DNA from: an uncultured archaeon
GTDB lineage: Archaea; Thermoproteota; EX4484-205; JAAOZP01
Reading direction: 5' to 3'
Assembly: GCA_938045545.1 (NCBI GenBank)
Contig: CALIBN010000012.1
Span: 78,368-142,367 of the forward strand
DNA length: 64,000 nucleotides
Shown here: piece after piece, positions 1 through 64,000 of the stretch
Layout of the letters: each line of letters opens with the position of its first letter
Position numbering within the stretch: position 1 is the first letter of the stretch
Made by a program: the position numbers and the translations under genes
The notes under the pieces: generated by a model
Told to the model about the DNA's origin: nothing
The model's database searches: none
The model's input: only the letters and a program-made list of their open reading frames with translations

Positions 1-334
1 AGGAGCTGGCCCCCGCCTCCAATCGGGCAATATGGCCTAAGTTTGCAGAAACTCCTGGATGCGTTATCCCGGTGTAAGAAGTGGCTTCAATACACCTATC
101 AACTGAGAACGTTTTAATCATGCATCCAATGCAGGGTTTTCTGAAATAAGGACATTTTTCGCAGTTAGCACTGCATTTCCCCCTCTTCAACACTATTTTA
201 TCCTATTATTTCTAGGATTTAAGTAGACATTTCCAGCGAGCCTTAACCGGGCGAGTTAGATTTTACGTCTTGAATTAAGCGCCGGTCCATTTCCTCAGGT
301 TTTAAAGCTTTATAATTTTCGCTACTAATTCAGG

Positions 335-1075
335 TTGAGAAGTGTAGATATGAGTAGCCTCATCTACTATGTTGACAATAGCGATATTGATCCTGATAGC
401 GGGGAGGCGGAGAAACGCTACGAGAACATGCGTAGAGAGATTTACCGTGTCTACGCGGGTCCGTGTGTTGTGAGGCACTACAGCAGGTGTTCACTGGAGG
501 AGGTCCAAGAGCTGGAGCCGTTGGCAGTCATCCTGAGCGGCAGCGGCACTCCATGGGAGCGGTTTGTGAATAACGACTGGGCAAGGGAGTTTAAAATAAT
601 TAGAGAGGCTCGGGTCCCTGTTCTAGGGATATGCGGCGGGCACCAGGTGATCGGTATGGCCTACTGGCATCCGCGCCGCGAGCTTGGTTGTTCGCCCATT
701 CGCCGTATAAAACCTGGGGAGGAGGATAGAAACGTGGGTACGCATCTTGAAGGATACTTTGTAGAGAAAGGCTTCCTGCCGGTTAGGATTGTTAAGAGAG
801 ATCCCCTTTTCAATGGCCTTGGGGACGTTATCTGCGTTGACGAGCACCATTACTGCGAGGTCAAGGAGCTTCCCTCGGGCTTCGACCTCTTAGCATCTAC
901 GGAGGAATGCCGTATTCAGGCGATGAAGCATAGGATGCGCCCACTATACGGGGTTCAGTTTCACCCGCAAATCTTTGACGAGGAGCATCCTGATGGAAAA
1001 AGGATTCTAGAAAACTTCTTTGAAATAGCTCAGCAGTACTGGAAAAACCGGCAGCATCATTATGCAAACTTTTGA
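335..1075 (+). CDS. Class I glutamine amidotransferase (GMP-synthase-GATase / gamma-glutamyl hydrolase-like)
   Basis: ILSGS, nucleophile elbow LGICGGHQ and GVQFHPQ (usual HPE has Q here); start may be ATG at 350; TATA-like ctttataa near 308. Confidence 0.85.
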   Translation: MRSVDMSSLIYYVDNSDIDPDSGEAEKRYENMRREIYRVYAGPCVVRHYSRCSLEEVQELEPLAVILSGSGTPWERFVNNDWAREFKIIREARVPVLGICGGHQVIGMAYWHPRRELGCSPIRRIKPGEEDRNVGTHLEGYFVEKGFLPVRIVKRDPLFNGLGDVICVDEHHYCEVKELPSGFDLLASTEECRIQAMKHRMRPLYGVQFHPQIFDEEHPDGKRILENFFEIAQQYWKNRQHHYANF

Positions 1076-1216
1076 GCCACTGTTCACGATCGTGAATTAA
1101 AACAGCCGAGACATAGAAGGGCGTTCTAGATTCTTACGGGCACTAAGGGTTCAATGCAGTTGCAAGCATGACATTCTGCAAAGGTTAATCCGTTAAGACA
1201 ACGCGTATCCCATTCT

Positions 1217-2122
1217 TTATTTCCTGTATCCTATTTGCTCTAAAACTGTTATGATGCTTTCAGCAGCCTTCTTTAACATGTTTACTTCGTTCTCACTCAG
1301 CTTTTCCTGAACTACTTTGAAGCCTTCTCTCCCTGCTTTAACAGGCACCCCTAGGCAAACATCCTTTATCCCGTATTCACCGTCTAAGACGGCTGACGCC
1401 GGCAGGACTTCTCCCTTATCTGACAGCACTGCTTTAACCATTCTGGCTATCGACGCGCCCGGTCCGTGGACCGTGGCTCCCTTCATGCTTATTATCTCGG
1501 CTGCTGCCTTAACAGTCTCGCTTAAAACCATATCTAGGTCTGTGTCGCTCAACCCGTATTCTTCACGCATCCTATCTCTAAGAATCACCATGTTCTCACC
1601 GTGCTCCCCCAGGACGAACGAGCATAGGCCGCTTATCCTGATTCCCCTGCTCACCCACATTATCGTTTTTAAACGGCTCGAATCCAGGATGCCGCTTAAG
1701 CCCGCCACCTTATGTCTCTCAACACCGCTTCTCCTCCAGAAAACGTAGGTTAAAACGTCAACAGGGTTCGTCACGATTATGAATACCGTTTCACGGTCTC
1801 TCCCACCACCGTATTCTTTAGCTATCCCCTCGATTATTGGAAGATTCCTGTTTAAAAGGTCCATCCTGCTCATCCCCGGGGTTCTTCCAAATCCCGCTGT
1901 TACGACAACAATATCTAGGCCGTGGAGAAGGGAAATATCGTTAGTCCCCTTAACCTCAACGTTTAAACCAAGAGCCTCAGCCGCGTTCTGCAAGTCCAGG
2001 GCTTCTCCAAATGACAGCTTGGGGACAATGTCGTAAAGCACTATTTCGTCAGCCTCAGTTAATAGGAAAGTTGCTGCAGAGCACCCTACTTTTCCAGAGC
2101 CTATTATCCCGATTCTCCTCAA
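1217..2122 (-). CDS. mdh: Malate dehydrogenase (LDH-like MDH family)
   Basis: GSGKVG Rossmann motif, TAG-x-x-R-x-PGMSR with MDH-type Arg, TNPVD, LDSSR, LGEHG. Confidence 0.8.
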   Translation of the reverse strand: MRRIGIIGSGKVGCSAATFLLTEADEIVLYDIVPKLSFGEALDLQNAAEALGLNVEVKGTNDISLLHGLDIVVVTAGFGRTPGMSRMDLLNRNLPIIEGIAKEYGGGRDRETVFIIVTNPVDVLTYVFWRRSGVERHKVAGLSGILDSSRLKTIMWVSRGIRISGLCSFVLGEHGENMVILRDRMREEYGLSDTDLDMVLSETVKAAAEIISMKGATVHGPGASIARMVKAVLSDKGEVLPASAVLDGEYGIKDVCLGVPVKAGREGFKVVQEKLSENEVNMLKKAAESIITVLEQIGYRK

Positions 2123-2192
2123 GTCTGAGTAGCATTATCTAAACGGTAAACTTAAAAGTATCAGTTGGGAGGGTTGGGGAAAGGAAGCAGTA

Positions 2193-3575
2193 TTGCATGA
2201 CGTGATAATAGTGGGAGGGGGCCCGGCTGGAATATTCTGTGCTCTAAGCGTCCTTGAAAAGCATTCGGACGCGTCGATCCTGATTCTTGAAAAGGGGCGT
2301 GACATTAGGGATAGAACATGTCCCGCGAGGAGGCTTAACAAGCTGTGCGTCAGGTGTGGCGTCTGCAACGTTTACAGCGGCTGGGGTGGTGCAGGAGCTT
2401 TCTCAGACGGGAAGATTACTCTTGACCCGGACATCGGAGGCTGGCTTCCAGAGATCTTGTCGTCTGAGAAGACCCGTCAATACATAAAGAGGGTTGACGA
2501 TATTTTCCTTAGCTACGGGGCGCCGGAGAAGGTTTACGGTGAAGACGAGGATTCCTTCGAAGAGTGGAGAAGGAGGGCTAGCCTAGCGGGCTTGAAGCTT
2601 CAGAGGAATCCTGTTAGACACATGGGGTCAGACCTCTCGTTTAAAATACTGAGCCGGATGAAGGATGATCTTGAAAAGAGCATCGAAGTAAGAGTTATGA
2701 CTGAAGTTGAAAGCTTCATCGTTGAAAACGGTGTTGCCAAGGGTGTTAAGACAAAGAATGGTGAAAACATGTTTGGAAGGTTCATCGTAGTCGCCCCAGG
2801 TAGGTCTGGAGCAGGATGGCTGAGGAAGGAGTTTACGAGGCTCAACATTCCTATGAAACGTAACCCTGTGGACCTCGGTGTCAGAGTCGAGGTTCCGGCG
2901 GAAATAATGGATGACATTACTCGCGACCTGTATGAGCCGAAGCTTAAGTACGTTTCGAAAAGGTTTGACGACAACGTGAGGACTTTCTGCGTCAACCCGC
3001 ATGGGGAGGTTTTAACTGAGTTCTACGAAGATATTGTCACTGTGAATGGCCACAGCTATAACAGTTACAGGACTGACAACACTAATTTTGCGGTGCTTGT
3101 TTCAACGGATTTCACAGAGCCTTTTAAAGAGCCCATTGAATACGGAATGTCGATAGCTAAGCTTGCAAACCTTATTTCAAACGGCGTGGTGGTTCAAAGA
3201 CTAGGCGATCTCCTGCAGGGGAGAAGGTCTACTCACGAGCGTCTCAGCAGGAGCCTTATAACCCCGACGCTGCCCGATGCAACGCCCGGAGACCTCAGTT
3301 TCATCCTGCCCTACAGGATTCTTTCAAACATTGTTGAAATGCTCAGGGCCTTGGACACCTTTATCCCGGGGGTTTTCTCGAAGCACGACACGCTTCTCTA
3401 CGGTGTTGAAGCCAAGTTCTACTCATCTAGGGTTGAGGTCGACGAGCATGGCGAGACACCTGTCAAAAACCTTTTCGCAGTTGGAGACGGCGCCGGCATC
3501 ACTAGGGGGTTGTCTCAAGCAGCCGCCTCAGGCCTCTACGTGGGTCACGTGGTCTCCGAGAGGCTTAAAGCCTGA
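2193..3575 (+). CDS. NAD(P)/FAD-dependent oxidoreductase (uncharacterised FAD-dependent dehydrogenase family)
   Basis: IIVGGGPAG, GWGGAGAFSDGK, C-terminal VGDGAG. Confidence 0.85.
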   Translation: MHDVIIVGGGPAGIFCALSVLEKHSDASILILEKGRDIRDRTCPARRLNKLCVRCGVCNVYSGWGGAGAFSDGKITLDPDIGGWLPEILSSEKTRQYIKRVDDIFLSYGAPEKVYGEDEDSFEEWRRRASLAGLKLQRNPVRHMGSDLSFKILSRMKDDLEKSIEVRVMTEVESFIVENGVAKGVKTKNGENMFGRFIVVAPGRSGAGWLRKEFTRLNIPMKRNPVDLGVRVEVPAEIMDDITRDLYEPKLKYVSKRFDDNVRTFCVNPHGEVLTEFYEDIVTVNGHSYNSYRTDNTNFAVLVSTDFTEPFKEPIEYGMSIAKLANLISNGVVVQRLGDLLQGRRSTHERLSRSLITPTLPDATPGDLSFILPYRILSNIVEMLRALDTFIPGVFSKHDTLLYGVEAKFYSSRVEVDEHGETPVKNLFAVGDGAGITRGLSQAAASGLYVGHVVSERLKA

Positions 3576-3638
3576 GCCTGCAGCAAGAGGCTTTCAAGCA
3601 CCTGCCCTTCAACATTGATTGGGATCCCATCCAAGATT

Positions 3639-4493
3639 TTAATTGGGAGTGTATTCTCCAAATATGCTTTCTCCGGCTTCGCCTTCCTCCCGGATTTCCC
3701 CCTCGCCTTCCAGTCGCCCGGCCTTCTCTAAAGTTTTCTCCAGCCTCTCAATCCTTTCCTCCAGTTTTTCAAGCCTGCTCTCTATATCTGGCGGCGGCGG
3801 GGGGAGCTGCTCACCGCCGGACAGTGGTGTGCCACACTGGCTGCAGAACTTGGATCCTCCAGTTGTCTGCCTCCCGCAGACAGGACAAACTACCGCCTCC
3901 ACAGTCAAAGCCTCCTCAGTCTTCCTAGGCTTCACGGGTTTCAGCCTGGCTCCGCATTTGAAGCAGAACTTGTAGCTCGCACTATTTACTGCTCCACACT
4001 CCGGGCAGATTATGGATTCCTCAGTTTCACTCACCTGCACTTTAGACAAATAGGGTGACGAGGGTAAATGCTTCCTCCTTAATTCAAGCATGGCTCCGGC
4101 GACGCAGAGTATAACACCCACTATCCCTATGGTGGACGGTATAAAGCCTCCTAGAAAATCTATGAGGCCTGACGTGCCTAGGCTGCGGGGCATAAAAATA
4201 TACGGTACGTATCTTCCAGCGTAAGGCAGGAAAACGGGCAGCAGGGAGAAGCAGAAAACAATCGTCGATAGGCCTAGGACTATTGCCGAGCCGGCTACAA
4301 TCTTCTTCTCGCCCTCTTGGGCGGTTAACAGTGCTCCCGCTAGAATGATTGCTGCGAGAATCAGAGTGGCTAGGTAAAGAACAGGCTGAAGAGACAAGTA
4401 GTGGCTGCTGAAGGCAAGAATAAAGACTCCTGTAAGAATCAGCACCGCCCCAGTTGTTGAAAGTACGAAAGGGCCGGAATTTTTTCCAGCCAT
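3639..4493 (-). CDS. Membrane protein with double zinc-ribbon domains
   Basis: About four hydrophobic helices, then CPECG..CFKCG and CPVCG..CSQCG and a short coiled coil. Confidence 0.75.
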   Translation of the reverse strand: MAGKNSGPFVLSTTGAVLILTGVFILAFSSHYLSLQPVLYLATLILAAIILAGALLTAQEGEKKIVAGSAIVLGLSTIVFCFSLLPVFLPYAGRYVPYIFMPRSLGTSGLIDFLGGFIPSTIGIVGVILCVAGAMLELRRKHLPSSPYLSKVQVSETEESIICPECGAVNSASYKFCFKCGARLKPVKPRKTEEALTVEAVVCPVCGRQTTGGSKFCSQCGTPLSGGEQLPPPPPDIESRLEKLEERIERLEKTLEKAGRLEGEGEIREEGEAGESIFGEYTPN

Positions 4494-5329
4494 TTTTCAA
4501 CTACGCTCCTCACAGGACTTTTATAAGTTTTGATTCGCTGAGACACGCTTAGTTTTACACTGGCATAATGTATGGTAATATAATTTCTCCGTTTTTGCTG
4601 CTTCTTGAAACACCCATAGCCCATGATTATTGCAGCCAAGCATTATGCTTTACAGAAGTATCGCGAGCGTATTATTACGCCGGGTTAGCCTCGTCGAGTG
4701 TGCGGCGATGCTTTTCCCTGAGTGCTCATCCCACTGTCGAGCGAGCGCTACCAGTCTGGATTTAATCGTCATACACATTTATCCTATTTTCGGAAAACTT
4801 TTTACAACATAGACGCCATCTCTGAGACCGCGAGACGACATAGCAGGGGATCATGGTTAATGAACTAGGCTCTATAAGTTTGACAGGTAAGTTGCAAATA
4901 TTGCTGCTGAAGAAGTTTTCCGCCTAGACACCTTCGGCTTCTAGGCTCCTTTGGATCAACAATTTCTCGCCGTGTTAGCGAAACCCGAAAGCAAACGGGA
5001 CAGAGTATGTCTCACCTTCTGGAGCACATACTTTTTCCTTGACCATGCTTGGAACACTGTCCAACTGTCATACCGTGAATTAACGAGAGGACGAGCATGG
5101 AAGCCGGTAAGAACATCATGGCTGTAGAATTCTCTTCGACAGTAGAGTTATAGAGAATTGATGAAGCATCAAGACGCGGGAGATTAAACCGGCCATGTTT
5201 ACTGCTTAAATATGGCTTCCGGTTTTTCAGCATTATTATATGGAAGGATTTAAGCTGGTTGCTATTTTAACCAGTTGTTTGAGGATGCGAGAAAGCTTAA
5301 TATAACCATGTTATAAATCGCCCTTAGAA

Positions 5330-6241
5330 ATGAGGGTTGCAAACGACATCACCGGCCTAATAGGGGGAACTCCCATGGTTAGGATAAACAGGCTTACTCA
5401 GCCCGGAGACGCAACGGTTTACGCTAAGCTGGAATGGTACAACATAGGGGGGTCGGTTAAAGACAGGATGGCGCTCTACCTCATGGAGTATGCAGAGGCT
5501 TCAGGAAGGCTCAGCAGGGACAGGACTATTCTTGAAGCAACATCCGGGAACACTGGGATAGCTCTGGCTATGCTGGCAGCAGCCAAGGGCTATAGGATCA
5601 CGATAGTAATGCCTGAGTCAGTAAGCGTCGAGAGGAGGAAGATGATAAGGGCTTACGGCGCTGAGCTCATTCTTTCCCCTGGGGAGAGAGGGACCGGTGG
5701 AGCGATAGAGTTGAAACAGAAAATCCTGAAGGAGAATCCTGACAAGTATGTCGACCTAGACCAGTTTAAGGATCCCGCGAACATTCTGGCGCACTACCAG
5801 ACGACTGGGAGGGAAATCTTGGAGCAGACTGGTGGGAAAGTGGACATGATCGTGGTGGGAATAGGGACAGCCGGAACCGGGGTGGGCGTATCGATGCGCG
5901 TTAAAAAGTTTAACCCCAGTATTAAGATGGTGGGCGTAACCCCGAGGCTCGGCGTTAGCATCCAGGGAATAAGGAACCCGGGTGAGCCCTATCCGACCCA
6001 GCTTTTCAAAAGAGAATGGTTCGACGAGATAGTTGAGATCGGCGAGGAGGAGAAGAAGGAGGCTTTCATGGTTGCCAGGGAAGCAGCTAGGAGAGAAGGG
6101 CTGCTCATCGGAATGAGCTCCGGCGCGATAATGCTTGTAACCCTCAGAAAGGCGAGGGAGCTGGGAAAGGATAAGACGATAGTTGCGGTTCTTCCAGATG
6201 GCGGTGAGAAGTATCTAAGCACAGATTTGTTCGAATCTTGA
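5330..6241 (+). CDS. cysK: Cysteine synthase family PLP enzyme
   Basis: GSVKDR PLP lysine, EATSGNTG, GIGTAGT, PDGGEKYLST; BRE/TATA gaaagcttaata about 30 bp upstream. Confidence 0.9.
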   Translation: MRVANDITGLIGGTPMVRINRLTQPGDATVYAKLEWYNIGGSVKDRMALYLMEYAEASGRLSRDRTILEATSGNTGIALAMLAAAKGYRITIVMPESVSVERRKMIRAYGAELILSPGERGTGGAIELKQKILKENPDKYVDLDQFKDPANILAHYQTTGREILEQTGGKVDMIVVGIGTAGTGVGVSMRVKKFNPSIKMVGVTPRLGVSIQGIRNPGEPYPTQLFKREWFDEIVEIGEEEKKEAFMVAREAARREGLLIGMSSGAIMLVTLRKARELGKDKTIVAVLPDGGEKYLSTDLFES

Positions 6242-6680
6242 AGCCAACTCTGCGAAACAGTTTAACTTCGTTTACAGGCCTTGCACGAAAATGCTATTAG
6301 CTGCTTTTAAAATTATTTTATGTCTTCACTGGGTCGATGTGAATCATGCAGTGTTAACAACACGTTTCACGGCTAACTCTTTCCCTAACTTCTTCCGCTA
6401 TTCTGCCTGCTTCCACTATGGGCCGCTCTTCGCCACAACCATATGGAAGCCTGCGTGAACAACGTTTGGTTTAACAAACTCAGCCTTTAAACAATGTCGT
6501 GTTTAGAATGCCTTCTAAGGTTTCGCTATTAATTGCTGTCACGAGTGATTCTAAACCTTCCCTGAGGGCCAACAGAAACTACGATCAACAAAAGGCCGTT
6601 GATTTTTCACCAATCCCGATTCTGCTGTTCTCATAGACTGTGTTTTGCCTATGCACTTTCCCCATCCTGCTTCTTTACTT

Positions 6681-7262
6681 CTAATGCTTCTTCAGTGTTT
6701 GTATGTAGGCTCCATGCCAGTTATGATACCAGACTTCTCCAGTATATCCGTTAACACTGAGCATGCCGAAGATCCTTCCGTCTTTAATAATGTGGATGGT
6801 GTAATATCCATAGAAGGTGTGTGGGTCCTCAGCAAGGGCTCCAGGGTAGACTCTGTCCAAGAATTTCTGTGCTATGGATACCGCGTACTCTTGGCTAACT
6901 GGCATTTCTCCTGAAGGCATACGCGTCCAACCATGCATCATTCTTCCGTGACCGTATTTCGTGTTCCACATCATGTTAGGCCCGTATTCCTTGAAGATGC
7001 ATCCCGTATTTTTGTCTATGAGCATTTCGAAGGCGCCGACGCCTGTGGTTTTTTCGTAGTAGATTATGTAGAAATTGCGTTCGAATTCCATGATCTCATC
7101 AATAGCAATGTTCGCATCGTTTAGGAATGCAAGGTATCTCTCAGCTATGAGGCTTGCGGCATCAATATTGTATGTGCCAGGGTTAGACAAGGCAAACGTC
7201 AACAATCCTGTTACGCCGACTAGGATTAAGACGAACCCTAGAGCCGAACTTCCCATGTTCAC
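6681..7262 (-). CDS. Membrane-anchored PepSY-like hypothetical protein
   Basis: N-terminal TM helix; GPNMMWNTKYG and LSVNGYTGEVWYHNWHG motifs. Confidence 0.65.
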   Translation of the reverse strand: MNMGSSALGFVLILVGVTGLLTFALSNPGTYNIDAASLIAERYLAFLNDANIAIDEIMEFERNFYIIYYEKTTGVGAFEMLIDKNTGCIFKEYGPNMMWNTKYGHGRMMHGWTRMPSGEMPVSQEYAVSIAQKFLDRVYPGALAEDPHTFYGYYTIHIIKDGRIFGMLSVNGYTGEVWYHNWHGAYIQTLKKH

Positions 7263-7561
7263 TCCTCTATCCGCCTTCTCATTTCATCATACTGGTCTTT
7301 CGTGATTTCACCTCTAGCGTACCGTTCTTTAAGTATTTGGATCGCGCTTCTATCCCGATCTGCGGATTTGCCTGACACCGTCAGCCCGGCTACCAAATAG
7401 TATATCCCTATTCCGATAAGAATTAGAAACGCTATCGGCACGAAGATCATATGGCTCCAGCCGAACCCCATCATGCCTCCGCACACCGGCGACCAAACTA
7501 GCAAGGGAAGTAAGACCGCTAGAGATGCGACGAGTATAAGAATCGAGGCCATTTCTCTCAT
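7259..7561 (-). CDS. SHOCT-domain membrane protein
   Basis: Two TM helices, then AIQILKERYARGEITKDQYDEMR. Confidence 0.85.
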   Translation of the reverse strand: MREMASILILVASLAVLLPLLVWSPVCGGMMGFGWSHMIFVPIAFLILIGIGIYYLVAGLTVSGKSADRDRSAIQILKERYARGEITKDQYDEMRRRIEE

Positions 7562-7971
7562 TTCAATTTACCGTATAACTGGGTTATAACCTGTATTTAA
7601 ATATTATACGAAAATTTCCGAATTAACATTAGAACAATAAAGAAAAATAAACACCTGTACTAGAATCCCCATGATTATTTCCAAGGATTTCGAAGCCTTG
7701 ACTGTGACATATACGTGGGGCCTTGGTCAGGTTGCCGTCACGGCAAAGCATGTGCTAAGGGTTGCTACTGTAGCCTCTATTATTTCAACCGTAGCTTAAG
7801 CCAGAAAATCGAAGCAAGCAAGAAGTAAATGCGATGAAGCTGAAAAACTTAAAGATGCTCTTTCCCATAAGGCTCCTAAATTAGTTAGATTACCTATCCT
7901 ATTTAAGTTTCACACGTGCCTTAGTCTGGTTTAAGAAAAACTTGACACAATGATTGCAAAAGAGCATATGG

Positions 7972-8769
7972 CTAAACAAGCATTAAGAATGCTTCTATGA
8001 TCCATAATTGGATTGCTACTATCGCCCATACAGTAGTGTTCCACGCCAGAATTTTCCTACCATCTAAACTCCCTAATGGAATCATGTTAAAGGATGCAAG
8101 CCACAGGTTTACTTGAAAACCTATTTCGCCAACCAGACCAGACAAGCCGCCCAACCCGCTTAAGAGAAAGAATGCAGCAGCCCAGACAACGTTAGATAAA
8201 GGACCAGCTAAAGAAATCAGCCCTATCCGCTTTTTTTCAGAAGCTTCAGTCCATTCAAAAGCATGGTAACGTGGCGCCACGTATGTTGCACCTGGAGCAG
8301 CGAAGATGAATGAGCCTAGTGTAAGCAGAGAGGATAGTAAAGCCATCGCCAGCCCCCAGGGCCAGAGTCTGAATTCAGACCAGTAGCCGTATCTCTGGGC
8401 AGTAAACTTATGCGCCAGCTCGTGAAATATGAATCCTGTTCCAACTACGCATAAGTAGATTGCAAACACTAGGAATAGAGTTGAACGCATGCTTAAAAAG
8501 TATCCGATAGAAAAGCATAGGCTTAGAACAACCCACGCGACCAACAGGTGTGTGATCTCAGTCTTACTGGTGATTCTTCCAATCCGAGGCTTACTCTTAG
8601 GCCGAGGCGGTGGGATCTCGCTATATACTGGTTTTTGAATTCTGGCTAAGTGCAGCATTCGACAGTTATGTGCTTCAGGAAGCCTATGGTGGGAGCAGAA
8701 CGTGCCCTTACAGTAAGAGCAGACGAAGGGCAATATTACTTCTGAACCACAGACCTCACATTTAGCCAT
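7972..8769 (-). CDS. AN1-type zinc finger fused to M50 (site-2) intramembrane metalloprotease
   Basis: CEVCG..CSYC..FCSHHRLPEAHNC; HELAH, AGPLSN, FNMIPLGSLDG. Confidence 0.88.
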   Translation of the reverse strand: MAKCEVCGSEVILPFVCSYCKGTFCSHHRLPEAHNCRMLHLARIQKPVYSEIPPPRPKSKPRIGRITSKTEITHLLVAWVVLSLCFSIGYFLSMRSTLFLVFAIYLCVVGTGFIFHELAHKFTAQRYGYWSEFRLWPWGLAMALLSSLLTLGSFIFAAPGATYVAPRYHAFEWTEASEKKRIGLISLAGPLSNVVWAAAFFLLSGLGGLSGLVGEIGFQVNLWLASFNMIPLGSLDGRKILAWNTTVWAIVAIQLWIIEAFLMLV

Positions 8770-9012
8770 TTGAATCTCCTCGTTTAAATGCTGAACATGG
8801 ATTTATGCCGAGTAGTACTGGAGCATAACAAGCTAAGCAGCGGATTATTATTCTTGTTTTATTGTTCAAGTTTCATTAGTCACGTAAAAACGGTGAAGTA
8901 TAAAGTTTACTTTAGCGCACGCACTGAGAGAAAATTTTAAAACTTATAACGGTTATGGTTGGAACAGGAATTTGGGTAAGAAAAATGAATTGGCTTATCA
9001 CAGCAGCTTCAA

Positions 9013-11958
9013 CTATCCTTTAACCACGCCTAGTGGCACTAGCCTAGCAACCTTAAGTGAAATCCCCGCTCTATCTGTGACCTCCACAACCTCGTCAGGA
9101 TCCTTATACGCACCCGGTGCTTCTTCGGCAACAAGGTTCATGTCTGCAACCCTAAGGTAGACACCCCTTTCCTCAAGCATCCCCCTTATCTGCCTGCTCG
9201 TAAACCTCCGCATCGCCTCATGCCTGCTCAGCATCCTTCCGGCACCATGCGCAGTCGAGCCGAAGCTTGCCTCCATCGCAGTCTCAGTCCCAACGAGAAC
9301 CCAGCTTGCTGAGCCCATTGAACCGGGTATTAGAACCGGTTGGCCATACTCTCTATATTTTGAGGGGATATGACTGCTTCCGGGCGGGAAAGATCTAGTC
9401 GCGCCCTTCCTGTGGACGACAACCCTTTTCTTCTCCCCGTTAACCCTGTGGTCCTCAATCTTAGCGATGTTGTGTGCAACATCATACAGAATATTCAAGC
9501 CGAACTCGGAAGCATCCTTTTTGAAAACCTTCGCGAAGCTCTCCCTGACCCAGTGGGTGATAACCTGCCTGTTAAGGAAAGCATAGTTTACGGCGCAAGC
9601 CATAGCAGCAAAGTAGTCCCTGGCCTCGTGGCTCTCAACAGGAACGGCTGCTAGCTCCCTATCCGGCAACCAGATGTTATGCTTCCTGCTAGCCACCTCC
9701 ATTGTTTTAAGATAATCTGAGCAAACCTGATGGCCGTATCCTCGACTTCCCGTATGTATTAATACCACGATCTGACCGGTTCTCTCGATTCCGAATCCTC
9801 TGGCCACTTCCCCGTCGATAATTCTCTCCACGTAATCTATTTCGAGAAAATGGTTTCCGCTTCCCAGGCTGCCCAACTGGGGAAGGCCACGCCTCTTAGC
9901 GGTGACGCTGACCCTGCTCGGGTCCGCTCCCCTTAGGCAGCCGTTCTCCTCGATGAATTCCGCGTCCTCCTTCCAGCCGTATCCCCGCTTAATAGCCCAA
10001 TCGACGCCTTCTCTGACAGCACTATCCAGCTCGTCGAAGCTCATTCTAAGCTTGCCTTCAGAGCCAAGGCCTGAAGGTACATTATGGAATATCTCGTCGA
10101 GAAGCTCTCTCAGAACAGGCTTAACGTTGTCAACATTCAGATTCGTCAGCAGGAGGCGTACGCCACAGTTTGAAACCACGAAGCCGTTGGCTATGAAATT
10201 ATGAACGTCTTCTTTAACAGTAAAATCGTAAACATCTTCGTTGAACAGTAGTTCCTCCTTCTTAACAACCCTATCCCAGACGACGCCTGTTTTGCCGAGA
10301 CCCTTCGTCACTGACTCTAGAAAATCCTCGAAGGAGGGGAGGTTTAACGGTGCTCTCGGAAGACTTTTCCTGCCCTCATATAGAGATCTTTCAATAAACC
10401 TTCTGTTCACGTATTCAGACTCCAGAGCTTCATATATAGTTACATTAGACGAGCCTCCGTTCTTCATAGCGATAGCTACCTGCTGTACGTTTTCTCTAGC
10501 TTTTATCACGCGCATCTTCAGCTTCAAGTAGTGGATGGCGACGTTTGCAAGATGCTTCTTCTCCCTGTTATACTCAAACCCTACTTTACTCCATAGTTTG
10601 ACCAAATTTTTCGGAGAACCGGATATTATTAGGCGGAGCCTGGTTGAAACACCTTGTTTCCCTTTAACCGCTTCAGGCTCCATGGTTATTTTCTTAACTT
10701 TAACTCCGAATTCTCTTAAAAGGAGGGCGATTTGCTTAAGGAGCTTTACGCCGGCTTCCTCACGACCCTTTTTCTTGTTAAGGCACAGGACAGGCATATA
10801 GAAGTTAAATGGATTTGCTGTGACTGTTTTTGGCTTAGAAAGCTCTGCTCCGAAGAACGCGGCGAGGAAAAGCCTCTTCTGCCAGAGAGGAAGCCGGAAT
10901 AGCCATTCAGGCAACGCATAGTTCTGCGAGGTCTTGTTTCCCAAGGGAACACCCATTGCAGCCATAAGCGAGATAAGGCTCCTTGAACAAACCTTAATGC
11001 TGTGCTCAATCGTTGTAAAATCATACTTGCCGTATTTAGTTTCAACCCTGTGTCTTCTAGCTCTTGAATAGATTTTAGAAGGTTTGAAGCCTACGCGTAA
11101 AATATCACTCCCTATATCCTCTAAGTCCTCAGGCCCGGCGAAGAACCAAGCTGCATGACTCTTCTCGGTATACAGGAGCACGCCGTCACCGAGTATAAAG
11201 CCCATTAGCTTAAGCAGATATGGAAACTTACTGTTGTCGCTCCTCAATGGGAGAAGCCCTCTTTTCCTAAGTTCAGAGATCACTAGCTCTTTTCGGCCGG
11301 GAACCTTAAGACGCTTTATATCTTCCTCAGACACTATAGTTATGGGCTCAGCACTTTCATACAATACTCCTTCAAAAGGGTAGACAGCCACATCCTCACA
11401 TCCTATCTCGCTCAACGGCACCATCCCCCGACGTGTGAGGAAAGGATGGTCCTCCGTAGCTATTATCTCCCTGCCCGATTCTGTTTCAACCCTGAAAACC
11501 CTCCGGTTTGGACGAATCTTAATGAAACGCATTATCTCAGTAGGTTTGACACCCTTCTCAAGACTAACGCACGTAACCCGTTCACTGTTCCAACTCTTTA
11601 AGAACCCCTTAATGGGAAGCCTATAGCCATGTTCGTGAAGAATCAGGCTGTCCCCGGATAGGCAGTTAATGTCGTAACCCACTCCACCGGGCGACACAAC
11701 TCCATCTTTAACGTCGAAAGCACCGACTCCTCCTATTGGGAAACCGTATCCTTCGTGTCCGTCGGGGAGAATGATTGAACTCTTATATATTCCTGGAAGC
11801 GTTGCCACGTTTAAACCTTGTTCAACAGTCTTATCCTGGGTCATTTTCTGCAAGAGTGTTTCGTTCGCGAAAATTTTAAGCGGCACCCGCATCCCCTTTT
11901 TAGCTCCCACATCTACTCGATACTCTACGTCTGAAACCTTTTCAAACCTGTAGCTCAT
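9013..11958 (-). CDS. rtcB: RtcB 3'-phosphate/5'-OH RNA (tRNA-splicing) ligase precursor with intein; about 482 aa after splicing
   Basis: PDGHEGYGFPIGGV, GYDIN/CGVR, GSGNHF, HTGSRG, HRKGAT, STAHGAGR, AYKD. Confidence 0.97.
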   Translation of the reverse strand: MSYRFEKVSDVEYRVDVGAKKGMRVPLKIFANETLLQKMTQDKTVEQGLNVATLPGIYKSSIILPDGHEGYGFPIGGVGAFDVKDGVVSPGGVGYDINCLSGDSLILHEHGYRLPIKGFLKSWNSERVTCVSLEKGVKPTEIMRFIKIRPNRRVFRVETESGREIIATEDHPFLTRRGMVPLSEIGCEDVAVYPFEGVLYESAEPITIVSEEDIKRLKVPGRKELVISELRKRGLLPLRSDNSKFPYLLKLMGFILGDGVLLYTEKSHAAWFFAGPEDLEDIGSDILRVGFKPSKIYSRARRHRVETKYGKYDFTTIEHSIKVCSRSLISLMAAMGVPLGNKTSQNYALPEWLFRLPLWQKRLFLAAFFGAELSKPKTVTANPFNFYMPVLCLNKKKGREEAGVKLLKQIALLLREFGVKVKKITMEPEAVKGKQGVSTRLRLIISGSPKNLVKLWSKVGFEYNREKKHLANVAIHYLKLKMRVIKARENVQQVAIAMKNGGSSNVTIYEALESEYVNRRFIERSLYEGRKSLPRAPLNLPSFEDFLESVTKGLGKTGVVWDRVVKKEELLFNEDVYDFTVKEDVHNFIANGFVVSNCGVRLLLTNLNVDNVKPVLRELLDEIFHNVPSGLGSEGKLRMSFDELDSAVREGVDWAIKRGYGWKEDAEFIEENGCLRGADPSRVSVTAKRRGLPQLGSLGSGNHFLEIDYVERIIDGEVARGFGIERTGQIVVLIHTGSRGYGHQVCSDYLKTMEVASRKHNIWLPDRELAAVPVESHEARDYFAAMACAVNYAFLNRQVITHWVRESFAKVFKKDASEFGLNILYDVAHNIAKIEDHRVNGEKKRVVVHRKGATRSFPPGSSHIPSKYREYGQPVLIPGSMGSASWVLVGTETAMEASFGSTAHGAGRMLSRHEAMRRFTSRQIRGMLEERGVYLRVADMNLVAEEAPGAYKDPDEVVEVTDRAGISLKVARLVPLGVVKG
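10168..11664 (-). mobile_element. LAGLIDADG intein in RtcB (499 aa)
   Basis: Starts CLSGD after GYDIN, ATEDHPF block B, LMGFILGDG and FLAAFFGAE motifs, ends VYDFTV..FVVSN before catalytic Cys of CGVR. Confidence 0.95.
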
Positions 11959-11963
11959 TTCTC

Positions 11964-12005
11964 GGGATCACCCTTTAGGGTTTCCAGATTTCCCCGGGTG
12001 ACCCC
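11964..12005 (-). promoter_or_regulatory. BHB/BHL-type hairpin in rtcB 5' UTR that sequesters the GGUGA Shine-Dalgarno
   Basis: Minus-strand RNA GGGGUCACCC GGGG AAA UCUGGAAA CCCU AAA GGGUGAUCCC GAGAA AUG; promoter gaaaac-tttaataa at 12063-12050 puts it inside the transcript. Confidence 0.75.
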
Positions 12006-12290
12006 CAGGGACTCAACCTTAAAACTATGGTCTTCTTCTGCTTCTGGGATTATTAAAGTTTTCTACCAAGTCTTGCTGTAGGCTTCCTTGGCCTTTGGAA
12101 TTCTTAATCTTTAGGTTGAGTTGTGAAAGATAGAAGTGCAGGAGAGTAGGAAACACCGGTCGTTGGGGCAAGATATATTTTAAGCCTTTTGGCATTTCTA
12201 GATTGCGAGCAGTTCAAACGAAATAAAAGGGTGATTAAGTTTGAAAGACTTCAACTTTAATAGTAGCCTAGGTGTTTCGTAACCGTAAGC

Positions 12291-14190
12291 ATGCTGAAAA
12301 TGCGATGCGAAGCACCAGCCAAAAAATCCTTGCCAATTTCATCAATGCAGCCTAACAAAAACACGAAAGAAAAAATGTGGGTATACTACTTAATTCTTGT
12401 GGTTCTCATAGCCGCTTTACTTCTAATCCTCCGGCAGCTTTATATAGAACAACTACTCTATCTAAAAGAAACTCTGAAAGAACCTATGGAGCCTGCGAAA
12501 CTCTCTTTCGCTGAAGTTCAATTATCTAACTAGAATCCTAGGGTTTATGAGCTTGTAGAGGTGAACATCAGACTCGATGGCAACATAAGCGATCCGTTTG
12601 ATGAAAACGAGGTGAGTATAAAATCTGAGGTAGTTCTTCCAGATGGTAGGAAATGGAATATTCAAGCCTTCTTTTACCAAGATTATGAGAGAAGCCTCGC
12701 GAACGATATGGAGGTCTTGGTTCCCTCAGGAAAGCCATATTGGAAGTTGAGGTTTACACCCATATTAGAGGGGGAGTATTCTGTGAATTTATACGTCTAT
12801 TCTAGAGGTAGACCTATGGATTCATATGAACTATCTTTAGGCGCGAGTGGTTATTCGCATGACGCGGGTTTTGTAAGGTTAAAAGATAATTACCTAGTTT
12901 GTGATAACGGATCCGACCTTTTTCTAATCGGTCAGAATGTTTGTTAGTATGGCCCATCTAAGAAAACATACGATTATGACATTTGGTTGGAAAAATGGCG
13001 GAGAATGGTATGAATTACGCAAGAATATGGATGGCCCCTTGGGCGTTTGCAGTAGAGTGGAATAATAAGGCAGGCAAGTATGATTTGAAAGAGGCATGGA
13101 GACTAGACTATATCCTAAGGCTTGCGGAGGAGAAGGGAATATACTTGATGCTGTGCCTAGTCAACCATGGGCAACTTAGGGAAAGCGATAACTGGAGTGG
13201 GAATCCTTATAATAAGGCTAGGGTAGGACCATTATCCTCGCCTGAGAAATTCTTCATGGATTCTACTGCAAAGGACCTTTTCAAGAAAAGGCTTAGATAC
13301 TTAGTCTCAAGATATGCTTACAGCACCCATCTGTTAGCCTGGGAGTTTTTCAACGAAGTCGAGTTAACAGACAACTATAACCCTTCCAACGTGGCGAACT
13401 GGCATAAAGAGATGGCGGACTACTTGAGAAGCATCGACCCATATAAACATTTAATCACTACAAGTTTCGGGGGACCAAGGGAAGGAGATCTAATTCGGAG
13501 AACATTCGGTTTAGATTCCACGCAGACGCACATGTATGGTCCAGACGTTAAGGATCTTGCAGGAGTGATTTCACGCGAAATAAAAAGGAAGCTATCAACA
13601 TATGGAAAGCCAACCCTATTCGGAGAATTTGGCGCCGACTGGAGATGGTTCGACTCCCCATTATATTATAAGGATAAGGAAGGTGTCGAGGTCCATGAGG
13701 GTATATGGGCCTCTCTTATGAGCGGATCCTTTGGAACAGCGATGTTATGGTGGTGGGATGTTTACGTCGACCCATATAACCTATACTATCATTACAATGC
13801 TTTGAGAAAATTCGTGGCAAAACATTAGCTTCAGCAGATCCGGATTTACTGAGCTCAAGTATAGGCTGGTTGACAATAAGAAGATTAATGCGTCGAACAT
13901 TAATTTCGAGATTTTTGGTCTTAGAAACGAAACGTTCGCAATGGGTTGGGTGAGAAACAAAGATTACAACTGGTTTAATGCTATCAGCAACGTTACTCTT
14001 AAGCTAGTTGGAGGAATGATGTAGAGTTCGTAGAATTTAACCCGGGAAGCTACTTATTGGAGGTATGGAATACGTATACTGGGGAAAGAACGGGACTTAG
14101 CAAAATAGAATCCGCTAACGGTAAGCTTGTGGTGGAGATTCCTTCTTTTCTTAAAGACATATCCTTTAAAGTAATCATGGTTGAAAAATA
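12291..14190 (+). pseudogene. Disrupted DUF5060/GH5-like glycoside hydrolase
   Basis: In-frame TAG at 12531 and 12945 (NVC-W codon), frameshifts near 12985, 13825 and 14020; WEFFNE and GEFG catalytic motifs remain. Confidence 0.85.
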
Positions 14191-14243
14191 AGGTGGCCTC
14201 TTCATAAGCTTTATAATACTGCTGGAGGTTTCATACGCAGAGT

Positions 14244-14726
14244 ATGAAACAGCTTGTCGTCTATTATTCGAGGACAGGGACCACGAGGAGGGTTGCACAG
14301 GCCATCGCGGAGGTTTTAAAATGCGATGCTGAGGAAATACGGGATTTGAAGAATAGGGCTGGTGTCTTTGGCTGGCTGAGTTCAGGCATGGATGCGACCA
14401 TGAAGAGGCTAACCAAGATAGCGAAGCCTGAGAAGCCCCCTGAGCTTTACGAATTAATAATAATCGGCACTCCCGTATGGAACAGTACTATGTCAACACC
14501 TATCAGAACGTACATAGTGGAATACAGGGATCGGTTTAAACAAGTCGCGTTCTTCTGCACCCAATACGGTTCCAAGAGCGATGCGTTAAAAGAAATGGAA
14601 GCCCTTTGCGGCAGAAAACCGGTTGCAACGCTTATGCTGAGGAGAAGACGAGTAGAAACTGGAGAGTATGCTGACTTGGTTAAGCAATTCTGCACCTATA
14701 TAACTCGGCGACCAGTGATCTCTTGA
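14244..14726 (+). CDS. Flavodoxin-like protein
   Basis: YYSRTGTT, IGTPVW, VAFFCT. Confidence 0.85.
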   Translation: MKQLVVYYSRTGTTRRVAQAIAEVLKCDAEEIRDLKNRAGVFGWLSSGMDATMKRLTKIAKPEKPPELYELIIIGTPVWNSTMSTPIRTYIVEYRDRFKQVAFFCTQYGSKSDALKEMEALCGRKPVATLMLRRRRVETGEYADLVKQFCTYITRRPVIS

Positions 14727-15004
14727 TAAAAGTTTTGCTGAAATCGCTCTCTTAAGAAAAAATTGGGAAGGCTAGCAATTAGGGTACTACTGACAAGTAT
14801 GACCTAGACGCCCCGAGTTCCAACACCATTTTTCCGAAACTTCTGTCTCTATCTTATCCCCAGTCATTTTCTGCAGCAGTATTTTCGTTTACGAATATTC
14901 AGAAAACACGGCATACTGAGAGATCCTATAAATTGCTCTGAAAACCTAGTTTTTCAAAATTTCTTTCCCAAAACCAATTTAAAGCCAGGAGAAGAGTGAT
15001 AACG

Positions 15005-15324
15005 GTGATACTATTAGAAGAAGTTAACAGTAAAATTGAAGAAGCAATCGTACACGCATTGGCTCATAAGGCTAGGCGTAACCCTCTGAGGATTGTTCGC
15101 TCTAGTGAAGGCGGTGATTCTACATCGAGTTGCTTAACGAGCCTGGATTACTTGAGAGGAAAATAAACTATCGCCTTAGACAGCTTAAAGGATTGGTTGA
15201 GAAGACTGACGAGAAGAAATACGTTTTAACGCCCCTTGGAGAGAGCAATAAATCTTTTCAATTGTACGAGAGGACGGCGTCTACGAGCCTTATGTCAAAA
15301 TCCGGAGTTTACTCAAAGAAGTAA
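15005..15324 (+). pseudogene. Frameshifted ArsR-like winged-helix regulator
   Basis: ALAHKARR..LRIV then frameshift near 15118 into LLNE..KINYRLRQLKGLVEK..YVLTPLG. Confidence 0.6.
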
Positions 15325-15544
15325 TATTCACCCGTTGTGTGCCGGTTCCTTTATATGAGTGTCGTAAGTATTCCGGTAGTGTACGCCGAAAGAGGTTTCT
15401 ACAAAACCTCTTTGCGCACGCACTTTGTTTTCCAGCGTGGAGCCTGAAAAAGAGCCTCTAATACTTGAAGAAGCAGCATAAATTAAATACAAGCGAGGCC
15501 CATATCTATTTTGGTTTAAAAACCGCTTTTAGCCCAAATTAAAC

Positions 15545-16198
15545 ATAACCTTGTTACCTGCAGCTCTCATCCTTAGGAATAGGACAACCAGCTCTTTAAC
15601 ATCCCCCTCGTCTAAGAGCGCGATCTCCCTTAGCGAATGCTTTTCCTCCAAGCTTCTGATGAACTCATTGCCAAGGAAATATCCTGTCTGCTTTATTCCC
15701 TTCCCAAGATCCGAAGAAATCTCTCATCTGAGACTTAGATTCCGGTTTTTCAACTCCCTCGCCAAACCGCTTCTATGCGCTTTATACCAGTTACTCAGTC
15801 ATCATCCTGAGCCTGATGCCAACTCTTCCTTCCTAATGAAACATGTTCACATTTTTTGGCAAAGCCTTCAATTTATGGTAGGACCAGGGATCCCGCTCCA
15901 TTTCCTTAAAACGCTCCCACTCGTTCCTCCATGCCATATGAGCGAGGTGCTCGATTTCGTGAACCATAAGGCCTTGAAGCCTATTCATCATCAGTATGTT
16001 CTCTGAAAGCCTTGAGAAAACCTTCTCTCTTGCAATTGTCCTCCAGTCTAAGCCTTCACCCTCATAGTTCTCCAATTGTTTCCTCAGCAACTCAGGGTAC
16101 TTCTCCATGTACGATGCCTGCCAGAGATGGATTTGATGCTCCATGTCCATTGAGGAGGCAGTATACCAGTAAGTTAAGGAAGTTTTCATACGTGTCAA
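15545..16198 (-). pseudogene. Degraded metalloprotease-like gene
   Basis: 121 aa fragment with HEIEH; downstream fragment TGYFLGNEFIRSLEEK separated by stops or frameshifts. Confidence 0.5.
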
Positions 16199-16351
16199 TC
16201 ATTTTAACCCTTAGGCTCATCTCATCGTTACCAGTTAAACGTGGGCCTTCTTATCTTTATTGATCTTTTTAAAAAGCACATGCAAGAAGGCTGTGTTCCC
16301 ACAGAATTTTTCAAGCTTAATGAAATTGGGAAACAGGTGGCAGGGTAACCA

Positions 16352-17839
16352 TTAGGAGAAGAGGCGAAGCCATTTTGCAATCCGTTCCACGAGGAAAATG
16401 ACTGTTTTCAAAGAGATTTTTACAAAGGGGTTTGTTTTGTTAAAGTACCATCCTGAGAGATCCTTTATCCAGTGGAGGTCATGCTTCAAGCAAGCCTTCA
16501 TCACCTCCAGCTGTATCCCGGTAGGCCTAACCCTGTACCATTCCCCGTTCTTAAGAACACCCATGGGCACGAAATACATCGGTACTATCAGGCTTCTAAA
16601 CCCTTTAAGCTCGTCTATAAGCTCAAGGGTTTTAACAAGGTCCTCAGGTTTCTCCTGGGGCATGCCAATTATTATTGTTGCTGCAGGCACTATTCTAGAC
16701 TCGTGCATTATGGAAAAAGCCTCTTTCACGATGCCCGGCCAAGACTCCGCTGGGTAGGGAGCAGCTTTCGCAGGCATTGTTTTTTCAGCCAGCCTCGGGG
16801 ACCCTGTTTCAACACCGACTTCAACCCCTATGTAGTCATGCTCATCCTGAAGAATTATTTCAGATAGGCGTGTTATGAGGGAATGATTCTCCTGGGCATA
16901 CTTGATTGCAGAGAGGCTCACGTGGCTCCATCCGACAACCTTGAAAAGCCGCCTCGCCATCTGATGCAGCCTTATCAACGGTTCAGGCTTCGGCTTGACT
17001 CCGTCAGCCCCATATAGCAGAATGTCTTCAGCATGCAGGAGACACCTGTCTAGCCCGCAAGCCTTATTCACCTGAAGCTCCTTCTCAATCATTTCAAGGG
17101 GGTACTGCCTCAAGGGTCTTAGAGTTACTGAGCAAAACCTGCATCCCCTTGGGCAGCCCCTCATTATTTCAACCAGCCCGTTTACCGAGGCATTTTTAAT
17201 CGTAGGGATCTCGTTGAGCGTTGGAGCATCTTGGATGCCGACGTGCACATACCTCGGAAGAGGCTTGCCTTCAAGCACATGCTGCACGAGTGAAACCATA
17301 ACCTTCTCAGCCTCTCCCTCAACAACCGTGTCCACGCCCCATTTCTCAGCGTACTCGGGCATCCAGAGCCACTGCCACGCGGCGGGCCCGCCAACGATTA
17401 TCTTAAGCCCGTTTTTCTTAGCCGCCCTTATCTCAGGCTTCTCCATAAACCTTTTGAAATACTTTGAGTTAACCGGCTCCTTCCCAGTTAGAACCCACCA
17501 TTCGCTGCTCGGAGGCCCGAGCGCGAAATAATCATGGTGACCTATTCCAAGAACCTTAGCGTTTTTCAAGTGTTTCCCAAGATAATCAGGGTCTATCACA
17601 GCGGTCTTAATGCCTGCTTCAAGCAGTGCAGCCTCTATTTTCCTAAGCCCATACGGGGCCTCTAAGGGTCTTCCTAAATCATCCACCTTCACCCTGGGGG
17701 CGGCGACAGCCATCCAAACCCTTTCCGGAACCATAACCGGCGGACCGGTTGCTAGGAAGCCTAGAAACTCTTTACCGTGGTGGTTACTCATGAGGGTTCT
17801 GTCGACGGAAAGCACCACGTCGAAACGTTCGCCGACCAT
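16352..17839 (-). CDS. grsA: B12-binding radical SAM enzyme, GDGT ring synthase GrsA-like
   Basis: CPRGCRFC; N-terminal DRTLMSNHHGKEFLGF, APYGLRKIEA and HHDYFALGPPSS match my recollection of Sulfolobus GrsA. Confidence 0.75.
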   Translation of the reverse strand: MVGERFDVVLSVDRTLMSNHHGKEFLGFLATGPPVMVPERVWMAVAAPRVKVDDLGRPLEAPYGLRKIEAALLEAGIKTAVIDPDYLGKHLKNAKVLGIGHHDYFALGPPSSEWWVLTGKEPVNSKYFKRFMEKPEIRAAKKNGLKIIVGGPAAWQWLWMPEYAEKWGVDTVVEGEAEKVMVSLVQHVLEGKPLPRYVHVGIQDAPTLNEIPTIKNASVNGLVEIMRGCPRGCRFCSVTLRPLRQYPLEMIEKELQVNKACGLDRCLLHAEDILLYGADGVKPKPEPLIRLHQMARRLFKVVGWSHVSLSAIKYAQENHSLITRLSEIILQDEHDYIGVEVGVETGSPRLAEKTMPAKAAPYPAESWPGIVKEAFSIMHESRIVPAATIIIGMPQEKPEDLVKTLELIDELKGFRSLIVPMYFVPMGVLKNGEWYRVRPTGIQLEVMKACLKHDLHWIKDLSGWYFNKTNPFVKISLKTVIFLVERIAKWLRLFS

Positions 17840-17841
17840 TC

Positions 17842-18099
17842 CTACGGCACCGTTACTTCCTCATCGTAAGCCTCCGGATCCCTTTTCTCACCACTATAAA
17901 CCATGATGGTTGCCCAAACGTTCTTGTTTGAAAGAGGCCTAATCGCCTCCAGAAGCTCTCTGCACTTAAACCCCTGCATGTCGATGGTTATGCTTCTGTA
18001 TTTCGTAAGCAAAGGAACAAGCTTCTTAACCAATCCTCCGGTCTCACCCAAATAATTCTCCTTCCTAACGGTAACGTGAAGCCTTTTATCGTTGCCCAT
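17842..18099 (-). CDS. Small hypothetical protein in grsA operon
   Basis: Packed between the wHTH gene and grsA with 0-2 bp gaps; preceded by GAGGTG SD. Confidence 0.65.
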   Translation of the reverse strand: MGNDKRLHVTVRKENYLGETGGLVKKLVPLLTKYRSITIDMQGFKCRELLEAIRPLSNKNVWATIMVYSGEKRDPEAYDEEVTVP

Positions 18100-18510
18100 T
18101 TAAACCACCTCTTCTAGGATTTTTTCGAAACGCTGCAATACCTTGTACTTCGCGTAATCCTTGATGAACTGAGAAACCTCTTCTTCGACAAGCCTCCTGT
18201 ATATTGAAATGTATTTTAAAGCGATTCGCGCAGCCTTCCTCCTGCTGAGCCTCTCCTCTAGCCTCTCCTCACTCATCTTTTCCAAAACTTTGATTACAAC
18301 GCTCTCAGCCATGATTATCTTTCTCTGCCTATGTTTCGGGTCTCTGGCGATTCTTAAAACGCCTTTCCGTGAAAGATTCTGAACCTCTCTGGAAAGCACT
18401 ACTCTTGATAGTTTCCCTTTAAGTCTGTCGGCCAGCCTGTTAAACGAGGTCCCGCCCGGATGGCTCGCCACTTCGTCTATTATCCTTCCCTGGATATGGG
18501 TTAAGCTCAT
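18100..18510 (-). CDS. Winged-helix transcriptional regulator
   Basis: SFNRLADRLKGKLSRVVLSREVQNLSRKGVL HTH; start re-called at ATG 18510, about 30 bp below TATA 18541-18548. Confidence 0.75.
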   Translation of the reverse strand: MSLTHIQGRIIDEVASHPGGTSFNRLADRLKGKLSRVVLSREVQNLSRKGVLRIARDPKHRQRKIIMAESVVIKVLEKMSEERLEERLSRRKAARIALKYISIYRRLVEEEVSQFIKDYAKYKVLQRFEKILEEVV

Positions 18511-18633
18511 CGTGAAAAACCGGTACATCAATGAACCGGTATTTAAATATATCGGTAATTATTCTGGACACTCAAGATGGTCTAGTTCGCGCCGGCCCCT
18601 GTCAATCCGTGCACACCGCCGTAATCCCTACGG

Positions 18634-20082
18634 TCAGCAGTGGAGCCTCACGACGTTTACCGAGTGAGGTTTCAATACTATGTTTATCTTTCCATCGGCT
18701 GCTTCAACCCGGGCCTGTTCTATTCTAACCCTGTCCGGCTCTTCAAGCGTATTCCTGTCCTCAGCCGATTCCCCTGCGATAAACTGTTGCACGCCGCTCT
18801 TCGGGGTAAATCCTTTGAAATCTACCTGGAGCTCAACACTGTCATCCTCACTCCTGTTTAAAACATATAGGTATAATGTCTCCCCGTCTTTCGAGATTGT
18901 TGCTGAAGCATCCAGGTAAGGTATGTATCCGCCGACATCGGTGGACATGTAGTGCTCTGAATCAACCAGTGTTCTAAGAACACTAGCACCCTTATTGTTG
19001 CTGTACATTTTGAAAACAAAGTATTGGGGTGTTAGAACCATGCGTCCATCAGAAGCAGCTATTGCAAGTGGCAGGACGTTCACAGTCTGTGCGAAATTAC
19101 TTATTGGAACGATGTTACATAGTCTTTGAAGCATATTCAGAACCCCTCCTGTGAAAACAGCATCCCTCACGCGCGTAATTTGTGTTACCAAGGGTTCCTT
19201 AGCTTCAGGATACCAGACGTTCCATTCGTCGAAGGCTATTTTTATCTCGTGCTCTATCCCGTATTTTATCCTAGCGGCTTTAATCAAGCCATAAACATTC
19301 TTAAGCTTCTGCTCAATCTCTTCCGGAAGAGCAACCAGCTCCCCGTATGGCATGCTTCCCGAAGCATAGAAATGAACAGAAAGATAGTTGAAGTATCTCC
19401 CTGCTCCCTTAAGCATTTCAAGGTTCCACTCAGGATCTTCACACCCAACAGCCACAAGCTCTATGTCCGGGTCAACCTTAAGCATCTCGTTCGCATACTC
19501 AACAGTTCTCCTAGCGCATTCAGCACCATCCATGCAGAACCCTATCTGCCATTTTCCGTGCAGCTCGTTACCTATACCCCAGAGTTTGACACGGTAAGGC
19601 TCCTCATGGCCATACTCGCGTCTTAGGGAAGAATAGTATGTGTTCATGTTCGAATTACAGTATTCAACCCATCGCGCAGCCTCCTCAGGCGTCCCGTTTC
19701 CAGCGTTTACAACTATGAACGGCTCCGCACCTATCAGCCTACACCACTCTATGAACTCGTCCGTGCCGAAAAGATTAGGCTCCTCAGCTCTCCACGCCAT
19801 GTCGAAACGCCTCGGCCTCCGGCTTAATGGTCCAACACCATCCTCCCAGTGATAGCCGCTTGCAAAATTTCCACCGGGCCACCTTACGAGAGGAGTATTC
19901 AAATCTTTAACAGCTTTTAGAACATCAAGACGATAACCCTTCACATTAGGTATTTCAGAATCCCTGCCCACCCAGATGCCTCCGTAGATACACTTACCCA
20001 AGTGTTCAATAAACTGGCCGTAGCATCTCTTGCTAAGAGTCCCGACCGGCGTCGTTGCGTCAACAATCACCCTGCCCTTCAA
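18634..20082 (-). CDS. Alpha-L-arabinofuranosidase, GH51
   Basis: GQFIEHLG, RWPGGNF, WGIGNE, AFDEWNVW, AQTVNVL. Confidence 0.93.
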   Translation of the reverse strand: MKGRVIVDATTPVGTLSKRCYGQFIEHLGKCIYGGIWVGRDSEIPNVKGYRLDVLKAVKDLNTPLVRWPGGNFASGYHWEDGVGPLSRRPRRFDMAWRAEEPNLFGTDEFIEWCRLIGAEPFIVVNAGNGTPEEAARWVEYCNSNMNTYYSSLRREYGHEEPYRVKLWGIGNELHGKWQIGFCMDGAECARRTVEYANEMLKVDPDIELVAVGCEDPEWNLEMLKGAGRYFNYLSVHFYASGSMPYGELVALPEEIEQKLKNVYGLIKAARIKYGIEHEIKIAFDEWNVWYPEAKEPLVTQITRVRDAVFTGGVLNMLQRLCNIVPISNFAQTVNVLPLAIAASDGRMVLTPQYFVFKMYSNNKGASVLRTLVDSEHYMSTDVGGYIPYLDASATISKDGETLYLYVLNRSEDDSVELQVDFKGFTPKSGVQQFIAGESAEDRNTLEEPDRVRIEQARVEAADGKINIVLKPHSVNVVRLHC

Positions 20083-20181
20083 TCCTATTCACCCTGTAAA
20101 TAGAGCCATAGTAATCTAATAAAGGTATTTTTCAGACTGCTCGATAATGATCTGGAAATGGAATACCCGGCGGGCTTCACT

Positions 20182-20820
20182 CTAGAATGTTTTAGATTCG
20201 AAGTATTTCTCCAAAAGTTTACGGATACCGCTCCTAGTTATCTCCGAGAAGGTTGAAGGAACTATTCCAAGTGTTTTCGCAAGCTCCCTGGTGCCGATTT
20301 TCCTGGGAGTGTCGAAGTAGCCCATTTTCAAGGAAAGCCAGAGCACGTTCTCCTGCTTCTCGGTTAAAACATCCTCCTTATGCTCATGCTTCGTTAAACC
20401 GAGAATTCTATACTTAAACCCTAGGGACTCAAGGGTCGTTAGTATTTGCTTAAAGACCTCGTAGCCTGGTGCTATGAACTCGTAGATCATCCGGTATCCC
20501 TCTACGTGCCTGCCTGAAATAAGGAAGGCGCCTTGAGAAAGCATCGTGTTGCAGACGTTACATCCCTCTGTTTTGAAGGAAGCGAGCACGGAGCCCTTAG
20601 AGCTTTTCAGAACCCTAAGATTCTCCCCAGAGGTCTTTCGGAGCTCGCTGGCAGGGAACCGGACCAGGTGTCTCACAGAGCCCTCAGGCAGCCTTCTAAC
20701 GTCGATAAGCTTGCAATCGTTAATGCCAAGCTTCGACATGAGCTCCAACCCTTTGCACTGGCTGTTCTCAACTTCGATAGTCGCATAGTACATTGCTTGT
20801 TCAAGAGCCATCCGGTCCAC
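20182..20820 (-). CDS. Bat-type HTH_10 regulator
   Basis: LTEKQ..GYFDTPRKIGTRELAKTLGI..TFSE. Confidence 0.85.
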   Translation of the reverse strand: MDRMALEQAMYYATIEVENSQCKGLELMSKLGINDCKLIDVRRLPEGSVRHLVRFPASELRKTSGENLRVLKSSKGSVLASFKTEGCNVCNTMLSQGAFLISGRHVEGYRMIYEFIAPGYEVFKQILTTLESLGFKYRILGLTKHEHKEDVLTEKQENVLWLSLKMGYFDTPRKIGTRELAKTLGIVPSTFSEITRSGIRKLLEKYFESKTF

Positions 20821-20933
20821 CTTTCCTGTAGGATAGCTGTCCGATTAATATTAAAACCTATCTGGCCGGGTAAAAGGTTTTCTTCGGCATCGAGTTTATC
20901 TTTAAATAGGCATGCCAGAAGCATAGGCGTCAG

Positions 20934-21602
20934 ATGCTGAAAACCCTGCTTGACGCCCAGCAATTCTTAGAATGGATGGAGCGGCTTGCCTACCAATATG
21001 GATACTTAGGGGTATTCTTCCTGTCCTTCATCGGAGCCGTTTCTGTAGTCTTCCCAATACCCTATACCGTCGTGATCTACCTGATGGGTTCCGTGATAGA
21101 TCCTCTTCTGATAGCCGTCTCAGGAGGCTTAGGCTCTGCCTTCGGAGAGCTAGCCGGCTACGCCCTAGGATACTACGGCAGGATGCTGATAGGCGAGGAG
21201 CGTAGGAGGAAGATGGATTACATGCTTAAGATATTCGACCGTTACGGTGTTGCAGCAATATTCCTGTTCGCCCTAACCCCTCTGCCTGACGACCTGCTGA
21301 TAATCCCGCTTGGCATAATGCGCTACAACCCGGTTAAGTTTCTCATACCGTGCATCCTGGGTAAAACCCTGATGTGTTTCATACTGGCGCTCGGAGGAAG
21401 GTTTTCGGTAAGCCTGATTAAAAGTCTTTTCGGCGGGGAGGGAGGATGGGCTGCAACCCTAGTGACTTTTGTGCTTCTAGCGGGAGTAATAATGTTGATG
21501 ATGAAGATAGACTGGGAGGAAATCTTCTTCAAATACGTTGAGAAGCAGGGTAAAGCGGGGTCAAAACAATTAAATAAGGGGTTTGGAGCCACTACTGTTT
21601 AA
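20934..21602 (+). CDS. DedA/VTT (SNARE-associated) membrane protein
   Basis: GSAFGELAGYALGYYG, FALTPLPDD, GK motif. Confidence 0.85.
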   Translation: MLKTLLDAQQFLEWMERLAYQYGYLGVFFLSFIGAVSVVFPIPYTVVIYLMGSVIDPLLIAVSGGLGSAFGELAGYALGYYGRMLIGEERRRKMDYMLKIFDRYGVAAIFLFALTPLPDDLLIIPLGIMRYNPVKFLIPCILGKTLMCFILALGGRFSVSLIKSLFGGEGGWAATLVTFVLLAGVIMLMMKIDWEEIFFKYVEKQGKAGSKQLNKGFGATTV

Positions 21603-22510
21603 TGGAAAACTTTGAAAAAGAATACTGGCTTGAGGTTGAACTGCAACACCCTAAAGGATGGGTGTTAGCAGCGGAGTCAGGGGGGATGTTAGACGGGTAT
21701 TTCCGGGTAGACTCGAAAACCGCGGTTAAGCTTGAGGTAAAGTGGGAGAAACAGGCTTCTGACAGGAGGGCGAAGGCGAAAGTGCAACCGATGGTTGTGA
21801 TAAACAAGTTTATCGAAGACTATATGACGCGGGCTAAGAGAAAAGGGAAGGCTGAAGTATATGAGCGGGGGAGTGCAAGGATCTGCGAGCACAACGCTTA
21901 CTTCGCAAGATGGCGGGATGTTGGCGACATAGTTACCCTCTCTTGGGTGTGTGAAGACGAGAAAAAGGTTTTCCTTCTCAACTATTATCTGGAGCCGGGT
22001 GAGAAATGGGAGGATGTTGCAAGCTGGCTGATCCCAGGGTTTGTATGCCATACTTCGGAAAAATTCTGGCGGTACCGTCTGATTGGCGTGGAGTTCAAAG
22101 TGCCTAAGGGGTATGCTCTTCAAACAAGGAAGCTTCTACTCGGTAAGCCGATAGTCGTTTTCAAAGCAGGGGGGAAAACACTGCTGATCCACTGGTCTAC
22201 TTTCGCCAGAGAAACCCTTGCTAAGTATAAGAACCTTGTCGAATGGGCGAAGAAGGAGGTTCCGAAAGAAGTCGGCAGCATCATGAAGGGGTTGAAATAC
22301 GATAAGCTTAAGCCCGAGGAGGAGACGGGGAAAATGATGCTGGAGGAAACGGAGCGAACATTCTTCAGCGGCAAGACGACTGTTAAAACGTTAAGGATTT
22401 GGCATGACTCGGATTCGAACAGAATATTCTTAACAGGCTACACCGGCCCCAGGGAAAACATGATCGACCTAGAGGAGCTTGAGAAAAGCATAGTGTTTAA
22501 GCCGGAATAG
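21602..22510 (+). CDS. Hypothetical protein
   Basis: 302 aa ORF overlapping the upstream stop (TAATG). Confidence 0.75.
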   Translation: MENFEKEYWLEVELQHPKGWVLAAESGGMLDGYFRVDSKTAVKLEVKWEKQASDRRAKAKVQPMVVINKFIEDYMTRAKRKGKAEVYERGSARICEHNAYFARWRDVGDIVTLSWVCEDEKKVFLLNYYLEPGEKWEDVASWLIPGFVCHTSEKFWRYRLIGVEFKVPKGYALQTRKLLLGKPIVVFKAGGKTLLIHWSTFARETLAKYKNLVEWAKKEVPKEVGSIMKGLKYDKLKPEEETGKMMLEETERTFFSGKTTVKTLRIWHDSDSNRIFLTGYTGPRENMIDLEELEKSIVFKPE

Positions 22511-22520
22511 GTGAACAGAG

Positions 22521-23057
22521 ATGCCGCTTTTCGGAAAAAAGAAGGAGCCCCCGAGGGTTTCGCCGGGAAGGCTGTACAGGAGCATACCCATCGTAAACCC
22601 GAGGGTTAAGCACGAGGAGGATGCTGACGGCATCGTCACGATCCTTATCCCCGTCCCGACGGGCGACCCTAAAAAGCCCGAGAGAACGGCGAGGATAAAG
22701 CTCGACGCGATAGGGAGCAAGGTTTGGAAGAGAATAGACGGGAAAACCGCGCTGAACGAAATGGTTCAGTGGATGAAGCAGGAATTCATGCTGACCGAGA
22801 GGGAGGCGGAGGTCTCGCTATCCATGTTCATGAAGAGCCTTGTAGACAAAAAACTTGTGGCACTTGCCCTGCCGCCGCCGACGCCTGGAACACCTGAGGT
22901 TCAGGAGGAAATAGAGAGAATAAGGTTTGAAATAGAGGAGCTTGAAAAAGCCTTTAGAAAGAAGAAGGTGGATGAGAAAACCTTCAGAGAGCTTAAAGAG
23001 AAATACGAACAAGCCATCAGGGAGCTTAAGGAGAAAGAAGCCGGCGGAGATTCTTGA
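22521..23057 (+). CDS. PqqD-like (RRE-fold) protein with C-terminal coiled coil
   Basis: LDAIGSKVWKRIDGK..EM..F..FMKSLVDKKLV PqqD pattern; AGGTGA SD. Confidence 0.7.
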   Translation: MPLFGKKKEPPRVSPGRLYRSIPIVNPRVKHEEDADGIVTILIPVPTGDPKKPERTARIKLDAIGSKVWKRIDGKTALNEMVQWMKQEFMLTEREAEVSLSMFMKSLVDKKLVALALPPPTPGTPEVQEEIERIRFEIEELEKAFRKKKVDEKTFRELKEKYEQAIRELKEKEAGGDS

Positions 23058-23352
23058 AGCCAGCCTACATGTTTTAGCAACAATCCTACGCTTCCCTATT
23101 GTAAGAGTCGCGCATGCTTGGTAATAGCATGCTTTTAAAGGAGTAGGCAATAATATGATTTAGGCATGCACTAAATCATCTGGAAACGTTTAAATAGTGT
23201 GAAATCCCTTTTCCTTCTCCTCAGATACTTCAGTGGCGAAACCAATACGAGGAAGCGGAAGAATAGGCGTAAGCAGGTTTTCAGCAATATGTATTCATTT
23301 CTCTTGCGCAGGGATTTTTCTTGAAGCCTATTGGGTTAAGAGGTGTTTTTAA

Positions 23353-26300
23353 ATGCCTAGGATGAGTAACATAAGAAGAGCGCTCGTCATAGGAAGCGGG
23401 GGAATCGTTATTGCTCAAGCAGCGGAATTCGATTACAGCGGAAGCCAGGCTTTGAAGGCTTTGAAGGAGGAGGGTATAGAGACGGTGATCGTGAACCCGA
23501 ATATTGCGACGATTCAGACGAGCAGGAGGATGGCTGACAAGGTGTATCTTGAGCCGTTAACCGTTAAATCGGTTTCAAGAATAATCGAGAAGGAGAGGGT
23601 TGACGGTATTCTGCTTGGCTTCGGGGGTCAGACGGCTCTCAACCTTGGCATAGGCCTGCATGAGGCAGGTGTCTTAGACAAGTATGGTGTTAAAGTATTG
23701 GGGTGCTCCATTGAAACCATTAGGATGGCTGAGGACAGGGACCTGTTTAGGAGGGCCATGTGGGAGATAGGTTTGGAGGTTCCTCCGAGCAGTATTGCAA
23801 GAACCCCGGAGGAGGCGATCGAAGCCTCGGAGAGCCTGGGTTTTCCGCTTCTCGTCAGAACCTCTTTCACGCTCGGGGGTCAGAGCTCAGGCATAGCTAG
23901 GAACCCGAGTGAGCTTTACGATGCGGTTTCAAAGGCTTTGAAATGGAGCATTAACGGGGAGGTTTTGATAGAGAGGTCCTACTACGGGTGGAAGGAGCTT
24001 GAATACGAGTATATGAGGGACTACTATGGGAACAGTGTTTCAGTCGCGACTATGGAGGGTTTCGACCCTCTAGGCGTCCACACGGGTGAGAAAATAGTTG
24101 TGGTTCCGATTCAGACGCTTACTAACAAGGAGTACCATAGGCTTAGGGAGGCTGGCCTCAGAATCGTGGATAAGCTTGGAATAGTTGGAGAGTGCAACAT
24201 TCAGTTCGGCTTGAATCCTGAAAACGGGGATCTCATCGTCGTCGAGGTCAACCCGAGGCTTTCAAGGTCTAGCGCGCTGGCGTCTAAGGCCACCGGCTAT
24301 CCTCTGGCATACCTTGCAGCGAAGCTCGCCCTAGGATACCGGATAGAGGAGCTTACGAACAAAGTTACTGGAGTTACGAAGGCTAGTTTCGAGCCGGCAC
24401 TGGACTATGTGGTTGTAAAGATCCCCCGGTGGGATTTCAAAAAGTTCGGGAACGTTGATAGAACCATAGGAACCATGATGAAATCGGTGGGCGAGGTGAT
24501 GGCCATTGGCAGGACCTTTGAAGAAGCCTTGCAGAAGGCTGTCAGAATGCTTCAGGTAGGCAGGGTCGGCGTAGTGGGGAATGAGGGCGAGGAAGACGGG
24601 GTTCCATCCGATTTAACGGAGTTTCTTAAGCCGAGTGATGAGAGGCTTTTCAACATCGTCAGGGCGTTGAAGGCTGGTGTTAGCGTAGACGAGATAAGCA
24701 GTGTGACGGGCATAGACAAATGGTTTCTCTACAGAATACTGAGCATAATCCGTGTTGACTCTGAGCTCAAATCCCTCCGTGGTGTGAAGGATGAGGAAGA
24801 GATCGTTGAGAAGATTAAGGAGGCTAAGAGGCTTGGCTTCTCAGACGTTCAGATAGCAAGAAGGCTCGGGTGGAGCGAAGACGAGGTTAGGAGTTTCAGG
24901 ATTAAACATGGTGTCAAACCAGTATTCAAACTGATAGACACGATGGCTGCTGAATGGGAGTCGGTTACAAACTATCTTTACGCTACCTATGGGGACGAGG
25001 CCAATGATGTTTCAGAAACCACTGGCAGAAGGAAGGTGGTGATTCTTGGAGCTGGGACGAACAGGATTGGGAGCAGCGTCGAGTTTGACTATTGCACGAT
25101 GCACACCGTATGGTCTATGAAGGAGGAGGGTTTCGACGAGGCTATCGTCGTTAACAATAATCCTGAAACAGTCTCCACGGACTACGACATGTCGGATAAG
25201 CTGTATTTCGAAGAACTGTCGTTTGAAAGAGTTATGGATATTGTGGAGGCTGAGAAGCCTGAGGGCGTTGTAGTGACTATGGGCGGGCAGGATCCGATCA
25301 ACATTAGCCAAAAACTCTATGAGCATGGTGTTAGAATCCTTGGAACATCTCCGCTTAGCATAGATTTCGCTGAGGACAGGGCTAAGTTCAGCCTCCTGCT
25401 TGATAATCTAGGCATAAAGCAACCGGTCTGGACAAGAGTGACCAGCATGGAGGAGGCTGTTGCGAAAGCAAGGGAGATAGGATACCCTGTTCTAATAAGG
25501 CCTTCCTACGTGCTGTCTGGGGCTGCGATGAACGTTGCTGCAAACGAGGAGGAGCTTGTAGAATATATTCGCAACGCAACCAGAATATCCCCGGAGCACT
25601 CCGTGGTCATAAGCAAGTTTTTTGAGCAGGCTTATGAAGCGGAGGTTGACGCTGTTAGTGACGGCGAGGAGGTTTTCATAGGCGGGGTGATGGAGCACCT
25701 GGAGTATGCTGGAACACACAGCGGAGACGCTACCATCGTCCTCCCACCGCAGAGGCTTACTGAAGACATTGTTGAAAAGATTAAGGATTACACTGTTAGA
25801 ATTGCGAAGGAGCTCCGGATAATCGGGGCTTTTAACATACAGTACTTGGTTAAGGGTTCGGAGGTCTACGTGATAGAGGCCAACGTTAGAGCCAGTAGAA
25901 CCATGCCTTTCGTAAGCAAGACGAGGGGCATCCCACTCATATGGCTTGCAGGAAAGCTTATTGCTAGGCGGAAGCTTAGCGAGTTTAAAGATTCGCTGAA
26001 GTACAACAGTAGGACGATCGGCGTTAAAGTACCTGTCTTCTCGTTCGTCAGGCTTAAAGGAGCCGATCCTGTTCTAGGCGTTGAAATGAGGTCGACTGGC
26101 GAAGTAGCGTGCATAGGCTACAACTTCATAAATACTTTCATCCGGGCCTGGGAGTCTTCAGGTCTAAGACTACCGTCTAAAAACGACATCATATTCATAA
26201 CGGTTAGAGACGAGGATAAGCCTAAGGCTTTAAAACTAGCTTTAAACCTTAAAGAAATGGGGTTCACAATAGCCGCCACTCGACGAACAAGGGACTTTCT

Positions 26301-26625
26301 GGTTTCTAACGGTTTGAACGACGTGGTGCTGGTTAGGAGGCTTAGCGAGAAGTCTGATGACGGAGTAGACGCGACAAGTTTCCTCGCAAGCGGGAGAATA
26401 GGCATGGTAGTAAACACTCCAGACCCCAAGGATAAGAGTACTCTTGAAGACATGTATACGATAAGGAGGACGGCTGTAGAATTCGCTATACCCGTGATCA
26501 CAAGCCTCGAGGTTGCGGAGAAGATTGTTGAAGCAATACGTTTCAAAAACAATAATGGCGGCGAGCAGGAGCCGTATTCTTTAGACGAGTACCACCGTGA
26601 CCTGCCTCTGTCAATATACGTTTAG
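23353..26625 (+). CDS. carB: Carbamoyl-phosphate synthase large subunit
   Basis: AAEFDYSGSQA, EVNPRLSRSSALASKATG, NNNPETVSTDYD, C-terminal MGS domain. Confidence 0.97.
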   Translation: MPRMSNIRRALVIGSGGIVIAQAAEFDYSGSQALKALKEEGIETVIVNPNIATIQTSRRMADKVYLEPLTVKSVSRIIEKERVDGILLGFGGQTALNLGIGLHEAGVLDKYGVKVLGCSIETIRMAEDRDLFRRAMWEIGLEVPPSSIARTPEEAIEASESLGFPLLVRTSFTLGGQSSGIARNPSELYDAVSKALKWSINGEVLIERSYYGWKELEYEYMRDYYGNSVSVATMEGFDPLGVHTGEKIVVVPIQTLTNKEYHRLREAGLRIVDKLGIVGECNIQFGLNPENGDLIVVEVNPRLSRSSALASKATGYPLAYLAAKLALGYRIEELTNKVTGVTKASFEPALDYVVVKIPRWDFKKFGNVDRTIGTMMKSVGEVMAIGRTFEEALQKAVRMLQVGRVGVVGNEGEEDGVPSDLTEFLKPSDERLFNIVRALKAGVSVDEISSVTGIDKWFLYRILSIIRVDSELKSLRGVKDEEEIVEKIKEAKRLGFSDVQIARRLGWSEDEVRSFRIKHGVKPVFKLIDTMAAEWESVTNYLYATYGDEANDVSETTGRRKVVILGAGTNRIGSSVEFDYCTMHTVWSMKEEGFDEAIVVNNNPETVSTDYDMSDKLYFEELSFERVMDIVEAEKPEGVVVTMGGQDPINISQKLYEHGVRILGTSPLSIDFAEDRAKFSLLLDNLGIKQPVWTRVTSMEEAVAKAREIGYPVLIRPSYVLSGAAMNVAANEEELVEYIRNATRISPEHSVVISKFFEQAYEAEVDAVSDGEEVFIGGVMEHLEYAGTHSGDATIVLPPQRLTEDIVEKIKDYTVRIAKELRIIGAFNIQYLVKGSEVYVIEANVRASRTMPFVSKTRGIPLIWLAGKLIARRKLSEFKDSLKYNSRTIGVKVPVFSFVRLKGADPVLGVEMRSTGEVACIGYNFINTFIRAWESSGLRLPSKNDIIFITVRDEDKPKALKLALNLKEMGFTIAATRRTRDFLVSNGLNDVVLVRRLSEKSDDGVDATSFLASGRIGMVVNTPDPKDKSTLEDMYTIRRTAVEFAIPVITSLEVAEKIVEAIRFKNNNGGEQEPYSLDEYHRDLPLSIYV

Positions 26626-28302
26626 CTAGGGTTGAACATACGTGAGTATCTTCCTTAGAAACCTTGTTTTTTCAAGAGAATCCCGAATGTTAAGGATTAT
26701 GCTCAGCATCGGGGAGACGATTCCTGGTGAAACAGACATTGTTTTCCCGCTTGCCATTCTACCGCCGACAATACTGTTGAACAAGAGGTCGAACTTGCCG
26801 TCAATCTCGTCCTGCGTAGAGGACACTACTGTGGCGGAGAAATCAGCCATCATCTCCTGAATCTTCATGATTCTTTCAAGAATCGGGGTCAATGCTTTTC
26901 TAGTCTTGCCGACAACATACTTCCATTCCGCCAGATTATTGGATAAAACTGTTGTCTGAAGCAGGGCTGGTTTCTTCCTTCTAAGCTCCTGCAGCAGTTT
27001 ATAAGCCTCAACGGATTCGCTGATCGAGCTTAGAATAACATCTTCCTCCTCCAGGATGCTGCTTAATGCTTGTCTAAGCATGCTCAGCTGCATCGCCCTA
27101 TCCGGAAGCCGGGCAGCATAGAGCCAAGGTACGACGCTCTCCATCTGGTCGACAACCTTGCTAGCAGAGTCGCGAACCAGCTTCAGCATCCTGCAGGATT
27201 CAGACGCTTCCCTAAGGGTCTCCTGGCCTACAGCCTCTGCGGATGGCATGCTAACCTTCTCCCTGCTCAAGTAATCTTTCAGCAGCACAGCATTTCCGAG
27301 CAGGCCATGCGTGAAAGGAGTTTTACAGCTCTCCACGTGAGAGAAGAAGAGAACGATCTTTCCAGATCCATGTTCAGTAAACCCGATGCTGCTAGCGCCC
27401 CCTATTTTTTTAAGCGCTTCCTCGTATGGTACACCATACTCCACGCTAGTAGAAGGCAGCACCATTTTTGCGAAAACCTGTTTAGCGTTAGTGATTTTAG
27501 CAATCGGGCCCGTGTGAAACATCGTGAGCTCACCCCTGTACCCTAGTGTCAACATTCCTCTCCGCGTAATCCTCGACTTGACGAGGCCTGTTACAGGGTA
27601 AGTCCTTAAAACCCCGCTTAGCCGCCTTCCTGAGAAAACAGGCCAAGAAGGCTCTGAAACCGTGTCGCTCAGGAGCTTGCACTCAACAACCTGCAGCTCG
27701 CTCCAGGCCTCTATCTCTCCGTACGCGGATATTGGCAGGTTAACTGGTTTAAGTGGAAGCAGTGCACCGGCGCATATTCCAACGTATATGCCTCCGGACT
27801 CTACGAATTGCCTGACCATCCTAGCTTCCTCTTTCCCGAGCGACCTGAGAATTTCAAAGCTATCTCCGCCGCCAACTATCAAGACGTCTAGAGCACGCAG
27901 GTCCTCCAGCGTTAACGGCCCTGGGAGTAGAGATATCCTCCTGAAACCCATGTTGAACAAAGCCTCCACAGTTTCTTTCAAGCAGGATACTGAAACCCCG
28001 TTTCCACTGTATAATCCGATGAGCGGGCTGCGCAACCAGGCAACGCTTTGCTGATCCATGGTTTTTAAAGGCTTCAACTCTACACCGTACTCTTCACCAA
28101 GATTCTTCGCCAAGTATTCCGAATAAACGTCTTCTACACCGATCACGAAGTCCCCGGGCTTAAGAACAGAGTCTCTGGAACCTCTTAGCTTCACGGCCCT
28201 GCCAACTTTAAACCCTGATTCGAGAAGATTATTTACAAGCCTATATGCGTTAGAATAGGCTTCTCCACCGCCTTTCTTAAACCGTGTCCTCCACCACTTC
28301 AA
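26626..28302 (-). CDS. BPL_N / GATase-like domain protein
   Basis: LYSGNG, LIVGGGD, FVESGGIYVGICAGA, SHVE. Confidence 0.65.
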   Translation of the reverse strand: MKWWRTRFKKGGGEAYSNAYRLVNNLLESGFKVGRAVKLRGSRDSVLKPGDFVIGVEDVYSEYLAKNLGEEYGVELKPLKTMDQQSVAWLRSPLIGLYSGNGVSVSCLKETVEALFNMGFRRISLLPGPLTLEDLRALDVLIVGGGDSFEILRSLGKEEARMVRQFVESGGIYVGICAGALLPLKPVNLPISAYGEIEAWSELQVVECKLLSDTVSEPSWPVFSGRRLSGVLRTYPVTGLVKSRITRRGMLTLGYRGELTMFHTGPIAKITNAKQVFAKMVLPSTSVEYGVPYEEALKKIGGASSIGFTEHGSGKIVLFFSHVESCKTPFTHGLLGNAVLLKDYLSREKVSMPSAEAVGQETLREASESCRMLKLVRDSASKVVDQMESVVPWLYAARLPDRAMQLSMLRQALSSILEEEDVILSSISESVEAYKLLQELRRKKPALLQTTVLSNNLAEWKYVVGKTRKALTPILERIMKIQEMMADFSATVVSSTQDEIDGKFDLLFNSIVGGRMASGKTMSVSPGIVSPMLSIILNIRDSLEKTRFLRKILTYVQP

Positions 28303-28350
28303 CGTTCCCAGAGAAGCATCAGCCAGTATTTAATCTCATCTGAATAACTC

Positions 28351-29895
28351 CTACAACCCTATTTTAATAGGTGTTTTCCCTGCTGGTTTAAACTTGCCCT
28401 TTAAAACCTTCAAAGCAGCCTTGACGGCGGTTAAACTCGGGGTGAAAGCAGCAACACAGATCTTAGCACTGCTCAACTGGGGCAGATCCTCAGGGGCTCC
28501 GAGCGAGATGACTATGCTCTCCCTAAAGAACTCCACAAGCTTTTTAAGCATGGATAGCTCCCGCCTGTTTTCCTGGGTGTTGTAAGCCAGTGCTAAGAGA
28601 AGCGTGTTGCTAGGGGTGCTTCTGTAAATCTCACCCAGCTTCTTGCCAGAAATCTCTTCGAAGCGCTCTAAAAGGTTGAACCCTCCAAGCTCTTCCCTCA
28701 AGACTTCTTCAAGGGCGATCCTGCCTGGCTCCCCCAGCTGGTCTTCAAACTTACCTGTGACGACGACTAGAGGTTTACCCAGCCATCTTAAGGGGAGTTC
28801 CTCAACACCCTTCACCAGCGTTATGCTCCGAATAAATATCTTCCAAGCCTTAGTCCGGTTTATAATGCTGCCACGTGTTTTCTCAGGAGTCTTTTTAAAC
28901 TTTTCAAACTTTCTAAGTTTAAAACTGAGCACTTCTAAAGCACTGCTTCTTATCCTTTCATATAAACTCCTGTCCCCTTTAGCTTTCTCAAGAATACTGT
29001 TCAAAACCTCCTGTGTTTTTTCCATTCTTCTCGAAGGCACCACTATATGGTTGCCCGCCTTCAAGGCTTTCACCACAGCTTCTTCCAGGTCAAAGTTTTC
29101 CGATACCTGCTTATCATCCAAATAATCCGTCACGAGAAGATTTTTAAAACCCATTTCCCGCTTAACTATTCTCTCAACAACCTTTGGCGATAACGAGGAG
29201 GGTGTGTCCACGTCCCCCGCAGCCGGAAGAGGGCTGTGCCCAATCACAACCCCCTCGACGCCCGATTTAAATGCCTGTTGAAAAGGCTTGAAGTCTCTTC
29301 TGAGAAGCCCGTTAAGGTCTTCAGCCTCGCCACCATGCTTCTCAAGCCTACCAGGGAAATATTTGACGAAAGATAAGACACCACCGTTTCTAAGACCCCT
29401 TATGTAGCTGACAACGTAGCCGGATACTTCATCAGGCTCATCCCCAAAGCAGTTTTCACCCATTCCGGGGGAATAAAGGTTCGCCACCGGCGCCAAGTTA
29501 GTGTTAATGCTGAGCGTCCTTAATTCTAAGGCGGTCACGTAACCGGTCATGTAGGCTGACTTCACCTCTCCGGTTGCACTCACGCCCATTTGGCTGGGCA
29601 ACTCGGTTAAAGGCGGGTGAAGACCCTCAAGCCCCTTGCCCTCGTGCTCAGCAGCAATTATGAGGGAGAAGCCTAGGGCTCTCCTGTATGAGGCAGCCAG
29701 CTCCTTCAACAAGTAGCCTGGATTCTTAAGCCCGGAAAGGGCTTTCCTTCCGATTATCACGCCGCTTAAAGCGTTATCCAAAACAATTTTTTCAAGCTCG
29801 CTGAAGTTTTTCACCTCGTTAACATAGCCCATCACTGTTTGGCCGGCGATTTTTTCGAAAGGCGTTCTCTGAACGATCCGCTCCAGCGTGACCAT
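28351..29895 (-). CDS. Divergent GH3 (beta-N-acetylhexosaminidase-like) protein
   Basis: NLAPV, KYFPG, SSLS, VTDYL, ALKAG and C-terminal PAGKTPI; catalytic motifs degenerate. Confidence 0.75.
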   Translation of the reverse strand: MVTLERIVQRTPFEKIAGQTVMGYVNEVKNFSELEKIVLDNALSGVIIGRKALSGLKNPGYLLKELAASYRRALGFSLIIAAEHEGKGLEGLHPPLTELPSQMGVSATGEVKSAYMTGYVTALELRTLSINTNLAPVANLYSPGMGENCFGDEPDEVSGYVVSYIRGLRNGGVLSFVKYFPGRLEKHGGEAEDLNGLLRRDFKPFQQAFKSGVEGVVIGHSPLPAAGDVDTPSSLSPKVVERIVKREMGFKNLLVTDYLDDKQVSENFDLEEAVVKALKAGNHIVVPSRRMEKTQEVLNSILEKAKGDRSLYERIRSSALEVLSFKLRKFEKFKKTPEKTRGSIINRTKAWKIFIRSITLVKGVEELPLRWLGKPLVVVTGKFEDQLGEPGRIALEEVLREELGGFNLLERFEEISGKKLGEIYRSTPSNTLLLALAYNTQENRRELSMLKKLVEFFRESIVISLGAPEDLPQLSSAKICVAAFTPSLTAVKAALKVLKGKFKPAGKTPIKIGL

Positions 29896-30019
29896 TACCT
29901 ACTCGTTCACCATCCTTCCACCGCCTGACGTTTTTATCAGATGGCTCACCGTGTCACTCTGCTTTGAAATCCCTATAAGGATTTCCATATCGTTTAAAAA
30001 CGGTTTTCCCAGGGCGTGT

Positions 30020-30349
30020 TCAACATTTTTCCATGAACTCTCTCAGCCGGATGCCTCCTTGCCTACTAATCTTTTCACCGGGTGTGAAAACCCTTATGTC
30101 GCCGTATCCGAAGTCCACTACGACGTAGAGTGGAAACCCCTCGATTTCACGGGGAATCGACCCATGCACGTATAACAAGCGTTTACTAGTGGACTTAACC
30201 TGCATCAGGATACACTTGCCCCTCCTGAGGCAAACCAGGTCTGCCGGCCCAAGGCTTCCTCCCGACCTAACGGTCGTCCAGCCGTACTTGCGGAGAAACA
30301 TTCTGATCTTACGCTCAGCAAGATAGCCTTTCCTCCTAGGAGGAGCCAT
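30020..30349 (-). CDS. hjc: Archaeal Holliday junction resolvase-like nuclease
   Basis: KG..AER, VRSGGSLGPADLV, QVKST. Confidence 0.75.
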   Translation of the reverse strand: MAPPRRKGYLAERKIRMFLRKYGWTTVRSGGSLGPADLVCLRRGKCILMQVKSTSKRLLYVHGSIPREIEGFPLYVVVDFGYGDIRVFTPGEKISRQGGIRLREFMEKC

Positions 30350-30359
30350 GGGGCGCGAC

Positions 30360-31547
30360 CTAAACCCTTCTAATCAATTTAACGATTTCCATCCCGTCGA
30401 CGAGCCCAAACGACCCTCTAAGCCCAGAATCCTCGTCGAAAGGAAGCCCGTCTCCGTTCAACCCTGGTTTCATCACGGCGAAAGGAGTCGGGTCTAACGT
30501 ATGGTTTCTAACAGAAACGGGTGTCGGATGGTCTATCAGGATGCTTATCGAAACGTTTTCCTCAACGCTGGCAAGTACGCTGTCAAGTATTTTCTTGAAA
30601 AGCCTCTTATCCATCTCTTCAATAACCTTCACCTTGGTTTCGAAAGAGCCCTCGTGACCCGCCTCGTCGGGAGACTCGACATGCAGATATACGAAGTCTG
30701 ATTCCTCGAGAGCTTTAACCGCGTAAACCGCCTTGTTCTCGTAGCTAGTATCGTAGTAGCCGGTTGCGCCAGGTACGTCAGGCACATGCATCTGGGCGAG
30801 CCTACCAATTCCCTTTATCAGGTCCACTGCAGCTATAACCGCACCTCTTAAGCCGTGTTTCAAGACGAAAGGCTCCAGATTTGGCATTCTGCCCTGCCCC
30901 CATATCCAGGCCATGTTCGCAGGCTTCTCCCCCTTATTTTGCCTACGGATGTTCACCTGGGTTTCAGACAGAACACTGATCGACTCAACCATCATCCTGT
31001 TGAGCAGCCTAGAGTCCTCGTTATCTGGCTTCAACAAGTGCTTACCGTATTCCTCGCCGACAATATCGTGCGGCGGAGTAGCCTTCAACCCCTGCCCCCG
31101 CTTGGAGACGAAAATATTCCTGTAGCTGACACCCGTATAAAACCTTCCGATACTGCTGAACCTCTTGTTCAACTCCGATATCAAAACTTCAGCCTCGCTC
31201 GTAGTAATATGGCCCCCCGAGTAATCTGCAACCCTGTTTTCTTCAACAGTTATGAGATTACACCTGAAAACAACCTCGTCATCCCCGGCCCTTATGCCTC
31301 TGGCCGCAGCCTCCAACGGGCCTCTCCCAGTGTAGCAAGAGCTAGGATCATACCCAAGCATGATGAGGTTTGCAACATCGCTTCCACGAGGCAGGCCCGG
31401 CCGGAGTGTTCGGAGCATACCCATTCTCCCTCTCCTAGCTATTTCATCCATGTTTGGCTTCTCCGCCACTTGAAGAGGGGTTTTACCGTTCACCTCCTCA
31501 ACTGGGTAGTCCGCCATTCCGTCGCCAACTATTACCAGGTACTTCAA
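30360..31547 (-). CDS. apgM: Cofactor-independent phosphoglycerate mutase family, paralog 1
   Basis: GDGMAD, GSDVAN, GRGPLEA, DEAGH, DHPTP. Confidence 0.88.
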   Translation of the reverse strand: MKYLVIVGDGMADYPVEEVNGKTPLQVAEKPNMDEIARRGRMGMLRTLRPGLPRGSDVANLIMLGYDPSSCYTGRGPLEAAARGIRAGDDEVVFRCNLITVEENRVADYSGGHITTSEAEVLISELNKRFSSIGRFYTGVSYRNIFVSKRGQGLKATPPHDIVGEEYGKHLLKPDNEDSRLLNRMMVESISVLSETQVNIRRQNKGEKPANMAWIWGQGRMPNLEPFVLKHGLRGAVIAAVDLIKGIGRLAQMHVPDVPGATGYYDTSYENKAVYAVKALEESDFVYLHVESPDEAGHEGSFETKVKVIEEMDKRLFKKILDSVLASVEENVSISILIDHPTPVSVRNHTLDPTPFAVMKPGLNGDGLPFDEDSGLRGSFGLVDGMEIVKLIRRV

Positions 31548-31632
31548 GCCTCCTCTCCAACTATTAGAAAAGTTTTAAGATTTTCGAGCATGTTGAATAA
31601 ACTTATTAGGCTTACGCATTTGAAAAACCAGG

Positions 31633-31950
31633 TTGAAGAGGAAGACGGAACAGTTGGATAAAATACTCGAGATGCTCGCTAGGAAAAGGCTTGAAGAGGC
31701 TGAGAAGCAGCTGGATGCTTTTAAGCCCAGCGGAGGATACGAGGCTGGCTACCTTAGAGGCTTAAGAGGCATTCTTCAAACGCTTAGGAGGCCTGTTGAA
31801 GGAAGCATTATGGGAGAGCCTGCAGAGGAATTGGAGAAGCATGTGAAAAGCCTCATGGAAACGGTTGAAACACATTACTTAAGTCAGGAGGAGGAGGGGT
31901 TTTTCGCAGCCTGGGTTGACTTTCTTGGGAAACTATCCGGAGGGGAATAG
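31633..31950 (+). CDS. Hypothetical helical protein
   Basis: GYLRGLRG..EEGFFAAWVDF; TATA-like cttatta upstream. Confidence 0.65.
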   Translation: MKRKTEQLDKILEMLARKRLEEAEKQLDAFKPSGGYEAGYLRGLRGILQTLRRPVEGSIMGEPAEELEKHVKSLMETVETHYLSQEEEGFFAAWVDFLGKLSGGE

Positions 31951-32223
31951 AATGTTATACACTAGGAACCATGTGAAGAGCCAGGCTAGGAAGAAGCTTC
32001 CCACGCCTTCTTTCCAAGTTGCGCTCTCATCCTTAAGCCTACCCCTATATATTCTTTTGAAAAAATAGTAGGTTAAAAAGTATGCCAGAACCATGTTTAG
32101 GAAGGCGCTTATTATCGTGGAAGGGGGACGCCAGAAGAAGGCGTGTAAAACACCCAGAATGGCTCCTAGAGCAACCCTCGTCCAGTAAATGAGGCTTTCA
32201 GGTTTAAATCTGTACTCGCCCAT
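31933..32223 (-). CDS. EMC6/Rab5ip-like small membrane protein
   Basis: Three TM helices; C-terminal EGVGSFFLAWLFTWFLVYN resembles the EMC6 family. Confidence 0.6.
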   Translation of the reverse strand: MGEYRFKPESLIYWTRVALGAILGVLHAFFWRPPSTIISAFLNMVLAYFLTYYFFKRIYRGRLKDESATWKEGVGSFFLAWLFTWFLVYNILFPSG

Positions 32224-32243
32224 TCATCTTGAGCTTGAAAGCA

Positions 32244-32260
32244 CCGAAAATAAGTCTTTC
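32244..32260 (+). repeat. attL core CCGAAAATAAGTCTTTC
   Basis: Identical to 43090-43106. Confidence 0.93.
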
Positions 32261-32478
32261 TAAGAAGAATGGAGAAATCTCCCCGGCAACCCTCTTTTTT
32301 TCTCAACACCTCAGTCTAATTTCAAAAGAAGACCTCTAAGTCTTAGGTCTCTGAACACACTAATCAAGCACTCTTACAACAATGTTCGGGAAGGTAGGAA
32401 GGGCGACAGGAAAGGCTTCGAAAAATTGGCACATGTTGAAGTTTAAAGTGTTTTAACGATCTTCATGCCTAACAATTT

Positions 32479-34161
32479 CTATGTCTTCCTAAAGAACTTC
32501 CAAGGTTTCCATTTTCGGGGAGGTCCTTCCCATTCAACCATTTTCTTCCTCTTATTTGGCTTCTGCGACCTTTCTTTCCATTCGATATCTTTCTTCTCCT
32601 CATTCAGCTTTTGCGATTTCTTTAAGCACTCATATACGAGTGCCTGCTCAGTTGGTGCATACACATCGCAGCTTTGACAGTAAAATGGAATTTGATCCTC
32701 CTTCGTAGCTGGAACAGGTTTTTCCTTCACTTTACCTTCTCTTCTACTTCCTATTTCAAAGGTTTCGAATTCTCCTACTTTGACTTCTCCGCGTGCCAAG
32801 GGGACTTCTCCATAACCCTCAAGGTCTTTCTTTATCTCACTGGACCCTACGGGACTTTTTCCAATTTCAACTCGCTCCGCAACATTTTCATGCCTAGAGG
32901 CCTCTGTGAAATCGATAAGAACAGCATAAGGTTCGCTCCGTAGTTTGAGGCTGTCCTCAGCTGCTTTCTCATCCGGTTTCCTAAGCACCCTTCCACGGAT
33001 CTGGATGTAGCTCAGGGGGGACCTAACTGGTCTGGCAATTATCAATACCTCTAGGTTCTTATCGTCAAAACCCATTTTAGCCATGTCCACAGTAACGAGA
33101 ATTCCCTCTTTCTTTTTTCTAAATTCTGAAAGAACCTCCTCCGCTTCGTCAATATTATAGTGTGCTACAGAGACTAGGTTATTCCTGTGACAAAGATCTC
33201 TAATCTTGCTATCCAATTCCTTCTTTATCAAATCAGCCTCTCCCGTATTGGCTGCAACGACTAGGGTTTTAGGGATCCTCCTCTTAAGCGATTCTTCCCC
33301 AACCTCTTTCTTAAGGACTTCGATTATTTTCTCCGCATATTTCTCTGCCCTTTCATATATTGCGACCTGCCATTCATCTAATCTCCAAACCGGTTCTGAA
33401 AAACGATCTTTCTCTTCCAAGCGAATGCTATCTTTAACGACTTTTGTTATCGTCCGATATATCTTCAAACGCTCCATAAGGATGCCCATATCCATGGCCT
33501 TTCTAGTTGAGCAAGAATAGACGGGCTCTCCGAGGGCCTCCTTTGCCTCTTTAGTTGGCGTCGCGGACAATCCTAAGATGAATCTAATGTTCGCGATTTC
33601 TTGAAGAGTCTCGATTACTTTTCTGATTTCAGGACCCCAGTATGTGTGATGGACTTCGTCAAGAATTGCTGCGTATACTTCAGTGATCATGTCCTTAAAT
33701 TCAGAACCCTTCTCTGAGAATTGCCGGTTGAGTAGTTGTGGGGTAGTTGGAATCACCACGCTTATTATTCCTTCGTCTTTCAAAAGATATTGCAGATGTT
33801 TACCCTTAGTCTCCCACAACTCATTTGAGATAGGAGTATAAATCTGCATCTGTAAATCTTTTAGCTTTTTTAATAAAAGATCTCCCTCCTCTTTTGCTTG
33901 ATCTAGAAGTATTTCTAGTGGAGCCAGCCAGAGCACTTTATCACCTTTCCTCAAATCCTCTCTAAGGAAAAGGTAGAGGAGAAAAGTGAATGCGAGCCTA
34001 GTCTTTCCCGTGCCGGTGGGCATGGCGATAATTCCAGATAGTTTATCGTGTTCCTTCTTAAGCAATTCATCCAACCGCTTGAGAGCCTCTTTCTGAATGT
34101 CGTTTAATTCATGGCCAGTTATCTCCTTCACCAGCTCGTTAAGCTGCTCTGGAGACACCAC
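32479..34161 (-). CDS. SF2 DExH helicase, ResIII/HsdR motor-like, no evident nuclease domain
   Basis: MPTGTGKT, LDEVHH, SATP, GFDDK, YIQIRGRVLR; start re-called at GTG near 34161 below gaaaac-ttattt promoter. Confidence 0.85.
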   Translation of the reverse strand: MVSPEQLNELVKEITGHELNDIQKEALKRLDELLKKEHDKLSGIIAMPTGTGKTRLAFTFLLYLFLREDLRKGDKVLWLAPLEILLDQAKEEGDLLLKKLKDLQMQIYTPISNELWETKGKHLQYLLKDEGIISVVIPTTPQLLNRQFSEKGSEFKDMITEVYAAILDEVHHTYWGPEIRKVIETLQEIANIRFILGLSATPTKEAKEALGEPVYSCSTRKAMDMGILMERLKIYRTITKVVKDSIRLEEKDRFSEPVWRLDEWQVAIYERAEKYAEKIIEVLKKEVGEESLKRRIPKTLVVAANTGEADLIKKELDSKIRDLCHRNNLVSVAHYNIDEAEEVLSEFRKKKEGILVTVDMAKMGFDDKNLEVLIIARPVRSPLSYIQIRGRVLRKPDEKAAEDSLKLRSEPYAVLIDFTEASRHENVAERVEIGKSPVGSSEIKKDLEGYGEVPLARGEVKVGEFETFEIGSRREGKVKEKPVPATKEDQIPFYCQSCDVYAPTEQALVYECLKKSQKLNEEKKDIEWKERSQKPNKRKKMVEWEGPPRKWKPWKFFRKT

Positions 34162-34300
34162 ATTAGCCAAGACTCTGTCATACTGACTGGTGTTTCTCCA
34201 AAATAAGTTTTCCTTAAGGCCAGAGAAACGAGGGAAATAAACCCTTAGAGCATGATTTCCAAGATTTATAAGTAGTTGGAATATAGGAAGAGACAGCACT

Positions 34301-37300
34301 ATGCTTAGGGGAGTAATAAGAGAGGCTAAGGTTGAAGAGGAGCTTTTCAGGATATTTAAAAACGTTCTAGAGAAGAAAAATCGTGAAATAGAGGGTGTAT
34401 TTTTTCATGATTTGGAACCCCAATATCCGGTTGACTCAGGAGAGGCGGATCTGGTTCTTTTCACGGATAGGCCGAGGAAACCAATTCTTGTCATAGAGTG
34501 TAAGAGGAAGGATTTGAAGACCAGGAGGGAAATAAGAAGCATAGACCCAATGAGTCCAAAGGTCATCGATCAAGCTCTATTCTATGCCACGAAAATAGGT
34601 GCACCACTGTTTTCAACGACTAATGGAAGGGTTTTCACACTGTTCATTAAGCCTAAACCCGATGAGCCGTTCAGCATTGAAAGACATAGGCTTCTAATAA
34701 AAGAGATAGAGTTGAGGGAGGAAAGCATAGAAGAAATCCTAGGTCTTGTAGCGAAATGGAAAGCAGGAGTCCCGGTCACTAGGACTGCAATAGACTGGAC
34801 GTTCATAATTAGGCTGAGGAGCTTTGTAGAATGGCTTTCCGAACAGCTCCTTCCAGCCATAGAAAAAAAGGCTAAGCAGAAGGGCGAATTCGCGGCTAAA
34901 CTGAAGGAGCATGAGGATAAATTGGGAAAAATAAGCTCTGAAATATTTGCAAGAGAAGCCGCCTACTTACTGATGAACAAGATAGTTTTCTATAAGATTC
35001 TTGAAAGACATTATCCGCTGGAGGAGCTTAAGGGCATAGTTGCGTCAAATTCGGAAAGCTATATGAATGCACTTAAAGAATACTTCAATAAGGCTATAGA
35101 AGTAACTGATGACTTTGAACCGATATTCTCAACAGGCGTTTACGATTATGTTCCAATGCCGGATGAGGAATGGGTTCTTGAGGAGATAAACGCGTTCATC
35201 GAAGATATGGGAAAATACAGGCTTGAAGAAATCGGAAGCGATGTTGTCGGCTTCATCTATGAGAATCTAATTCCTCCGGCGGAAAGACATAGCTTAGGAC
35301 AATTCTACACTCCTCCTCCAATAGCGGAGCTCATAGTTAAATGGGCAGTAAGAAGCCCTGAGGACAAGATTTTAGATCCAGCTGTTGGAAGCGGAACTTT
35401 CCTGATTAAAGCCTATCAAAGGTTGAAGGAGCTTAAGAAAGAACCTTCTCACGAAGAAATTTTAAAGCAGATTTACGCCCTGGACATTAATCCTTTCCCA
35501 GCCCACTTGACTGCGATGAATCTTGCGATGAGAGATGTGAAACATCCCGTGAGTGAGATGAATATTTTGGTTCGAGACTTCTTTCAACTGATGTATGGTC
35601 AGAAGTACTTTGTTGCTTATTCGGTGAAAACTCCAAGAGGAGAAAGAGAGAGAAAAATATCAATACCTTTATTTGATGCTATAGTGGCGAATCCCCCCTA
35701 TACTAGATGGACCGAAATCCCTGAGAAAACAAGAATGCTCATTGGAGAAACAATAGGAGAAACTCTAAAGAAATATAACTTGACAGCTAGGGTGAGACAG
35801 GGAATAGAACCTGGAATCTATATGCACTTCATAATGTGGGGATTAAACTTTCTGAGAGAGGGAGGTAGACTTGGAATGATAATCTCTGATAGCTGGCTCC
35901 AAACAGATTACGGGGTTGACTTCGGAAAATTCTTACTGGATAATTTTAAGGTTAAGGCTTTGATTGACATTTCTTCAAGGGTCTTTCCCGTCCCGCTGAT
36001 AGGCACATGTATAATACTTCTAGAAAAATGCAGCAGAAAAGAGGAAAGGGAGGAAAACAAAGCTGTTTTCATGTATCTGAACATAGAGAAAGAAGGAAGC
36101 CTCCAGGTTGAGGAAATTCTAGACGCTATTGAAAGACCTGAGCATTATGAAGAAAAATACATGGTGAAAGTTGTTAAGCAGAGCGAAATAAGCAGAGACC
36201 AAAAATGGATAAACATAATATTCGACACCGAAGGCATCCTAGAAAAGCTTGGAGAAAAAACTACTTCCATGAAAGAATACTTTGAACTAAGTAGAGGAAA
36301 CAGCCTATGGTCAATATGGTCCATGAAACATGGAAGGAGACCTGATGTTGGTGCAAAAGACTTCTTTTATCTTAACGAGGGCAAAGTTAAACAATGGGGT
36401 TTAGAGGATTATGCCTATCCCGCTTTAACGAGCTCAAGGTATGCGGCAAACTTCACATTCACTAAAAAAGATTGGGAAGAGCTTAGAGAAAGAGGGGCAG
36501 ATTGCTACTTATTCATTTGTCATAAGAAGAGGAATGAGTTACCAAGTAATGCTAGGGATTACATAAAGTGGGGAGAAACAGAGTGCAGAACTCAAATTAG
36601 AGGAACTAGGGGAGGAGGAAAGATCTGCAGTGAAGCACTTGCCTGTCAAGAAAGGGAAAAACTAGCAAGACGGCCTAAAGGTGAAAGGCTCTTCTACGGA
36701 TGGTATGACCTTGGAGGGGTAGAAAAAGCATCAATAATGGCAGTACGTCAATCAAGATATAAAACAAGGTTCATTTTATGTCAATACCCAATTGTTACTT
36801 ATGATGCGATAATAACCTTTATTCCAAAGGTAAGGCTTTCAGAATCACAACTTAAAGCTTTGTTAGCCTACTTGAACTCAAGCGTTGTTCAACTGTATAT
36901 AGAGTCTACGGGAAGGACAACAGGTGCAGTAGGTCCCATAGGATTAGAAGTGAAACATGCCCAAGAGATTCCGGTCATAGATGTTAATTCTTTAGATAAA
37001 AAGGACCTTGAAAGGCTTTCAAACCTGTTTGAGAAGCTAGAAAAAAAGGCTAGAGAGCTCGGAGGGGCAGACAAGCAGGAGAATGTAGAAAACCTCTGGG
37101 ATAGCGTAGTAGCAGAAATAGATGAAGAAGTCGCGAGGATACTGCAGTTTCCGAAGAGATTAGCAAGGGATTCGAGAGTTTTAGCCAAGGCGATGATGGG
37201 GAGGAGGCTCTCGAGGACAGTAGAAGTCGCACCGGAGGCAATAGGCGGTGAAGAGATAAAGAGAATGAGGATTCCTAGGAAAAGCGGGAAAACTGCGGAA

Positions 37301-37336
37301 AATAAAGAACTTTCGTCTCTCAAAGAATGGTTTTAG
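34301..37336 (+). CDS. Type IIG-like restriction-modification fusion: HsdR_N nuclease, N6-adenine MTase and TRD
   Basis: EADLVL..VIECK..QALFYA; GQFYTP, LDPAVGSGTFL, NPPY; AYLNS in TRD. Confidence 0.9.
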   Translation: MLRGVIREAKVEEELFRIFKNVLEKKNREIEGVFFHDLEPQYPVDSGEADLVLFTDRPRKPILVIECKRKDLKTRREIRSIDPMSPKVIDQALFYATKIGAPLFSTTNGRVFTLFIKPKPDEPFSIERHRLLIKEIELREESIEEILGLVAKWKAGVPVTRTAIDWTFIIRLRSFVEWLSEQLLPAIEKKAKQKGEFAAKLKEHEDKLGKISSEIFAREAAYLLMNKIVFYKILERHYPLEELKGIVASNSESYMNALKEYFNKAIEVTDDFEPIFSTGVYDYVPMPDEEWVLEEINAFIEDMGKYRLEEIGSDVVGFIYENLIPPAERHSLGQFYTPPPIAELIVKWAVRSPEDKILDPAVGSGTFLIKAYQRLKELKKEPSHEEILKQIYALDINPFPAHLTAMNLAMRDVKHPVSEMNILVRDFFQLMYGQKYFVAYSVKTPRGERERKISIPLFDAIVANPPYTRWTEIPEKTRMLIGETIGETLKKYNLTARVRQGIEPGIYMHFIMWGLNFLREGGRLGMIISDSWLQTDYGVDFGKFLLDNFKVKALIDISSRVFPVPLIGTCIILLEKCSRKEEREENKAVFMYLNIEKEGSLQVEEILDAIERPEHYEEKYMVKVVKQSEISRDQKWINIIFDTEGILEKLGEKTTSMKEYFELSRGNSLWSIWSMKHGRRPDVGAKDFFYLNEGKVKQWGLEDYAYPALTSSRYAANFTFTKKDWEELRERGADCYLFICHKKRNELPSNARDYIKWGETECRTQIRGTRGGGKICSEALACQEREKLARRPKGERLFYGWYDLGGVEKASIMAVRQSRYKTRFILCQYPIVTYDAIITFIPKVRLSESQLKALLAYLNSSVVQLYIESTGRTTGAVGPIGLEVKHAQEIPVIDVNSLDKKDLERLSNLFEKLEKKARELGGADKQENVENLWDSVVAEIDEEVARILQFPKRLARDSRVLAKAMMGRRLSRTVEVAPEAIGGEEIKRMRIPRKSGKTAENKELSSLKEWF

Positions 37337-37348
37337 CACATGCTAAAA
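37331..37348. terminator. 8 bp inverted repeat over the RM gene stop
   Basis: ttttagca-ca-tgctaaaa. Confidence 0.4.
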
Positions 37349-37682
37349 AGCAGGAGTTAATTATAATGGCCTGAACCATCCCCTGCTAATGATGCATATA
37401 TACCGTTGGCATTCCATGATTGACCCATAAAGTCCAGTCTGACTGCTGATGTCCTTAGAGTAATCAAATGAAAGAAGGAAAGGAGGAACCGGAGAGACCT
37501 AGAGGGGGAAATGGTCCTGACCCAAAAAGCTTTAGCCGGGATGTGCTTGGCCTTAGGGGATTCTAGATGGCCCATGAGAATAGGCATGCATAGTAAGCCT
37601 GTATGAGGGGCCTTCCATGGCTAACTATTGGCTTTGTGGGAAGCCCACCGTTATAGCATGCTCATTCCTTCTTCACGTTCTC

Positions 37683-37740
37683 GAAACGTCGAAAACGATG
37701 GAGAACGAGACTAAAACGTTGCAGAACGATGAAAACGTTA
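37683..37740 (+). repeat. Six RAACG units with about 10 bp periodicity
   Basis: AACG at 37685, 37694, 37704, 37715, 37725, 37734. Confidence 0.75.
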
Positions 37741-37775
37741 AAAATACTTAGCGTCTCTCTGTTGGAGAAGTGTCG

Positions 37776-38483
37776 ATGAAACACCAAATAGTCCAATTCG
37801 TCCAGGAGTTCCATAAGCAAAATGGCAGGGCTCCGAGCGTCAATGAGATTCTTAAACACTTTAAGAATAATGGGTTATGCTCCTCCACCTTTTACCAATT
37901 TTTCCCAAAAGGCTTAAAAGAACTTTGTAGCCTCGCCGGTATTCCAGTTCCGGTTGAACGCATTCGAAAAACAGCGAAAGCCACAGCAGCCCTCAGAGAG
38001 GGTAGAAAGGGGGATGTGCATCGAGAAACAGCCTTGAGCCGCCTAATTCTGACGGAGGAGCAGACAAAGAGGCTCCTCGGCCTAAGCCACTTGGAGGGAG
38101 GAAGGGACCCGCTTCTGATAATGGACCAGTTGCTGGATTTGGACACTGTGTTGAGGAAAGAGTTTAAACTTACACTTGAGGATATCGCTCGCGTAGCTGT
38201 TTTCCTAAAGTACGCTGTGTCCATCGGCTGGAGGATCAAGCAGGATCCAGACCTGCTCGATTGCCTGACGAGAGCCTGGAATCTAGGGCTGCTTGGGCTC
38301 GAGCCCAGGGCCGTGCAGTACCTCGTCGAAGTCCTAGAGGATGCTCAGGCAAGGGGATGGAAGCCGAATGAGTTCGCTAATTATGTTACCAAGTTCTATA
38401 ATGGAATTCTGGCTTACATCATGTACGAGAAGGGTTTAATATGCTTCGAAGAATTCAGGAGGAGGGTCGAAACTCATGTCTAA
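37776..38483 (+). CDS. Element protein with N-terminal HTH-like domain
   Basis: FHKQNGRAPSVNEI..SSTFYQFFPKGLKELCSLAGI. Confidence 0.7.
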   Translation: MKHQIVQFVQEFHKQNGRAPSVNEILKHFKNNGLCSSTFYQFFPKGLKELCSLAGIPVPVERIRKTAKATAALREGRKGDVHRETALSRLILTEEQTKRLLGLSHLEGGRDPLLIMDQLLDLDTVLRKEFKLTLEDIARVAVFLKYAVSIGWRIKQDPDLLDCLTRAWNLGLLGLEPRAVQYLVEVLEDAQARGWKPNEFANYVTKFYNGILAYIMYEKGLICFEEFRRRVETHV

Positions 38484-39126
38484 GCCTGACGGCCTAGCTG
38501 AGTTCCTACTCAAAAGAGCTGAGCAGGTTGAGGCAGAGAGGAGGGCTGAGGCTGAAAGACAAGCAGCGATAATGGCACATAAGATATGGCTTCACCACCA
38601 GGCTGCAAACAGGGCTAGGAAGGAGCTTGAGGAATACCGGAAGCTCCTTAACGATTCCAGGGGCCTCATATCCTCACGAGATATCAAGGCCAATGAGATT
38701 CTCATAGAAGAGCTCCAGGGCAGGCTAATGTCCGATCCGGAGGGGGCTGAGGAGGAAGCGAGGATCTATCGAAAGTTCCTGGAGGCTAACGTCAAGAGAA
38801 TCAGGAGGGCTGGGGAGAATAAGAGGGGGAGGGCACTCGAACGTAAAAGTGATGAGGCGATGCTCCATTCTCTCAGGTACGTAGCGGGGCTGAACGAACT
38901 ATCGAAGAGCATTGATGAGCTATGTAACAAATGGCTTTCAATAAGCAGGGACAATTCTCAGGCGGGGAGGCTTTATGTCCTGTTGCTCAGACATATGGGG
39001 TTCAACGTCAACAGCCTTTCAGAAGCGAGGAGTGTCTTAAAGAAAGAGCTAAGGGAAGCGTTTGAGAAGAGGCTTACGGAGAAGATAAAAGCCTTCCATG
39101 AGTCCGGAGGTTTTAGCACCTGCTAA
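38476..39126 (+). CDS. Coiled-coil hypothetical protein of the element
   Basis: Overlaps previous stop; GGAGG SD; helical charged composition. Confidence 0.7.
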   Translation: MSKPDGLAEFLLKRAEQVEAERRAEAERQAAIMAHKIWLHHQAANRARKELEEYRKLLNDSRGLISSRDIKANEILIEELQGRLMSDPEGAEEEARIYRKFLEANVKRIRRAGENKRGRALERKSDEAMLHSLRYVAGLNELSKSIDELCNKWLSISRDNSQAGRLYVLLLRHMGFNVNSLSEARSVLKKELREAFEKRLTEKIKAFHESGGFSTC

Positions 39127-39501
39127 ATCTGAGAAGACATTTATCAGGTTGAGTTGCTCTAGCTAAAGTTCTCCTAAGCCGAGAAGAAGGGTTATTTTCC
39201 AGGTTAGAATGCCTTTTCCCTTAGGCCTGTTCTTCCATGTTAAAATCCATATCTTGCTCGATTTTTCGCATGAATCATGAAATGACTTTTGCAGTTAAAA
39301 CATGTCATATGTTTTTCTATATAAATTTTTCTGTTGATAAGATTAAATATTTATCTTTAGAGTTAATCAAAGTTAACTTTAAAAATTTAGTGTATACACT
39401 AAATTTAGAAGAAACCAAATAGTTAGCTTTAAATATCGGTGATAAAAAAGTACGACTAATATGAAAAAACTTAAAAGTACGCTTACATGCAAAGTATCAT
39501 A

Positions 39502-39726
39502 ATGAGTAAAGTGAAGGTAGTTAAGGTTTCAAGTAACGGTACAACAAGCCTAGTTTACATTCCGAAGAAATTTGCGAAAGAATTGGAAATTAAAAAAGGT
39601 AATTACATCAAGATGATTTTAGCAGGTGGGCAAATCATTATTCAGCCACTCGACCTCGGCTATGAATGCGGGCCCGGTCGAGTGGGCAGGCCCTCCAGCA
39701 GGAGTGAACCTGCAAATGAAGGATGA
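39502..39726 (+). CDS. AbrB/MazE-type DNA-binding protein
   Basis: SLVYIPKKFAKELEIKKGNYI..QIIIQP; start re-called at ATG 39502, about 30 bp below aaaaac-ttaaaa. Confidence 0.85.
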   Translation: MSKVKVVKVSSNGTTSLVYIPKKFAKELEIKKGNYIKMILAGGQIIIQPLDLGYECGPGRVGRPSSRSEPANEG

Positions 39727-41710
39727 GGAGGATGTACTACTTAAACATTTCTCCAGCAATGTTAAGAAGGCCCAAGAGTTCGTGGTGAGAGAAATAGAAA
39801 AGGAAGAAAGCAAAGAAAACAAGAAGACGATTAAAACTATCTTTGAAGATCTGAACGATTTCATCGTCCAAGAGATTTGGAGCAATGGGCCAAAGCTTCT
39901 AATCTGGGATAAGAGGGATGGGAAGGTTAATGTTTGTGAAGAATTCGAATGGGGAAATATCGTTTACAAGCCTCATAACATACCGATCGGGAGGAAAGGC
40001 AGACCACTTGTTACTTTGGCGTCAAAACCCATACCTTATAGAAACGAGAAAGACCTGCTTGAAAGGATCAGAGAGTTCATTGATCGCTATTCGGATTTAG
40101 AGCCATGGGCTTTAGAATTTACATCGAGGTTCGTCATGCATAGCTGGGTTTATGACATGGGAGATTATGCAATCCAATTATGGATAAAGGGGCTCACGGG
40201 CTCAGGTAAAACGAGGTTTCTTAAGCTTCTCGCCCTGCTCTGCTATAATGCCCTTTATGTCGGTGGTAATGCAAGTTTCTCGGCCTATAAAAGGCTAATC
40301 TCGAAATATAGGGGCACGTTGTTGATCAACGAGTTCGAGCTAAAGGATGAAGATGACTCCAACGAGGTCATAATTTGGCTCAACAATGGATTCGAAAAGG
40401 ATAATGAATTTCCATTAAGCAGAAAAAACCAACCTGAGAAACAAGATTTTTTCGACCCTTTTGGTCCTAAGGTGATAGCATCCAGAAGCCTGATCTCAAA
40501 CCCCGCCACTCTTTCGAGGATGGTCGTTATTGAGATGCATAAGACATCGAGAAAAGACATTCCTATCAAATTGCCTGCTGAAGCCTATCGTGAAGCTGAA
40601 GAGATTAGAAACATGCTCCTATTCTTCAGGCTTAAACACTACAAGAGTGATTATGCGTTACGCTCTGATCTCGATGAGAGGCTTAGAAACGATGAGGTTA
40701 TCGATGGACGCTTTAAGCAACAGGCTTACCCCATGCTCGAGCTCTATGAGATAGCAGGTCTAGATGTCAACGAGGTTTTCAACTTCTATAGGAAGCTCAC
40801 CCTGGACTTTAAGAAGAGGCAGGCGGAGTCAACGCCTGAAGGCGTGATCTTCCATGCGATCATGGAGTTATGCAGCCTCCAAGATTGTAACAACCCCGAT
40901 TTCTCAGGCCACATCGTTAAGGAGGAGGTAAAGGATGAAACCGGCCAGGAGAAAAAGGTCTATGGATTGGTGGGCATAACAACCAGGCTTTTGGAAGACA
41001 AAACTGGCTTCTCGAAGTATACCATAACAAAGGCCTTAAGCCACATAGGGATGGTTCAAGAGAGGAGGAAGACGAAGGTTATAATCTATGACCTCAGAGG
41101 AGATTTTACCGAACGAACTAGATATTTAAGACTCTGGAAGTTTAAGAGTGAAAGAACTTGGAAGGAGGCCCTCGACCAATACTATGTGGGGGATGTGTCC
41201 CTAGCGAGTGGCACCACCGACACCTTTGACACCTTGCCCATTCCGGAGATTCTAAAAAGTAGGGACTTTAACTCTGAAAAGATGCCAGAAAATGTCCTTT
41301 TAAATAGCACAAACAATGTGGAAAATGCCAATAAAAAGTCATCTTTCTTCGAGAGCCCTGACCTGGAGAAAGATGTCCAGGTGGCGAAGGTGCCAGAGGT
41401 GCCACTTGATGGAGACACATATGTTCCCGAGCAGGAGGGCAAGGCTGAACTCCAGAGTTTAAGTCCCTCTTTTGAGAATCTAATTATCAGGTCTGGAAGC
41501 TACATCCGAAAATCTCTTAAAGATTTCTCCAAGTACCATTACGCTGAGCTGGTTTGTCAGATTTGTAACTCTATCGACGAAGTCTTCGCCAGAAAAGTTA
41601 GCGATACCCAAATAGCTTACCTGTGCGATGAGTGTGTGAAGAAGGCCTCTGACCTGAGGATCAGCCTCGAGGAACTTCTCGAAAAGAGTCAAAGAGGCGA
41701 AGCGGCCTAA
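39716..41710 (+). CDS. P-loop NTPase, putative replication helicase/Rep, with C-terminal zinc finger
   Basis: Walker A GLTGSGKT, Walker B LLINE, FGPKVIA..ATLSR; CQIC..CDEC; GGAGTGA SD before ATG 39716. Confidence 0.75.
   Translation: MKDEEDVLLKHFSSNVKKAQEFVVREIEKEESKENKKTIKTIFEDLNDFIVQEIWSNGPKLLIWDKRDGKVNVCEEFEWGNIVYKPHNIPIGRKGRPLVTLASKPIPYRNEKDLLERIREFIDRYSDLEPWALEFTSRFVMHSWVYDMGDYAIQLWIKGLTGSGKTRFLKLLALLCYNALYVGGNASFSAYKRLISKYRGTLLINEFELKDEDDSNEVIIWLNNGFEKDNEFPLSRKNQPEKQDFFDPFGPKVIASRSLISNPATLSRMVVIEMHKTSRKDIPIKLPAEAYREAEEIRNMLLFFRLKHYKSDYALRSDLDERLRNDEVIDGRFKQQAYPMLELYEIAGLDVNEVFNFYRKLTLDFKKRQAESTPEGVIFHAIMELCSLQDCNNPDFSGHIVKEEVKDETGQEKKVYGLVGITTRLLEDKTGFSKYTITKALSHIGMVQERRKTKVIIYDLRGDFTERTRYLRLWKFKSERTWKEALDQYYVGDVSLASGTTDTFDTLPIPEILKSRDFNSEKMPENVLLNSTNNVENANKKSSFFESPDLEKDVQVAKVPEVPLDGDTYVPEQEGKAELQSLSPSFENLIIRSGSYIRKSLKDFSKYHYAELVCQICNSIDEVFARKVSDTQIAYLCDECVKKASDLRISLEELLEKSQRGEAA
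41193..41420. repeat. Inverted 9 bp iteron arrays around an AT-rich spacer (putative intragenic origin)
   Basis: agtggcacc accgacacc tttgacacc (41207-41233) vs ggtggcgaa ggtgccaga ggtgccact (41380-41406), plus symmetric atgtgtc/gacacat. Confidence 0.75.
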
Positions 41711-41713
41711 GCC

Positions 41714-43063
41714 TTGATCTTAAGCTGTCCCTATTGCGGTTCTTCGAAACTATTTAAAGCAGGTTTTAGAAAAACGAAGAGTGGCGAGAAGATCCAACGC
41801 TACTTATGTAGAAGCTGCTTTCGAAGGTTTGGCCTTCCTGGAAACCCTGAGGTAAAGCTCAACGTCTCCAGGGGGCTCGTCGAAGACTCTAAAGTTGTAA
41901 AGCAGCCTCCTGATGCTCCCTCTGTCGTAGGGCCTGCCCTCGAGCCAAGCCCTGAGGACTCTACGCTCCCTCTCGCTAAAGATCCTGGTGTGCATAGTAC
42001 ACGAATCTCGAGACAAGGGTTTTATAGTTTGCGTCTCGAAGCTAAGGACAGCAGGAGGGCAGGGAGTGAAAAGCATCCTCCTGCAGAAGGTGAAATGGAT
42101 AACATGAGCAACCCTGAAGGGGTTGTGAAGAGCATCCTGGTCCAGCGACCGGGGGCTGGGCAGGATGACAAGAAAGAGGAGCTCGAGGGCAAGCTCATAA
42201 GCTTCGCATGGTGGCTTAAGAAACAGGGACTGCGTGAGTCCACGGTAAAGCAGTATTGCAAAATACTCCGCCAGCTTGTTAAGAGCAGTGTCAACTTAGA
42301 TGATCCTGAAGCGGTAAAGGAGGCTTTAGCAAGGAATGGTAGAAGCGAAAGGTGGAAGGCTCTGATAGTGCATGCCTACTCCGCATACTTAAAGATGAAG
42401 GGAAAGCACTGGGATCCCCCACGGTTCGATGTGGTTAGAAAGATTCCCTTCATACCCTTGGAGAGCGAGATCGATGCACTGATAGCCGGTTGCGGACCTA
42501 AGACTGCAGCACTGCTCCAATTGCTTAAGGAAACCGGCATGAGGATAGGCGAGGCGTTGAGGCTGACCTGGAAGGATGTGGACCTCGAGAGAAGAGTCAT
42601 AATCTTTAACGAGCCGGAGAAAAACAGCAATCCGAGAATCTTTAAAATCAGCCCCAGGCTTATCAGCATGTTGAGCATGCTTCCGAGAAACGGAGTGAGG
42701 GTGTTTCCAACGAGCTATCACAGCGTTAAAAACAACTTTAAGCATTCTCGGAGACGCTTGGCGGAGAGACTTAATAATCCCAGACTTCTAAACATTAGTT
42801 TCCACACCTTCAGGCACTGGAAGGCCACCATGGAGTACCACAAAACAAAGGATTTGTTGCATGTCAAGGAGCTGCTCGGACATAAGAATGTAGACAACAC
42901 GATGGTTTACATTCAGATCGAAAGGGCTCTTTTCAACGAGACGGATGCCGAGTTCACAGTTAGGATCGCTAAGACTCCTGACGAGATTAAAGAGCTTCTG
43001 GAAGCTGGTTTTGAGTATGTTTGCGAGAAGGATGGCTTCCTCTTCTTCAGGAGGAGGAAATGA
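41714..43063 (+). CDS. int: Tyrosine recombinase/integrase with N-terminal zinc ribbon
   Basis: CPYCGS..QRYLCRSC; catalytic ETGMR, HTFRH, LLGH, TMVY. Confidence 0.93.
   Translation: MILSCPYCGSSKLFKAGFRKTKSGEKIQRYLCRSCFRRFGLPGNPEVKLNVSRGLVEDSKVVKQPPDAPSVVGPALEPSPEDSTLPLAKDPGVHSTRISRQGFYSLRLEAKDSRRAGSEKHPPAEGEMDNMSNPEGVVKSILVQRPGAGQDDKKEELEGKLISFAWWLKKQGLRESTVKQYCKILRQLVKSSVNLDDPEAVKEALARNGRSERWKALIVHAYSAYLKMKGKHWDPPRFDVVRKIPFIPLESEIDALIAGCGPKTAALLQLLKETGMRIGEALRLTWKDVDLERRVIIFNEPEKNSNPRIFKISPRLISMLSMLPRNGVRVFPTSYHSVKNNFKHSRRRLAERLNNPRLLNISFHTFRHWKATMEYHKTKDLLHVKELLGHKNVDNTMVYIQIERALFNETDAEFTVRIAKTPDEIKELLEAGFEYVCEKDGFLFFRRRK
41804..41995 (-). CDS. Small basic protein nested antisense inside the integrase ORF (candidate regulator/excisionase)
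   Basis: MHTRIFSERERRVLRAWLEG..; own BRE/TATA gcaaac-tataaaa 25-31 bp upstream; sense frame here is a Pro-rich linker. Confidence 0.65.
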   Translation of the reverse strand: MHTRIFSERERRVLRAWLEGRPYDRGSIRRLLYNFRVFDEPPGDVELYLRVSRKAKPSKAAST

Positions 43064-44976
43064 GAATGTCCGGAAATAGTCTAAAAACTCCGAAAATAAG
43101 TCTTTCCAGCATCGACTACCGGGTGCTCTCCAAGGAGCTTTCTAAAGAGCTGCAGGGAGCATGGGTTGACAACGTGTACAAACATCCTGATTACGGATAC
43201 TATCTGATGGTTTTCAGAAGCAGCGGGATTGTCAAGAAGCTAGTCATAATACCTGGGGAATCATTGTTTCTAACTCGCCGAGATTATCCTGTCCCGAGTA
43301 CTCCCGAGGGCAGCGTATTGCAGCTGAGGAGAATAGTCTGCAACCTTAGGGTTGAGAGCGTGGAGCAGCATGACTTTGACAGGATTATAATCATGAGTCT
43401 TTCCAGAGGAGGGTTTAAAACCAGGCTTATCGTGGAGGGATTGAAACGAGGCGTGATCGCCCTTGTATCTGAAGACTGGCGTATCCTCTTCACTTCTCAA
43501 AGAATCGAGATGGTAGCCAGATCGCTCAGAGAGGGGGAGAAATACGTTTTCCCACCGTCAAACATTTTCGACCCCATGTGCATCCCGGGAAGCCTGGAAG
43601 CCCTGCAGAAGTATTCCTCGGAAAAGCTTGGCAGGCTGATAGCTGGTAGGCTTGGCTTCGGGTCTAAAACAATGAGTGAGATATGCAGAAGGATAGGGCT
43701 TGATCCTGACTCAAGCGTTGAAGGAAAGATCCCTATCGTAATCGAGACCATACGTATGCTCATCAAGGAGGCTGAAGAGTCTCCGAAGCCGCGGATCTAC
43801 TATCGCGAGGGACGACCGGTCGATGTGTCTGCGATAAGGCTTCTCTCCTTGGAGAACATGGAGCAGAAGGAGGTTGAAACCGTTTCAGAGGCTTTGGATG
43901 AATACTATGCTACACTCGGGTTTGAGGCTGCTGGTGATGAAAAATCATCATTAGAGCTGAGTAGGCTGGTTAGAATAAGAGAGAACCTTGCTTCCGAAGT
44001 AGAGGCGTTGAGGAATAAGGCTAGGATGATCATGGAGAACCTTGCGGTCTTTCAGGCAGTTTTAGACGCTGTAAGGAATAAAGTGGAAGCGCCAGCTGGT
44101 TTCAAGATTCTTGAAACCGACTACGGGAGGAGAACTGTTAAAGTATTGTTCAACGATTCAGAGTTGAAGCTTAGCTTGGATTCCTCGGCGGCGTCAAACG
44201 CCTCCAGCATGTTTGAGGAGGCTAAGAAAATCGAGAAGCATCTTTCCGAGATTGATGGCAAGATTCTTCTGCTTAAGGAGAAGGCTTCTGCCGAAAGCAG
44301 GAGAATGGTTCCTGGGAAGAGGGTTGAAAGAAAATGGTTTGAAAAGTTCCGATGGAACGTATCGGTTAACGGAAACTTGATTCTGGCCGGTAGAGACGCT
44401 GGGACGAACGAGCTTCTCGTCAAGAAGTATGTTTCAGATAGAAGCGTGGTGTTTCACGCGGACTTCATAGGAGCACCGTTCGTAACCATACATAATGTTG
44501 AAAACCCTTCAGAGGAGGAGCTTGAGGAGGCTGCGCTCATGGCGGCATGCTACACTGCAAGAGCTTGGGAGAACAAGTATGCTTCCCTAGACGTCTACTG
44601 GGTCAGGGGAAGCCAAGTCGGCAAGCAGGCCCCCCCAGGCCAGTACCTACCCAAGGGAGCGTTCATGATAAGGGGGGAGAAGAACTTCATTAGAAATGTT
44701 GAGCTTAAGCTTTGGATCGGAGTTTCAGATAATGGCGAAGTGGCTTACGGGAGTCTAAGCAAGGTAAAGGCAAGGTGTAGAAAGTATGCAGTAATCCTTC
44801 CTGGAGACAAGGATAAGAATCATGAAGCTGCTTTACTCGCAAGGAAGTTTCTTAAAGACATGTCTCTTCCCCGTGAAGCATTGCCAGAGCTGCTTGAGAG
44901 GATTCGAAGCATTATTCCAGGGCGACACTGTGAAGCTCGCTACATGCCGCCCATTCCTCCGGGGCAAGGGAAATAG
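43060..44976 (+). CDS. rqcH: Ribosome quality-control protein RqcH/NFACT (NEMF-like)
   Basis: FDRII, KWFEKFRW, GRDAGTNELLVKKY, FHAD..GAP, YLPKGAFMIRGEKN; start ATG 43060 or 43066 supplied by the element. Confidence 0.9.
   Translation: MRMSGNSLKTPKISLSSIDYRVLSKELSKELQGAWVDNVYKHPDYGYYLMVFRSSGIVKKLVIIPGESLFLTRRDYPVPSTPEGSVLQLRRIVCNLRVESVEQHDFDRIIIMSLSRGGFKTRLIVEGLKRGVIALVSEDWRILFTSQRIEMVARSLREGEKYVFPPSNIFDPMCIPGSLEALQKYSSEKLGRLIAGRLGFGSKTMSEICRRIGLDPDSSVEGKIPIVIETIRMLIKEAEESPKPRIYYREGRPVDVSAIRLLSLENMEQKEVETVSEALDEYYATLGFEAAGDEKSSLELSRLVRIRENLASEVEALRNKARMIMENLAVFQAVLDAVRNKVEAPAGFKILETDYGRRTVKVLFNDSELKLSLDSSAASNASSMFEEAKKIEKHLSEIDGKILLLKEKASAESRRMVPGKRVERKWFEKFRWNVSVNGNLILAGRDAGTNELLVKKYVSDRSVVFHADFIGAPFVTIHNVENPSEEELEEAALMAACYTARAWENKYASLDVYWVRGSQVGKQAPPGQYLPKGAFMIRGEKNFIRNVELKLWIGVSDNGEVAYGSLSKVKARCRKYAVILPGDKDKNHEAALLARKFLKDMSLPREALPELLERIRSIIPGRHCEARYMPPIPPGQGK
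43090..43106 (+). repeat. attR core CCGAAAATAAGTCTTTC
   Basis: Identical to 32244-32260; 26 bp after integrase stop. Confidence 0.93.
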
Positions 44977-45043
44977 AGATCCTTACGTCTAGTCTAAAAG
45001 GATTAATGCTTAAAAAGGAGGACGCATTTAGGAAAAAGCCGGG

Positions 45044-46189
45044 TTGAAAATAGCTGCCAGAACAAGCAGGATTGTCGAGCCGCCTCACAGAAGGATTTTG
45101 AAGGAAGCCTTGTCTAGAAGGAGCGTTGTGATGAACCTTAGCGTGGGGGATATTTTCATAGAGCCCCACCCGTTAGTTAAGGATGCCGTTAGGAAAGCCT
45201 CTGAGGAAAGCAGCCTCACATACCCCCCGGTGGAAGGGTTCAGCGAGCTTAGAAGCCTGATAGCCGAATACTTGGTGGAGAGCAGGAGTTTAGACGTGAA
45301 GGCTGAGAACATTCTGGTGACAGCGGGGGCTTCGGAAGCGTTTCTCGTAGCATTAATGACTGTGCTTGACCCTGGGGAAAGGATTATTCTCCCAGATCCA
45401 ACTTACCCTCAGCACACTCTGGCGGCGAACCTTTTCGACAGCATTACGATAAACTATTACAGTCAGTATTCAGATGTTAGCAAACAGGTTACTGGAGGAA
45501 AAGACGGGCGCAGCCTCATACTGGTTTGCTCTCCAAACAACCCGACTGGGAGGATTATTTCAACAAAAGACATGGAGATGCTTGTCGAGCATGCTCGGGA
45601 AAACGGTTCTACGATTGTTTCCGACGAGACTTACTTAGAAATATTTTTCAGTGGAAACAAGCCCGTGAGCCCAGGAAGCTTCGACACCGGCCTTGAAAAC
45701 ACCATCATCATAGGAAGCTTCTCTAAGAACATGGGGATAACCGGCTTGAGAGTAGGTTTCATAGCTTCTGAAAAAAGCATGATCAGCAGGGCAAGCATGG
45801 TTAGGTACGCTACTTCGCTAACTTCAAACACGCTGGGGCAGCGCGTAGTTTTGAAAACGCTTCCCCTCATAAACGAGATATCCGAGTATGTAAGGATGAA
45901 CGTTGAGAAACGCCTAAGAATGTTCATACAGGGCTTTAAGAGAAGCGATTTGCTGAAGGTCTACGAGCCCCAGGGGTCGCTCTACATATTCCCATACGTG
46001 CCGTTCAAATCCTTCGAGTTCTGTCTCGAGCTGGCTAGGGAGACGGGGGTCGTAATGGCCCCGGGTCAAGGGTTTGGGCCGTCGGGTGAAAACCACGTTA
46101 GGATTAGCTTTGGAGCGAGAGAGGAAGACATAATAAATTCAATAGAGTTGTTAAACGGGTTTGAGCCTAAGGTTGAACGATGCTTTTAA
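45044..46189 (+). CDS. PLP-dependent aminotransferase class I/II
   Basis: SPNNPTG, SDETY, SFSK..TGLRVG, HVRISF. Confidence 0.9.
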   Translation: MKIAARTSRIVEPPHRRILKEALSRRSVVMNLSVGDIFIEPHPLVKDAVRKASEESSLTYPPVEGFSELRSLIAEYLVESRSLDVKAENILVTAGASEAFLVALMTVLDPGERIILPDPTYPQHTLAANLFDSITINYYSQYSDVSKQVTGGKDGRSLILVCSPNNPTGRIISTKDMEMLVEHARENGSTIVSDETYLEIFFSGNKPVSPGSFDTGLENTIIIGSFSKNMGITGLRVGFIASEKSMISRASMVRYATSLTSNTLGQRVVLKTLPLINEISEYVRMNVEKRLRMFIQGFKRSDLLKVYEPQGSLYIFPYVPFKSFEFCLELARETGVVMAPGQGFGPSGENHVRISFGAREEDIINSIELLNGFEPKVERCF

Positions 46190-46952
46190 AGAAGGCGAGG
46201 ACGTTCTCCTAATCTCATCTAAAGGGAAGAAAAGAGTCGTGAAAATACAGGGAGACCGGATTCACACTCATAAAGGATATATTCAGGTTGGAGACATCGT
46301 TGGCAACCAGCCCGGAATACTGGTTAGAACACACACTGGAGACGAGTTTCTTGCCCTTAAACCCCTGGTTGCAGACTATATTCCTAAGCTGGCTAGGAGG
46401 ACGCAGGTGATGTATCCCAAGGACCTAGGCTACATGGTTTTAAGCCTAGGGGTATCGCCGGGCTTCAAGGTTCTGGACGCGGGTACCGGAAGCGGGGCTG
46501 CCGCCATGGTTATGGCGAGCCTCGTAAAGCCGAATGGAAAAGTCTTCTCCTACGATGTGGATGAGGAATCCATAGTGGTTGCCAGGAGGAACCTTGAAAG
46601 GGTCGGCCTCCTTGAGTATGTTGAACTAGTGCACGAAGACGTTAAGACAGCTGTTTTCAAAGAGTTTTTCGACGCTGCTTTGATGGATCTTCCAGACCCT
46701 TGGGAAGCCCTTGGTAATGTTTCAAGGTTCCTTAAGCCTTCAGCCAGAATATGCGTCGTACTCCCCACCATGAACCAGCTGGAGAAGGCTTACTCGGCGC
46801 TGGTAGCTTCGGGGATGGCGCATCTTGAAACAGTGGAAATATTTCTCAGGAGGATAAGGCCATTCCCAGGGAAGATTAGGCCTGAGTCTCTTATGATTGG
46901 GCATACCGCCTACCTTATGATTGGCGTTAAGGTTTCGAGAGAAAACGTTTAA
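46161..46952 (+). CDS. trmI: tRNA (adenine57/58-N1)-methyltransferase
   Basis: TQVMYPKD, DAGTGSG, DLPDPW, GHTAYL. Confidence 0.92.
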   Translation: MSLRLNDAFKEGEDVLLISSKGKKRVVKIQGDRIHTHKGYIQVGDIVGNQPGILVRTHTGDEFLALKPLVADYIPKLARRTQVMYPKDLGYMVLSLGVSPGFKVLDAGTGSGAAAMVMASLVKPNGKVFSYDVDEESIVVARRNLERVGLLEYVELVHEDVKTAVFKEFFDAALMDLPDPWEALGNVSRFLKPSARICVVLPTMNQLEKAYSALVASGMAHLETVEIFLRRIRPFPGKIRPESLMIGHTAYLMIGVKVSRENV

Positions 46953-46979
46953 AAAGAACATGGATAGAGTAGCGTCGGA

Positions 46980-47567
46980 TTGGAGAAGAAGGATGCGGTT
47001 TACTCGGTAGGAAACCTGTTGGCGCTGGTAGGTTTAGTTGTTCTTTCAGTATTCACATTCGGCACCAGCCTCCAAGTCACCGGCTTTCTAAGAACAAGCG
47101 TTAACCTTTTCAGCTCCGTCCTCATGTTCCTAGGCTCAGCGCTCCCATTCCTGCTTAAAGAGATGGACGCCCAGCGCAGAATGAGGAGCATTGGGCTAAG
47201 ATGCTTCACGTCAAGCTTCATAATATCAATACTGCTTCTGGCTCAGACAATAGTGAGGGGATTCGCCTCCACGGTTCCGATTCTAGCGTCGCTAGCATTA
47301 GGATTATCCGGCATGGCGGCATATCTTCTTTCGAGAACTGGAAGAATCGCCCCGCCCCCTGCCAGGGAAATACTTTTATTCGTCTCAGTGATAATAGTGT
47401 TTTCAGCGCCGATGATACACTTGCTTCTGGAGGACCTCGCGATGGATATTAATGTTGCCAGAATAATGTCGGTCAGCCTACTGGTCGTCTTCACGGGAGT
47501 AATGTATTTTTCGCTCAAGAGGCCGGGCAACCCTTCTGTAACCGGTTCAGATGAGAAAAAGACCTAA
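46980..47567 (+). CDS. Hypothetical membrane protein (about 6 TM)
   Basis: Alternating hydrophobic helices. Confidence 0.7.
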   Translation: MEKKDAVYSVGNLLALVGLVVLSVFTFGTSLQVTGFLRTSVNLFSSVLMFLGSALPFLLKEMDAQRRMRSIGLRCFTSSFIISILLLAQTIVRGFASTVPILASLALGLSGMAAYLLSRTGRIAPPPAREILLFVSVIIVFSAPMIHLLLEDLAMDINVARIMSVSLLVVFTGVMYFSLKRPGNPSVTGSDEKKT

Positions 47568-47615
47568 GCCGCCGGATACGTAACGCTTAATACCGTCTTG
47601 AAAAAGGCATGAACA

Positions 47616-47823
47616 GGGTAGACCAGGCTCCTGCCGAGCGGGAAACCCTGAAGCAGGCCTCAACATCTTGAGGAGGGTACAAGCCGCCTTGACCATGGGG
47701 ATTGGGCTCGAAACCCGTGGAGAGGTTGAAGCAGCCTTCCCAAGGTGTTGCGGAGTAAAAGCATCCTCCCCAGGCTTGTTGAAAAGCGGATTGGGGAGAT
47801 GAACCTACTAGCCTGGGCCCAAA
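47616..47823 (+). ncRNA. Unassigned structured RNA, about 205 nt
   Basis: TATA-like cttaatac near 47587; closing stem CCAGGCU/AGCCUGG plus GGGU/GCCC; several internal hairpins; no credible ORF. Confidence 0.6.
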
Positions 47824-47892
47824 GCCGGATGCAGTAAAGCACGCTTGGAGAAAAAGGCAAGCCTTATTAAAGGGACTGTGTGAAACAAGCTA

Positions 47893-50331
47893 GTGCTTTC
47901 GAACCCTGAGATGAACAGCCAGCCGGTTAAGCATTCGGAGGCTCTTTTAACCCTCACGAGAATTGAACAGCTTCTCAGAGACCTAAAGGATAAGCCCTCC
48001 TACTACGTTGACATGCATATTCATTCAAAGTATAGCAGGGCTACAAGCTTAGACATGACTCTGGAGAATATTGCTTTCTCCGCCAAGTTGAAGGGCCTTA
48101 ACATCGTCGGCACAGGTGACTGCACACACCCCAGGTGGCTAAAAGAACTTGAGAAGAGCCTTGTGGAGGAGAACCCTGGGCTCTTCAGGCTCAGGAGTGA
48201 AAAGAATCCTGAGAACGCTACTCTTTTCCTAATCCAAGGCGAGGTTAACACTGTTTACCAGGAGGGGGATATGGTTAAGAGGATTCACCACGTGGTTCTC
48301 TTCCCTGATTTCGACACTGTTAAACAGGCCTGTGATGTTTTGAAACATGTTGGCGACCTAAGTGCTGACGGCAGGCCCCTGCTGAAATGCAGCTCGCCGG
48401 AACTCGTGGAAATTCTTAAAAGCGTTTCGAGAAGCGTTGAGGTTTTCCCCGCCCACGTGTGGACCCCGCATTTCAGCATCTTCGGCGTCCATGGCTACAT
48501 CAGCGTTAGGGAGTGCTATAAGGATAAGACTGGTGAGATACACGCGTTGGAAACAGGGCTCTCTTGCTATGATGAAGAGACGGAAGTCTTAACAGAGGAT
48601 GGGTGGAAAAAAATTCCTGAAATACAACCAAGCGATAAAATATACACTCTCAATCCTGAAACGAGTGAAATCGAACTTCAATATCCCAGAGGAATATTCT
48701 CCTATACGTATGAAGGTAAAATGTACAGGTTGAAAACCCGACGAGTTGATTTGCTTGTCACGCCGAATCATAATCTCTTCATCGCCACGTGTGATTTCAG
48801 AAAACCGAAACCATTCTTCTTGAAGCAAGCAAGAGAAGTATTTGGAAAGCCTAAGTGTTTTAAGAAGGATGGAAAATGGAACGGTGAAGAGGAAGAATAT
48901 TTTATCCTTCCCTCCGTAGAGATTAGACATGGAAACAGGTACTATTCCGGCCTGGGGAGGGAGCCTGAGAAAAAGATACCGATGAAAGATTGGTTAAAAT
49001 TCTTTGGATTTTGGCTGGCTGAAGGCTGGACAACCAAGGGGAAAGATGGAGACTATAATGTTTGCATTTCTTGCACTAATGAGAAGCTAATTTCCCAAAT
49101 GAAAAGATTGGTTCGAAGCTTCGGGTATAGGCCCCTTTATAACAGGAAAACCCACGTGCTTAGAGTTAAAAGCTATCAGTTGTTCACATACCTTAAGCAA
49201 TTTGGTAGATGTCACGAGAAATTTGTTCCGAAAGAGGTGAAATCGCTTTCAAAAGACCTTCTCACTATATTGCTTAACTATTACCTTAAAGGCGATGGCC
49301 ATGTTTATGGGAGGACTAATAAGGGATTATCGGCAACTACAACCTCCATAAGGCTCAGGGATGACTTGCAGGAAATAGCTTTAAAAGTCGGGATATCTGC
49401 CTATTTTAAGCTTGATAAGAAAAAGGACACTCCCTTGCGAGATTCCTCCCCAGGAAAAATTTATAGACGAGACCATGATTCCTGGACGGTTTACTTCATT
49501 AGAAAAAACACACATATTGTTATCCCTTCATCTATAAAGAAAAATAACTATGTAGAAAAATGGGTAGATTTTAAAGGAAGAGTATATTGCGTTTCGGTTC
49601 CTAACAGAGTAATTTATGTGAGGAGAAATGGGATCCCTGTATGGTGTGGTAATTCTGATCCCCCGATGAACTGGAGGGTTTCGAGAAACGATCCTTACAC
49701 CCTCGTTTCAAACAGTGATTCCCACTCGTACTATCCTTGGAGGCTTGGGAGAGAGGCCAACTTGATGCTTCTCGAAGAGTTGAGCTACAGAAGCGTTTTG
49801 AACGCGATCCGTAAACAGGGGCGTTCCAGAATAATTCTGACAATTGAAACCTACCCCGAATACGGGAAATACCATTACCCCGGCCACAGGGGATGCTCGG
49901 TTTCAGTCGACCCTGAGAAATATTTCAGGCTTAATGGAATCTGCCCAGTGTGCGGTAGGAGACTTACTCCAGGCGTAGAGACCCATATAGAGGAGCTCGC
50001 CGACCGTCCTAAAGGGGTTAAGCCTAGAGACGCTGCAGACTATGTTCACCTAATACCGTTATCTGAAATAATAGGCTACGTTCACTCTACACGCCCTAGC
50101 TCTAAGAAGGCTTGGAGCATCTATTACAGTCTGATAAGGGAGTTTGGAAGCGAGTACCGCCTGCTGATTGAAACGCCTGTCGAAGAAATAGCGAAGCACG
50201 ACAGGAAGCTGGCGCAAGCGATCGAGATGGTTAGAAAGGACAGGGTTAGAATAAGACCTGGCTACGATGGCGTCTACGGGGAGATCGATGGCTTCTACAG
50301 CCAGGGCAGGTTGACGGGTTTTTGCAAATAG
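47893..50331 (+). CDS. endoQ: Endonuclease Q (PHP domain) precursor with intein; about 449 aa after splicing
   Basis: DMHIHSKYSRATS, GTGD.THP, PAHVWTP, ETGLS/SDPPMNWR, SNSDSHS, GKYH..GHR.C, CPVCG, PGYDGVYG. Confidence 0.92.
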   Translation: MLSNPEMNSQPVKHSEALLTLTRIEQLLRDLKDKPSYYVDMHIHSKYSRATSLDMTLENIAFSAKLKGLNIVGTGDCTHPRWLKELEKSLVEENPGLFRLRSEKNPENATLFLIQGEVNTVYQEGDMVKRIHHVVLFPDFDTVKQACDVLKHVGDLSADGRPLLKCSSPELVEILKSVSRSVEVFPAHVWTPHFSIFGVHGYISVRECYKDKTGEIHALETGLSCYDEETEVLTEDGWKKIPEIQPSDKIYTLNPETSEIELQYPRGIFSYTYEGKMYRLKTRRVDLLVTPNHNLFIATCDFRKPKPFFLKQAREVFGKPKCFKKDGKWNGEEEEYFILPSVEIRHGNRYYSGLGREPEKKIPMKDWLKFFGFWLAEGWTTKGKDGDYNVCISCTNEKLISQMKRLVRSFGYRPLYNRKTHVLRVKSYQLFTYLKQFGRCHEKFVPKEVKSLSKDLLTILLNYYLKGDGHVYGRTNKGLSATTTSIRLRDDLQEIALKVGISAYFKLDKKKDTPLRDSSPGKIYRRDHDSWTVYFIRKNTHIVIPSSIKKNNYVEKWVDFKGRVYCVSVPNRVIYVRRNGIPVWCGNSDPPMNWRVSRNDPYTLVSNSDSHSYYPWRLGREANLMLLEELSYRSVLNAIRKQGRSRIILTIETYPEYGKYHYPGHRGCSVSVDPEKYFRLNGICPVCGRRLTPGVETHIEELADRPKGVKPRDAADYVHLIPLSEIIGYVHSTRPSSKKAWSIYYSLIREFGSEYRLLIETPVEEIAKHDRKLAQAIEMVRKDRVRIRPGYDGVYGEIDGFYSQGRLTGFCK
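48565..49653 (+). mobile_element. LAGLIDADG intein in EndoQ (363 aa)
   Basis: Starts CYDEETEVLT, VTPNH block B, FFGFWLAEG and YYLKGDG, ends VYCVSV..WCGN before Ser; AT-richer than exteins. Confidence 0.93.
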
Positions 50332-50392
50332 TCTAAGCCTAATTCTTACCAAAGGAATGTTGAAAAGTGAATAGGACGGTGTGAACGTAAGC

Positions 50393-51721
50393 CTAGGCTT
50401 CTTTAAGCTTCAAGTAATTAAGCTGCTTAGGCATGTAGTTGATCCTCCTAGGGGAGGGCCTGGTGCCGTATTCAACAGTCCTACCTATCGTGTCGAGAAG
50501 AACCTGCATCAATTCGCATCCCCTTATCCTGCCGAGCCCGCCGCGCACAGCCTCTCTTTCCGAGAAGACTCTCGTATCGTCCTTCCTTAAACCGTTGGAG
50601 GACACGAGTATTGGAACAGGCTCCCCCGAGTGCATCCCTCTGTCGCAAGGCGTAGTATGGTCGCCGGTTACAACTATCGTGGTTACAGCTAAAACCGATT
50701 CATCTATCATCCTCAGGTTCTCCTCGAACCGCTGTATAAACTCGTATTTGGCGACGGGGTTCCGACTATGGCTTGCAACATCCGTGCCCTTCAAATGAAG
50801 ATATACGAAGTCATATTTGCCCAGCAGTTCCAGCGCCTTGCTCAACTTTCCAGTGATGTTAGTGTTGAGAAGACCGTTAGCGCCCTCAACCCTGTAGATA
50901 TCCATGCCCGTGGCCCGGCCTATCCCCTTGTATAGCAATCCTGCGGCGACACAGGCAGCGTTAAGATCCCATTTCTCCCTGAAGCTGACCATCCTTCTCT
51001 TAACCCCGGGGCTTCTCACCAGAATAGCGTTAGCCTCGTGAAGACCCTTCTCAACCCTAATCCTGTTCAACTCGTGTCTACTCAGCCTTCTAATCGCCTC
51101 TATGGTTATGCTGTTAACCAAGTTGGCGAGCCTCCTCGCACCATCCATGTCCCTCGCCTCCTCAACAGGCTGGCAGAGTAGAACCGGCTTGCCCTCGGAG
51201 TGAGGATCATTATCAGTAACCTCGTGCGACAATCCTTCTCCTGAAACAACCATGACGAACCTGTGCTCTGAAAGAGGCTGGAACCTTACTCTGAATCCCT
51301 GGAAGTCGCCCAGCTCCTCGTTGAGAAAGCCGGTAAGCTCCCTCGTCTGCTCGCTGCCTATTCTCCCAGCCCGCCTGTCTACAACAACCGGGTATCCGTT
51401 ATCAACCCTGACCGTCGCAAGATTACCCCTGAAGGCTATCTCGCCCTCCTCCAGCTCAACACCCTCGCCCAAGGCTTCAATAGGGCCCCTACCGAAATAC
51501 TCCTTATCAATATCGTATCCGAACATGACTAGGTGTGAAACATCGCTGCTAGGTGGAACACCTGGAGCGATAACATCCATAAGTCCTTGACAACCGTTTT
51601 CCTTAAGCTTTTTGAAACCGGTGGAGTTAGCCTTTTCAAGCGGTGTTAAACCGTCTAGCTCCCTGTAGGCATGGTCGCCGAGTCCGTCCAGCACTATGAA
51701 CAGTATCCTCTCCGAGTTCAA
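50393..51721 (-). CDS. apgM: Cofactor-independent phosphoglycerate mutase, paralog 2
   Basis: DGLGD, SSDVSH, GRGPIEALG, KGTDVASH, GDHTTP, HSGEPVP. Confidence 0.9.
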   Translation of the reverse strand: MNSERILFIVLDGLGDHAYRELDGLTPLEKANSTGFKKLKENGCQGLMDVIAPGVPPSSDVSHLVMFGYDIDKEYFGRGPIEALGEGVELEEGEIAFRGNLATVRVDNGYPVVVDRRAGRIGSEQTRELTGFLNEELGDFQGFRVRFQPLSEHRFVMVVSGEGLSHEVTDNDPHSEGKPVLLCQPVEEARDMDGARRLANLVNSITIEAIRRLSRHELNRIRVEKGLHEANAILVRSPGVKRRMVSFREKWDLNAACVAAGLLYKGIGRATGMDIYRVEGANGLLNTNITGKLSKALELLGKYDFVYLHLKGTDVASHSRNPVAKYEFIQRFEENLRMIDESVLAVTTIVVTGDHTTPCDRGMHSGEPVPILVSSNGLRKDDTRVFSEREAVRGGLGRIRGCELMQVLLDTIGRTVEYGTRPSPRRINYMPKQLNYLKLKEA

Positions 51722-51776
51722 CCCTCAAGGTTTATAATGATGCTGGTGTTTAAACTTTGCTCGGGGAAAACGTTAA

Positions 51777-52412
51777 TCAGCCCCAGTAGTATAAAAGTAT
51801 CGGTAGAAACCAGGCGAAGCAGGCTGTGAAAAACAGTATGGCGAAGGAGTAGAAAATCATTGGAATATTGCGGTAAGCGTATGCGAAGAGCAGCGTCAAC
51901 ATTGAAGCGACCATAAGCAGGATGAGAACAGCCAACATCCTCCTGCTGTGCACAGCCACTAAGCCTGTTTTAGAGAAGGCTTCTAAAACGAGGAAGATTG
52001 GGAAAGCATAGATTAATCCGATTAGGAGGCTGGCTGTTAAAACGGCTCCGACCAAGCCTATTTGAAGATAGAGGGAGAAACATGTTGAAACCACTATGGC
52101 CGCAGGGAGTAGAAGAAACCTGAGGAAAGACCATCCGGGTATGCTAGTCAGGCTTCTTGAAAGCCCAGCGTATGAGGGAGTAAGCCATCTGAGAAACTCC
52201 GCGTCCAGCCCACCACCGCTCACAGCAGTATCTCTGAAGAAGTACAGGTTTTCGACAAGAGCGTGCAGCCCAGCAGCGTCTAAAACATCGCCTAAAACCC
52301 CACGGTCTGCAGCATCCTGAACCTGAGCGCAGACCCTGTTTAAACCAGCCTGGTTGAGCAGGAACAGTGCGAAAGCGGAGACGAGCAGTAGCCGCGTTGA
52401 TTGACTACTCAT
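51777..52412 (-). CDS. Membrane protein with degenerate CFI-box-CTERM-like region
   Basis: Signal peptide, FFRD..G..F..W..PS.A, three to four TM helices. Confidence 0.55.
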   Translation of the reverse strand: MSSQSTRLLLVSAFALFLLNQAGLNRVCAQVQDAADRGVLGDVLDAAGLHALVENLYFFRDTAVSGGGLDAEFLRWLTPSYAGLSRSLTSIPGWSFLRFLLLPAAIVVSTCFSLYLQIGLVGAVLTASLLIGLIYAFPIFLVLEAFSKTGLVAVHSRRMLAVLILLMVASMLTLLFAYAYRNIPMIFYSFAILFFTACFAWFLPILLYYWG

Positions 52413-52565
52413 TTGAACAGTGTTAGCTGTGCAGCCCTTTCTTTTTAGTTTTTCCTAAACGGTGTTTAGCGCGCGTGAGCAGGGACGACGACAGACGGTG
52501 CCTGCCCGAGTACTGGTTTAAAGAGCTGAATATTAGCATGAGCCTGGAGAAGATTCCTGAAGAGT

Positions 52566-52604
52566 TCAGGCTGAGTAACCTTTTCCCAGACACTGCCTCA
52601 TCAT
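52566..52604 (-). ncRNA. Candidate short box C/D guide RNA
   Basis: AUGAUGA ... GUUACUCAGC-CUGA; guide complementary to GCUGAGUAAC of crenarchaeal-type 16S rRNA. Confidence 0.35.
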
Positions 52605-53076
52605 AGCCAGGCTCTCCTCGCAATACGTCTAATAGTCTCGTAAACCTTCCGAGCATACTTCTGCAAGCCATCCTTAGCGACATTAAAGAGCATTTATCAA
52701 GGTTTTCTCACCGGTCTTAACGTACTGCTTGCCTTATAAAACAGCAGAGTTAAACGCTAAAGCCTGCTTGAAAAAGCTTTCCTCCAGAAGAGTTTCTCCA
52801 CGTGGACGATAGCAAGACGTACCACCTTCTAGCGCCGAGAATAATAGGGATGAGGAGCATGCCGGTGAAAACGCTACGGTAATCCGAGTGGCTCTACAGG
52901 ACTGACGGTCTGGACGAGATATTCAACAGTATGGCGCCGGCTTCAGAGTAAGCAGGCGGTGTTGCGAAAGATTGTTCAGTAAGTAAACGATCGTACAAAT
53001 TGGCCTTTAAATATAGTTGTGTCGCCGTTTTACAAAAAAGACGTTATATACGATTGGCGAAATGCTAAATGTCGAG

Positions 53077-53952
53077 ATGAGGAAACACGCGGTAATCGTG
53101 CTGGCAGCGTTAACGGTTATGGTACTATTAGTCTCCAACCCGACCTACGCTTACATCTGGGTGGATGAGCCGTGGCAACCGACTGGTCAGGAACAGGTTA
53201 CACCAGGGATTAGCGGATGCGTGTTCTACGATTCTAATGTGAACGGTGAGAGGGATGCGGGAGAACCCCTGTTAAGCGGAATCCTTGTGGAGCTCTTGGT
53301 CGGGGAGGACAGGGCCACGTACACGTTAACCGGCTTAACCTACAGTTTCTACAATGTTTGGGGCGAGTATACTGTTAAAGTGGGTTTAGCGGAGAACTGG
53401 GCTAGCACAACTCCCCAGGCCGTAACGTTGACGGTAGAGCAGGGGAAGACGATTATTAACGACTTCGGCATTGTCCGAATAGGGTGCTACGGCGGGGGCC
53501 ACACCGTCGGGTTCTGGAGCAGCAAGAACGGCGAAGACCAGATTAAAGATAATCCCGGTGGAGAATCCATGGAGCTTTCACTACTGTCTGGCTTTAACTT
53601 GAGGACTAGGGACGGAGGATTCTTCGAACCTAAATCGTATTCTGAACTCAGAAACTGGCTTATTAGCGCTGACGCGACGAACATGGCTTACATGCTTTCA
53701 ACTAAGCTAGCAGCCATGGTTCTGAATGTTGAAGCAGGCTTTGTCGAGGCGAATGCGATCGTCTACGCACCCGGCGTAAAGGATGGAAAAGACTTCCTAA
53801 CAATCAGCGAACTAATAAATGAAGCTAACTATCAGCTTGGGCTCGATGGTTATACTCCGAGTGGAGACCCTAACAGAGCGTATCAAGAGCTGATCAGCAT
53901 GGCGCTGGACGCTGCGAACAACAATTTGAACTTCGTCTGCACAATCCCGTAG
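53077..53952 (+). CDS. Secreted protein with SdrD B-like domain
   Basis: Signal peptide MRKHAVIVL..; ISGCVFYDSNVNGERDAGEPLLSG; GHTVGFW. Confidence 0.75.
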   Translation: MRKHAVIVLAALTVMVLLVSNPTYAYIWVDEPWQPTGQEQVTPGISGCVFYDSNVNGERDAGEPLLSGILVELLVGEDRATYTLTGLTYSFYNVWGEYTVKVGLAENWASTTPQAVTLTVEQGKTIINDFGIVRIGCYGGGHTVGFWSSKNGEDQIKDNPGGESMELSLLSGFNLRTRDGGFFEPKSYSELRNWLISADATNMAYMLSTKLAAMVLNVEAGFVEANAIVYAPGVKDGKDFLTISELINEANYQLGLDGYTPSGDPNRAYQELISMALDAANNNLNFVCTIP

Positions 53953-54183
53953 TGTAGAAGTCTTTCTGTTAGTCCAACAGTAGTCTTAGGTCTGCCAGTT
54001 TTGAGAGCACTACTAAGTTTTTCTCAACAGGTTTTATTGAAACGCCCACGTGTAAGCATGTTCATCCTTAAACCTGCTGAAAAAATTTTCTCAGACAGCC
54101 TTAAACAAATGTTTAAAATTTAGAAGGCGTAGCCTACTCATGAGCATTATGGTGGGATCCCATCGAGAAGACGTTGAAACACT

Positions 54184-55524
54184 GTGCGGAACATAGGCTC
54201 CCAGCTGGAGCTTTTCACCGACGACTGGCTCATAGCTGAGACGAGGAATGTTGAGCTGAGGCTGCACAACCCTGTTCCACAGGAGGTTTCCATTGTCTTC
54301 AACCAGCCTTGGGAGGGGAACTCCTCAGGCTACGTGACGGTTTTTAAAGACGACGCTTGCTTCAGAATGTACTACCGGGGCTCAAACCATGATTTGGAAA
54401 CCGGGGAGGCGACCCACCCGGAGTTCACGTGCTACGCTGAAAGCACAGACGGCGTTAACTGGGTTAGGCCCCAGCTGAGCCTGTTCGAGTTCAACGGGTC
54501 GAAGCAAAACAACATTGTTTGGAGCGGGGTTGGAACGCATAACTTCACGCCCTTCAGAGACACTAATCCAAACTGCCCGCGCGAAGAGTCTTACAAGGCT
54601 CTTGGGGTTGGCGACGGCGGGCTCTACGCTTTCAAGTCTCCAGACGGAGTTCGCTGGCAGCTAATGTCCAGACGGCCGGTCATAACGAAGGGTGCCTTCG
54701 ACTCGCAGAACCTGGCTTTCTGGGATAATGTTTGAAAACGTTATGTTGCTTTCTTCCGCGGCTGGCGCAACGGGGTGCGCGACATCCTGACGTGCTTCTA
54801 AGGAGACTTCGTAAACTGGACTGAGCCTGAATGGCTGGACTACGGTGACGCGCCCCAGGAGCATCTTTACACTAACGCGGTAATGCCCTACTTTCGGGCG
54901 CCGCATGTTTTCCTAGGGTTCCCGATGCGCTTCATCCCGGAGAGGATGAAGACGCCCCATCGCTACAAGGGGGTTTCCGACACCGTGCTGATGAGCAGCC
55001 GCGACGGCCTGCATTGGCGGCGGTGGACAGAGGCCTTCATCCGGCCTGGACCCATGCCTGAGCGGTGGATCAACCGTAACAACATGACTGCGTGGGGAAT
55101 GCTGGTTACGAAATCCAGGCTTACGAATGCTGCGGACGAGCTTTCACTATACTCGAGCGAGGGATACTATACTTCTGGCAACCGTCTACGCCGCTTCACG
55201 CTGCGAATGGACGGCTTTGTCTCCGTGCACGCTCCTTTTTCTGGAGGCGAGCTCGTAACACATCCCTTCGTATTCGAGGGGGAAAGACTGTTGCTAAACT
55301 ATTCCACGTCAGCCGCAGGAGGAGTAATGGTGGAAATCCTGGATGAGGATCGTAAGCCTATTCCAGGCTTTGCGATGGAGGAGGGTGTGGAGCTTTACGG
55401 AGACGAGGTTGAGGCCGAAGCCCGGTGGAGAAACGGCTCAGACATAAGCAGGCTGTCAGGCCAGGTTGTTCGCCTACGCTTAAGGATGCGGGACGCTGAC
55501 GTTTACGCTTTAAAAACCTGTTGA
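54184..55524 (+). pseudogene. Five-bladed beta-propeller glycoside hydrolase-like gene with two nonsense codons
   Basis: One frame throughout, with TGA at 54733 and TAA at 54799; YAESTDG, SPDG, SRDG repeats and RMDGFVS. Confidence 0.8.
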
Positions 55525-55679
55525 AAAAGAATAAGAATATTGGGCAATGGTAAGGCGGCACCCGCTAATACTATGCTGGCGCCGTGGAGCAAGCCCCGAT
55601 GAACACTATGCTATAGATCCGGAAGTATGCTGGTGGGAAAACTTTAAACCAGACAGGCTCATGGTTTCAAACGGCTGCG

Positions 55680-56159
55680 ATGAAGAAAGCCTACTTTGCA
55701 GGAGGATGCTTCTGGGGCGTGGAATACTTCTTCAAGAGGGCGAGGGGAGTGGTTTCAACAAGGGTCGGCTACATGGGCGGGCATAAGGAAAACCCTACTT
55801 ATGAAGAGGTCTGCAGCGGGGCAACTGGCCACTTGGAGACGGTGGAGGTTGCCTACGACCCTCGGGAGACAAGCTTTGAAGAACTTGCCAAACTTTTCTT
55901 CGAAATACACGACCCTACTCAGATTAACCGTCAGGGGCCGGATGTGGGCGAGCAATATCAATCCGCCGTCTTCTACTTGGACGAGGACCAGAAGAAGATT
56001 GCTGAAAAACTTATTTCCAAGCTTGAAGGAAAAGGATACAGGGTTGCAACTCGGCTTAGGAGAGCCAGCGTTTTTTGGCCGGCTGAAGAGCATCACCAGG
56101 ATTATTACGGGAAGACTGGTGGAAAACCGTATTGCCATTTCCACGTTAAAAGGTTTTAA
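55680..56159 (+). CDS. msrA: Peptide methionine sulfoxide reductase A
   Basis: AGGCFWG, HDPTQ, QGPDVGEQY, AEEHHQDY. Confidence 0.95.
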   Translation: MKKAYFAGGCFWGVEYFFKRARGVVSTRVGYMGGHKENPTYEEVCSGATGHLETVEVAYDPRETSFEELAKLFFEIHDPTQINRQGPDVGEQYQSAVFYLDEDQKKIAEKLISKLEGKGYRVATRLRRASVFWPAEEHHQDYYGKTGGKPYCHFHVKRF

Positions 56160-56307
56160 TCGATCTCGCCGCGGCCTAGCGGGCTACAACCCTCGGGAGC
56201 GCAACTCGTTTTAATCAACAGGTTTAGTTTTAAATAACGTGCGGAGTGGAAAAGTATTTAAACAGTTTAAGTTTGCAACTTGAGCAGCGCGGTGAGGGGA
56301 AGCATGG

Positions 56308-57651
56308 GTGAAAAAGAGGAAACGGAAGGTGCGACTGATGAGACTCACCAACATTCCACGAGACCTTCGCAACACCATAGTCCACACCCCAGCCGGTTCC
56401 CTGACACATTTCTACATGTTGGCCGGTAAGGCTGAAAAGACTACGGGTTTTAAGCACGAGTTTACTAATGCCCTGAGACAATCGTTAATGGCCTACGCTT
56501 TCAACATCTTCGGAATCGTTGCCGGAATGATCGTTGCCCACTATCTCGGTGTTTTCCGAAGCTTCCCATGGGCCTTCATCATCTACCCTCCGATTTTAAG
56601 CGCGAGAGGAGTCATAGGAGGGCTTTTCTGCGGCCGCCTGAGCACCGGGCTACACCTTGGAACAGTTCAGCCAAGCTTTCCTAAGAACACTAAAAGCTTT
56701 TACCTGCTGCTCCACGCTACCGTCGTATTAACACTTGAAGCCAGCATCCTAATGGGGCTTATTGCAGCCGTCCTATTCTTCTTTTCTCAAAGCATGTTGA
56801 AACCGGAATTTTTCAGCATTTTAACCGTCATCATGTCGACGATGGCTTTAGCCTTGGTCGTTATCTCCCCGCTCGCAATAACAGCCTCATTCCTCTCTTT
56901 CAAGCATGGTTTAAACCCGGACATTGTCCTGTACCCGGTGGAGTCAACGATAGCCGACCTGTTAATTACTCTACTCTACGTCGGGGTGCTAAATATTTTC
57001 GCCTTCAACAATTCTGCTGGACAATATTTGCTCTCCTCAATAAGTTTGACACTAGTCTTCTTCGCCATGTATTTCACGATTAGAAACTTTAGGGAGAGAG
57101 AGTTCGTGAAAACAATAAAGGAGTCCCTTCTCACAATAATTCTGGTCTCTCTAATAATAAACATAGCTGGGTCGACCTTCGGGAAAATATCGGAAATCGT
57201 GGAGGAGAGGAGAGAAATATACACTGTTTACCCGGCTCTAATCGATACCATAGGCGACGTTGGCTCCGTAGTTGGTTCCACCGCCACGACTAAACTCGCT
57301 CTAGGCATCCTTAAACCCTCTTTCTCCTCAATAACGGACCACGGTTTAGAGATTTCCAGCGCATGGCTGGCTTCCATGATCATGTACTGCGTTTACTCCC
57401 TCCTGTCTTTAATAATTCAAGGGGCCTTAACACTGCCGAATCTCCTTAGTTTCACCGTTCTACTGCTTATCGCCAATTTAATAGCTGCATCAAGCATAAT
57501 ACTAGTGGCCTATGCGGTCGCGATCCTGACTTATAAGATGGGTTTTGACCCTGACAATTTCGAAATACCGATTGAAAGCTCTATGGCTGACAGCTTAACG
57601 TCGATAGCCCTACTGGTTTCCCTCCTTATAATGGCGGGTTTTCAAGAATAA
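56308..57651 (+). CDS. MgtE-type divalent cation transporter membrane protein
   Basis: Duplicated GLNPD..P..STIAD and GFDPDN..P..SSMAD motifs; true start may be downstream (about 56416). Confidence 0.85.
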   Translation: MKKRKRKVRLMRLTNIPRDLRNTIVHTPAGSLTHFYMLAGKAEKTTGFKHEFTNALRQSLMAYAFNIFGIVAGMIVAHYLGVFRSFPWAFIIYPPILSARGVIGGLFCGRLSTGLHLGTVQPSFPKNTKSFYLLLHATVVLTLEASILMGLIAAVLFFFSQSMLKPEFFSILTVIMSTMALALVVISPLAITASFLSFKHGLNPDIVLYPVESTIADLLITLLYVGVLNIFAFNNSAGQYLLSSISLTLVFFAMYFTIRNFREREFVKTIKESLLTIILVSLIINIAGSTFGKISEIVEERREIYTVYPALIDTIGDVGSVVGSTATTKLALGILKPSFSSITDHGLEISSAWLASMIMYCVYSLLSLIIQGALTLPNLLSFTVLLLIANLIAASSIILVAYAVAILTYKMGFDPDNFEIPIESSMADSLTSIALLVSLLIMAGFQE

Positions 57652-57673
57652 GATTTAAAACATTCTCTGCCAT

Positions 57674-58327
57674 ATGTATTCGAGAGATAAATCCAAAATG
57701 CCAGAGTTTGAGAAGATAGAATACAGGCCTAAATCAGTTCGGGAAATACTCTTGGAGATGAAAAACCTATCGGAATTGATGATAGACCTAGCATACTCTG
57801 CAGCCCTTTTCAACGATAAGGATCTTGCGGAAGAGGTTCTTGAGCTTGAAAGAAGAGTTGATACGCTCGCCTATCTTCTAGACATGACGATCATGATAGC
57901 TGCGAGAGACGCTGAAGATGCTGAGGCCTTAGCAGGGGTTGCAAAAGTAGCAGGGGCAACCGATAAAATATCTGATGCCGCGGGAGACATCGCCGTGATA
58001 GTTAAGCAGGGCATAGGTGTGCACCCCGTTGTAGCTGAGATTTTTGAGAAAGTCGAGGAACACATAGCCCGGGTTAAGGTTGAGGAAAAATCTACAATCA
58101 CCGGTAAAAAAATCGGGAAACTGAACCTTGAGGCGAGAATGGGCGTTAACGTTATAGCTATCCGCAGAGGTAGAGAGTGGATAGTGAAGCCTGGGGACGA
58201 CGAGAAGATTCTTCAAGATGATGTCTTGATCGTGCGGGGAGCCCCCAAGGGAATCCACAGGTTCAAGGGGCTTGCGGAGGGAAAAATAAGGAGGGCTGGA
58301 GACAGGGATGCAGCAAAGCGGCCATGA
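57674..58327 (+). CDS. PhoU plus TrkA-C domain protein
   Basis: EMKNLSELMIDLAYSA, ISDAAGDIA, GVNVIAIRRG. Confidence 0.85.
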   Translation: MYSRDKSKMPEFEKIEYRPKSVREILLEMKNLSELMIDLAYSAALFNDKDLAEEVLELERRVDTLAYLLDMTIMIAARDAEDAEALAGVAKVAGATDKISDAAGDIAVIVKQGIGVHPVVAEIFEKVEEHIARVKVEEKSTITGKKIGKLNLEARMGVNVIAIRRGREWIVKPGDDEKILQDDVLIVRGAPKGIHRFKGLAEGKIRRAGDRDAAKRP

Positions 58328-58892
58328 AAGTTTTAAGGAGATCGTTGAAAAATTCGTCGACCTTAAGAACACCTCTGAACTGATGATCGATTTAGCTTAT
58401 TCAGCGCTATTGCTGAACAGCAAGGAGCTGGCTGAAGAAGTGCAGAGGCTTGAGGAGTATGTCGACAGGCTGCACACGGAATACGAGATGGCGGTCCTGT
58501 TAAGCCGGTTTAGAGAGGAGGAGGCTAAAGGGATTCTCGGCCTGATAAGGCTGGGCGTAGTCACGGAGGAGATAGCCGACGCCGCTGCTGAAATAGCTGA
58601 AGTCGTCTTAAGAGGAATAGAGCCCCATCCAGTAGTGCGGCTCGTAATAGAGGAGGCGGATGAAACCGTGACCTACGTGAATGTTTCAGAAGGCTCGTTA
58701 CTAGCAGGCAAGACGCTTCGAGAGGCCAGGATCCCGGAGGAAACCGGCATGTGGGTTCTCGCCGTAAAGAGGGGGGAAAAATACGTAAGGCCTAAGCCAG
58801 ACTTAAAGATAGACCCTGGAGACGTTTTAATAGCCTTCGGGTATGCTGAAGGCGAAGAAGACCTCAGAAGACTAGCTTCTCCTAGCAGCTAG
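58308..58892 (+). CDS. PhoU plus TrkA-C domain protein, tandem paralog
   Basis: DLKNTSELMIDLAYSA, IADAAAEIA, TGMWVLAVKRG. Confidence 0.85.
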   Translation: MQQSGHESFKEIVEKFVDLKNTSELMIDLAYSALLLNSKELAEEVQRLEEYVDRLHTEYEMAVLLSRFREEEAKGILGLIRLGVVTEEIADAAAEIAEVVLRGIEPHPVVRLVIEEADETVTYVNVSEGSLLAGKTLREARIPEETGMWVLAVKRGEKYVRPKPDLKIDPGDVLIAFGYAEGEEDLRRLASPSS

Positions 58893-58942
58893 ATCCGGTA
58901 AAGGCATATATTGGCGAACTCAGAATATACTTGACAGTCACC

Positions 58943-59757
58943 ATGGGTGCGGCCGGGGGCAGGAGCGTAGCGTTATAAATTACTACGAGAAGGCTGCTGA
59001 AGAATACGATAAGGAGTATGACATACCTTACTTTAAAAAGCTGTATGACAAGATTACTTGGCGTTATATTGAGCCTTATCTCCCAGAGTCGGGCGTCGTG
59101 CTGGACGCTGGCGGGGGAACTGGGAAATGGACAATCCCCATAGTTAGAAAAGGCTTGAAAGTGGTTCTCTACGACATATCTAGAGAAATGCTGAACGTGG
59201 CCAGGCGCAAGATAATGGAAGAGCATCTTGAAAACATGGTTGTCTTCAAGGAGGGAGACATATGTGAAATAGGCTTCCCTGAGAATCACTTCGACTTTGT
59301 TCTAGCCGAGGGGGATCCAATATCTTACTGCAGCAATCCTCATAGGGCAGTCGGAGAGCTCGCCAGGGTTCTTAAACCCGGGTGCTTCATGGCTGCAGGA
59401 GTGGACAGCCTGTTCAGCGTTGCGAGAACCATGCTTGTTCGCAAGGGGCCGGAGGAGGCTCTTAAAGTTCTTCGGGAGAAAAGGTTTTTCGCTGAAGCCT
59501 GGGGTTTCCAATGCTGGGCTTTTTCACCATCCGACCTGAGAAGCCTCTTCGAGGAGAACGGCTTAGAGGTCGTTAAGATAGTCGGCAAGACCGTGGCCTA
59601 CGTCTCCAAGCCTGAAACCGAGCATCTCCTCCAGGATGAAGAGAAGGCCGAGAAACTCTTAGAGCTTGAGCTGATGGTTTGCGAAGAACCCTCCATAGTC
59701 GGCTACGGGGGCCACTTGCATATTGTTGCAAGGAAGAAAACCGTCTTCACGGGCTAA
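58943..59757 (+). CDS. Class I SAM methyltransferase with apparent 5' frameshift
   Basis: VLDAGGGTG, RVLKPG; frame open upstream through NYYEKAAEEYD, but ATG 58943 is out of frame across a G5 run. Confidence 0.75.
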
Positions 59758-59785
59758 GGTCTACCTATAAACTAATAGTGCATGG

Positions 59786-61159
59786 TCATGAGGCGAGCCT
59801 CTTGTGATACGGGTTTATGTTTGAGCCTAGGGGCTCAGTGTTTCCAACTAGGGTTTCAACGTTCAACGGCAGCCGGTTGAAGACCCCGACTTCCCTCCCC
59901 TTCTTCCAAAAAGCATCCTCGATAACGTCGTAAACGGTTTCGAAGAGAGGCTTCTTCCTCTGCCTGAAGCCGAGCAGTGCCACGTCGATCATAAGGGCGA
60001 CCTGACTGCCCAGCGGCTGCGTAGTATAGGGCGTTACAGCCCCGTATCCTTCTTGGCACTCTGAGCAACCAGTGTTATGGATAAACGTGTAGGGCTCAAT
60101 AGGGGTTGAAACCCCGTTGAAGCCGCGGAGCTTCAGGTTTTCGAGGTACTGTTTCCCCTGCTGGTCAATATAGTTCGAGGGCAAGTCTTCCCTGGCTGCT
60201 GTCTGAACCGCCTCCATCACAACCATGTAAAGCATCTCGACAGCCTCGTGGAACTCTCTCTGCCCCCTGGTCATCGGCTCGCCAACCCTGAAAGTCCTCC
60301 TTATAACACCGTGATACCCGTTGAAAGTAGGGCTGACACCCATAGACACCATGTCGCCTTTCTGGATAACCCTGTTAGTCGCCGGGCCTATTATCGTGTA
60401 ATTCCTTTCGCCGGACGTCACGATGGTTGGGAAACCCGTTCTGCCTGCTCCCAGCTCCTTCATAACGTAGTCTCCTACTCCAGCGACTTCCAGCTCCCTC
60501 ATCCCCGGTGTTGAAACAGCCAGCATAGCCCTGAAGGCAGCGTCAGCAATAATGTTAGCCATCTCGCATATGGCTAGTTCCCTGTCAGACTTCTCATACT
60601 TTACGCGCTGCAGAAGCTCCTCGTCGAAAAACACCTTGTTAACGCCGAAAACCTTTTGGAGCAGCGCAACCTGCTCGTACGGTACTGCTTGAGGGCTTGA
60701 CAGAATTGCTGCGCGACTTCCCTCTGAAACCCCTAGGCGTTTCAAAACGTCTCGAAAAGACGTGAAGCATGCGTGCCTATAGTCCTCGTCGGATATCTGG
60801 AACTCTTTAAGGAAAACGATGTCTGCACCCGACTCCTCGACAGCCTCCTCAATAACATGCCCACCCTCCGGGCCAGCCAGTACGACCGGCTTGCCTTCTG
60901 AGGGAATAAGAATACCGTAACGCTCTATTATCGGGTCGAAGACGCCTGCGAGCCAAGCGATATCAGACCTGTCGAGCTCGCTGCCGCATGCGTACGCAAC
61001 GTCGTAGCCTTTCAAGCTCATCCTGTTTTGAAGAATACCCCATCTCTTCTCATACTCCTCTCTAGTTATTCTGAGTCCAAGGTTTATCCTAGGCCTGGTT
61101 TCCTCAATTATCTCGGCGGCGATGACGCCTATTTCCCTTTGGCTCAGCCTGCTGGCCAA
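59786..61159 (-). CDS. M24 pita-bread fold protein (Xaa-Pro peptidase/creatinase-like)
   Basis: KSDREL, PGMRELEV, IVTSG, IHNTG, IED. Confidence 0.75.
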   Translation of the reverse strand: MASRLSQREIGVIAAEIIEETRPRINLGLRITREEYEKRWGILQNRMSLKGYDVAYACGSELDRSDIAWLAGVFDPIIERYGILIPSEGKPVVLAGPEGGHVIEEAVEESGADIVFLKEFQISDEDYRHACFTSFRDVLKRLGVSEGSRAAILSSPQAVPYEQVALLQKVFGVNKVFFDEELLQRVKYEKSDRELAICEMANIIADAAFRAMLAVSTPGMRELEVAGVGDYVMKELGAGRTGFPTIVTSGERNYTIIGPATNRVIQKGDMVSMGVSPTFNGYHGVIRRTFRVGEPMTRGQREFHEAVEMLYMVVMEAVQTAAREDLPSNYIDQQGKQYLENLKLRGFNGVSTPIEPYTFIHNTGCSECQEGYGAVTPYTTQPLGSQVALMIDVALLGFRQRKKPLFETVYDVIEDAFWKKGREVGVFNRLPLNVETLVGNTEPLGSNINPYHKRLAS

Positions 61160-61290
61160 ACCCGTTCACCATCCAGCTTGTATATTATTTAACCGGTTTA
61201 GACTTATATGCATTCTCTCCAAGTGAAGCCGTGGCGCTAACAGCCTATGCAGGCAACCTTATAAGTTTCCATGAAGAATCATAGTCGATA

Positions 61291-62076
61291 ATGTTGAAGA
61301 AAAACATTTTGAGAAACAGGGTTGTGCTAGCAGTGGGCGCTCACCCTGATGATGTTGAGTTTTTAATGGCCGGCACGCTGGCTCTTCTCCGTGGAAAGGG
61401 GTGCAGGATTTTCATCGCAACGGTTTGCACAGGAGACATGGGTTCAACGAGGCTTAGGAACTGGGAGATCGCCAGCATCAGGTTCAGGGAGGCTGAGAAA
61501 GCCGCGAGCATTCTCGACGCATCATACACGTGCCTGGGAGAATCAGACCTGCATCTGGTTTTCGAAAACAGGACTCGTTTCAAGGCAGTTGAGCTTGTGA
61601 GAAGAGTTAACCCGGATATCGTCATAACCCACTCGCCTGAGGACTATATGATAGACCACCAGTTGACCGCAGACCTTATGTGGGACGCTTGCTTCAACGC
61701 GCCAATACCTAACTACGTGACGAACCAAGCTAACCCTGCGAAGCCGATTGATAGAATACCGTTCCTGTTCTACGCGGATGCCATCGGAGGCAGAAACAGG
61801 TTTGGCGAGAAGGTTCGCGTGGGTTTCTACGTGGACATTGGCCAGACGATCAGGGTCAAGGAGAGAATGCTTGCTCAACACAGGAGCCAGAGAGAATGGC
61901 TGCGCGCGCAGCACGGCATAGATGAATACATACTTCAGATGAGGAGATGGGCCAGGGAGAGGGGCTCGGAAGCCGGAAGGAAATATGCGGAAGCGTTTCG
62001 TCAGCATAGGGGACACCCGTTTCCTGAGGAGAACATTTTAGCTTCAATGCTGGGCTCCCTCTGCATAATACCTTGA
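61291..62076 (+). CDS. PIG-L/LmbE family deacetylase
   Basis: AHPDD, TGDMG, DYMIDH, HRSQ, YAEAF. Confidence 0.9.
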   Translation: MLKKNILRNRVVLAVGAHPDDVEFLMAGTLALLRGKGCRIFIATVCTGDMGSTRLRNWEIASIRFREAEKAASILDASYTCLGESDLHLVFENRTRFKAVELVRRVNPDIVITHSPEDYMIDHQLTADLMWDACFNAPIPNYVTNQANPAKPIDRIPFLFYADAIGGRNRFGEKVRVGFYVDIGQTIRVKERMLAQHRSQREWLRAQHGIDEYILQMRRWARERGSEAGRKYAEAFRQHRGHPFPEENILASMLGSLCIIP

Positions 62077-62399
62077 TCAGCGCGCGGGGCGCACCGTGAA
62101 GAGAATCGTGCATGGAGAGTTTACGGCTTTCCACTTCTATTCTCTTGAAGAGTTGAGAGGAGAATTTGAGCATAAGGCAAGGATTCTTTAAATCGTCGGG
62201 CTCGAAGGAATTTTCTCTACGCATCAAAGAAGATACAATAGGGTCTACAGGATGAAAAAGTATAATGCGATTCTAAGGGAGATCCGTCTTAAAACCTGTA
62301 CTGATCCGCATGTAGCGGCAATAAGTGAGCATTACATGCTAGTCTGCAAAAAGTAGATCCCCAGTTTAGAATTAGTCTGACGGTTTAAAACGTGCTGCC

Positions 62400-62779
62400 T
62401 GTAACCTCTTTTTCTCCAAGTCTACTGCATGTCTTCGCAACGCTTATACCAAAGTATTTCATAATCCTTCTAGGCACAACCCTGTTTTTCAAGTCGGAAA
62501 TCCTGCAGATCCCGCTTTCCCTACATCATTCTACGCATATTTCATAAGCCTCCCGGTCGAGCTCTTCATCCTCCCAGGTAAACTAGCATCTCTGGGACTC
62601 CGTATAAAAAGGCGGCGAAAGCCCCAGTATGGCTATCGACAAAGATCACATCGTCCCCAAGCTTCTTTATAGATATAGGTTTAATCGACTCGGGGTCACT
62701 TGGGTTAAACCTTTTCATCACTTCAAAGCTTTTCGAAGCTAATGTAGAGTTGACTAGGCTGTATATCTTTAAGCTTCAT
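62400..62779 (-). pseudogene. Degraded ParB-like hypothetical gene
   Basis: MKLKDIQPSQLYIS, frameshift, PISIKKLG..DSHTGAFAA..WEDEELDREAYEICVE-stop; 3' boundary approximate. Confidence 0.55.
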
Positions 62780-62930
62780 CTCGAATGTTTTTCAGACATC
62801 GAATCCTGTACTCTAAAAGGTCTAGCGCATTAAAGAAATTTGGTCTGATTGAAAGCAAATCGGAAACTGATAATGAGATTAGGAGCGGCCGGCTGAGAAA
62901 ACTCTGGGAGAATTAATTCCATTAGCTCTC

Positions 62931-64000
62931 CTAGTCAAACCTCGGAACCTCCATCTGTTTTCCTCCTCTTAAGGCTGATTGGTGGGCGATTATTCCCGGA
63001 ACAGTCATAGCTAAAGCCTCGTAGATCCCGATAGCGGGAGAACGAGTTTCAATTATGGATTCGATGAACTCGTGAACTATGAAAGCGTGAGAGTTGTCGT
63101 GCCCAGTCGGATGGCGCAATGGTTCCGGAAGCATACTCGTCCTCCACCATTCCGTTTGCTGGTAGCTTTCCTTTCGCGGCAAGTCTATGGGACTATCCCC
63201 AGCCCTCCAAACGATGTGGCCAGTACCATTGGGATGAGGCTCGAAAAGACTCATTTTCTCCCCGAACCATTGTCCCCTCTCGCATGGTCCGATAGGTGCA
63301 TTCCAGTAGACGGACACTCTGAAAGCATTACCTTTGTCTGTTATGAAGAATGCAGTCTCGTTCCAGAAAGGGTTGCCGTAGACGTTGTCCTTAAGTATTT
63401 GAGACTCGTCACCCCAGCCTACGCAGGAAACACTGACCATTCTCTCACCGGTAACCCCGACTAGGTATGCGGTGCAGTGTGTAGGATAATGCATCGGCGG
63501 AAACCCGTAACGCCAAGTCCTGTTACCATTCTTGTCGAAGAAGAGTGACGCTAACCCTGGATGATAGTATTCAGCCTCAGCGTAGAATATTCTGCCGAAT
63601 CTGCCCTCGCTAAACCATTTTCTTGCTGATATCACCGCCTGATGGTACCAGCTGGTCTCAGCCATCATATAATTCAACCCGCTCTTCCTCACAGCCTCGA
63701 GAAGCATACTTGCCTCCTCCAGGGTCATACAGGCTGGAACCGCGCACAAAACGTGTTTCCCAGCTTTCAAACACTCGACAGCATGTTGAGCATGATTGGG
63801 TGCGGGTGTGAAAAGGGCGACCGCATCAACCCTCCGGTCCTGCAGAAGCTCCTCAAAATCCTCATACGCCTTCCTGCATCCGTAAACCTGCATCAGACGC
63901 TGGCGTCTTTCAGGAATAGGGTCACACACTGCTTCCACAACGCAATGCGGATGCTTGTGCCATTCGAAAATAGACCCGAAGCCTCCGCCCACTATTCCTA
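62931..64000 (-). CDS. Gfo/Idh/MocA oxidoreductase (5' end outside the window)
   Basis: GGGFG, AGKHVLCAVP, YMMAET, HYPTH. Confidence 0.88.
   Translation of the reverse strand, partial: GIVGGGFGSIFEWHKHPHCVVEAVCDPIPERRQRLMQVYGCRKAYEDFEELLQDRRVDAVALFTPAPNHAQHAVECLKAGKHVLCAVPACMTLEEASMLLEAVRKSGLNYMMAETSWYHQAVISARKWFSEGRFGRIFYAEAEYYHPGLASLFFDKNGNRTWRYGFPPMHYPTHCTAYLVGVTGERMVSVSCVGWGDESQILKDNVYGNPFWNETAFFITDKGNAFRVSVYWNAPIGPCERGQWFGEKMSLFEPHPNGTGHIVWRAGDSPIDLPRKESYQQTEWWRTSMLPEPLRHPTGHDNSHAFIVHEFIESIIETRSPAIGIYEALAMTVPGIIAHQSALRGGKQMEVPRFD

What the first reader, a model, noticed from the sequence alone, without database searches (positions are those of the whole stretch)
11958..12063. tRNA-intron mimic (BHB) in the rtcB 5' UTR hides the Shine-Dalgarno: candidate EndA/RtcB autoregulatory splicing switch
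Seen: the leader reads GGGGUCACCC-GGGG-AAA-UCUGGAAA-CCCU-AAA-GGGUGAUCCC-GAGAA-AUG. This is a 10 bp outer helix, a 4 bp central helix (GGGG/CCCU) and a 3 nt AAA bulge 3' of the central helix on each strand; the inner helix is only 1 bp. The outer helix pairs the GGUGA SD that lies 9 nt before the AUG, and a BRE/TATA at 12063-12050 puts the hairpin in the mRNA. Established: this is the geometry cut by the archaeal splicing endonuclease EndA (relaxed BHL forms are accepted by TACK-type enzymes), RtcB ligates the products, and crenarchaeal cbf5 mRNA has a BHB intron. Cutting after the second bulge nucleotide would remove a 15 nt intron (11989-11975), and ligation would leave a 10 bp stem with a 7 nt loop like an anticodon arm. 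Inference: with scarce RtcB the cut stays open, the 5' piece can leave and the SD is freed; with abundant RtcB the hairpin is sealed and translation is off. I know of no description of such a ligase-sensing feedback loop.
Basis: partly seen in the sequence, partly recalled or inferred. Interest (0 to 1): 0.92.

Follow-up and report, generated by a model that had tools for sequence, protein, structure and literature searches.

The report
tRNA-intron-like switch before rtcB
The messenger RNA for the archaeal tRNA ligase RtcB begins with a conserved two-state hairpin that hides its ribosome-binding site and copies the shape of a tRNA intron, so the tRNA-splicing machinery may control how much ligase is made.

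Summary
On the minus strand at 12005-11964, a 10-bp helix containing the Shine-Dalgarno sequence carries a 4-bp upper helix, a 3-nt AAA bulge and an 11-nt loop. It ends 5 nt before the rtcB start codon.

On one sequence this is weak (z -2.06). Comparison makes it real:
- 27 distinct leaders in at least 3 separate rtcB lineages keep the architecture. These are a Brockarchaeota-like genus, one same-order relative and two Nitrososphaeria groups.
- All 265 of 265 aligned pair cells are paired, and 5 of 15 pairs show compensatory changes.
- The bulge is always 3 nt and reads A-N-A. The loop varies.
- The element occurs once per genome and matches no Rfam family.

New here: a mutually exclusive upstream hairpin is conserved in 24 of 27 leaders, so the leader is bistable.

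The geometry equals this genome's own pre-tRNA-Ala and pre-tRNA-Glu splice motifs. The genome encodes a two-subunit EndA of the broad-specificity kind.

Modelling frees the ribosome-binding site only in the cut, unligated form.

Cleavage and RtcB feedback remain untested, because no RNA run was listed.

The parts
9013..11958 (-). rtcB coding sequence (981 aa). RtcB ligase is interrupted by an intein that starts at the Cys of the conserved DINC motif (about residue 99, window about 11664) and runs to about residue 596.
   Evidence: PF01139 E 2.6e-164; PF14890 intein splicing domain, residues 106-597. Intein borders are approximate and read by eye.
11956..11958 (-). rtcB start codon ATG, 5 nt after the hairpin
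   Evidence: the N-terminus aligns in 15 genus loci
11964..12005 (-). Whole SD-sequestering hairpin (state B): 10-bp lower helix, 3-nt bulge, 4-bp upper helix, 11-nt loop
   Evidence: minimum-energy fold and centroid; conserved
11996..12005 (-). 5' arm of the lower helix. It resembles the anti-Shine-Dalgarno end of 16S rRNA because it pairs the SD.
11964..11973 (-). 3' arm of the lower helix. It contains the GGTGA Shine-Dalgarno core, which ends 9 nt before the ATG.
   Evidence: That it is complementary to the 16S 3' end is established knowledge, not tested here.
11992..11995 (-). Upper (central) helix, 5' strand. In state A it pairs instead with 12007-12010.
11977..11980 (-). Upper (central) helix, 3' strand. 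It lies inside the proposed intron.
11974..11976 (-). 3-nt bulge AAA on the 3' strand (A-N-A in 27 of 27 distinct leaders). The proposed 3' cut lies between 11975 and 11974.
   Evidence: hand tally. The cut position is inferred from the tRNA rule checked.
11981..11991 (-). Loop. The first two nucleotides are purines in 27 of 27 leaders; the rest varies in sequence and length (8-14 nt). The proposed 5' cut lies between 11990 and 11989.
11975..11989 (-). Proposed 15-nt intron (hypothetical)
   Evidence: geometry only; no RNA evidence
11991..12011 (-). Alternative hairpin (state A). 12011-12004 pairs with 11998-11991 around a 5-nt loop. It excludes the lower helix and is the fold of the isolated 5' piece (-16.2 kcal/mol).
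12050..12063 (-). BRE/TATA-like promoter element. The expected start near 12027 would put both hairpins in the mRNA.
   Evidence: similar element seen in 15 genus loci, by eye. The start site is inferred from the usual archaeal TATA-to-start distance and is not mapped.

Best explanation
The rtcB leader is a conserved cis-regulatory RNA with two mutually exclusive folds.

State B:
- The ribosome-binding site is locked in a 10-bp helix.
- That helix is topped by a bulge-helix-loop copying the splice motif of the organism's own intron-containing pre-tRNAs.

State A:
- An upstream segment captures the 5' strand of that structure.

Most likely mechanism (inferred, not shown):
1. The two-subunit splicing endonuclease EndA recognises state B and cuts in the 3-nt bulge and in the loop.
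2. The freed 5' piece snaps into its own hairpin.
3. The 3' piece, now carrying an open Shine-Dalgarno sequence, is translated.
4. When RtcB is plentiful it rejoins the two pieces into a 10-bp stem with a 7-nt loop. That stem hides the site again and can no longer be cut.

RtcB synthesis would then track the amount of unligated EndA product, which is negative feedback.

Shown: the structure, its conservation, the alternative fold, its likeness to real pre-tRNA motifs, and the presence of a suitable EndA.

Inferred: transcription through the element, cleavage, ligation and the translational effect.
For: Structure:
- One search gives the fold.
- Within the genus, 210 of 210 pair cells are paired, with one-sided changes only.
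- Across 19 leaders from three groups, 265 of 265 cells are paired. 5 of 15 pairs changed on both sides, and 0 of 500 shuffles reach the covariation score.

Specificity:
- One strong copy per genome, next to rtcB.
- In 151 genomes of the phylum the model hits strongly only the genus and G022. The 8 weak hits are not next to rtcB.
- A strict descriptor finds only 10 hits in the 2-Mb genome.

Conserved details (hand tally):
- The bulge is 3 nt and reads A-N-A in 27 of 27 distinct leaders.
- The first two loop nucleotides are purines in 27 of 27, while the loop varies from 8 to 14 nt.

tRNA likeness:
- Own tRNA-Ala(GGC), tRNA-Thr(TGT) and tRNA-Glu(TTC) show anticodon stem, 4 bp and a 3' bulge reading AAT, AAA and ACA.
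- tRNA-Glu lacks an inner helix.
- The cut rule reproduces ARAGORN's 19-nt and 18-nt introns.

Enzyme:
- Two EndA paralogs are present.
- One aligns over 180 residues with A. pernix chain 3P1Z_B, E 5.4e-46.
- 4 of 5 other leader-bearing genomes searched also have two paralogs.
- The abstract of PMC5829648 (seen in the listing) says only the two-subunit and epsilon-2 types cut non-canonical introns. Passages of PMC12397907 say bulge-helix-loop substrates are competent.

Energetics:
- The cost of opening the SD at 65 C is 5.0 kcal/mol unspliced, 5.0 spliced, and 1.0 for the 3' piece alone.
- The 5' piece folds on its own at -16.2 kcal/mol.

Alternative hairpin:
- It is present in 24 of 27 leaders, with compensatory pair types at four positions.

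Precedent:
- A BHB intron in the 5' UTR of HVO_1309 is cut by EndA in vitro (PMC7714728, passages read).
Against: - There is no RNA evidence of any kind.
- The 5' site lies in a loop without an inner helix. An inner helix of 2 bp or more is possible in only a few leaders (by eye).
- By maximal pairing the upper helix is 4 bp in only 14 of 27 leaders. It is 5 bp in 11 and 3 bp in 2. This loosens the defining 4-bp spacing, although the real tRNA-Ala also folds with a fifth pair.
- In state A the bulge plus one nucleotide can form the 4-nt loop of a 3-bp mini-hairpin in about 20 of 27 leaders (by eye; seen in the folds). The bulge length could therefore be explained without EndA.
- The motif is missing from most rtcB genes, including same-order relatives G019, G023 and G017.
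- A/T-rich TATA-like words lie about 10-20 nt before the alternative hairpin in several genus members. An internal start inside the hairpin is therefore not excluded.
- The two-state design works equally well for a factor that binds without cutting.
Confidence: 0.35

Rival explanations
1. Protein-free two-state leader. The upstream hairpin forms first during transcription and leaves the ribosome-binding site open for a while. The leader then relaxes into the more stable sequestering hairpin, or shifts with temperature. The bulge exists because those nucleotides form the small loop of a mini-hairpin in the other state. The likeness to a tRNA intron is coincidence.
For: - Two mutually exclusive conserved folds lie within a few kcal/mol of each other. 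The median gap is 3.4 at 37 C and 2.9 at 65 C over 18 leaders.
- The alternative pairing covaries.
- The mini-hairpin appears in the state-A folds of L001 and L229 and is possible with 3 bp in about 20 of 27 leaders (by eye).
- The upper helix length is not fixed at 4 bp.
Against: - The A-N-A bulge is kept in the 7 of 27 leaders where the mini-hairpin cannot reach 3 bp (by eye).
- A 3-bp hairpin is worth almost nothing at hot-spring temperatures.
- This reading does not explain why the element occurs only at rtcB.
- It does not explain why the purines at the loop start are conserved.
Confidence: 0.25
2. Operator for a protein that binds state B without cutting. Examples are autogenous repression by RtcB or a partner through substrate mimicry, or EndA acting as a plain repressor. 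Binding tips the equilibrium to the sequestered state.
For: - The same conserved features apply: 3-nt bulge, short GC-rich helix, purine start of the loop, and near-isoenergetic alternative folds.
- The link to one gene only is typical of autogenous control.
- Translational operators that mimic a tRNA arm are known from bacteria (thrS; recalled, not checked here).
Against: - RtcB is known to act on RNA ends, not on intact bulged helices (established knowledge, not tested).
- The one protein known to recognise this shape, EndA, is a nuclease that cuts minimal motifs. The abstract of PMC8707768 (listing) reports cleavage of minimal BHB substrates.
- No binding data exist.
Confidence: 0.2
3. Ordinary 5'-UTR intron. 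EndA and RtcB splice the leader constitutively, and the spliced mRNA is the translated form. Efficient expression was suggested to need splicing for HVO_1309. There is no ligase sensing.
For: - Precedent in PMC7714728.
- The geometry fits.
Against: - Joining leaves the 10-bp helix intact, and the predicted cost of opening the SD does not fall: 9.5 against 8.2 kcal/mol at 37 C, and 5.0 against 5.0 at 65 C.
- The alternative hairpin becomes relatively less favourable after splicing.
Confidence: 0.1
4. Chance hairpin next to a GC-rich ribosome-binding site, with no function.
For: Single-sequence z-score is only -2.06, and 10 of 200 shuffles fold as well.
Against: - 27 distinct leaders in at least 3 separate rtcB groups keep both helices, the bulge and the position.
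- Compensatory changes occur in both folds.
Confidence: 0.02

Closest known systems
BHB intron in the 5' UTR of Haloferax volcanii HVO_1309 mRNA (PMC7714728; passages read)
   Same: A splicing-endonuclease motif sits in the untranslated leader of an archaeal protein-coding gene, with a possible effect on expression.
   Different: - That one is a 46-nt intron in a 192-nt leader of a peptidase gene. It was found as a circular RNA and cut in vitro.
- The paper does not describe it as hiding the ribosome-binding site or as linked to the splicing enzymes themselves.
- Here the proposed intron is 15 nt, the 5' site is a loop, the helix holds the SD, the gene is the ligase, and nothing has been shown on RNA.
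Pre-tRNA bulge-helix-bulge and bulge-helix-loop introns, including this genome's tRNA-Ala(GGC), tRNA-Thr(TGT) and tRNA-Glu(TTC)
   Same: Lower helix, 4-bp helix, and a 3-nt bulge 3' of it on each strand. The 3' bulge starts with A. tRNA-Glu likewise has no inner helix.
   Different: - The lower helix is 10 bp of mRNA leader rather than a 5-bp anticodon stem.
- There is no tRNA body.
- ARAGORN and Rfam find no tRNA here.
cbf5 pre-mRNA intron of Crenarchaeota (PMC2738675, abstract seen in the listing)
   Same: An archaeal mRNA processed by the tRNA splicing machinery in lineages with the two-subunit endonuclease.
   Different: That intron interrupts the coding sequence and must be removed to make the protein. 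Here the coding sequence is untouched.
Shine-Dalgarno-sequestering leader switches and autogenous operators of bacteria (thrS operator, rnc and rne leaders; recalled, not checked here)
   Same: - Alternative pairings decide whether the ribosome-binding site is free.
- The regulator is the gene's own pathway.
- RNase III and RNase E cut their own leaders.
   Different: Here the proposed sensor is a cut made by a partner nuclease and repaired by the encoded ligase. None of the five literature searches turned up a description of such a circuit.
HAC1/XBP1 unconventional splicing (IRE1 plus tRNA ligase; listings)
   Same: Endonuclease cut plus RtcB-type ligation of an mRNA acts as a translational or regulatory switch.
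   Different: That system is eukaryotic, the intron lies in the coding region or 3' part, it senses ER stress, and it does not regulate the ligase gene.

Membership tests
Archaeal splicing motif (BHB / relaxed BHL substrate of EndA) | 3-nt bulge on the 3' strand between the lower helix and a short helix | tested here: met
   3 nt in 27 of 27 distinct leaders (AAA 20, AGA 6, ATA 1; hand tally).
Archaeal splicing motif (BHB / relaxed BHL substrate of EndA) | Exactly 4 bp between the two cut sites | tested here: inconclusive
   by maximal pairing, 4 bp in 14 leaders, 5 bp possible in 11, and 3 bp plus a G/A mismatch in 2, out of 27. The genome's real tRNA-Ala also folds with a fifth pair.
Archaeal splicing motif (BHB / relaxed BHL substrate of EndA) | Second 3-nt bulge closed by an inner helix (strict BHB) | tested here: not met
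   the 5' site lies in an 8-14 nt loop and no inner helix is conserved. Only the relaxed BHL form applies, as in own tRNA-Glu.
Archaeal splicing motif (BHB / relaxed BHL substrate of EndA) | An endonuclease of a type that accepts relaxed motifs is encoded | tested here: met
   Two PF01974 paralogs of 187 and 200 aa. The 187-aa one matches 3P1Z_B at E 5.4e-46. That this type is broad in specificity comes from the abstract of PMC5829648. The presence of the Crenarchaea-specific loop was not checked residue by residue.
Archaeal splicing motif (BHB / relaxed BHL substrate of EndA) | Cleavage by EndA and joining by RtcB | not testable with these tools
   No RNA run was listed; this needs bench work.
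Shine-Dalgarno-sequestering translational switch | The SD is base-paired within a stable helix next to the start codon | tested here: met
   The hairpin ends 0-6 nt before the start codon in all members.
Shine-Dalgarno-sequestering translational switch | A conserved, mutually exclusive alternative pairing | tested here: met
   14 of 22 leaders beat 95% of shuffles; 24 of 27, with compensatory types at 4 positions.
Shine-Dalgarno-sequestering translational switch | A measured effect on translation | not testable with these tools
   Energies only.
Kink-turn (L7Ae site) | 3-nt bulge followed by tandem sheared G.A pairs | tested here: not met
   the pairs flanking the bulge are Watson-Crick or G-U in all aligned leaders.
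Any Rfam 15 family | Match at or near the gathering score | tested here: not met
   no match in the window; the best hit is 15.7 bits against a 40-bit threshold, an unrelated family.

The most novel reading that the evidence does not exclude
A ligase-sensing circuit. The rtcB leader is a decoy pre-tRNA that EndA cuts. The cut 5' piece is spring-loaded to refold on itself and release a translatable 3' piece. RtcB, by resealing the decoy into an uncuttable closed hairpin, switches off its own synthesis. The cell would thus measure unligated splicing intermediates directly, through an RNA that is both substrate and messenger.
Probability: 0.25. Interest if true: 0.9.

Novelty: new variant of a known kind. 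Interest (0 to 1): 0.72.

Why it matters
- Few cis-regulatory RNAs are known in archaea. How archaea set the level of the essential tRNA ligase was not addressed by any paper in the five literature searches run here.
- This is a compact, phylogenetically supported two-state leader tied to one gene of the tRNA-splicing pathway. Its shape is the pathway's own substrate.
- If EndA cuts it, this would be a second case of a splicing-endonuclease motif in an archaeal 5' UTR. It would be the first with an evident regulatory logic: an RNA repair enzyme gauging its own workload.
- If EndA does not cut it, it is still a new candidate RNA family for translational control in thermophilic Thermoproteota.
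- The element is under 90 nt, so the hypothesis can be tested directly with synthetic RNA and recombinant enzymes.

Tried and rejected
- Known RNA families: none matched.
- tRNA or tmRNA in the window: none.
- Kink-turn: rejected, because there are no tandem G.A pairs.
- Upstream small ORF through the hairpin: rejected by eye. Loop length varies by non-multiples of three, and no start codon is shared.
- Regulon: rejected. There is one strong copy per genome. The strict descriptor gives 10 hits, none at other splicing genes. Both endA genes sit tightly behind other ORFs with no long leader.
- Terminator or attenuator: no T-run follows the hairpin.
- RNA evidence: the look-up of sequencing runs listed no RNA holder, so read laying could not be used.
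- Whole-genome searches with models R1 and R2 missed the known distant member in G022. R3 found it, so absence calls from R1 and R2 are weak.
- MAFFT alignment A4 did not respect the structure and was not used for counts. A3 and A6 contained antisense and chance matches and were not used.
- Supplements of papers were not opened.
- A long-range pairing of the leader's first bases with codons 6-10 appears in the folds. It was not tested for covariation.


Full report
**What is there**

The parts are:
- a 10-nt arm at 12005-11996;
- four G at 11995-11992;
- an 11-nt loop;
- the complementary four bases at 11980-11977;
- AAA at 11976-11974;
- a 10-nt arm at 11973-11964 containing the GGTGA Shine-Dalgarno core;
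- five bases, then the ATG at 11958.

RNAfold returns exactly this hairpin as minimum-energy and centroid structure. The ORF is RtcB (PF01139, E 2.6e-164), interrupted by an intein. On the single sequence the fold is only marginally unusual: z is -2.06, and 10 of 200 shuffles fold as well.

**Organism**

The window is contig C12 of a 2.03-Mb, 51-contig assembly with 48% G+C. Near-identical rtcB loci in public records are titled Candidatus Brockarchaeota, Thermoproteota or Crenarchaeota MAGs.

**Conservation within the genus**
- All 15 rtcB loci found in the genus carry the hairpin at the same distance from the start codon. These come from G000 and 14 of 16 other genomes. The two without it gave no rtcB match and are 70% and 82% complete.
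- 210 of 210 pair cells are paired, with five one-sided changes and no double change.
- The loop varies in sequence and length, and the sequence further upstream is poorly conserved.

**Distant members**

The same architecture was found by reading rtcB upstream regions fetched with the N-terminal protein and by scanning them with a descriptor. It occurs in:
- one same-order relative (L017, genome G022);
- a group of eight distinct leaders around L229/L071, from records titled Nitrososphaeria;
- a group of three around L086/L152.

The upper helix there reads differently from the genus GGGG/CCCT: CGAG/CTCG, CAGG/CCTG or CGGG/CCTG. The lower helix also carries paired substitutions.

On alignment A7, 19 leaders were fitted to model R2. 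There, 265 of 265 cells are paired and 5 of 15 pairs changed on both sides. None of 500 shuffles reaches the covariation score, and sliding the partner by one column drops pairing to 41-56%. Two caveats apply. The alignment was fitted to the structure, and the sequences are related to each other.

Altogether 250 rtcB loci were examined, including some duplicates of the same genome reached through different tools. Of these, 39 loci carry the motif, which is 27 distinct leaders. Nine further descriptor hits have A/T-rich 6-bp arms without an SD, and I judged them chance.

**Distribution**

The motif is absent from the rtcB loci of same-order genomes G019, G023 and G017. It is also absent from the many ammonia-oxidiser-type loci, whose leaders are short.

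On a tree of the first 100 residues, which is poorly resolved, leader-bearing genes fall into at least three separate groups.

Model R3, run over 151 genomes of the phylum, hits strongly only the genus and G022. Eight weak hits are not next to rtcB.

**Fine features (hand tally)**
- The bulge is 3 nt in 27 of 27 leaders: AAA in 20, AGA in 6, ATA in 1. Its first and third bases are always A.
- The first two loop bases are purines in 27 of 27. The loop is 8-14 nt and otherwise free.
- By maximal pairing the upper helix is 4 bp in 14 leaders. A fifth pair can form in 11, and 2 have 3 bp next to a G/A mismatch.
- The hairpin ends 0-6 nt before the start codon.

**A second, exclusive fold (new)**

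The conserved bases just upstream (12011-12004) pair with 11998-11991. That stretch is the end of the 5' arm, the four G, and the first loop A.
- The isolated 5' part folds this way at -16.2 kcal/mol.
- In 14 of 22 leaders this fold beats 95% of shuffles of the upstream 25 nt.
- It is the minimum-energy fold of the 5' part in 24 of 27 leaders. Pair types change in a compensatory way at four positions.
- The three exceptions are the L086 group, where the predicted promoter leaves no room upstream.
- The two whole-leader states differ by a median of 3.4 kcal/mol at 37 C and 2.9 at 65 C over 18 leaders.

The leader is therefore a bistable switch, not just a hairpin.

**Likeness to real splice motifs**

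A search of this genome's ARAGORN-called tRNA genes with the same descriptor was run. It finds tRNA-Ala(GGC), tRNA-Thr(TGT) and tRNA-Glu(TTC) with the following layout:
- the anticodon stem as lower helix;
- a 4-bp helix;
- 5' bulges CGA, TAA and CGA;
- 3' bulges AAT, AAA and ACA.

Cutting after the second bulge base on each strand reproduces ARAGORN's 19-nt intron in tRNA-Ala and 18-nt intron in tRNA-Glu. tRNA-Glu has no inner helix, so it is the same relaxed bulge-helix-loop form as the rtcB leader. RNAfold also draws pre-tRNA-Ala with a fifth pair in the upper helix. A possible fifth pair is therefore not disqualifying.

**Enzyme**

The genome encodes two single-domain EndA paralogs.
- The 187-aa one aligns over 180 residues with the A. 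pernix chain 3P1Z_B (E 5.4e-46).
- The 200-aa one is more distant.

This fits a two-subunit enzyme. Four of five other leader-bearing genomes searched also have two paralogs.

According to the abstract of PMC5829648 (listing), only the two-subunit and epsilon-2 types cut non-canonical introns. According to passages of PMC12397907, bulge-helix-loop substrates are competent.

**Energetics**

The predicted cost of opening the SD:

| Form | 37 C (kcal/mol) | 65 C (kcal/mol) |
|---|---|---|
| Intact leader | 8.2 | 5.0 |
| Spliced leader | 9.5 | 5.0 |
| 3' piece alone | 4.0 | 1.0 |

- Splicing as such does not open the site; only the cut, unjoined form does.
- The co-folded pieces are worth -13.1 kcal/mol at 65 C. 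The separated, self-folded pieces are worth -8.1.
- My own estimate is that at sub-micromolar concentrations the pieces would part at hot-spring temperature.

**Interpretation**

Every conserved feature has a role in the cut-and-reseal model. It also explains why the element sits at rtcB only. But no step after transcription is shown.

The same features fit two other readings. One is a factor that binds without cutting. The other is a protein-free kinetic or thermal switch. In state A the bulge plus one base can form the 4-nt loop of a 3-bp mini-hairpin in about 20 of 27 leaders (by eye; seen). That offers a non-EndA reason for the bulge length, although the bulge is also kept in the 7 leaders where this mini-hairpin cannot form.

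I therefore rate the structure and its regulatory nature as near certain (about 0.9). I rate EndA involvement at a little under one half, and the full ligase-sensing loop at about one quarter to one third.

**Literature**

Five full-text searches found no description of an rtcB leader element or of ligase autoregulation in archaea. The library lacks most subscription journals, and supplements were not opened.

The nearest precedents are the EndA-processed BHB intron in the 5' UTR of HVO_1309 (PMC7714728, passages read) and the cbf5 mRNA intron (PMC2738675, abstract only).

**Limits**
- No RNA run was listed.

Noticed in passing
window 9013-11958 (-), about residues 99-596: The rtcB gene carries a roughly 500-residue intein inserted at the Cys of the conserved DINC motif. 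Among 15 genus loci the open frame is 975-985 aa in 4 (G000, G008, G016, G006) and 485-506 aa in 11. Long frames also occur in distant rtcB genes (G042, G063, G034, G092, G089).
   Followed up: partly
genome contig C20, first about 3 kb (not in the window): ARAGORN's false long 'intron' shows a 16S rRNA 3' end followed by tRNA-Ile(GAT) and tRNA-Ala(TGC). This is a bacterial-type rRNA spacer and may be a contaminant contig in this archaeal assembly.
   Followed up: no
L020, L241, L242, L248 (rtcB loci of other Thermoproteota), last 20 nt before the start codon: A different conserved rtcB leader. A G-rich word and a shared ACCGACAG-like word lie just before the ATG, followed by CCCC in the first codons. 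This could enclose the start codon in a small hairpin. It suggests that rtcB translation is structured in other lineages too.
   Followed up: no
window about 12027-12012 with 11950-11935 (-): RNAfold pairs the predicted first bases of the mRNA (a T-rich TTAAGG-type word conserved in part of the genus) with codons 6-10 of rtcB, enclosing the whole leader. The same word could instead be a second TATA-like box. Neither reading was tested.
   Followed up: no
genome contig C40:9497-9589 against window 11989-11984: The intron of tRNA-Glu(TTC) and the loop of the rtcB leader share the hexamer ATCTGG. This is probably chance.
   Followed up: no
whole genome G000: ARAGORN finds only 26 tRNA genes, many with odd intron calls. 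This fits a lineage rich in non-canonical or multiple tRNA introns that standard finders miss.
   Followed up: no
L299 (G313:C14:34667-34740, -): A weak R3 hit (E 0.36) is a long hairpin that pairs an SD-like GGAGG word 8 nt before the start of an amidohydrolase-like ORF. It is unrelated to rtcB and may be another SD-sequestering leader.
   Followed up: no

Follow-up and report, generated by a model that had tools for sequence, protein, structure and literature searches.

An integrative element in the first codons of an archaeal rqcH gene carries in-frame start codons directly behind its integrase gene

RESULTS

Organization of the rqcH locus

The window analyzed here is a stretch of 64,000 nucleotides from the genome of a Brockarchaeota-like archaeon, a metagenome bin of 51 contigs. 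A 10,846-bp mobile element, both integrative and plasmid-like, occupies the first codons of rqcH, and GC content falls to 0.38–0.44 inside it. The features of the locus are as follows.

31933–32223, minus strand: small membrane-protein gene, 96 aa, divergent neighbor of rqcH (ORF and translation; adjacency in 14 of 15 congeners)
32203–32208, plus strand: probable native TATA box of rqcH, TTTAAA, within the coding sequence of the small gene
32235–32339, plus strand: native rqcH start (TTG 32235), now an orphan 34-codon frame (LKAPKISLSKKNGEIS...) reading into the element
32244–32260, plus strand: attL core, 17 nt, equal to codons 4–9 of native rqcH
32271–32301, plus strand: conserved, terminator-like P' arm with the hairpin GGAGAAATCTCC and, after it, a T7 run (32295–32301)
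32479–34299, minus strand: SF2 helicase (ResIII/DEAD/Helicase_C), cargo
34301–37336, plus strand: N6-adenine methyltransferase/type IIG-like restriction-modification enzyme, 1011 aa, cargo (Pfam N6_Mtase and Eco57I; PADLOC MTase_II and REase_MTase_IIG)
37770–39126, plus strand: two ORFs, of 237 aa (weakly DsrC/TusE-like N-terminus) and 216 aa
39626–41710, plus strand: 694-aa protein with a GSGKT P-loop, rep-like (sequence, BLASTP)
41714–43063, plus strand: tyrosine integrase, 449 aa, intact (stop TGA 43061–63)
43050–43057, plus strand: SD-like motif GGAGGAGG, consisting of the final Arg codons of int
43060–43089, plus strand: P arm, readable as a new rqcH N-terminus (ATG 43060, ATG 43066) and containing the arm repeat TCCGGAAATAGTCT
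43060–44976, plus strand: rqcH (archaeal RqcH/NEMF homologue), recombinant form (Pfam NFACT_N and NFACT-R_1)
43090–43106, plus strand: attR core, 17 nt

The ORF downstream of the element scores 452.3 bits with the archaeal RqcH model (NCBIfam NF041120, RqcH_arch), above the cut-off of 400. Within the element, the 694-aa P-loop protein is likely to be the replication protein, judging from its sequence; a homologue (51% identity by BLASTP) precedes the integrase in a related element (G000:C23). Neither this protein nor the small ORFs drew a match from PHROGs, Pfam, NCBIfam or PADLOC, and in the Atlas the 694-aa protein falls into unnamed clusters of hypothetical archaeal and viral proteins, with DUF3631 on 11% of one of them. 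A TTAAAA sequence lies 32 nt upstream of the GTG at 37770. The hairpin and T-run of the P' arm are also found 8–11 nt past the attL core in the related elements of G000:C23, G042:C5 and G007:C12, and in part in G041; genome-wide, the motif occurs only at the two attL sites and at one unrelated place.

Borders of the element and empty sites

The exact 17-nt core CCGAAAATAAGTCTTTC is present twice in the window, at 32244–32260 and at 43090–43106, as a direct repeat that brackets the element; none of 100 shuffles contained two matches. The repeat stretches to 23 nt at 91% identity (32238–32260 versus 43084–43106). The site is empty in 14 of the 15 rqcH loci from the same genus, where the small minus-strand gene ends up ∼11 nt from the rqcH start. 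In the fifteenth (L016) the contig end cuts the locus, and the host-type arm is the same. Contigs of two runs from two other studies (X3 and X4) jump exactly from 32243 to 43090, a skip of 10,846 nt with 17 letters shared. The element therefore has the end repeats of a site-specific integrative element, and relatives have empty sites that read host arm, core, host arm. The congeners and the X3 and X4 contigs thus bear out an earlier note on this DNA, which had proposed that an element inserts site-specifically at the first rqcH codons. A search of the congeners for element-free rqcH genes starting MSGNSLKT, or for loci lacking the adjacency with the small gene, left integration standing.

Contigs of run X1 break at 32260 and 43090. 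Word depth in this run, which is a weak measure, is 34.6 and 37.1 in the flanks and 9.5–12.1 in the element, and this pattern is a hint that sites with and without the element occur side by side. The Logan contigs of X1 hold both junctions (record 2 runs from 32231 into the element, and record 7 corresponds to 42987–43119), but X1 is possibly the source sample, so these junction contigs are not independent data. The contigs show no attP circle: the single joint in X1 that goes back, from 42843 to 32271 (side 33), is weak, and an exact search of viral_contigs for the P arm plus core returned 0 matches.

The native start of rqcH and its replacement

The letters of the host start (TTG AGC TTG AAA GCA CCG.. 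at 32229) and the element-side reading MRMSGNSLKTPKISLSS had both been given correctly in the earlier note. Of the two host TTGs, it is the second (32235) that is conserved as a start in 14/14 congeners, so the host 'S' belongs to the untranslated leader and the host 'L' is the initiator. The spacing from TTTAAA to this TTG is exactly 32 nt in 14/14 congeners, including two with an N-terminus of differing length, and TATA-like hexamers peak genome-wide at −37 to −29 (362 in 9 positions versus a background expectation of ∼66). Integration detaches rqcH from its own TATA-like box: the TTTAAA at 32203 is left 10.8 kb distant from the gene. The small divergent gene probably uses TTATTTT as its TATA (minus strand, −30 to −24, a position taken from the genome-wide peak). 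Because this sequence lies within the att core, the probable TATA survives at attL. The label 'EMC6-like' that the earlier note gave this gene is not confirmed, as Pfam EMC6 (PF07019) scores 10.2 bits (E 1.1) against a gathering threshold of 23.3, with a match that covers the entire profile.

At attR, the element provides two ATGs in frame with rqcH, at 43060 and at 43066. The first (43060–62) overlaps the integrase stop TGA and stands behind the SD-like motif, much as had been claimed, although the ATG begins at 43060 and not at 43061. Regulated gene integrity, or a disruptive insertion, would leave the target without a replacement end, whereas here the element brings ATGs in frame behind an SD-like motif. 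In this genome, long ORFs show an enrichment of SD-like motifs at −16 to −9 relative to their first ATG (93 and 56 per 4-nt bin versus ∼20). The motif ahead of rqcH may be no more than a consequence of the many Arg and Lys residues at the end of the integrase; two other integrases of the family (L108 and L156) end AGGAGGTGA ahead of a tRNA. The arm repeat at 43069–82 is a degenerate copy of the core placed 20 nt upstream of it. By a rough, uncomputed estimate, the chance that a 26-nt arm contains an in-frame start and no stop is ∼0.3 per case, which is not improbable. TATA-like hexamers occur within the integrase gene at 42641 and 42726 and could give rise to a separate transcript. A scan for bacterial sigma-70 promoters and terminators stayed at shuffle level; these models are bacterial and irrelevant to an archaeon.

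The integrase and the targets of its family

The integrase scores 69.5 bits with Pfam PF00589 (Phage_integrase; E 3.9e-19, cut-off 27.1). It aligns with its best solved relative, archaeal XerA 4a8e (E 1.8e-13), through the catalytic R, HxxR, H and Y positions (GMRIGE, HTFRH, LLGH, MVY), and its score with NCBIfam XerA_Arch (90.5 bits) is under the 220-bit cut-off. It has an N-terminal Zn ribbon and a long linker, and the C-terminus reads FRRRK*, where the family norm is FRKRK*. In SSV-type 'suicidal' integrases attP lies within the int ORF and the gene is split; here the ORF is whole and the core begins 26 nt past the stop.

The family shares the conserved C-terminus and an att site ∼20–75 nt from the integrase stop. 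The arm repeat is also family-wide, with a spacing of 19–21 nt: at least 10 of 12 positions match in 64/138 loci, compared with 46/690 shuffles. The nearest integrases (60–64% identity) target a gar1-like 3' end and an intergenic site. Elsewhere in the family, the ATG of a LarA-like gene is where a 16-nt repeat starts in G041, with the matching empty site in G095, and a 13-nt repeat in G042 lies within codons 6–10 of an isochorismatase-like gene, where the integrase stop again overlaps an ATG. The isochorismatase-like case is read from its repeats; a search for its empty site gave five loci from 61 family genomes and no isochorismatase start near the flank match. A co-oriented tRNA follows the integrase stop by 27–73 nt at a minimum of eight loci (8–9 by aragorn); the aragorn counts are lower bounds, and several loci classed as 'other' visibly show uncalled tRNA-like 3' ends. 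These cases (LarA-like, isochorismatase-like and co-oriented tRNA) all fall in the half of the integrase tree without tRNA-3' loci. In each of the three protein-gene 5' cases the frame stays open, and its start codon follows an SD-like motif (window, GGAGG; G041, GGTGA; G042, GGGTG). Insertion at gene 5' ends thus recurs in this Bathyarchaeia/Brockarchaeota integrase clade. An integrase fossil followed by TGA-A-ATG in G016:C21 was considered as a second supplied gene start and rejected, as it is a decayed attR at the gar1-like 3' site.

Alternative explanations

The earlier note had gone further and proposed that the element lineage is long specialized on rqcH, with an attP that spells the RqcH N-terminus (SLK-x-PK) in other codons under selection at the protein level, and with rqcH, and possibly the aminotransferase–trmI genes, under element control. 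The in-frame ATG, the SD-like motif and the ATGA overlap would all suit such a history. So would the K-T-P-K of the element beside the K-A-P-K of the host, a difference on which some selection at the peptide level may have acted (K-T-P-K or K-T-Q-K is found in other congeners), the identity of 7/12 letters to the left of the core next to a random-looking right side (counted by eye), and the P arm of G042, which holds MTNYEV, like the host MNYAV, with third-position differences. However, SLK-x-PK does not appear to be conserved as protein: with the start at the second TTG, the host S and L are not protein residues, and the S and L codons of the element (AGT CTA) lie inside the family-wide arm repeat. 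The exchanged residues moreover form a lineage-specific, variable extension, because position 1 of the RqcH_arch model pairs with residue 16. RqcH is found in the flank of related integrases at 0/162 loci (80 from genome_contigs and 82 metagenome/viral; of the 158 loci whose integrase C-terminus is complete, 15 offered <130 nt of downstream sequence), so long-term specialization finds no support; the site is empty in the 15 congeners, in the fifteenth as far as its contig reaches, and the nearest integrases use other targets. Element control of aminotransferase–trmI is unnecessary because a TTAAAA box lies 34 nt ahead of the aminotransferase start. On this evidence, we consider specialization on rqcH quite unlikely.

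A disruptive or neutral insertion deserves somewhat more attention, although we think it rather doubtful. Loss of the promoter would silence rqcH, the ATG and SD-like motif would be fortuitous, and the element, newly arrived in some of the cells, would be tolerated as RqcH is dispensable. In bacteria, RqcH is regarded as non-essential. The native TATA-like box has been moved away from rqcH, the 330 nt ahead of the new ATG are free of TATA-like hexamers, AGG/AAG codons are expected from the Arg/Lys-rich C-terminus of the whole family, and the element has ∼1/4 to 1/3 of the word depth of its flanks in X1, depth being a weak measure. Chance would, however, have to account for an open frame and an SD-preceded start in every protein-gene 5' case. 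FRRRK with AGGAGGAGG is unique to the window among full-length family members (L145 and L178 have RRRK with other codons), and the plus strand from 40447 to 45100 contains no T-run of six or more, and no oligo-T run separates the rep-like gene from the end of rqcH. The general rule from bacterial genomic islands, as far as it is set out in the parts of that work consulted, is also that attP carries a replacement for the end of the target gene (PMC10111431). A misjoining of the element into the rqcH locus during assembly or binning, which the fragmented bin and the low GC content of the element might suggest, is highly improbable. The X1 contigs carry both junctions, with the reservation about their source made above, and the exact repeats, the conserved P' motif and the skip of the relatives at the core borders are what site-specific integration predicts.

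DISCUSSION

We regard as probable an explanation in which the element integrates site-specifically at codons 4–9 of rqcH and supplies the gene with a start, such 5' insertion being a recurrent option of the integrase clade and not a sign of long specialization on rqcH. Recombination took place between the element and a 17-nt site over these codons. This att site is probably conserved genus-wide through a double role, as the RqcH N-terminus and as the probable TATA/BRE of the divergent small gene. The promoter of the small gene would be kept intact at attL, and rqcH would be parted from its leaderless-type promoter (TTTAAA, 32 nt before TTG 32235). The compact attP arm directly behind the integrase at attR contributes the SD-like motif and the in-frame ATGs, so that RqcH could still be made, presumably as the last cistron of a rep–integrase transcript and with 5–7 additional N-terminal residues. 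Partial likeness beyond the core would stem from extended imperfect att homology (AAA.C.) together with the 20-nt-spaced arm repeat of the family. The sequences show directly the integration with its exact borders, the empty sites, the letters of the supplied start and SD-like motif and the features of the family; from them we infer the promoters, transcription of rqcH together with the integrase gene, coupled translation and an RqcH that still functions. More tentatively, a clade with a compact attP immediately 3' of int may capture the 5' ends of conserved genes of the host (rqcH, larA-like, isochorismatase-like, tRNA-His/Ser/Pro) and swap their leaderless promoters for SD-led translation coupled to int, which would make rqcH in lysogens dependent on rep–int transcription; we hold this wider proposal to be possible but less than likely.

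Integrative elements repair the gene end that they displace, and this is nearly always the 3' end. The arrangement at rqcH would instead be the protein-gene counterpart of 5'-tRNA targeting. In Thermococcales, pTN3-like/TKV-type elements are described, in the portions of a 2021 review that we consulted, as integrating in the 5' half of tRNA genes, with the recombinant tRNA gene reportedly expressed from the integrase promoter (PMC8371274). In gene arrangement, on which this comparison is based, the two systems are alike in that the 5' end of the target is exchanged and the integrase lies just upstream, and the present family also precedes co-oriented tRNA genes. They differ in that the SSV-type integrase of the former splits its own gene, whereas the integrase gene here remains whole and its stop is followed by att after 26 nt, and in that the target is a protein gene instead of a tRNA gene, so that the element has to bring along a start codon, a reading frame and a ribosome-binding site. 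In a thaumarchaeal survey, as far as its consulted parts report, 14/14 protein-gene integrations (for example, NitEve-E2) are 3'-distal and supply a stop codon (PMC6563490). These elements share with ours a short att (a median of 17 bp, against 17 nt at rqcH), empty sites in relatives as validation and a gene-end replacement that keeps the frame open, but what they replace is the 3' end with its stop (PMC6563490); at rqcH it is the 5' end with its start codon and promoter. According to the parts of the work consulted, attP of bacterial genomic islands likewise carries a surrogate for the displaced end that keeps the target intact, as opposed to 'regulated gene integrity' (PMC10111431). Non-suicidal (pNOB8-like/XerA-like) integrases resemble the present one in that the gene is intact after integration; the window integrase adds an N-terminal Zn ribbon, a long linker and the conserved FRKRK C-terminus of its family, and its element has a compact attP immediately 3' of int, the 20-nt arm repeat and the P' hairpin with T-run. 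The 2021 review of archaeal tyrosine recombinases contains no 5' protein-gene case in the sections covered (PMC8371274), and word searches of open-access main texts yielded no described archaeal element that replaces the start of a protein gene. Within archaea and the literature covered, the 5' end of a protein gene as target therefore appears to be new.

Two cases (rqcH and LarA-like) are precisely mapped and confirmed by empty sites, and a third (isochorismatase-like) is identified by its repeats. In each of the three, integration exchanges the start region together with the promoter and leaves the gene directly behind the integrase. The compact attP of ∼100 bp and the defined attB sites could serve in recombination assays for uncultured lineages. 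If the element drives rqcH, the locus would be a natural system for studying how an element rewires the expression of an archaeal host gene. A ribosome-rescue factor tied to the rep–int operon would then couple host and element, which could stabilize the element or tune rqcH.

Integration at the start of rqcH

An exact 17-nt direct repeat, CCGAAAATAAGTCTTTC, occurs at 32244–32260 and 43090–43106, the only two copies within the window; in 100 shuffles this core never matched twice. The copies are spaced 10,846 nt apart, the repeat grows leftwards to 23 nt at 91% identity (repeat family D6), and GC is 0.38–0.44 between the repeats versus ∼0.48–0.52 outside. The genome, G000, consists of 51 contigs and is 92% complete, with the window on contig C12. 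RqcH was found in 40 of 41 related genomes. Fifteen same-genus rqcH loci reach the start of the gene (L002–L016; G001 was left out, its rqcH being split over two contigs), and in 14 of them the site is empty, with a small minus-strand membrane gene beginning ∼11 nt from the rqcH start and no element between them. The contig of the fifteenth locus, L016, ends 25 nt upstream, and its arm is still host-type. In the closest relative (G006, RqcH 97% identical), one letter differs from the left arm plus right arm of the window. Contigs from two other studies, a hot-spring metagenome (run X3) and a named organism (run X4), have flanks ∼97% identical to the window and both skip exactly from 32243 to 43090, with 17 shared letters. 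The exact repeats, the empty sites in congeners and the exact skip in X3 and X4 bear out the site-specific integration at the rqcH start that an earlier note had proposed, and the host arm–core–host arm junction that it implied was found in congeners and in X3 and X4. The integration is real.

In run X1 (possibly the source sample), contigs stop at 32260 and resume at 43090. Word depth is 34.6 and 37.1 in the flanks and 9.5–12.1 in the element, a hint that not all cells carry the element, contig depth being no measure of cell share. One X1 contig (depth 5.3, shorter side 33 letters) joins 42843 to 32271, linking the integrase region with the P' arm at the opposite end of the element; this joint could be the attP of the element or of a relative, or a repeat artefact.

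Gene content of the element

Genes of the element (coordinates, strand, product, basis)
32479–34299, minus: SF2 helicase (profile matches)
34301–37336, plus: N6-methyltransferase, type IIG-like RM enzyme, 1011 aa (profile matches)
37770–39126 and smaller ORFs, plus and minus: no function assigned (profile searches)
39626–41710, plus: 694-aa protein with a GSGKT P-loop (sequence, homologue)
41714–43063, plus: tyrosine integrase (Pfam Phage_integrase, alignment to XerA 4a8e)

The ORFs of 34301–43063 all lie on the plus strand, save the helicase and two small ORFs. The integrase matches Pfam Phage_integrase (E 3.9e-19) and is intact, with its R, HxxR, H and Y aligning with those of archaeal XerA 4a8e. 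Because a 51%-identical homologue of the 694-aa protein lies ahead of the integrase in a second element of the same genome (G000:C23), this rep-like protein and the integrase form the element's conserved core, with the helicase and RM genes carried as cargo. None of the element's ORFs was recognised as a virion gene, and we interpret the element as integrative, of plasmid-like or cryptic type. A near-palindromic repeat, GGTTTTAGCAC[A/C]TGCTAAA, at 37329–37364 (end of the RM gene) and 39109–39144 (before the small ORFs) might serve as operator or terminator.

Probable native rqcH start and promoters

The first TTG of rqcH (32229 in the window) is found in only 7 of the 14 congener loci. The TTG five codons ahead of the ATA codon (32235) is found in all 14, with a shifted register in L009 and L015, and a TTTAAA starts exactly 32 nt upstream of this conserved TTG at every one of them, including two with a different N-terminus length. 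From the conserved second TTG and the fixed TTTAAA spacing, the native protein most likely begins M-K-A-P-K-I-S-L-S-S. TATA-like hexamers peak genome-wide at −37 to −29 before the first start codon (1,315 long ORFs, G000), the arrangement seen in archaeal genes with no leader or a short one. This peak is sharp and SD-like motifs peak at −16 to −9, a pattern that suggests many leaderless genes and an SD-led subset.

The TATA box of rqcH would be 32203–08, within the coding sequence of the divergently oriented small gene. The reverse also holds: a minus-strand TTATTTT, at −30 to −24 of the small gene's ATG, lies inside the att core, and the small gene would thus keep its promoter at attL. We infer that the core has a double function, as rqcH codons and as the small gene's promoter motif, which would explain its genus-wide conservation. 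In the integrated state, the native rqcH promoter and start precede only an orphan 34-codon frame that continues into a hairpin and T7 run (32271–32301). A TTAAAA is also located 34 nt upstream of the aminotransferase gene's TTG (window 45010–45046), so that this gene probably has its own promoter.

The start supplied by the element

At attR, the integrase TGA (43061–63) overlaps an ATG (43060–62), a second in-frame ATG follows at 43066, and the frame runs on into RqcH (NFACT_N and NFACT-R_1; NCBIfam RqcH_arch 452 bits, cut-off 400). The motif GGAGGAGG at 43050–57 lies 3–10 nt before the ATG at 43060 and 9–16 nt before that at 43066. All parts of the right-end layout described in the earlier note, namely integrase, stop/ATG overlap, SD-like motif and open frame into RqcH, are present, and the supplied start is real. 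SD-like motifs are ∼fourfold enriched in G000, with motif starts at −16 to −9, and the spacing seen here would fit the ATG at 43066 best and that at 43060 acceptably. No TATA-like hexamer was found within 330 nt upstream of rqcH at attR, nor any T-run of at least six on the plus strand from about 40448 to 45100.

The most economical reading is that rqcH would be translated from the rep–integrase transcript, its expression likely being driven by the element. Translation would start at the element-supplied ATG and yield an RqcH with 5–7 added residues and K-T-P-K replacing K-A-P-K. The NCBIfam RqcH model starts at residue 16 of the recombinant protein and RqcH N-terminal length varies within the genus, suggesting that the exchanged stretch is a variable extension and that its replacement is probably tolerated.

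The proposal that the element recodes the host's SLK-x-PK at the protein level is not supported by this comparison. The host S (AGC) is upstream of the conserved start, and the initiator TTG accounts for the host L; the element's AGT CTA falls within TCCGGAAATAGTCT (43069–82), a degenerate copy of TCCGAAAATAAGTCT (43089–103) 20 nt downstream. Direct repeats with at least 10/12 matches occur in 64 of 138 distinct regions downstream of family integrases versus 46 of 690 shuffles, with a spacing of 19–21 nt in 56 of these 64 pairs, and the second copy falls on the core's left end in the window as well as in G041 and G007. Given this family-wide spaced repeat, the P arm (43060–43089, between integrase stop and attR core) is best read as a putative integrase-binding repeat that happens to be translated. 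The leftover likeness, AAA-n-C-n adjoining the core, would then be an imperfect extension of att.

Spread and targets of the integrase family

Going by record titles, members of the family are common across MAGs of Bathyarchaeia and Brockarchaeota, and their C-terminus is conserved (FRKRK, then stop). RqcH did not turn up in the flanks of related integrases at any of 80 genome loci or 82 metagenome and viral loci, and the nearest relatives use other sites, which argues against the long-term specialisation on rqcH proposed in the earlier note. The closest integrase (G007, 64%) has its site ∼20 nt beyond a convergent gene, and the 60%-identical integrase of G000:C23 has a 17-nt bracketing repeat within the 3'-terminal part of an 88-aa gene, Gar1-like as read by eye.

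Target types of 157 scorable loci, classed by script (tRNA counts are lower bounds)
tRNA 3' end facing the integrase: 48 loci
Co-oriented tRNA 5' end: 8 loci
Co-oriented long ORF, start at most 80 nt from the stop: 13 loci
Other targets: 73 loci
Too short to class: 15 loci

In a FastTree tree of the last 300 residues, rooted at midpoint only, all 48 tRNA-3' loci fall in one half, and the window falls in the other (73 rows, support 94) with the protein-5' and most tRNA-5' cases. The window's half also contains 50 of the loci classed under other targets. Other members face the RNase P RNA 3' end.

Several further observations concern the family. A single genome can hold several copies, whether complete, partial or decayed (G000 has more on C23, C11, C13 and C46; G002 has 8 matches and G042 has 12), and use or scarring of the gar1-like 3' site is seen in G000, G006, G016 and possibly G008. 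An archaeal RNase P RNA gene has its 3' end ∼30 nt from the integrase stop at L048 (G000:C13, 2404–2709) and L164 (4225–4528), and one integrase subclade appears to target it. At L078, an LSU rRNA gene (5394–6323) starts ∼220 nt past the integrase in the same orientation. A 41%-identical integrase (L124) lies on a contig assigned to a Tenericutes bacterium MAG, probably a mis-binned archaeal contig. The P' arm is conserved, with a hairpin GGAGA[A/T][A/T]TCTCC 8–11 nt past the attL core and then a T-run. This arm could act as a terminator, either shielding the element from transcription that enters from the host or terminating 3'-targeted host genes.

P' arm hairpin and T-run
Window: 32271–32301
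G000:C23: 32745
G042:C5: near 67050
G007:C12: about 224,600

Insertions at other protein 5' ends

On G041:C8, the ATG of a LarA-like gene (Pfam Lar_N), 26 nt past the integrase stop, is also the start of a 16-nt repeat whose second copy lies 2,456 nt upstream; G095 provides the matching empty site, where a TATA-like TTTAATAA lies ahead of the ATG. On G042:C5, a 13-nt repeat lies in codons 6–10 of an isochorismatase-like gene, the P' hairpin comes after its partner copy, 17,352 nt upstream, and the integrase stop again overlaps an ATG. M-S-E-R-M-C-V takes the place of the host M-N-Y-A-V. An empty site for this case was searched for and not found. The P arm at the G042:C5 attR (L107) opens with ATG ACA AAC TAT GAA GTG (MTNYEV), ∼45 nt upstream of the core, which resembles the displaced host MNYAV with third-position differences and may derive from capture or duplication of a host 5' end. 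The LarA-like target is common to G041, L207 and L212, and the isochorismatase-like target to G042 and L135.

A 2021 review (PMC8371274) places archaeal att sites mostly in tRNA genes and a few in protein genes, and describes pTN3-like integrases as the only archaeal integrases that use the tRNA 5' half, the recombinant tRNA being expressed from the integrase promoter. In a thaumarchaeal survey (PMC6563490), 14 of 14 protein-gene integrations are 3'-distal, and the element supplies the stop codon in one worked example; the general rule, as given in PMC10111431, is that attP brings a replacement for the target gene end. The rqcH case resembles 5'-tRNA targeting in its workings, with protein genes as the targets, and, unlike the pTN3-like enzymes, its integrase is non-suicidal. 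Word searches of open-access article texts found no description of 5' protein-gene targeting of this kind. Overall, protein-level recoding and long-term rqcH specialisation are both without support. The LarA-like and isochorismatase-like cases and the loci that share their targets instead indicate that elements of this clade recurrently insert at the first codons of protein genes and leave the gene behind the integrase.

Follow-up and report, generated by a model that had tools for sequence, protein, structure and literature searches.

In the 64-kb stretch of archaeal DNA analysed here (hereafter the window), the gene for a Zn-ribbon tyrosine recombinase (integrase) appears to encode a second protein on its opposite strand, a 63-aa product read codon for codon against the linker between the Zn-ribbon and the recombinase core. 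Comparison with related loci supports the antisense ORF as a conserved protein-coding gene, and the pair it forms with the integrase can be regarded as a rare, well-supported instance of two proteins encoded in opposite directions by the same DNA. The reality of prokaryotic antisense overlapping genes is contested, and the family described here provides an internally controlled comparative test case, in which the same gene occurs nested (at 19 diverged loci) and stand-alone (at five). The test is a strong one because codon usage in the nested and stand-alone forms differs exactly as dual coding predicts. More generally, the locus suggests that a disordered linker can host a gene together with its promoter while still being translated. 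It also bears on annotation, since gene callers split the locus into a short integrase and a hypothetical protein and thereby lose the Zn-ribbon (the affected archaeal mobile elements come from MAGs labelled Bathyarchaeia, Brockarchaeota and Nitrososphaerota). It further points to a candidate regulator or directionality factor, and possibly to control by two isoforms, in a large family of integrases, which has 3320 relatives in the database at E ≤ 1e-3.

The integrase and its insertion into rqcH

The integrase locus (41714 to 43063, + strand) forms the right end of a 10.85-kb integrated element. The attachment cores were identified by repeat comparison and from the empty site, as two copies of a 23-nt direct repeat (17 nt exact): the left copy (attL core) lies at 32238–32260 and the right copy (attR core) at 43084–43106, both on the + strand, the latter inside the 5′ end of rqcH and 20 nt past the integrase stop. 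The empty insertion site is contiguous in all seven same-genus genomes examined. The element has replaced the 5′ end and upstream region of its host gene, and because the empty-site comparison shows the native upstream region of rqcH to be displaced, transcription of rqcH would now depend on initiation inside the element. This lends indirect support to the suggestion, made in the initial annotation, that a promoter within the integrase gene also drives rqcH. No tRNA genes were found in the 64-kb window; related elements are situated next to a tRNA gene or a fragment of RNase P RNA.

The integrase ORF encodes 449 aa from a TTG start located 3 nt past the stop of an upstream 694-aa ORF, and ORF analysis, Pfam and AF2 together resolve it into three parts: a Zn-ribbon, a tyrosine recombinase core and, between them, a linker for which disorder is predicted. 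All features reported at the outset (the ORF, the antisense ORF, the TATA, the inverted repeat, AGGTGA and the ATG at 42104) were found at the coordinates given for them. The protein matches Pfam Phage_integrase (PF00589; aa 252–402, E 3.9e-19, 69.5 bits, above the curated cut-off of 27.1) and the PHROGs integrase family phrog_1 (E 1.3e-32), and R277, H364, R367, H390 and Y399, which we take to be the R...HxxR...H/W...Y catalytic set of tyrosine recombinases, are invariant in a 15-sequence alignment (A1). The Zn-ribbon (CPYC...CRSC, aa 5–35; 41726–41818, + strand), the 3′ part of which overlaps the C-terminal tail and the stop codon of the antisense gene, matches Zn_ribbon_InsA (PF03811) over aa 4–35 with E 3.6e-4 and 20.7 bits, below the curated cut-off of 26.1; a precomputed column annotates PF03811 in 4 among 120 listed integrase homologs. 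Its CxxC...CxxC motif is conserved among relatives, and of the 149 loci that have a core ORF, 108 distinct ones carry the ribbon in the same uninterrupted frame as the core. The linker of about 110 aa is predicted to be disordered: AF2 models aa 1–42 with a pLDDT of 74–77, gives aa 43–151 values below 50 and no secondary structure, and folds the core. The linker is also Pro-rich, as had been noted, with 11 prolines in 85 residues compared to 4.3% in the core.

A small gene on the opposite strand of the linker

The nested gene occupies 41804–41995 on the − strand (coding 41995–41807, stop 41806–41804) and is codon-for-codon antisense to integrase codons 31–94. Its ATG is the complement of CAT at 41993–41995, its stop that of TTA at 41804–41806, and it is part of a longer stop-to-stop antisense frame, given as 41804–42076 in one ORF analysis and as 41807–42295 in another. 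The predicted fold of its product consists of three helices. Being codon-aligned, the antisense frame can be stopped only by the sense codons TTA, CTA and TCA, and because these number just 3.47 per 100 codons in integrase cores, an open antisense run of 63 codons has a chance of about 1 in 9. The chance expectation from a single sequence is weak, and the features exceed chance only through comparison with relatives.

In that comparison, the objection that the ORF might not be conserved in related integrases failed: its translation is conserved, codon-aligned, in 19 distinct diverged integrase loci and in one IMG/VR viral contig. The nested genes at the 19 loci share 22% codon identity, and the loci are scattered over the integrase tree (built by a quick method, with many forks unsupported). 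The start Met is conserved, and an in-frame stop lies at most 16 codons upstream in all 12 homologs checked. The initial annotation had called the ORF protein-like, and it is borne out by the coding signature, by the stand-alone homologs described below and by 284 database clusters (50% identity) that match the small-protein family at E ≤ 1e-3.

Promoter, flanking repeats and a putative short integrase

On the minus strand, a TATA box, CTATAAAA (42027–42020), precedes the small gene; it reads TTTTATAG on the + strand, where 42020–42030 is ttttatagttt, and together with a BRE-like element it spans 42020–42033. The BRE-like element, purine-rich GCAAAC (42032–42027), lies upstream of the TATA on the minus strand and has its last base in common with it. 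About 28 nt separate the centre of the TATA from the ATG of the small gene, which fits a leaderless transcript, and the spacing originally read from the window alone proved to be conserved: a TATA-like box with a purine-rich BRE-like run upstream is found in 19 of the 19 loci, at −31 (10 loci) or −40 (9 loci) of the small gene. Judged from this fixed placement, the loci show that the small gene has an archaeal BRE/TATA of its own within the integrase ORF.

The TATA is bracketed by a perfect 7-bp inverted repeat with an 18-nt spacer (TCGAGAC, 42008–42014, and GTCTCGA, 42033–42039; 42008–42039 in all), a candidate operator. A 7-bp inverted repeat occurs in 4.5% of shuffled 75-mers and one that brackets the TATA in 1.2%. 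The idea of an operator at the TATA gains indirect support from the relatives, 10 of the 19 loci carrying TATA-flanking direct repeats at a 34-nt spacing with at least 8 of 10 matches (null expectation 0.9% per locus); the window locus, with 4 of 10 matches at this spacing, has the 7-bp inverted repeat only. We also considered whether the inverted repeat forms an invertible promoter switch and rejected this, the arms being too short and the relatives carrying direct repeats instead.

In the sense direction, about 31 nt downstream of the TATA, lies an RNA hairpin, GCAGGAGG...CCUCCUGC (42051–42084, + strand; −17.7 kcal/mol, z −2.4), which ends 3 nt before an SD-like AGGTGA (42088–42093). The latter is followed by in-frame ATGs at 42095 and 42104, and the whole (42088–42106, + strand) makes up a putative start site for a short integrase confined to the core. 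The ATG at 42104 (M131) lies 10 nt past the 3′ end of AGGTGA and is aligned with a conserved Met of relatives, and the ATG at 42095 (M128) is the start chosen by the gene caller. The hairpin is present in all five members of the clade to which the window belongs, with compensatory changes. Across the family, an RNA stem supported by covariation (94.3% of cells paired versus 20–39% with the partners slid; 47 compensatory cells versus 13.5 in shuffles, with none of 500 shuffles as high) is preceded by an A/T box at a distance of about 30 nt. Rfam gave no match at the window region and no family over the hairpin in four relatives. Two other readings were discarded: for a −1 frameshift site, the heptamer of the conserved motif is out of register with the reading frame, and for a bulge-helix-bulge splice motif, the 3x4 internal loop is unstaggered.

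The orientation of an archaeal TATA is unreadable from sequence alone, and it may be that this one fires one way only, for the small gene, that the internal ATG is no start and that a single long integrase is made. The distance from the TATA to the ATG of the small gene, fixed in two classes over 19 of 19 loci, agrees with this, as does the SD-like motif, which is not generally conserved before the conserved ATG (a scan found none in L009, L013 and L008). Outside the clade of the window, moreover, the aligned start codon is TTG in most loci and TCG in about one quarter; this variation is accounted for by pairing in the RNA stem and not by start-codon use, so that a short isoform could not be universal at that codon, and the TTG of the K-N-L codon was rejected as a universal internal start. 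However, the A/T box is kept about 30 nt upstream of the hairpin in many short-linker relatives without the small gene, and also in L003, a paralog from the same genome that likewise has no small gene but keeps the TATA, the spacing of about 30 nt, the hairpin, GGTGA-N10 and the ATG. The signals of L003 fit a sense promoter and a short integrase, and an ATG is conserved at or beside the internal position in 12 of the 15 sequences of A1. We consider a strictly one-way TATA rather unlikely, though it is the strongest of the alternatives. As to what had been inferred from the window, use of the TATA in both directions is supported indirectly by L003 and by the family-wide A/T box; the internal in-frame start is supported, again indirectly, by the conserved ATG but not by the SD-like motif.

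Stand-alone relatives and the nature of the small protein

An HMM built from the nested copies alone recovered stand-alone homologs on the + strand, 49–292 nt upstream of the integrase gene, at five loci (E 6e-9 to 2e-6). In one fusion the small-protein domain is joined to an ArsR-type wHTH, an arrangement equally compatible with a domain that mediates protein contacts. A basic tail, PPGRPPK, is found in the stand-alone forms, and the fusion has PRGRP; both, we presume, resemble minor-groove hooks. The stand-alone genes are preceded by a palindrome, AATTCC-N6-GGAATT. From the flanking repeats, the PPGRPPK tail and the wHTH fusion we infer that the small protein is DNA-bound.

Searches against Pfam, PHROGs and NCBIfam named no family for the small protein (23 members of alignment A3). 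Its AF2 model had no Foldseek match in the PDB at E ≤ 0.001 and matched no solved fold in a wide VIA-align search (best Z 3.7); the ESM Atlas returned no usable match, and a PDB sequence search gave chance-level S2 matches only. A LuxR/GerE HTH identity (PF00196) was rejected, with 2 of the 23 members matching (best E 0.0078) and the window protein covering profile positions 2–18 of 57, as was a ribbon-helix-helix fold, the N-terminal RSYIFT run lacking a clean polar/hydrophobic alternation. The homodimer prediction scored 0.18 against a mark of 0.42. A literature search at abstract level (subscription journals lay outside its coverage) found no paper on a gene nested antisense in an integrase gene, nor on the Zn-ribbon integrase family to which the present one belongs.

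The constant association of the small gene with the integrase gene, nested in it or directly upstream in the xis-int order, raises the possibility that the protein is a recombination directionality factor (excisionase-like) that acts with the integrase on the att sites and is co-expressed divergently with the short integrase for excision. The basic PPGRPPK and PRGRP motifs would suit such a factor, and the role is vacant in the sense that no archaeal RDF family was matched. On the other hand, at three of the five loci with a stand-alone gene, 4–20 nt separate its end from the integrase start; such an operon would always supply the integrase together with the factor, which is awkward for an inhibitor of integration. 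In addition, the palindromes and repeats lie at the promoter of the small gene and not at the att repeats, and no excisionase- or RDF-named family appears among the Pfam, PHROGs, NCBIfam and PDB-sequence matches of the 23 A3 members, an absence that leaves the role possible. All in all, we judge an excisionase-like role improbable.

Evidence for dual coding

The embedded frame bears a signature of purifying selection distinct from that of the host frame. In the nested loci, nucleotide entropy at antisense codon positions 1, 2 and 3 is 1.02, 0.82 and 1.44. Over the nested region, the synonymous share of differing codon pairs is 31.2% in the antisense frame versus 7.6% in the sense frame, and the relation is mirrored in the integrase core (7.1% antisense versus 45.5% sense); the antisense translations of the nested region have a mean amino-acid identity of 0.46, those of the sense frame 0.28.

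The host frame, for its part, is kept through the overlap: it is open across the nested gene in all 19 loci and stays so throughout the core in 17 of them, the two others (L024 and L150) being broken later, in the core. The nested genes use TTA or CTA in 0 of 138 Leu codons and TCA in 0 of 85 Ser codons, i.e., none of 223 codons would stop the integrase, whereas the same codons make up 159 of 599 Leu (27%) and 44 of 257 Ser codons (17%) in integrase cores and 16 of 385 codons in the stand-alone homologs, with at least one in each of the five genes. By these codon-level measures, selection is shown to have preserved both frames, and the long Zn-ribbon integrase postulated in the initial annotation has a reading frame that is held open by selection.

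This bears directly on the gene caller's version of the locus, in which the 63-aa gene and a 322-aa integrase are divergent neighbours and the frame of the Zn-ribbon and linker is untranslated or a relic. The proteins called on the contig are indeed P0002 (322 aa) and P0315 (63 aa), and many relatives are called at about 320 aa. Yet the stop-making Leu and Ser codons are absent from the nested genes and freely used by the stand-alone homologs, the 108 loci conserve the Zn-ribbon cysteines in the reading frame of the core, and in short-linker relatives, which have no nested gene, ribbon and core are fused; we regard this version as very improbable. That the antisense ORF is no gene at all, its frame being open as a by-product of how the sense linker uses codons and conserves residues, is scarcely credible in spite of the roughly 1 in 9 expectation for such a run and of a peptide that matches no known family, given the codon-position entropy and synonymous changes, the homologs that exist without integrase overlap, and the conserved start Met and promoter.

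A possible switch in recombinase supply

The reading we favour, and hold to be moderately probable, is that the small protein is an accessory factor of the integrase and likely an autorepressor, that its transcription and that of the long integrase are opposed, and that a bidirectional TATA also yields a short integrase, the three products forming a switch in recombinase supply. The small protein would act as a DNA-bound integrase accessory factor, most likely an autoregulating repressor on the repeats that flank the TATA. Its gene would be transcribed head-on against the transcription of the long integrase from the upstream operon (with an AbrB-like gene and the 694-aa ORF), and its RNA would be antisense to the 5′ end of the integrase mRNA, so that expression of the small protein should counteract that of the long integrase, and vice versa. 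Sense transcription, too, probably starts from this TATA, giving a transcript that would begin near the conserved hairpin, encode a core-only integrase from the ATG at 42104 (or 42095) and continue into rqcH. Three products from one stretch of DNA might in this way act as a switch for the supply of recombinase.

A bolder version, which we think unlikely to hold in full, places a three-output switch inside a translated ORF, in which an operator-flanked two-way TATA sets the balance of long integrase, short integrase and small protein and thereby decides between integration and excision. Leftward, it would give a small regulator or directionality factor and an RNA antisense to the long integrase; rightward, a hairpin-capped mRNA for the core-only integrase; and read-through from the replication operon would supply the Zn-ribbon integrase. 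The disordered linker might then have served as an evolutionary “parking place” for an overprinted partner gene and its promoter. If this is true, archaeal integrases would gain in the small protein their first described factor for directionality or regulation.

Comparison with known systems

Published bacterial antisense overlaps are mostly young, species-restricted and disputed. For Pseudomonas aeruginosa, two long antisense overlapping genes have been reported (PMC8850804), and such genes are the subject of a review, “Are Antisense Proteins in Prokaryotes Functional?” (PMC7457138); the likeness to our case consists in an ORF that lies wholly within a gene of the opposite strand and in the use of purifying selection as an argument. 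In contrast, the integrase overlap appears old and family-wide (19 loci at 22% codon identity), lies in a predicted disordered linker, has the stand-alone gene as a natural control, and joins two proteins that we propose to be functional partners.

In the xis-int and cox-int modules of temperate phages, the gene of a small basic protein is tightly coupled to that of a tyrosine integrase. The stand-alone relatives, directly upstream of the integrase gene and co-oriented with it, are similar in arrangement, whereas the small gene of the window is antisense within the integrase gene and its product matches no excisionase family in sequence or fold. A further likeness is to DDE transposases, in that the proposed long and short integrases differ by an N-terminal InsA-like Zn-ribbon, the short one arising from an internal in-frame codon with its own promoter; however, the enzyme of the window is a tyrosine recombinase, its short form is a proposal and its Zn_ribbon_InsA match is below the Pfam cut-off.

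Archaeal integrases of the pNOB8 type stay intact on integration, whereas those of the SSV type split their own gene. An SSV-type integrase was rejected for the window, where integration has left the gene whole, the 23-nt repeat follows its stop and the empty site is found in 7 of 7 relatives. The likeness to the pNOB8 type is one of arrangement, an integrase gene that is intact when integrated and abuts the att repeat; the target differs, being the 5′ end of a protein gene (rqcH), and so does the enzyme, with its N-terminal Zn-ribbon and long linker. Finally, small archaeal repressors, e.g., F55 of SSV1, repress promoters by binding repeats that coincide with or adjoin the TATA and the transcription start site. 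The repeats of the integrase loci likewise lie on both sides of the BRE/TATA, where archaeal repressors usually act, but here the promoter and the candidate sites are located inside a translated ORF, and the protein that would bind them is putative.

A small gene lies antisense in the integrase linker

The integrase ORF (41714-43063, + strand; 449 aa) starts with TTG 3 nt past the stop codon of a 694-aa ORF, which suggests translational coupling, and encodes a zinc ribbon (CPYC...CRSC), a linker of ~110 residues and a tyrosine recombinase core. An InsA-type profile matches aa 4-35 (E 3.6e-4, under Pfam's cut-off), PF00589 matches the core (aa 252-402, E 3.9e-19), and R277, H364, R367, H390 and Y399 are invariant across 15 relatives. 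In the AF2 model the core is folded, the ribbon has a pLDDT of 74-77, and residues 43-151 have a pLDDT below 50 and no secondary structure. The contig's gene calls comprise a 322-aa integrase from 42095 (P0002) and a 63-aa antisense protein (P0315).

The initial annotation had placed an antisense gene, a bidirectional promoter with operator and a second in-frame start within this ORF; its coordinates for the antisense ORF, TATA, inverted repeat, AGGTGA and the ATG at 42104 were all correct, and the window sequence by itself supports these features weakly. The small gene (coding 41995-41807, - strand; ATG, complement of 41993-41995; stop, complement of 41804-41806) is codon-aligned with the integrase, so that only sense TTA, CTA and TCA can close its frame; these occur at 3.47 per 100 codons, and a 63-codon open antisense run is expected in ~1 of 9 cases.

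That this ORF is a gene is borne out by its conservation, its stand-alone homologs and an antisense coding signature. Long-linker relatives share the antisense peptide M-R-[ST]-Y-I-F-T-x-[RK]-E-R-x-[ILV]-[IL]-x-x-[FW]-L-x-G ... R-[IV]-[RK]-x-F-x-x-L-x-x-D-V-[ED]-L-Y-L, which begins at the Met aligned with 41995, and in 12 of 12 homologs an in-frame stop lies at most 16 codons upstream of this Met. A peptide HMM was searched against all six-frame ORFs of at least 25 aa at every locus; after duplicate records were collapsed, 19 distinct loci, the window among them, had the nested copy (the Gly/Pro-rich long linkers of two loci, L091 and L112, are without the small gene and were left out of the count). 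The nested arrangement also occurs on one 43-kb IMG/VR contig. Stand-alone homologs, matched by an HMM of nested copies only at E 6e-9 to 2e-6, occur in five short-linker loci (L025, L045, L066, L097, L099), where they are co-oriented with the integrase gene and start or end no overlap with it, lying 49-292 nt upstream. In the 49 ungapped columns of the domain, antisense codon positions 1, 2 and 3 had nucleotide entropies of 1.02, 0.82 and 1.44, and of 6538 differing codon pairs in the small gene 31.2% were synonymous in the antisense frame versus 7.6% in the sense frame, a pattern reversed in the integrase cores of the same loci (45.5% sense, 7.1% antisense). Mean pairwise identity over the small gene was 0.46 for the antisense and 0.28 for the sense translation.

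Both frames are kept

The long integrase frame is likewise maintained. At all 19 loci the codons of the small gene are in exact register with an open sense frame, which reaches the core end in 17 (L024 and L150 break later, within the core). Not one of the 138 Leu codons of the nested genes is TTA or CTA and not one of the 85 Ser codons is TCA, whereas in the integrase cores of these loci such stop-complement codons account for 159 of 599 Leu codons and 44 of 257 Ser codons. The five stand-alone homologs, free of any overlap, have 16 in 385 codons, at least one per gene. The small protein's C-terminal tail (...AAST) complements the ribbon's second CxxC and is therefore dictated by the sense gene. 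Comparison across loci shows two overlapping, oppositely read predicted coding frames, both conserved and both under constraint, with the small-protein domain dominating in the linker and the ribbon at the far end.

Of 8000 scored candidates, 3320 are relatives of the integrase protein at E<=1e-3, and the protein's own genome has four copies, each with ribbon and core in a single open frame. The locus set, chosen independently of linker-frame openness, comprised 80 loci from species-representative genomes (their record titles name Bathyarchaeia/Bathyarchaeota, Brockarchaeota and Nitrososphaerota MAGs), 80 from metagenomes and further ones from same-genus and more distant genomes. Among 149 loci with a core ORF >250 aa, the ribbon shares the open frame of the core in 108 distinct loci. 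The distance from ribbon to the PF[IV]P motif is bimodal: most loci have ~130-170 residues, while 15 have 190-220 (209 in the window). A quick ML tree of 103 cores, too weak for counting origins, has the nested arrangement at six or more positions, interspersed with short-linker and stand-alone types, and this scatter makes it old or mobile rather than a recent oddity; short-linker sisters are without the small-gene-plus-promoter module.

The closest full-length homolog, P0001, is ~90% identical to the window's integrase in ribbon-linker and 71% overall (read from the alignment), an excess that fits either dual-coding constraint or exchange of an N-terminal module. Isolated fragments matching only the last 30-100 integrase residues occur in the same genome (G000:C46:47-349) and in several relatives, and may be remnants of decayed or recombined elements.

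A promoter within the integrase ORF

The BRE/TATA proposed for the antisense ORF at leaderless distance (ttttatagttt, 42020-42030) withstood comparison: a TATA-like box lies upstream of the small-gene ATG in 19 of 19 loci, starting at -31 in 10, including the window, and at -40 in 9, and in nested loci it is preceded by a purine-rich BRE-like run and followed by a conserved pyrimidine-rich run. The alignments show a conserved putative small-gene promoter inside the integrase ORF, and the start at -31 would fit a leaderless transcript.

The proposed operator has indirect support. The 7-bp inverted repeat bracketing the window's TATA (TCGAGAC, 42008-42014; GTCTCGA, 42033-42039) is present and occurs in 1.2% of shuffles. 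At 10 of the 19 loci direct repeats (at least 8 matches in 10) with a 34-nt spacing lie on both sides of the TATA (shuffle expectation 0.9% per locus), 34 being the best of 44 shifts tested in 8 loci and the repeat sequence varying by locus; the window has only 4 of 10 matches at this spacing, with the inverted repeat in place of direct repeats. The stand-alone genes carry a palindrome, AATTCC-N6-GGAATT, 20-30 nt upstream (L045:2600-2690, L025, L066, L097, L099), which is likely an operator, and three of these genes (L045, L066, L099) stop 4-20 nt short of the integrase start, which indicates an operon.

Sense-direction signals

A sense transcript that serves a core-only integrase and rqcH probably starts from this TATA as well. 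In this direction a hairpin (GCAGGAGG...CCUCCUGC, 42051-42084, + strand) is followed by AGGTGA (42088-42093) and in-frame ATGs at 42095 and 42104. Within the window's clade (window, L002, L008, L009, L013 and close protein homologs) the hairpin precedes the ATG in 5 of 5 loci (-17.7 to -23.5 kcal/mol, z-scores -0.8 to -5.2) and compensatory changes are seen. A paralog on another contig of the same genome, L003, is without the small gene and has TTTATAAA directly after the ribbon, a hairpin ~30 nt further on, then GGTGA, 10 nt and ATG; because its TATA-to-hairpin and GGTGA-to-ATG spacings equal those of the window, the TATA has been retained without a small gene to serve.

Elsewhere in the family, whether or not a nested small gene is present, a conserved stem, 5'-GYCRAGU-AUG-CGNN...NNCG-AAAA-AYUYGRC-3', has an A/T-rich box ~30 nt upstream. 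The stem has an outer helix of 7 bp and an inner helix, with a 3x4 internal loop (AUG opposite AAAA) between them. This stem lies within the linker coding region (L104:3322-3384, L056:1646-1708 and 35 others; window equivalent, 42051-42084). Across the 37 sequences 94.3% of cells pair, versus 20-39% with slid partners; both sides have changed in 47 cells versus 13.5 in shuffles, and the covariation score is 0.375 versus 0.183 (neither value was equalled in any of 500 shuffles). Some two dozen cells are G-U, which favours a + strand RNA; synonymous sites are fixed as CG-AAAAA(C/T)-T(T/C)G, and Rfam gave no match at the window region or for the hairpin in 4 relatives. The covariation shows a conserved, predicted RNA hairpin downstream of the small-gene promoter in the sense direction.

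As for the second in-frame start, AGGTGA and the ATG at 42104 are present, and an ATG at or next to M131 is kept in 12 of 15 aligned integrases (absent in P0011, P0014 and P0028); SD-like motifs before the ATG are not conserved among relatives. At the position aligned with M131 most loci have TTG and about a quarter have TCG; stem pairing explains this variation, so that the TTG does not argue for a start there.

The integrated element

A 23-nt direct repeat (32238-32260 and 43084-43106) flanks a segment of 10.85 kb (32261-43083). In all 7 same-genus genomes examined, the sequence left of 32260 runs straight on into that right of 43084, and the two flank matches overlap there by 16 to 23 nt, which corresponds to the repeat; the segment has therefore inserted into the 5' end of rqcH (NFACT). 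The integrase is intact in the integrated element, its stop 20 nt ahead of the right repeat, and the element gives rqcH a new start codon, the native upstream region now being 10.8 kb away. Among the cargo, a ResIII/DEAD helicase (32479-34299, - strand) and an Eco57I-like N6 DNA methylase (34301-37336; 1011 aa) together resemble a module for restriction-modification or defence. The element also carries a DsrC-like protein, an AbrB/MazE-like protein and the 694-aa ORF (39626-41710; rep in the initial annotation), for which neither Pfam nor PHROGs gave a match and which has a CxxC...CxxC motif at its end. Relatives have a tRNA gene (L104:4367-4439) or a partial archaeal RNase P RNA match (L056:2667-2854) abutting the 3' end of the integrase gene, so family members differ in the targets directly downstream.

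The small protein and its possible role

The small-protein family has 284 representatives at 50% identity (E<=1e-3), nearly all of 55-65 aa and, where named, 'hypothetical protein' without a Pfam domain. AF2 predicts three helices (residues 8-19, 25-37 and 40-55; mean pLDDT 79), and family-library, PDB-sequence and fold searches recognised no family or fold. P0217 joins the domain to a winged helix of the ArsR type and a PRGRP tail; several other members extend a further 60-100 residues at the C terminus, in regions that lack a known domain.

The small protein would be an accessory factor of the integrase. We favour an autoregulating DNA-binding repressor, because repeats or palindromes lie at its own promoter in both arrangements and relatives have a basic tail or a fused winged helix; the main rival is an excisionase-like role. 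Expression of the long integrase would be opposed by head-on transcription and by the antisense RNA.

Titles and abstract openings retrieved in a literature search described no gene nested antisense in an integrase, nor this integrase family. Antisense overlapping genes and integrase accessory genes are known kinds; what is new is the combination of both, its siting with a promoter in a translated, disordered linker, and the stand-alone homologs as an internal control.
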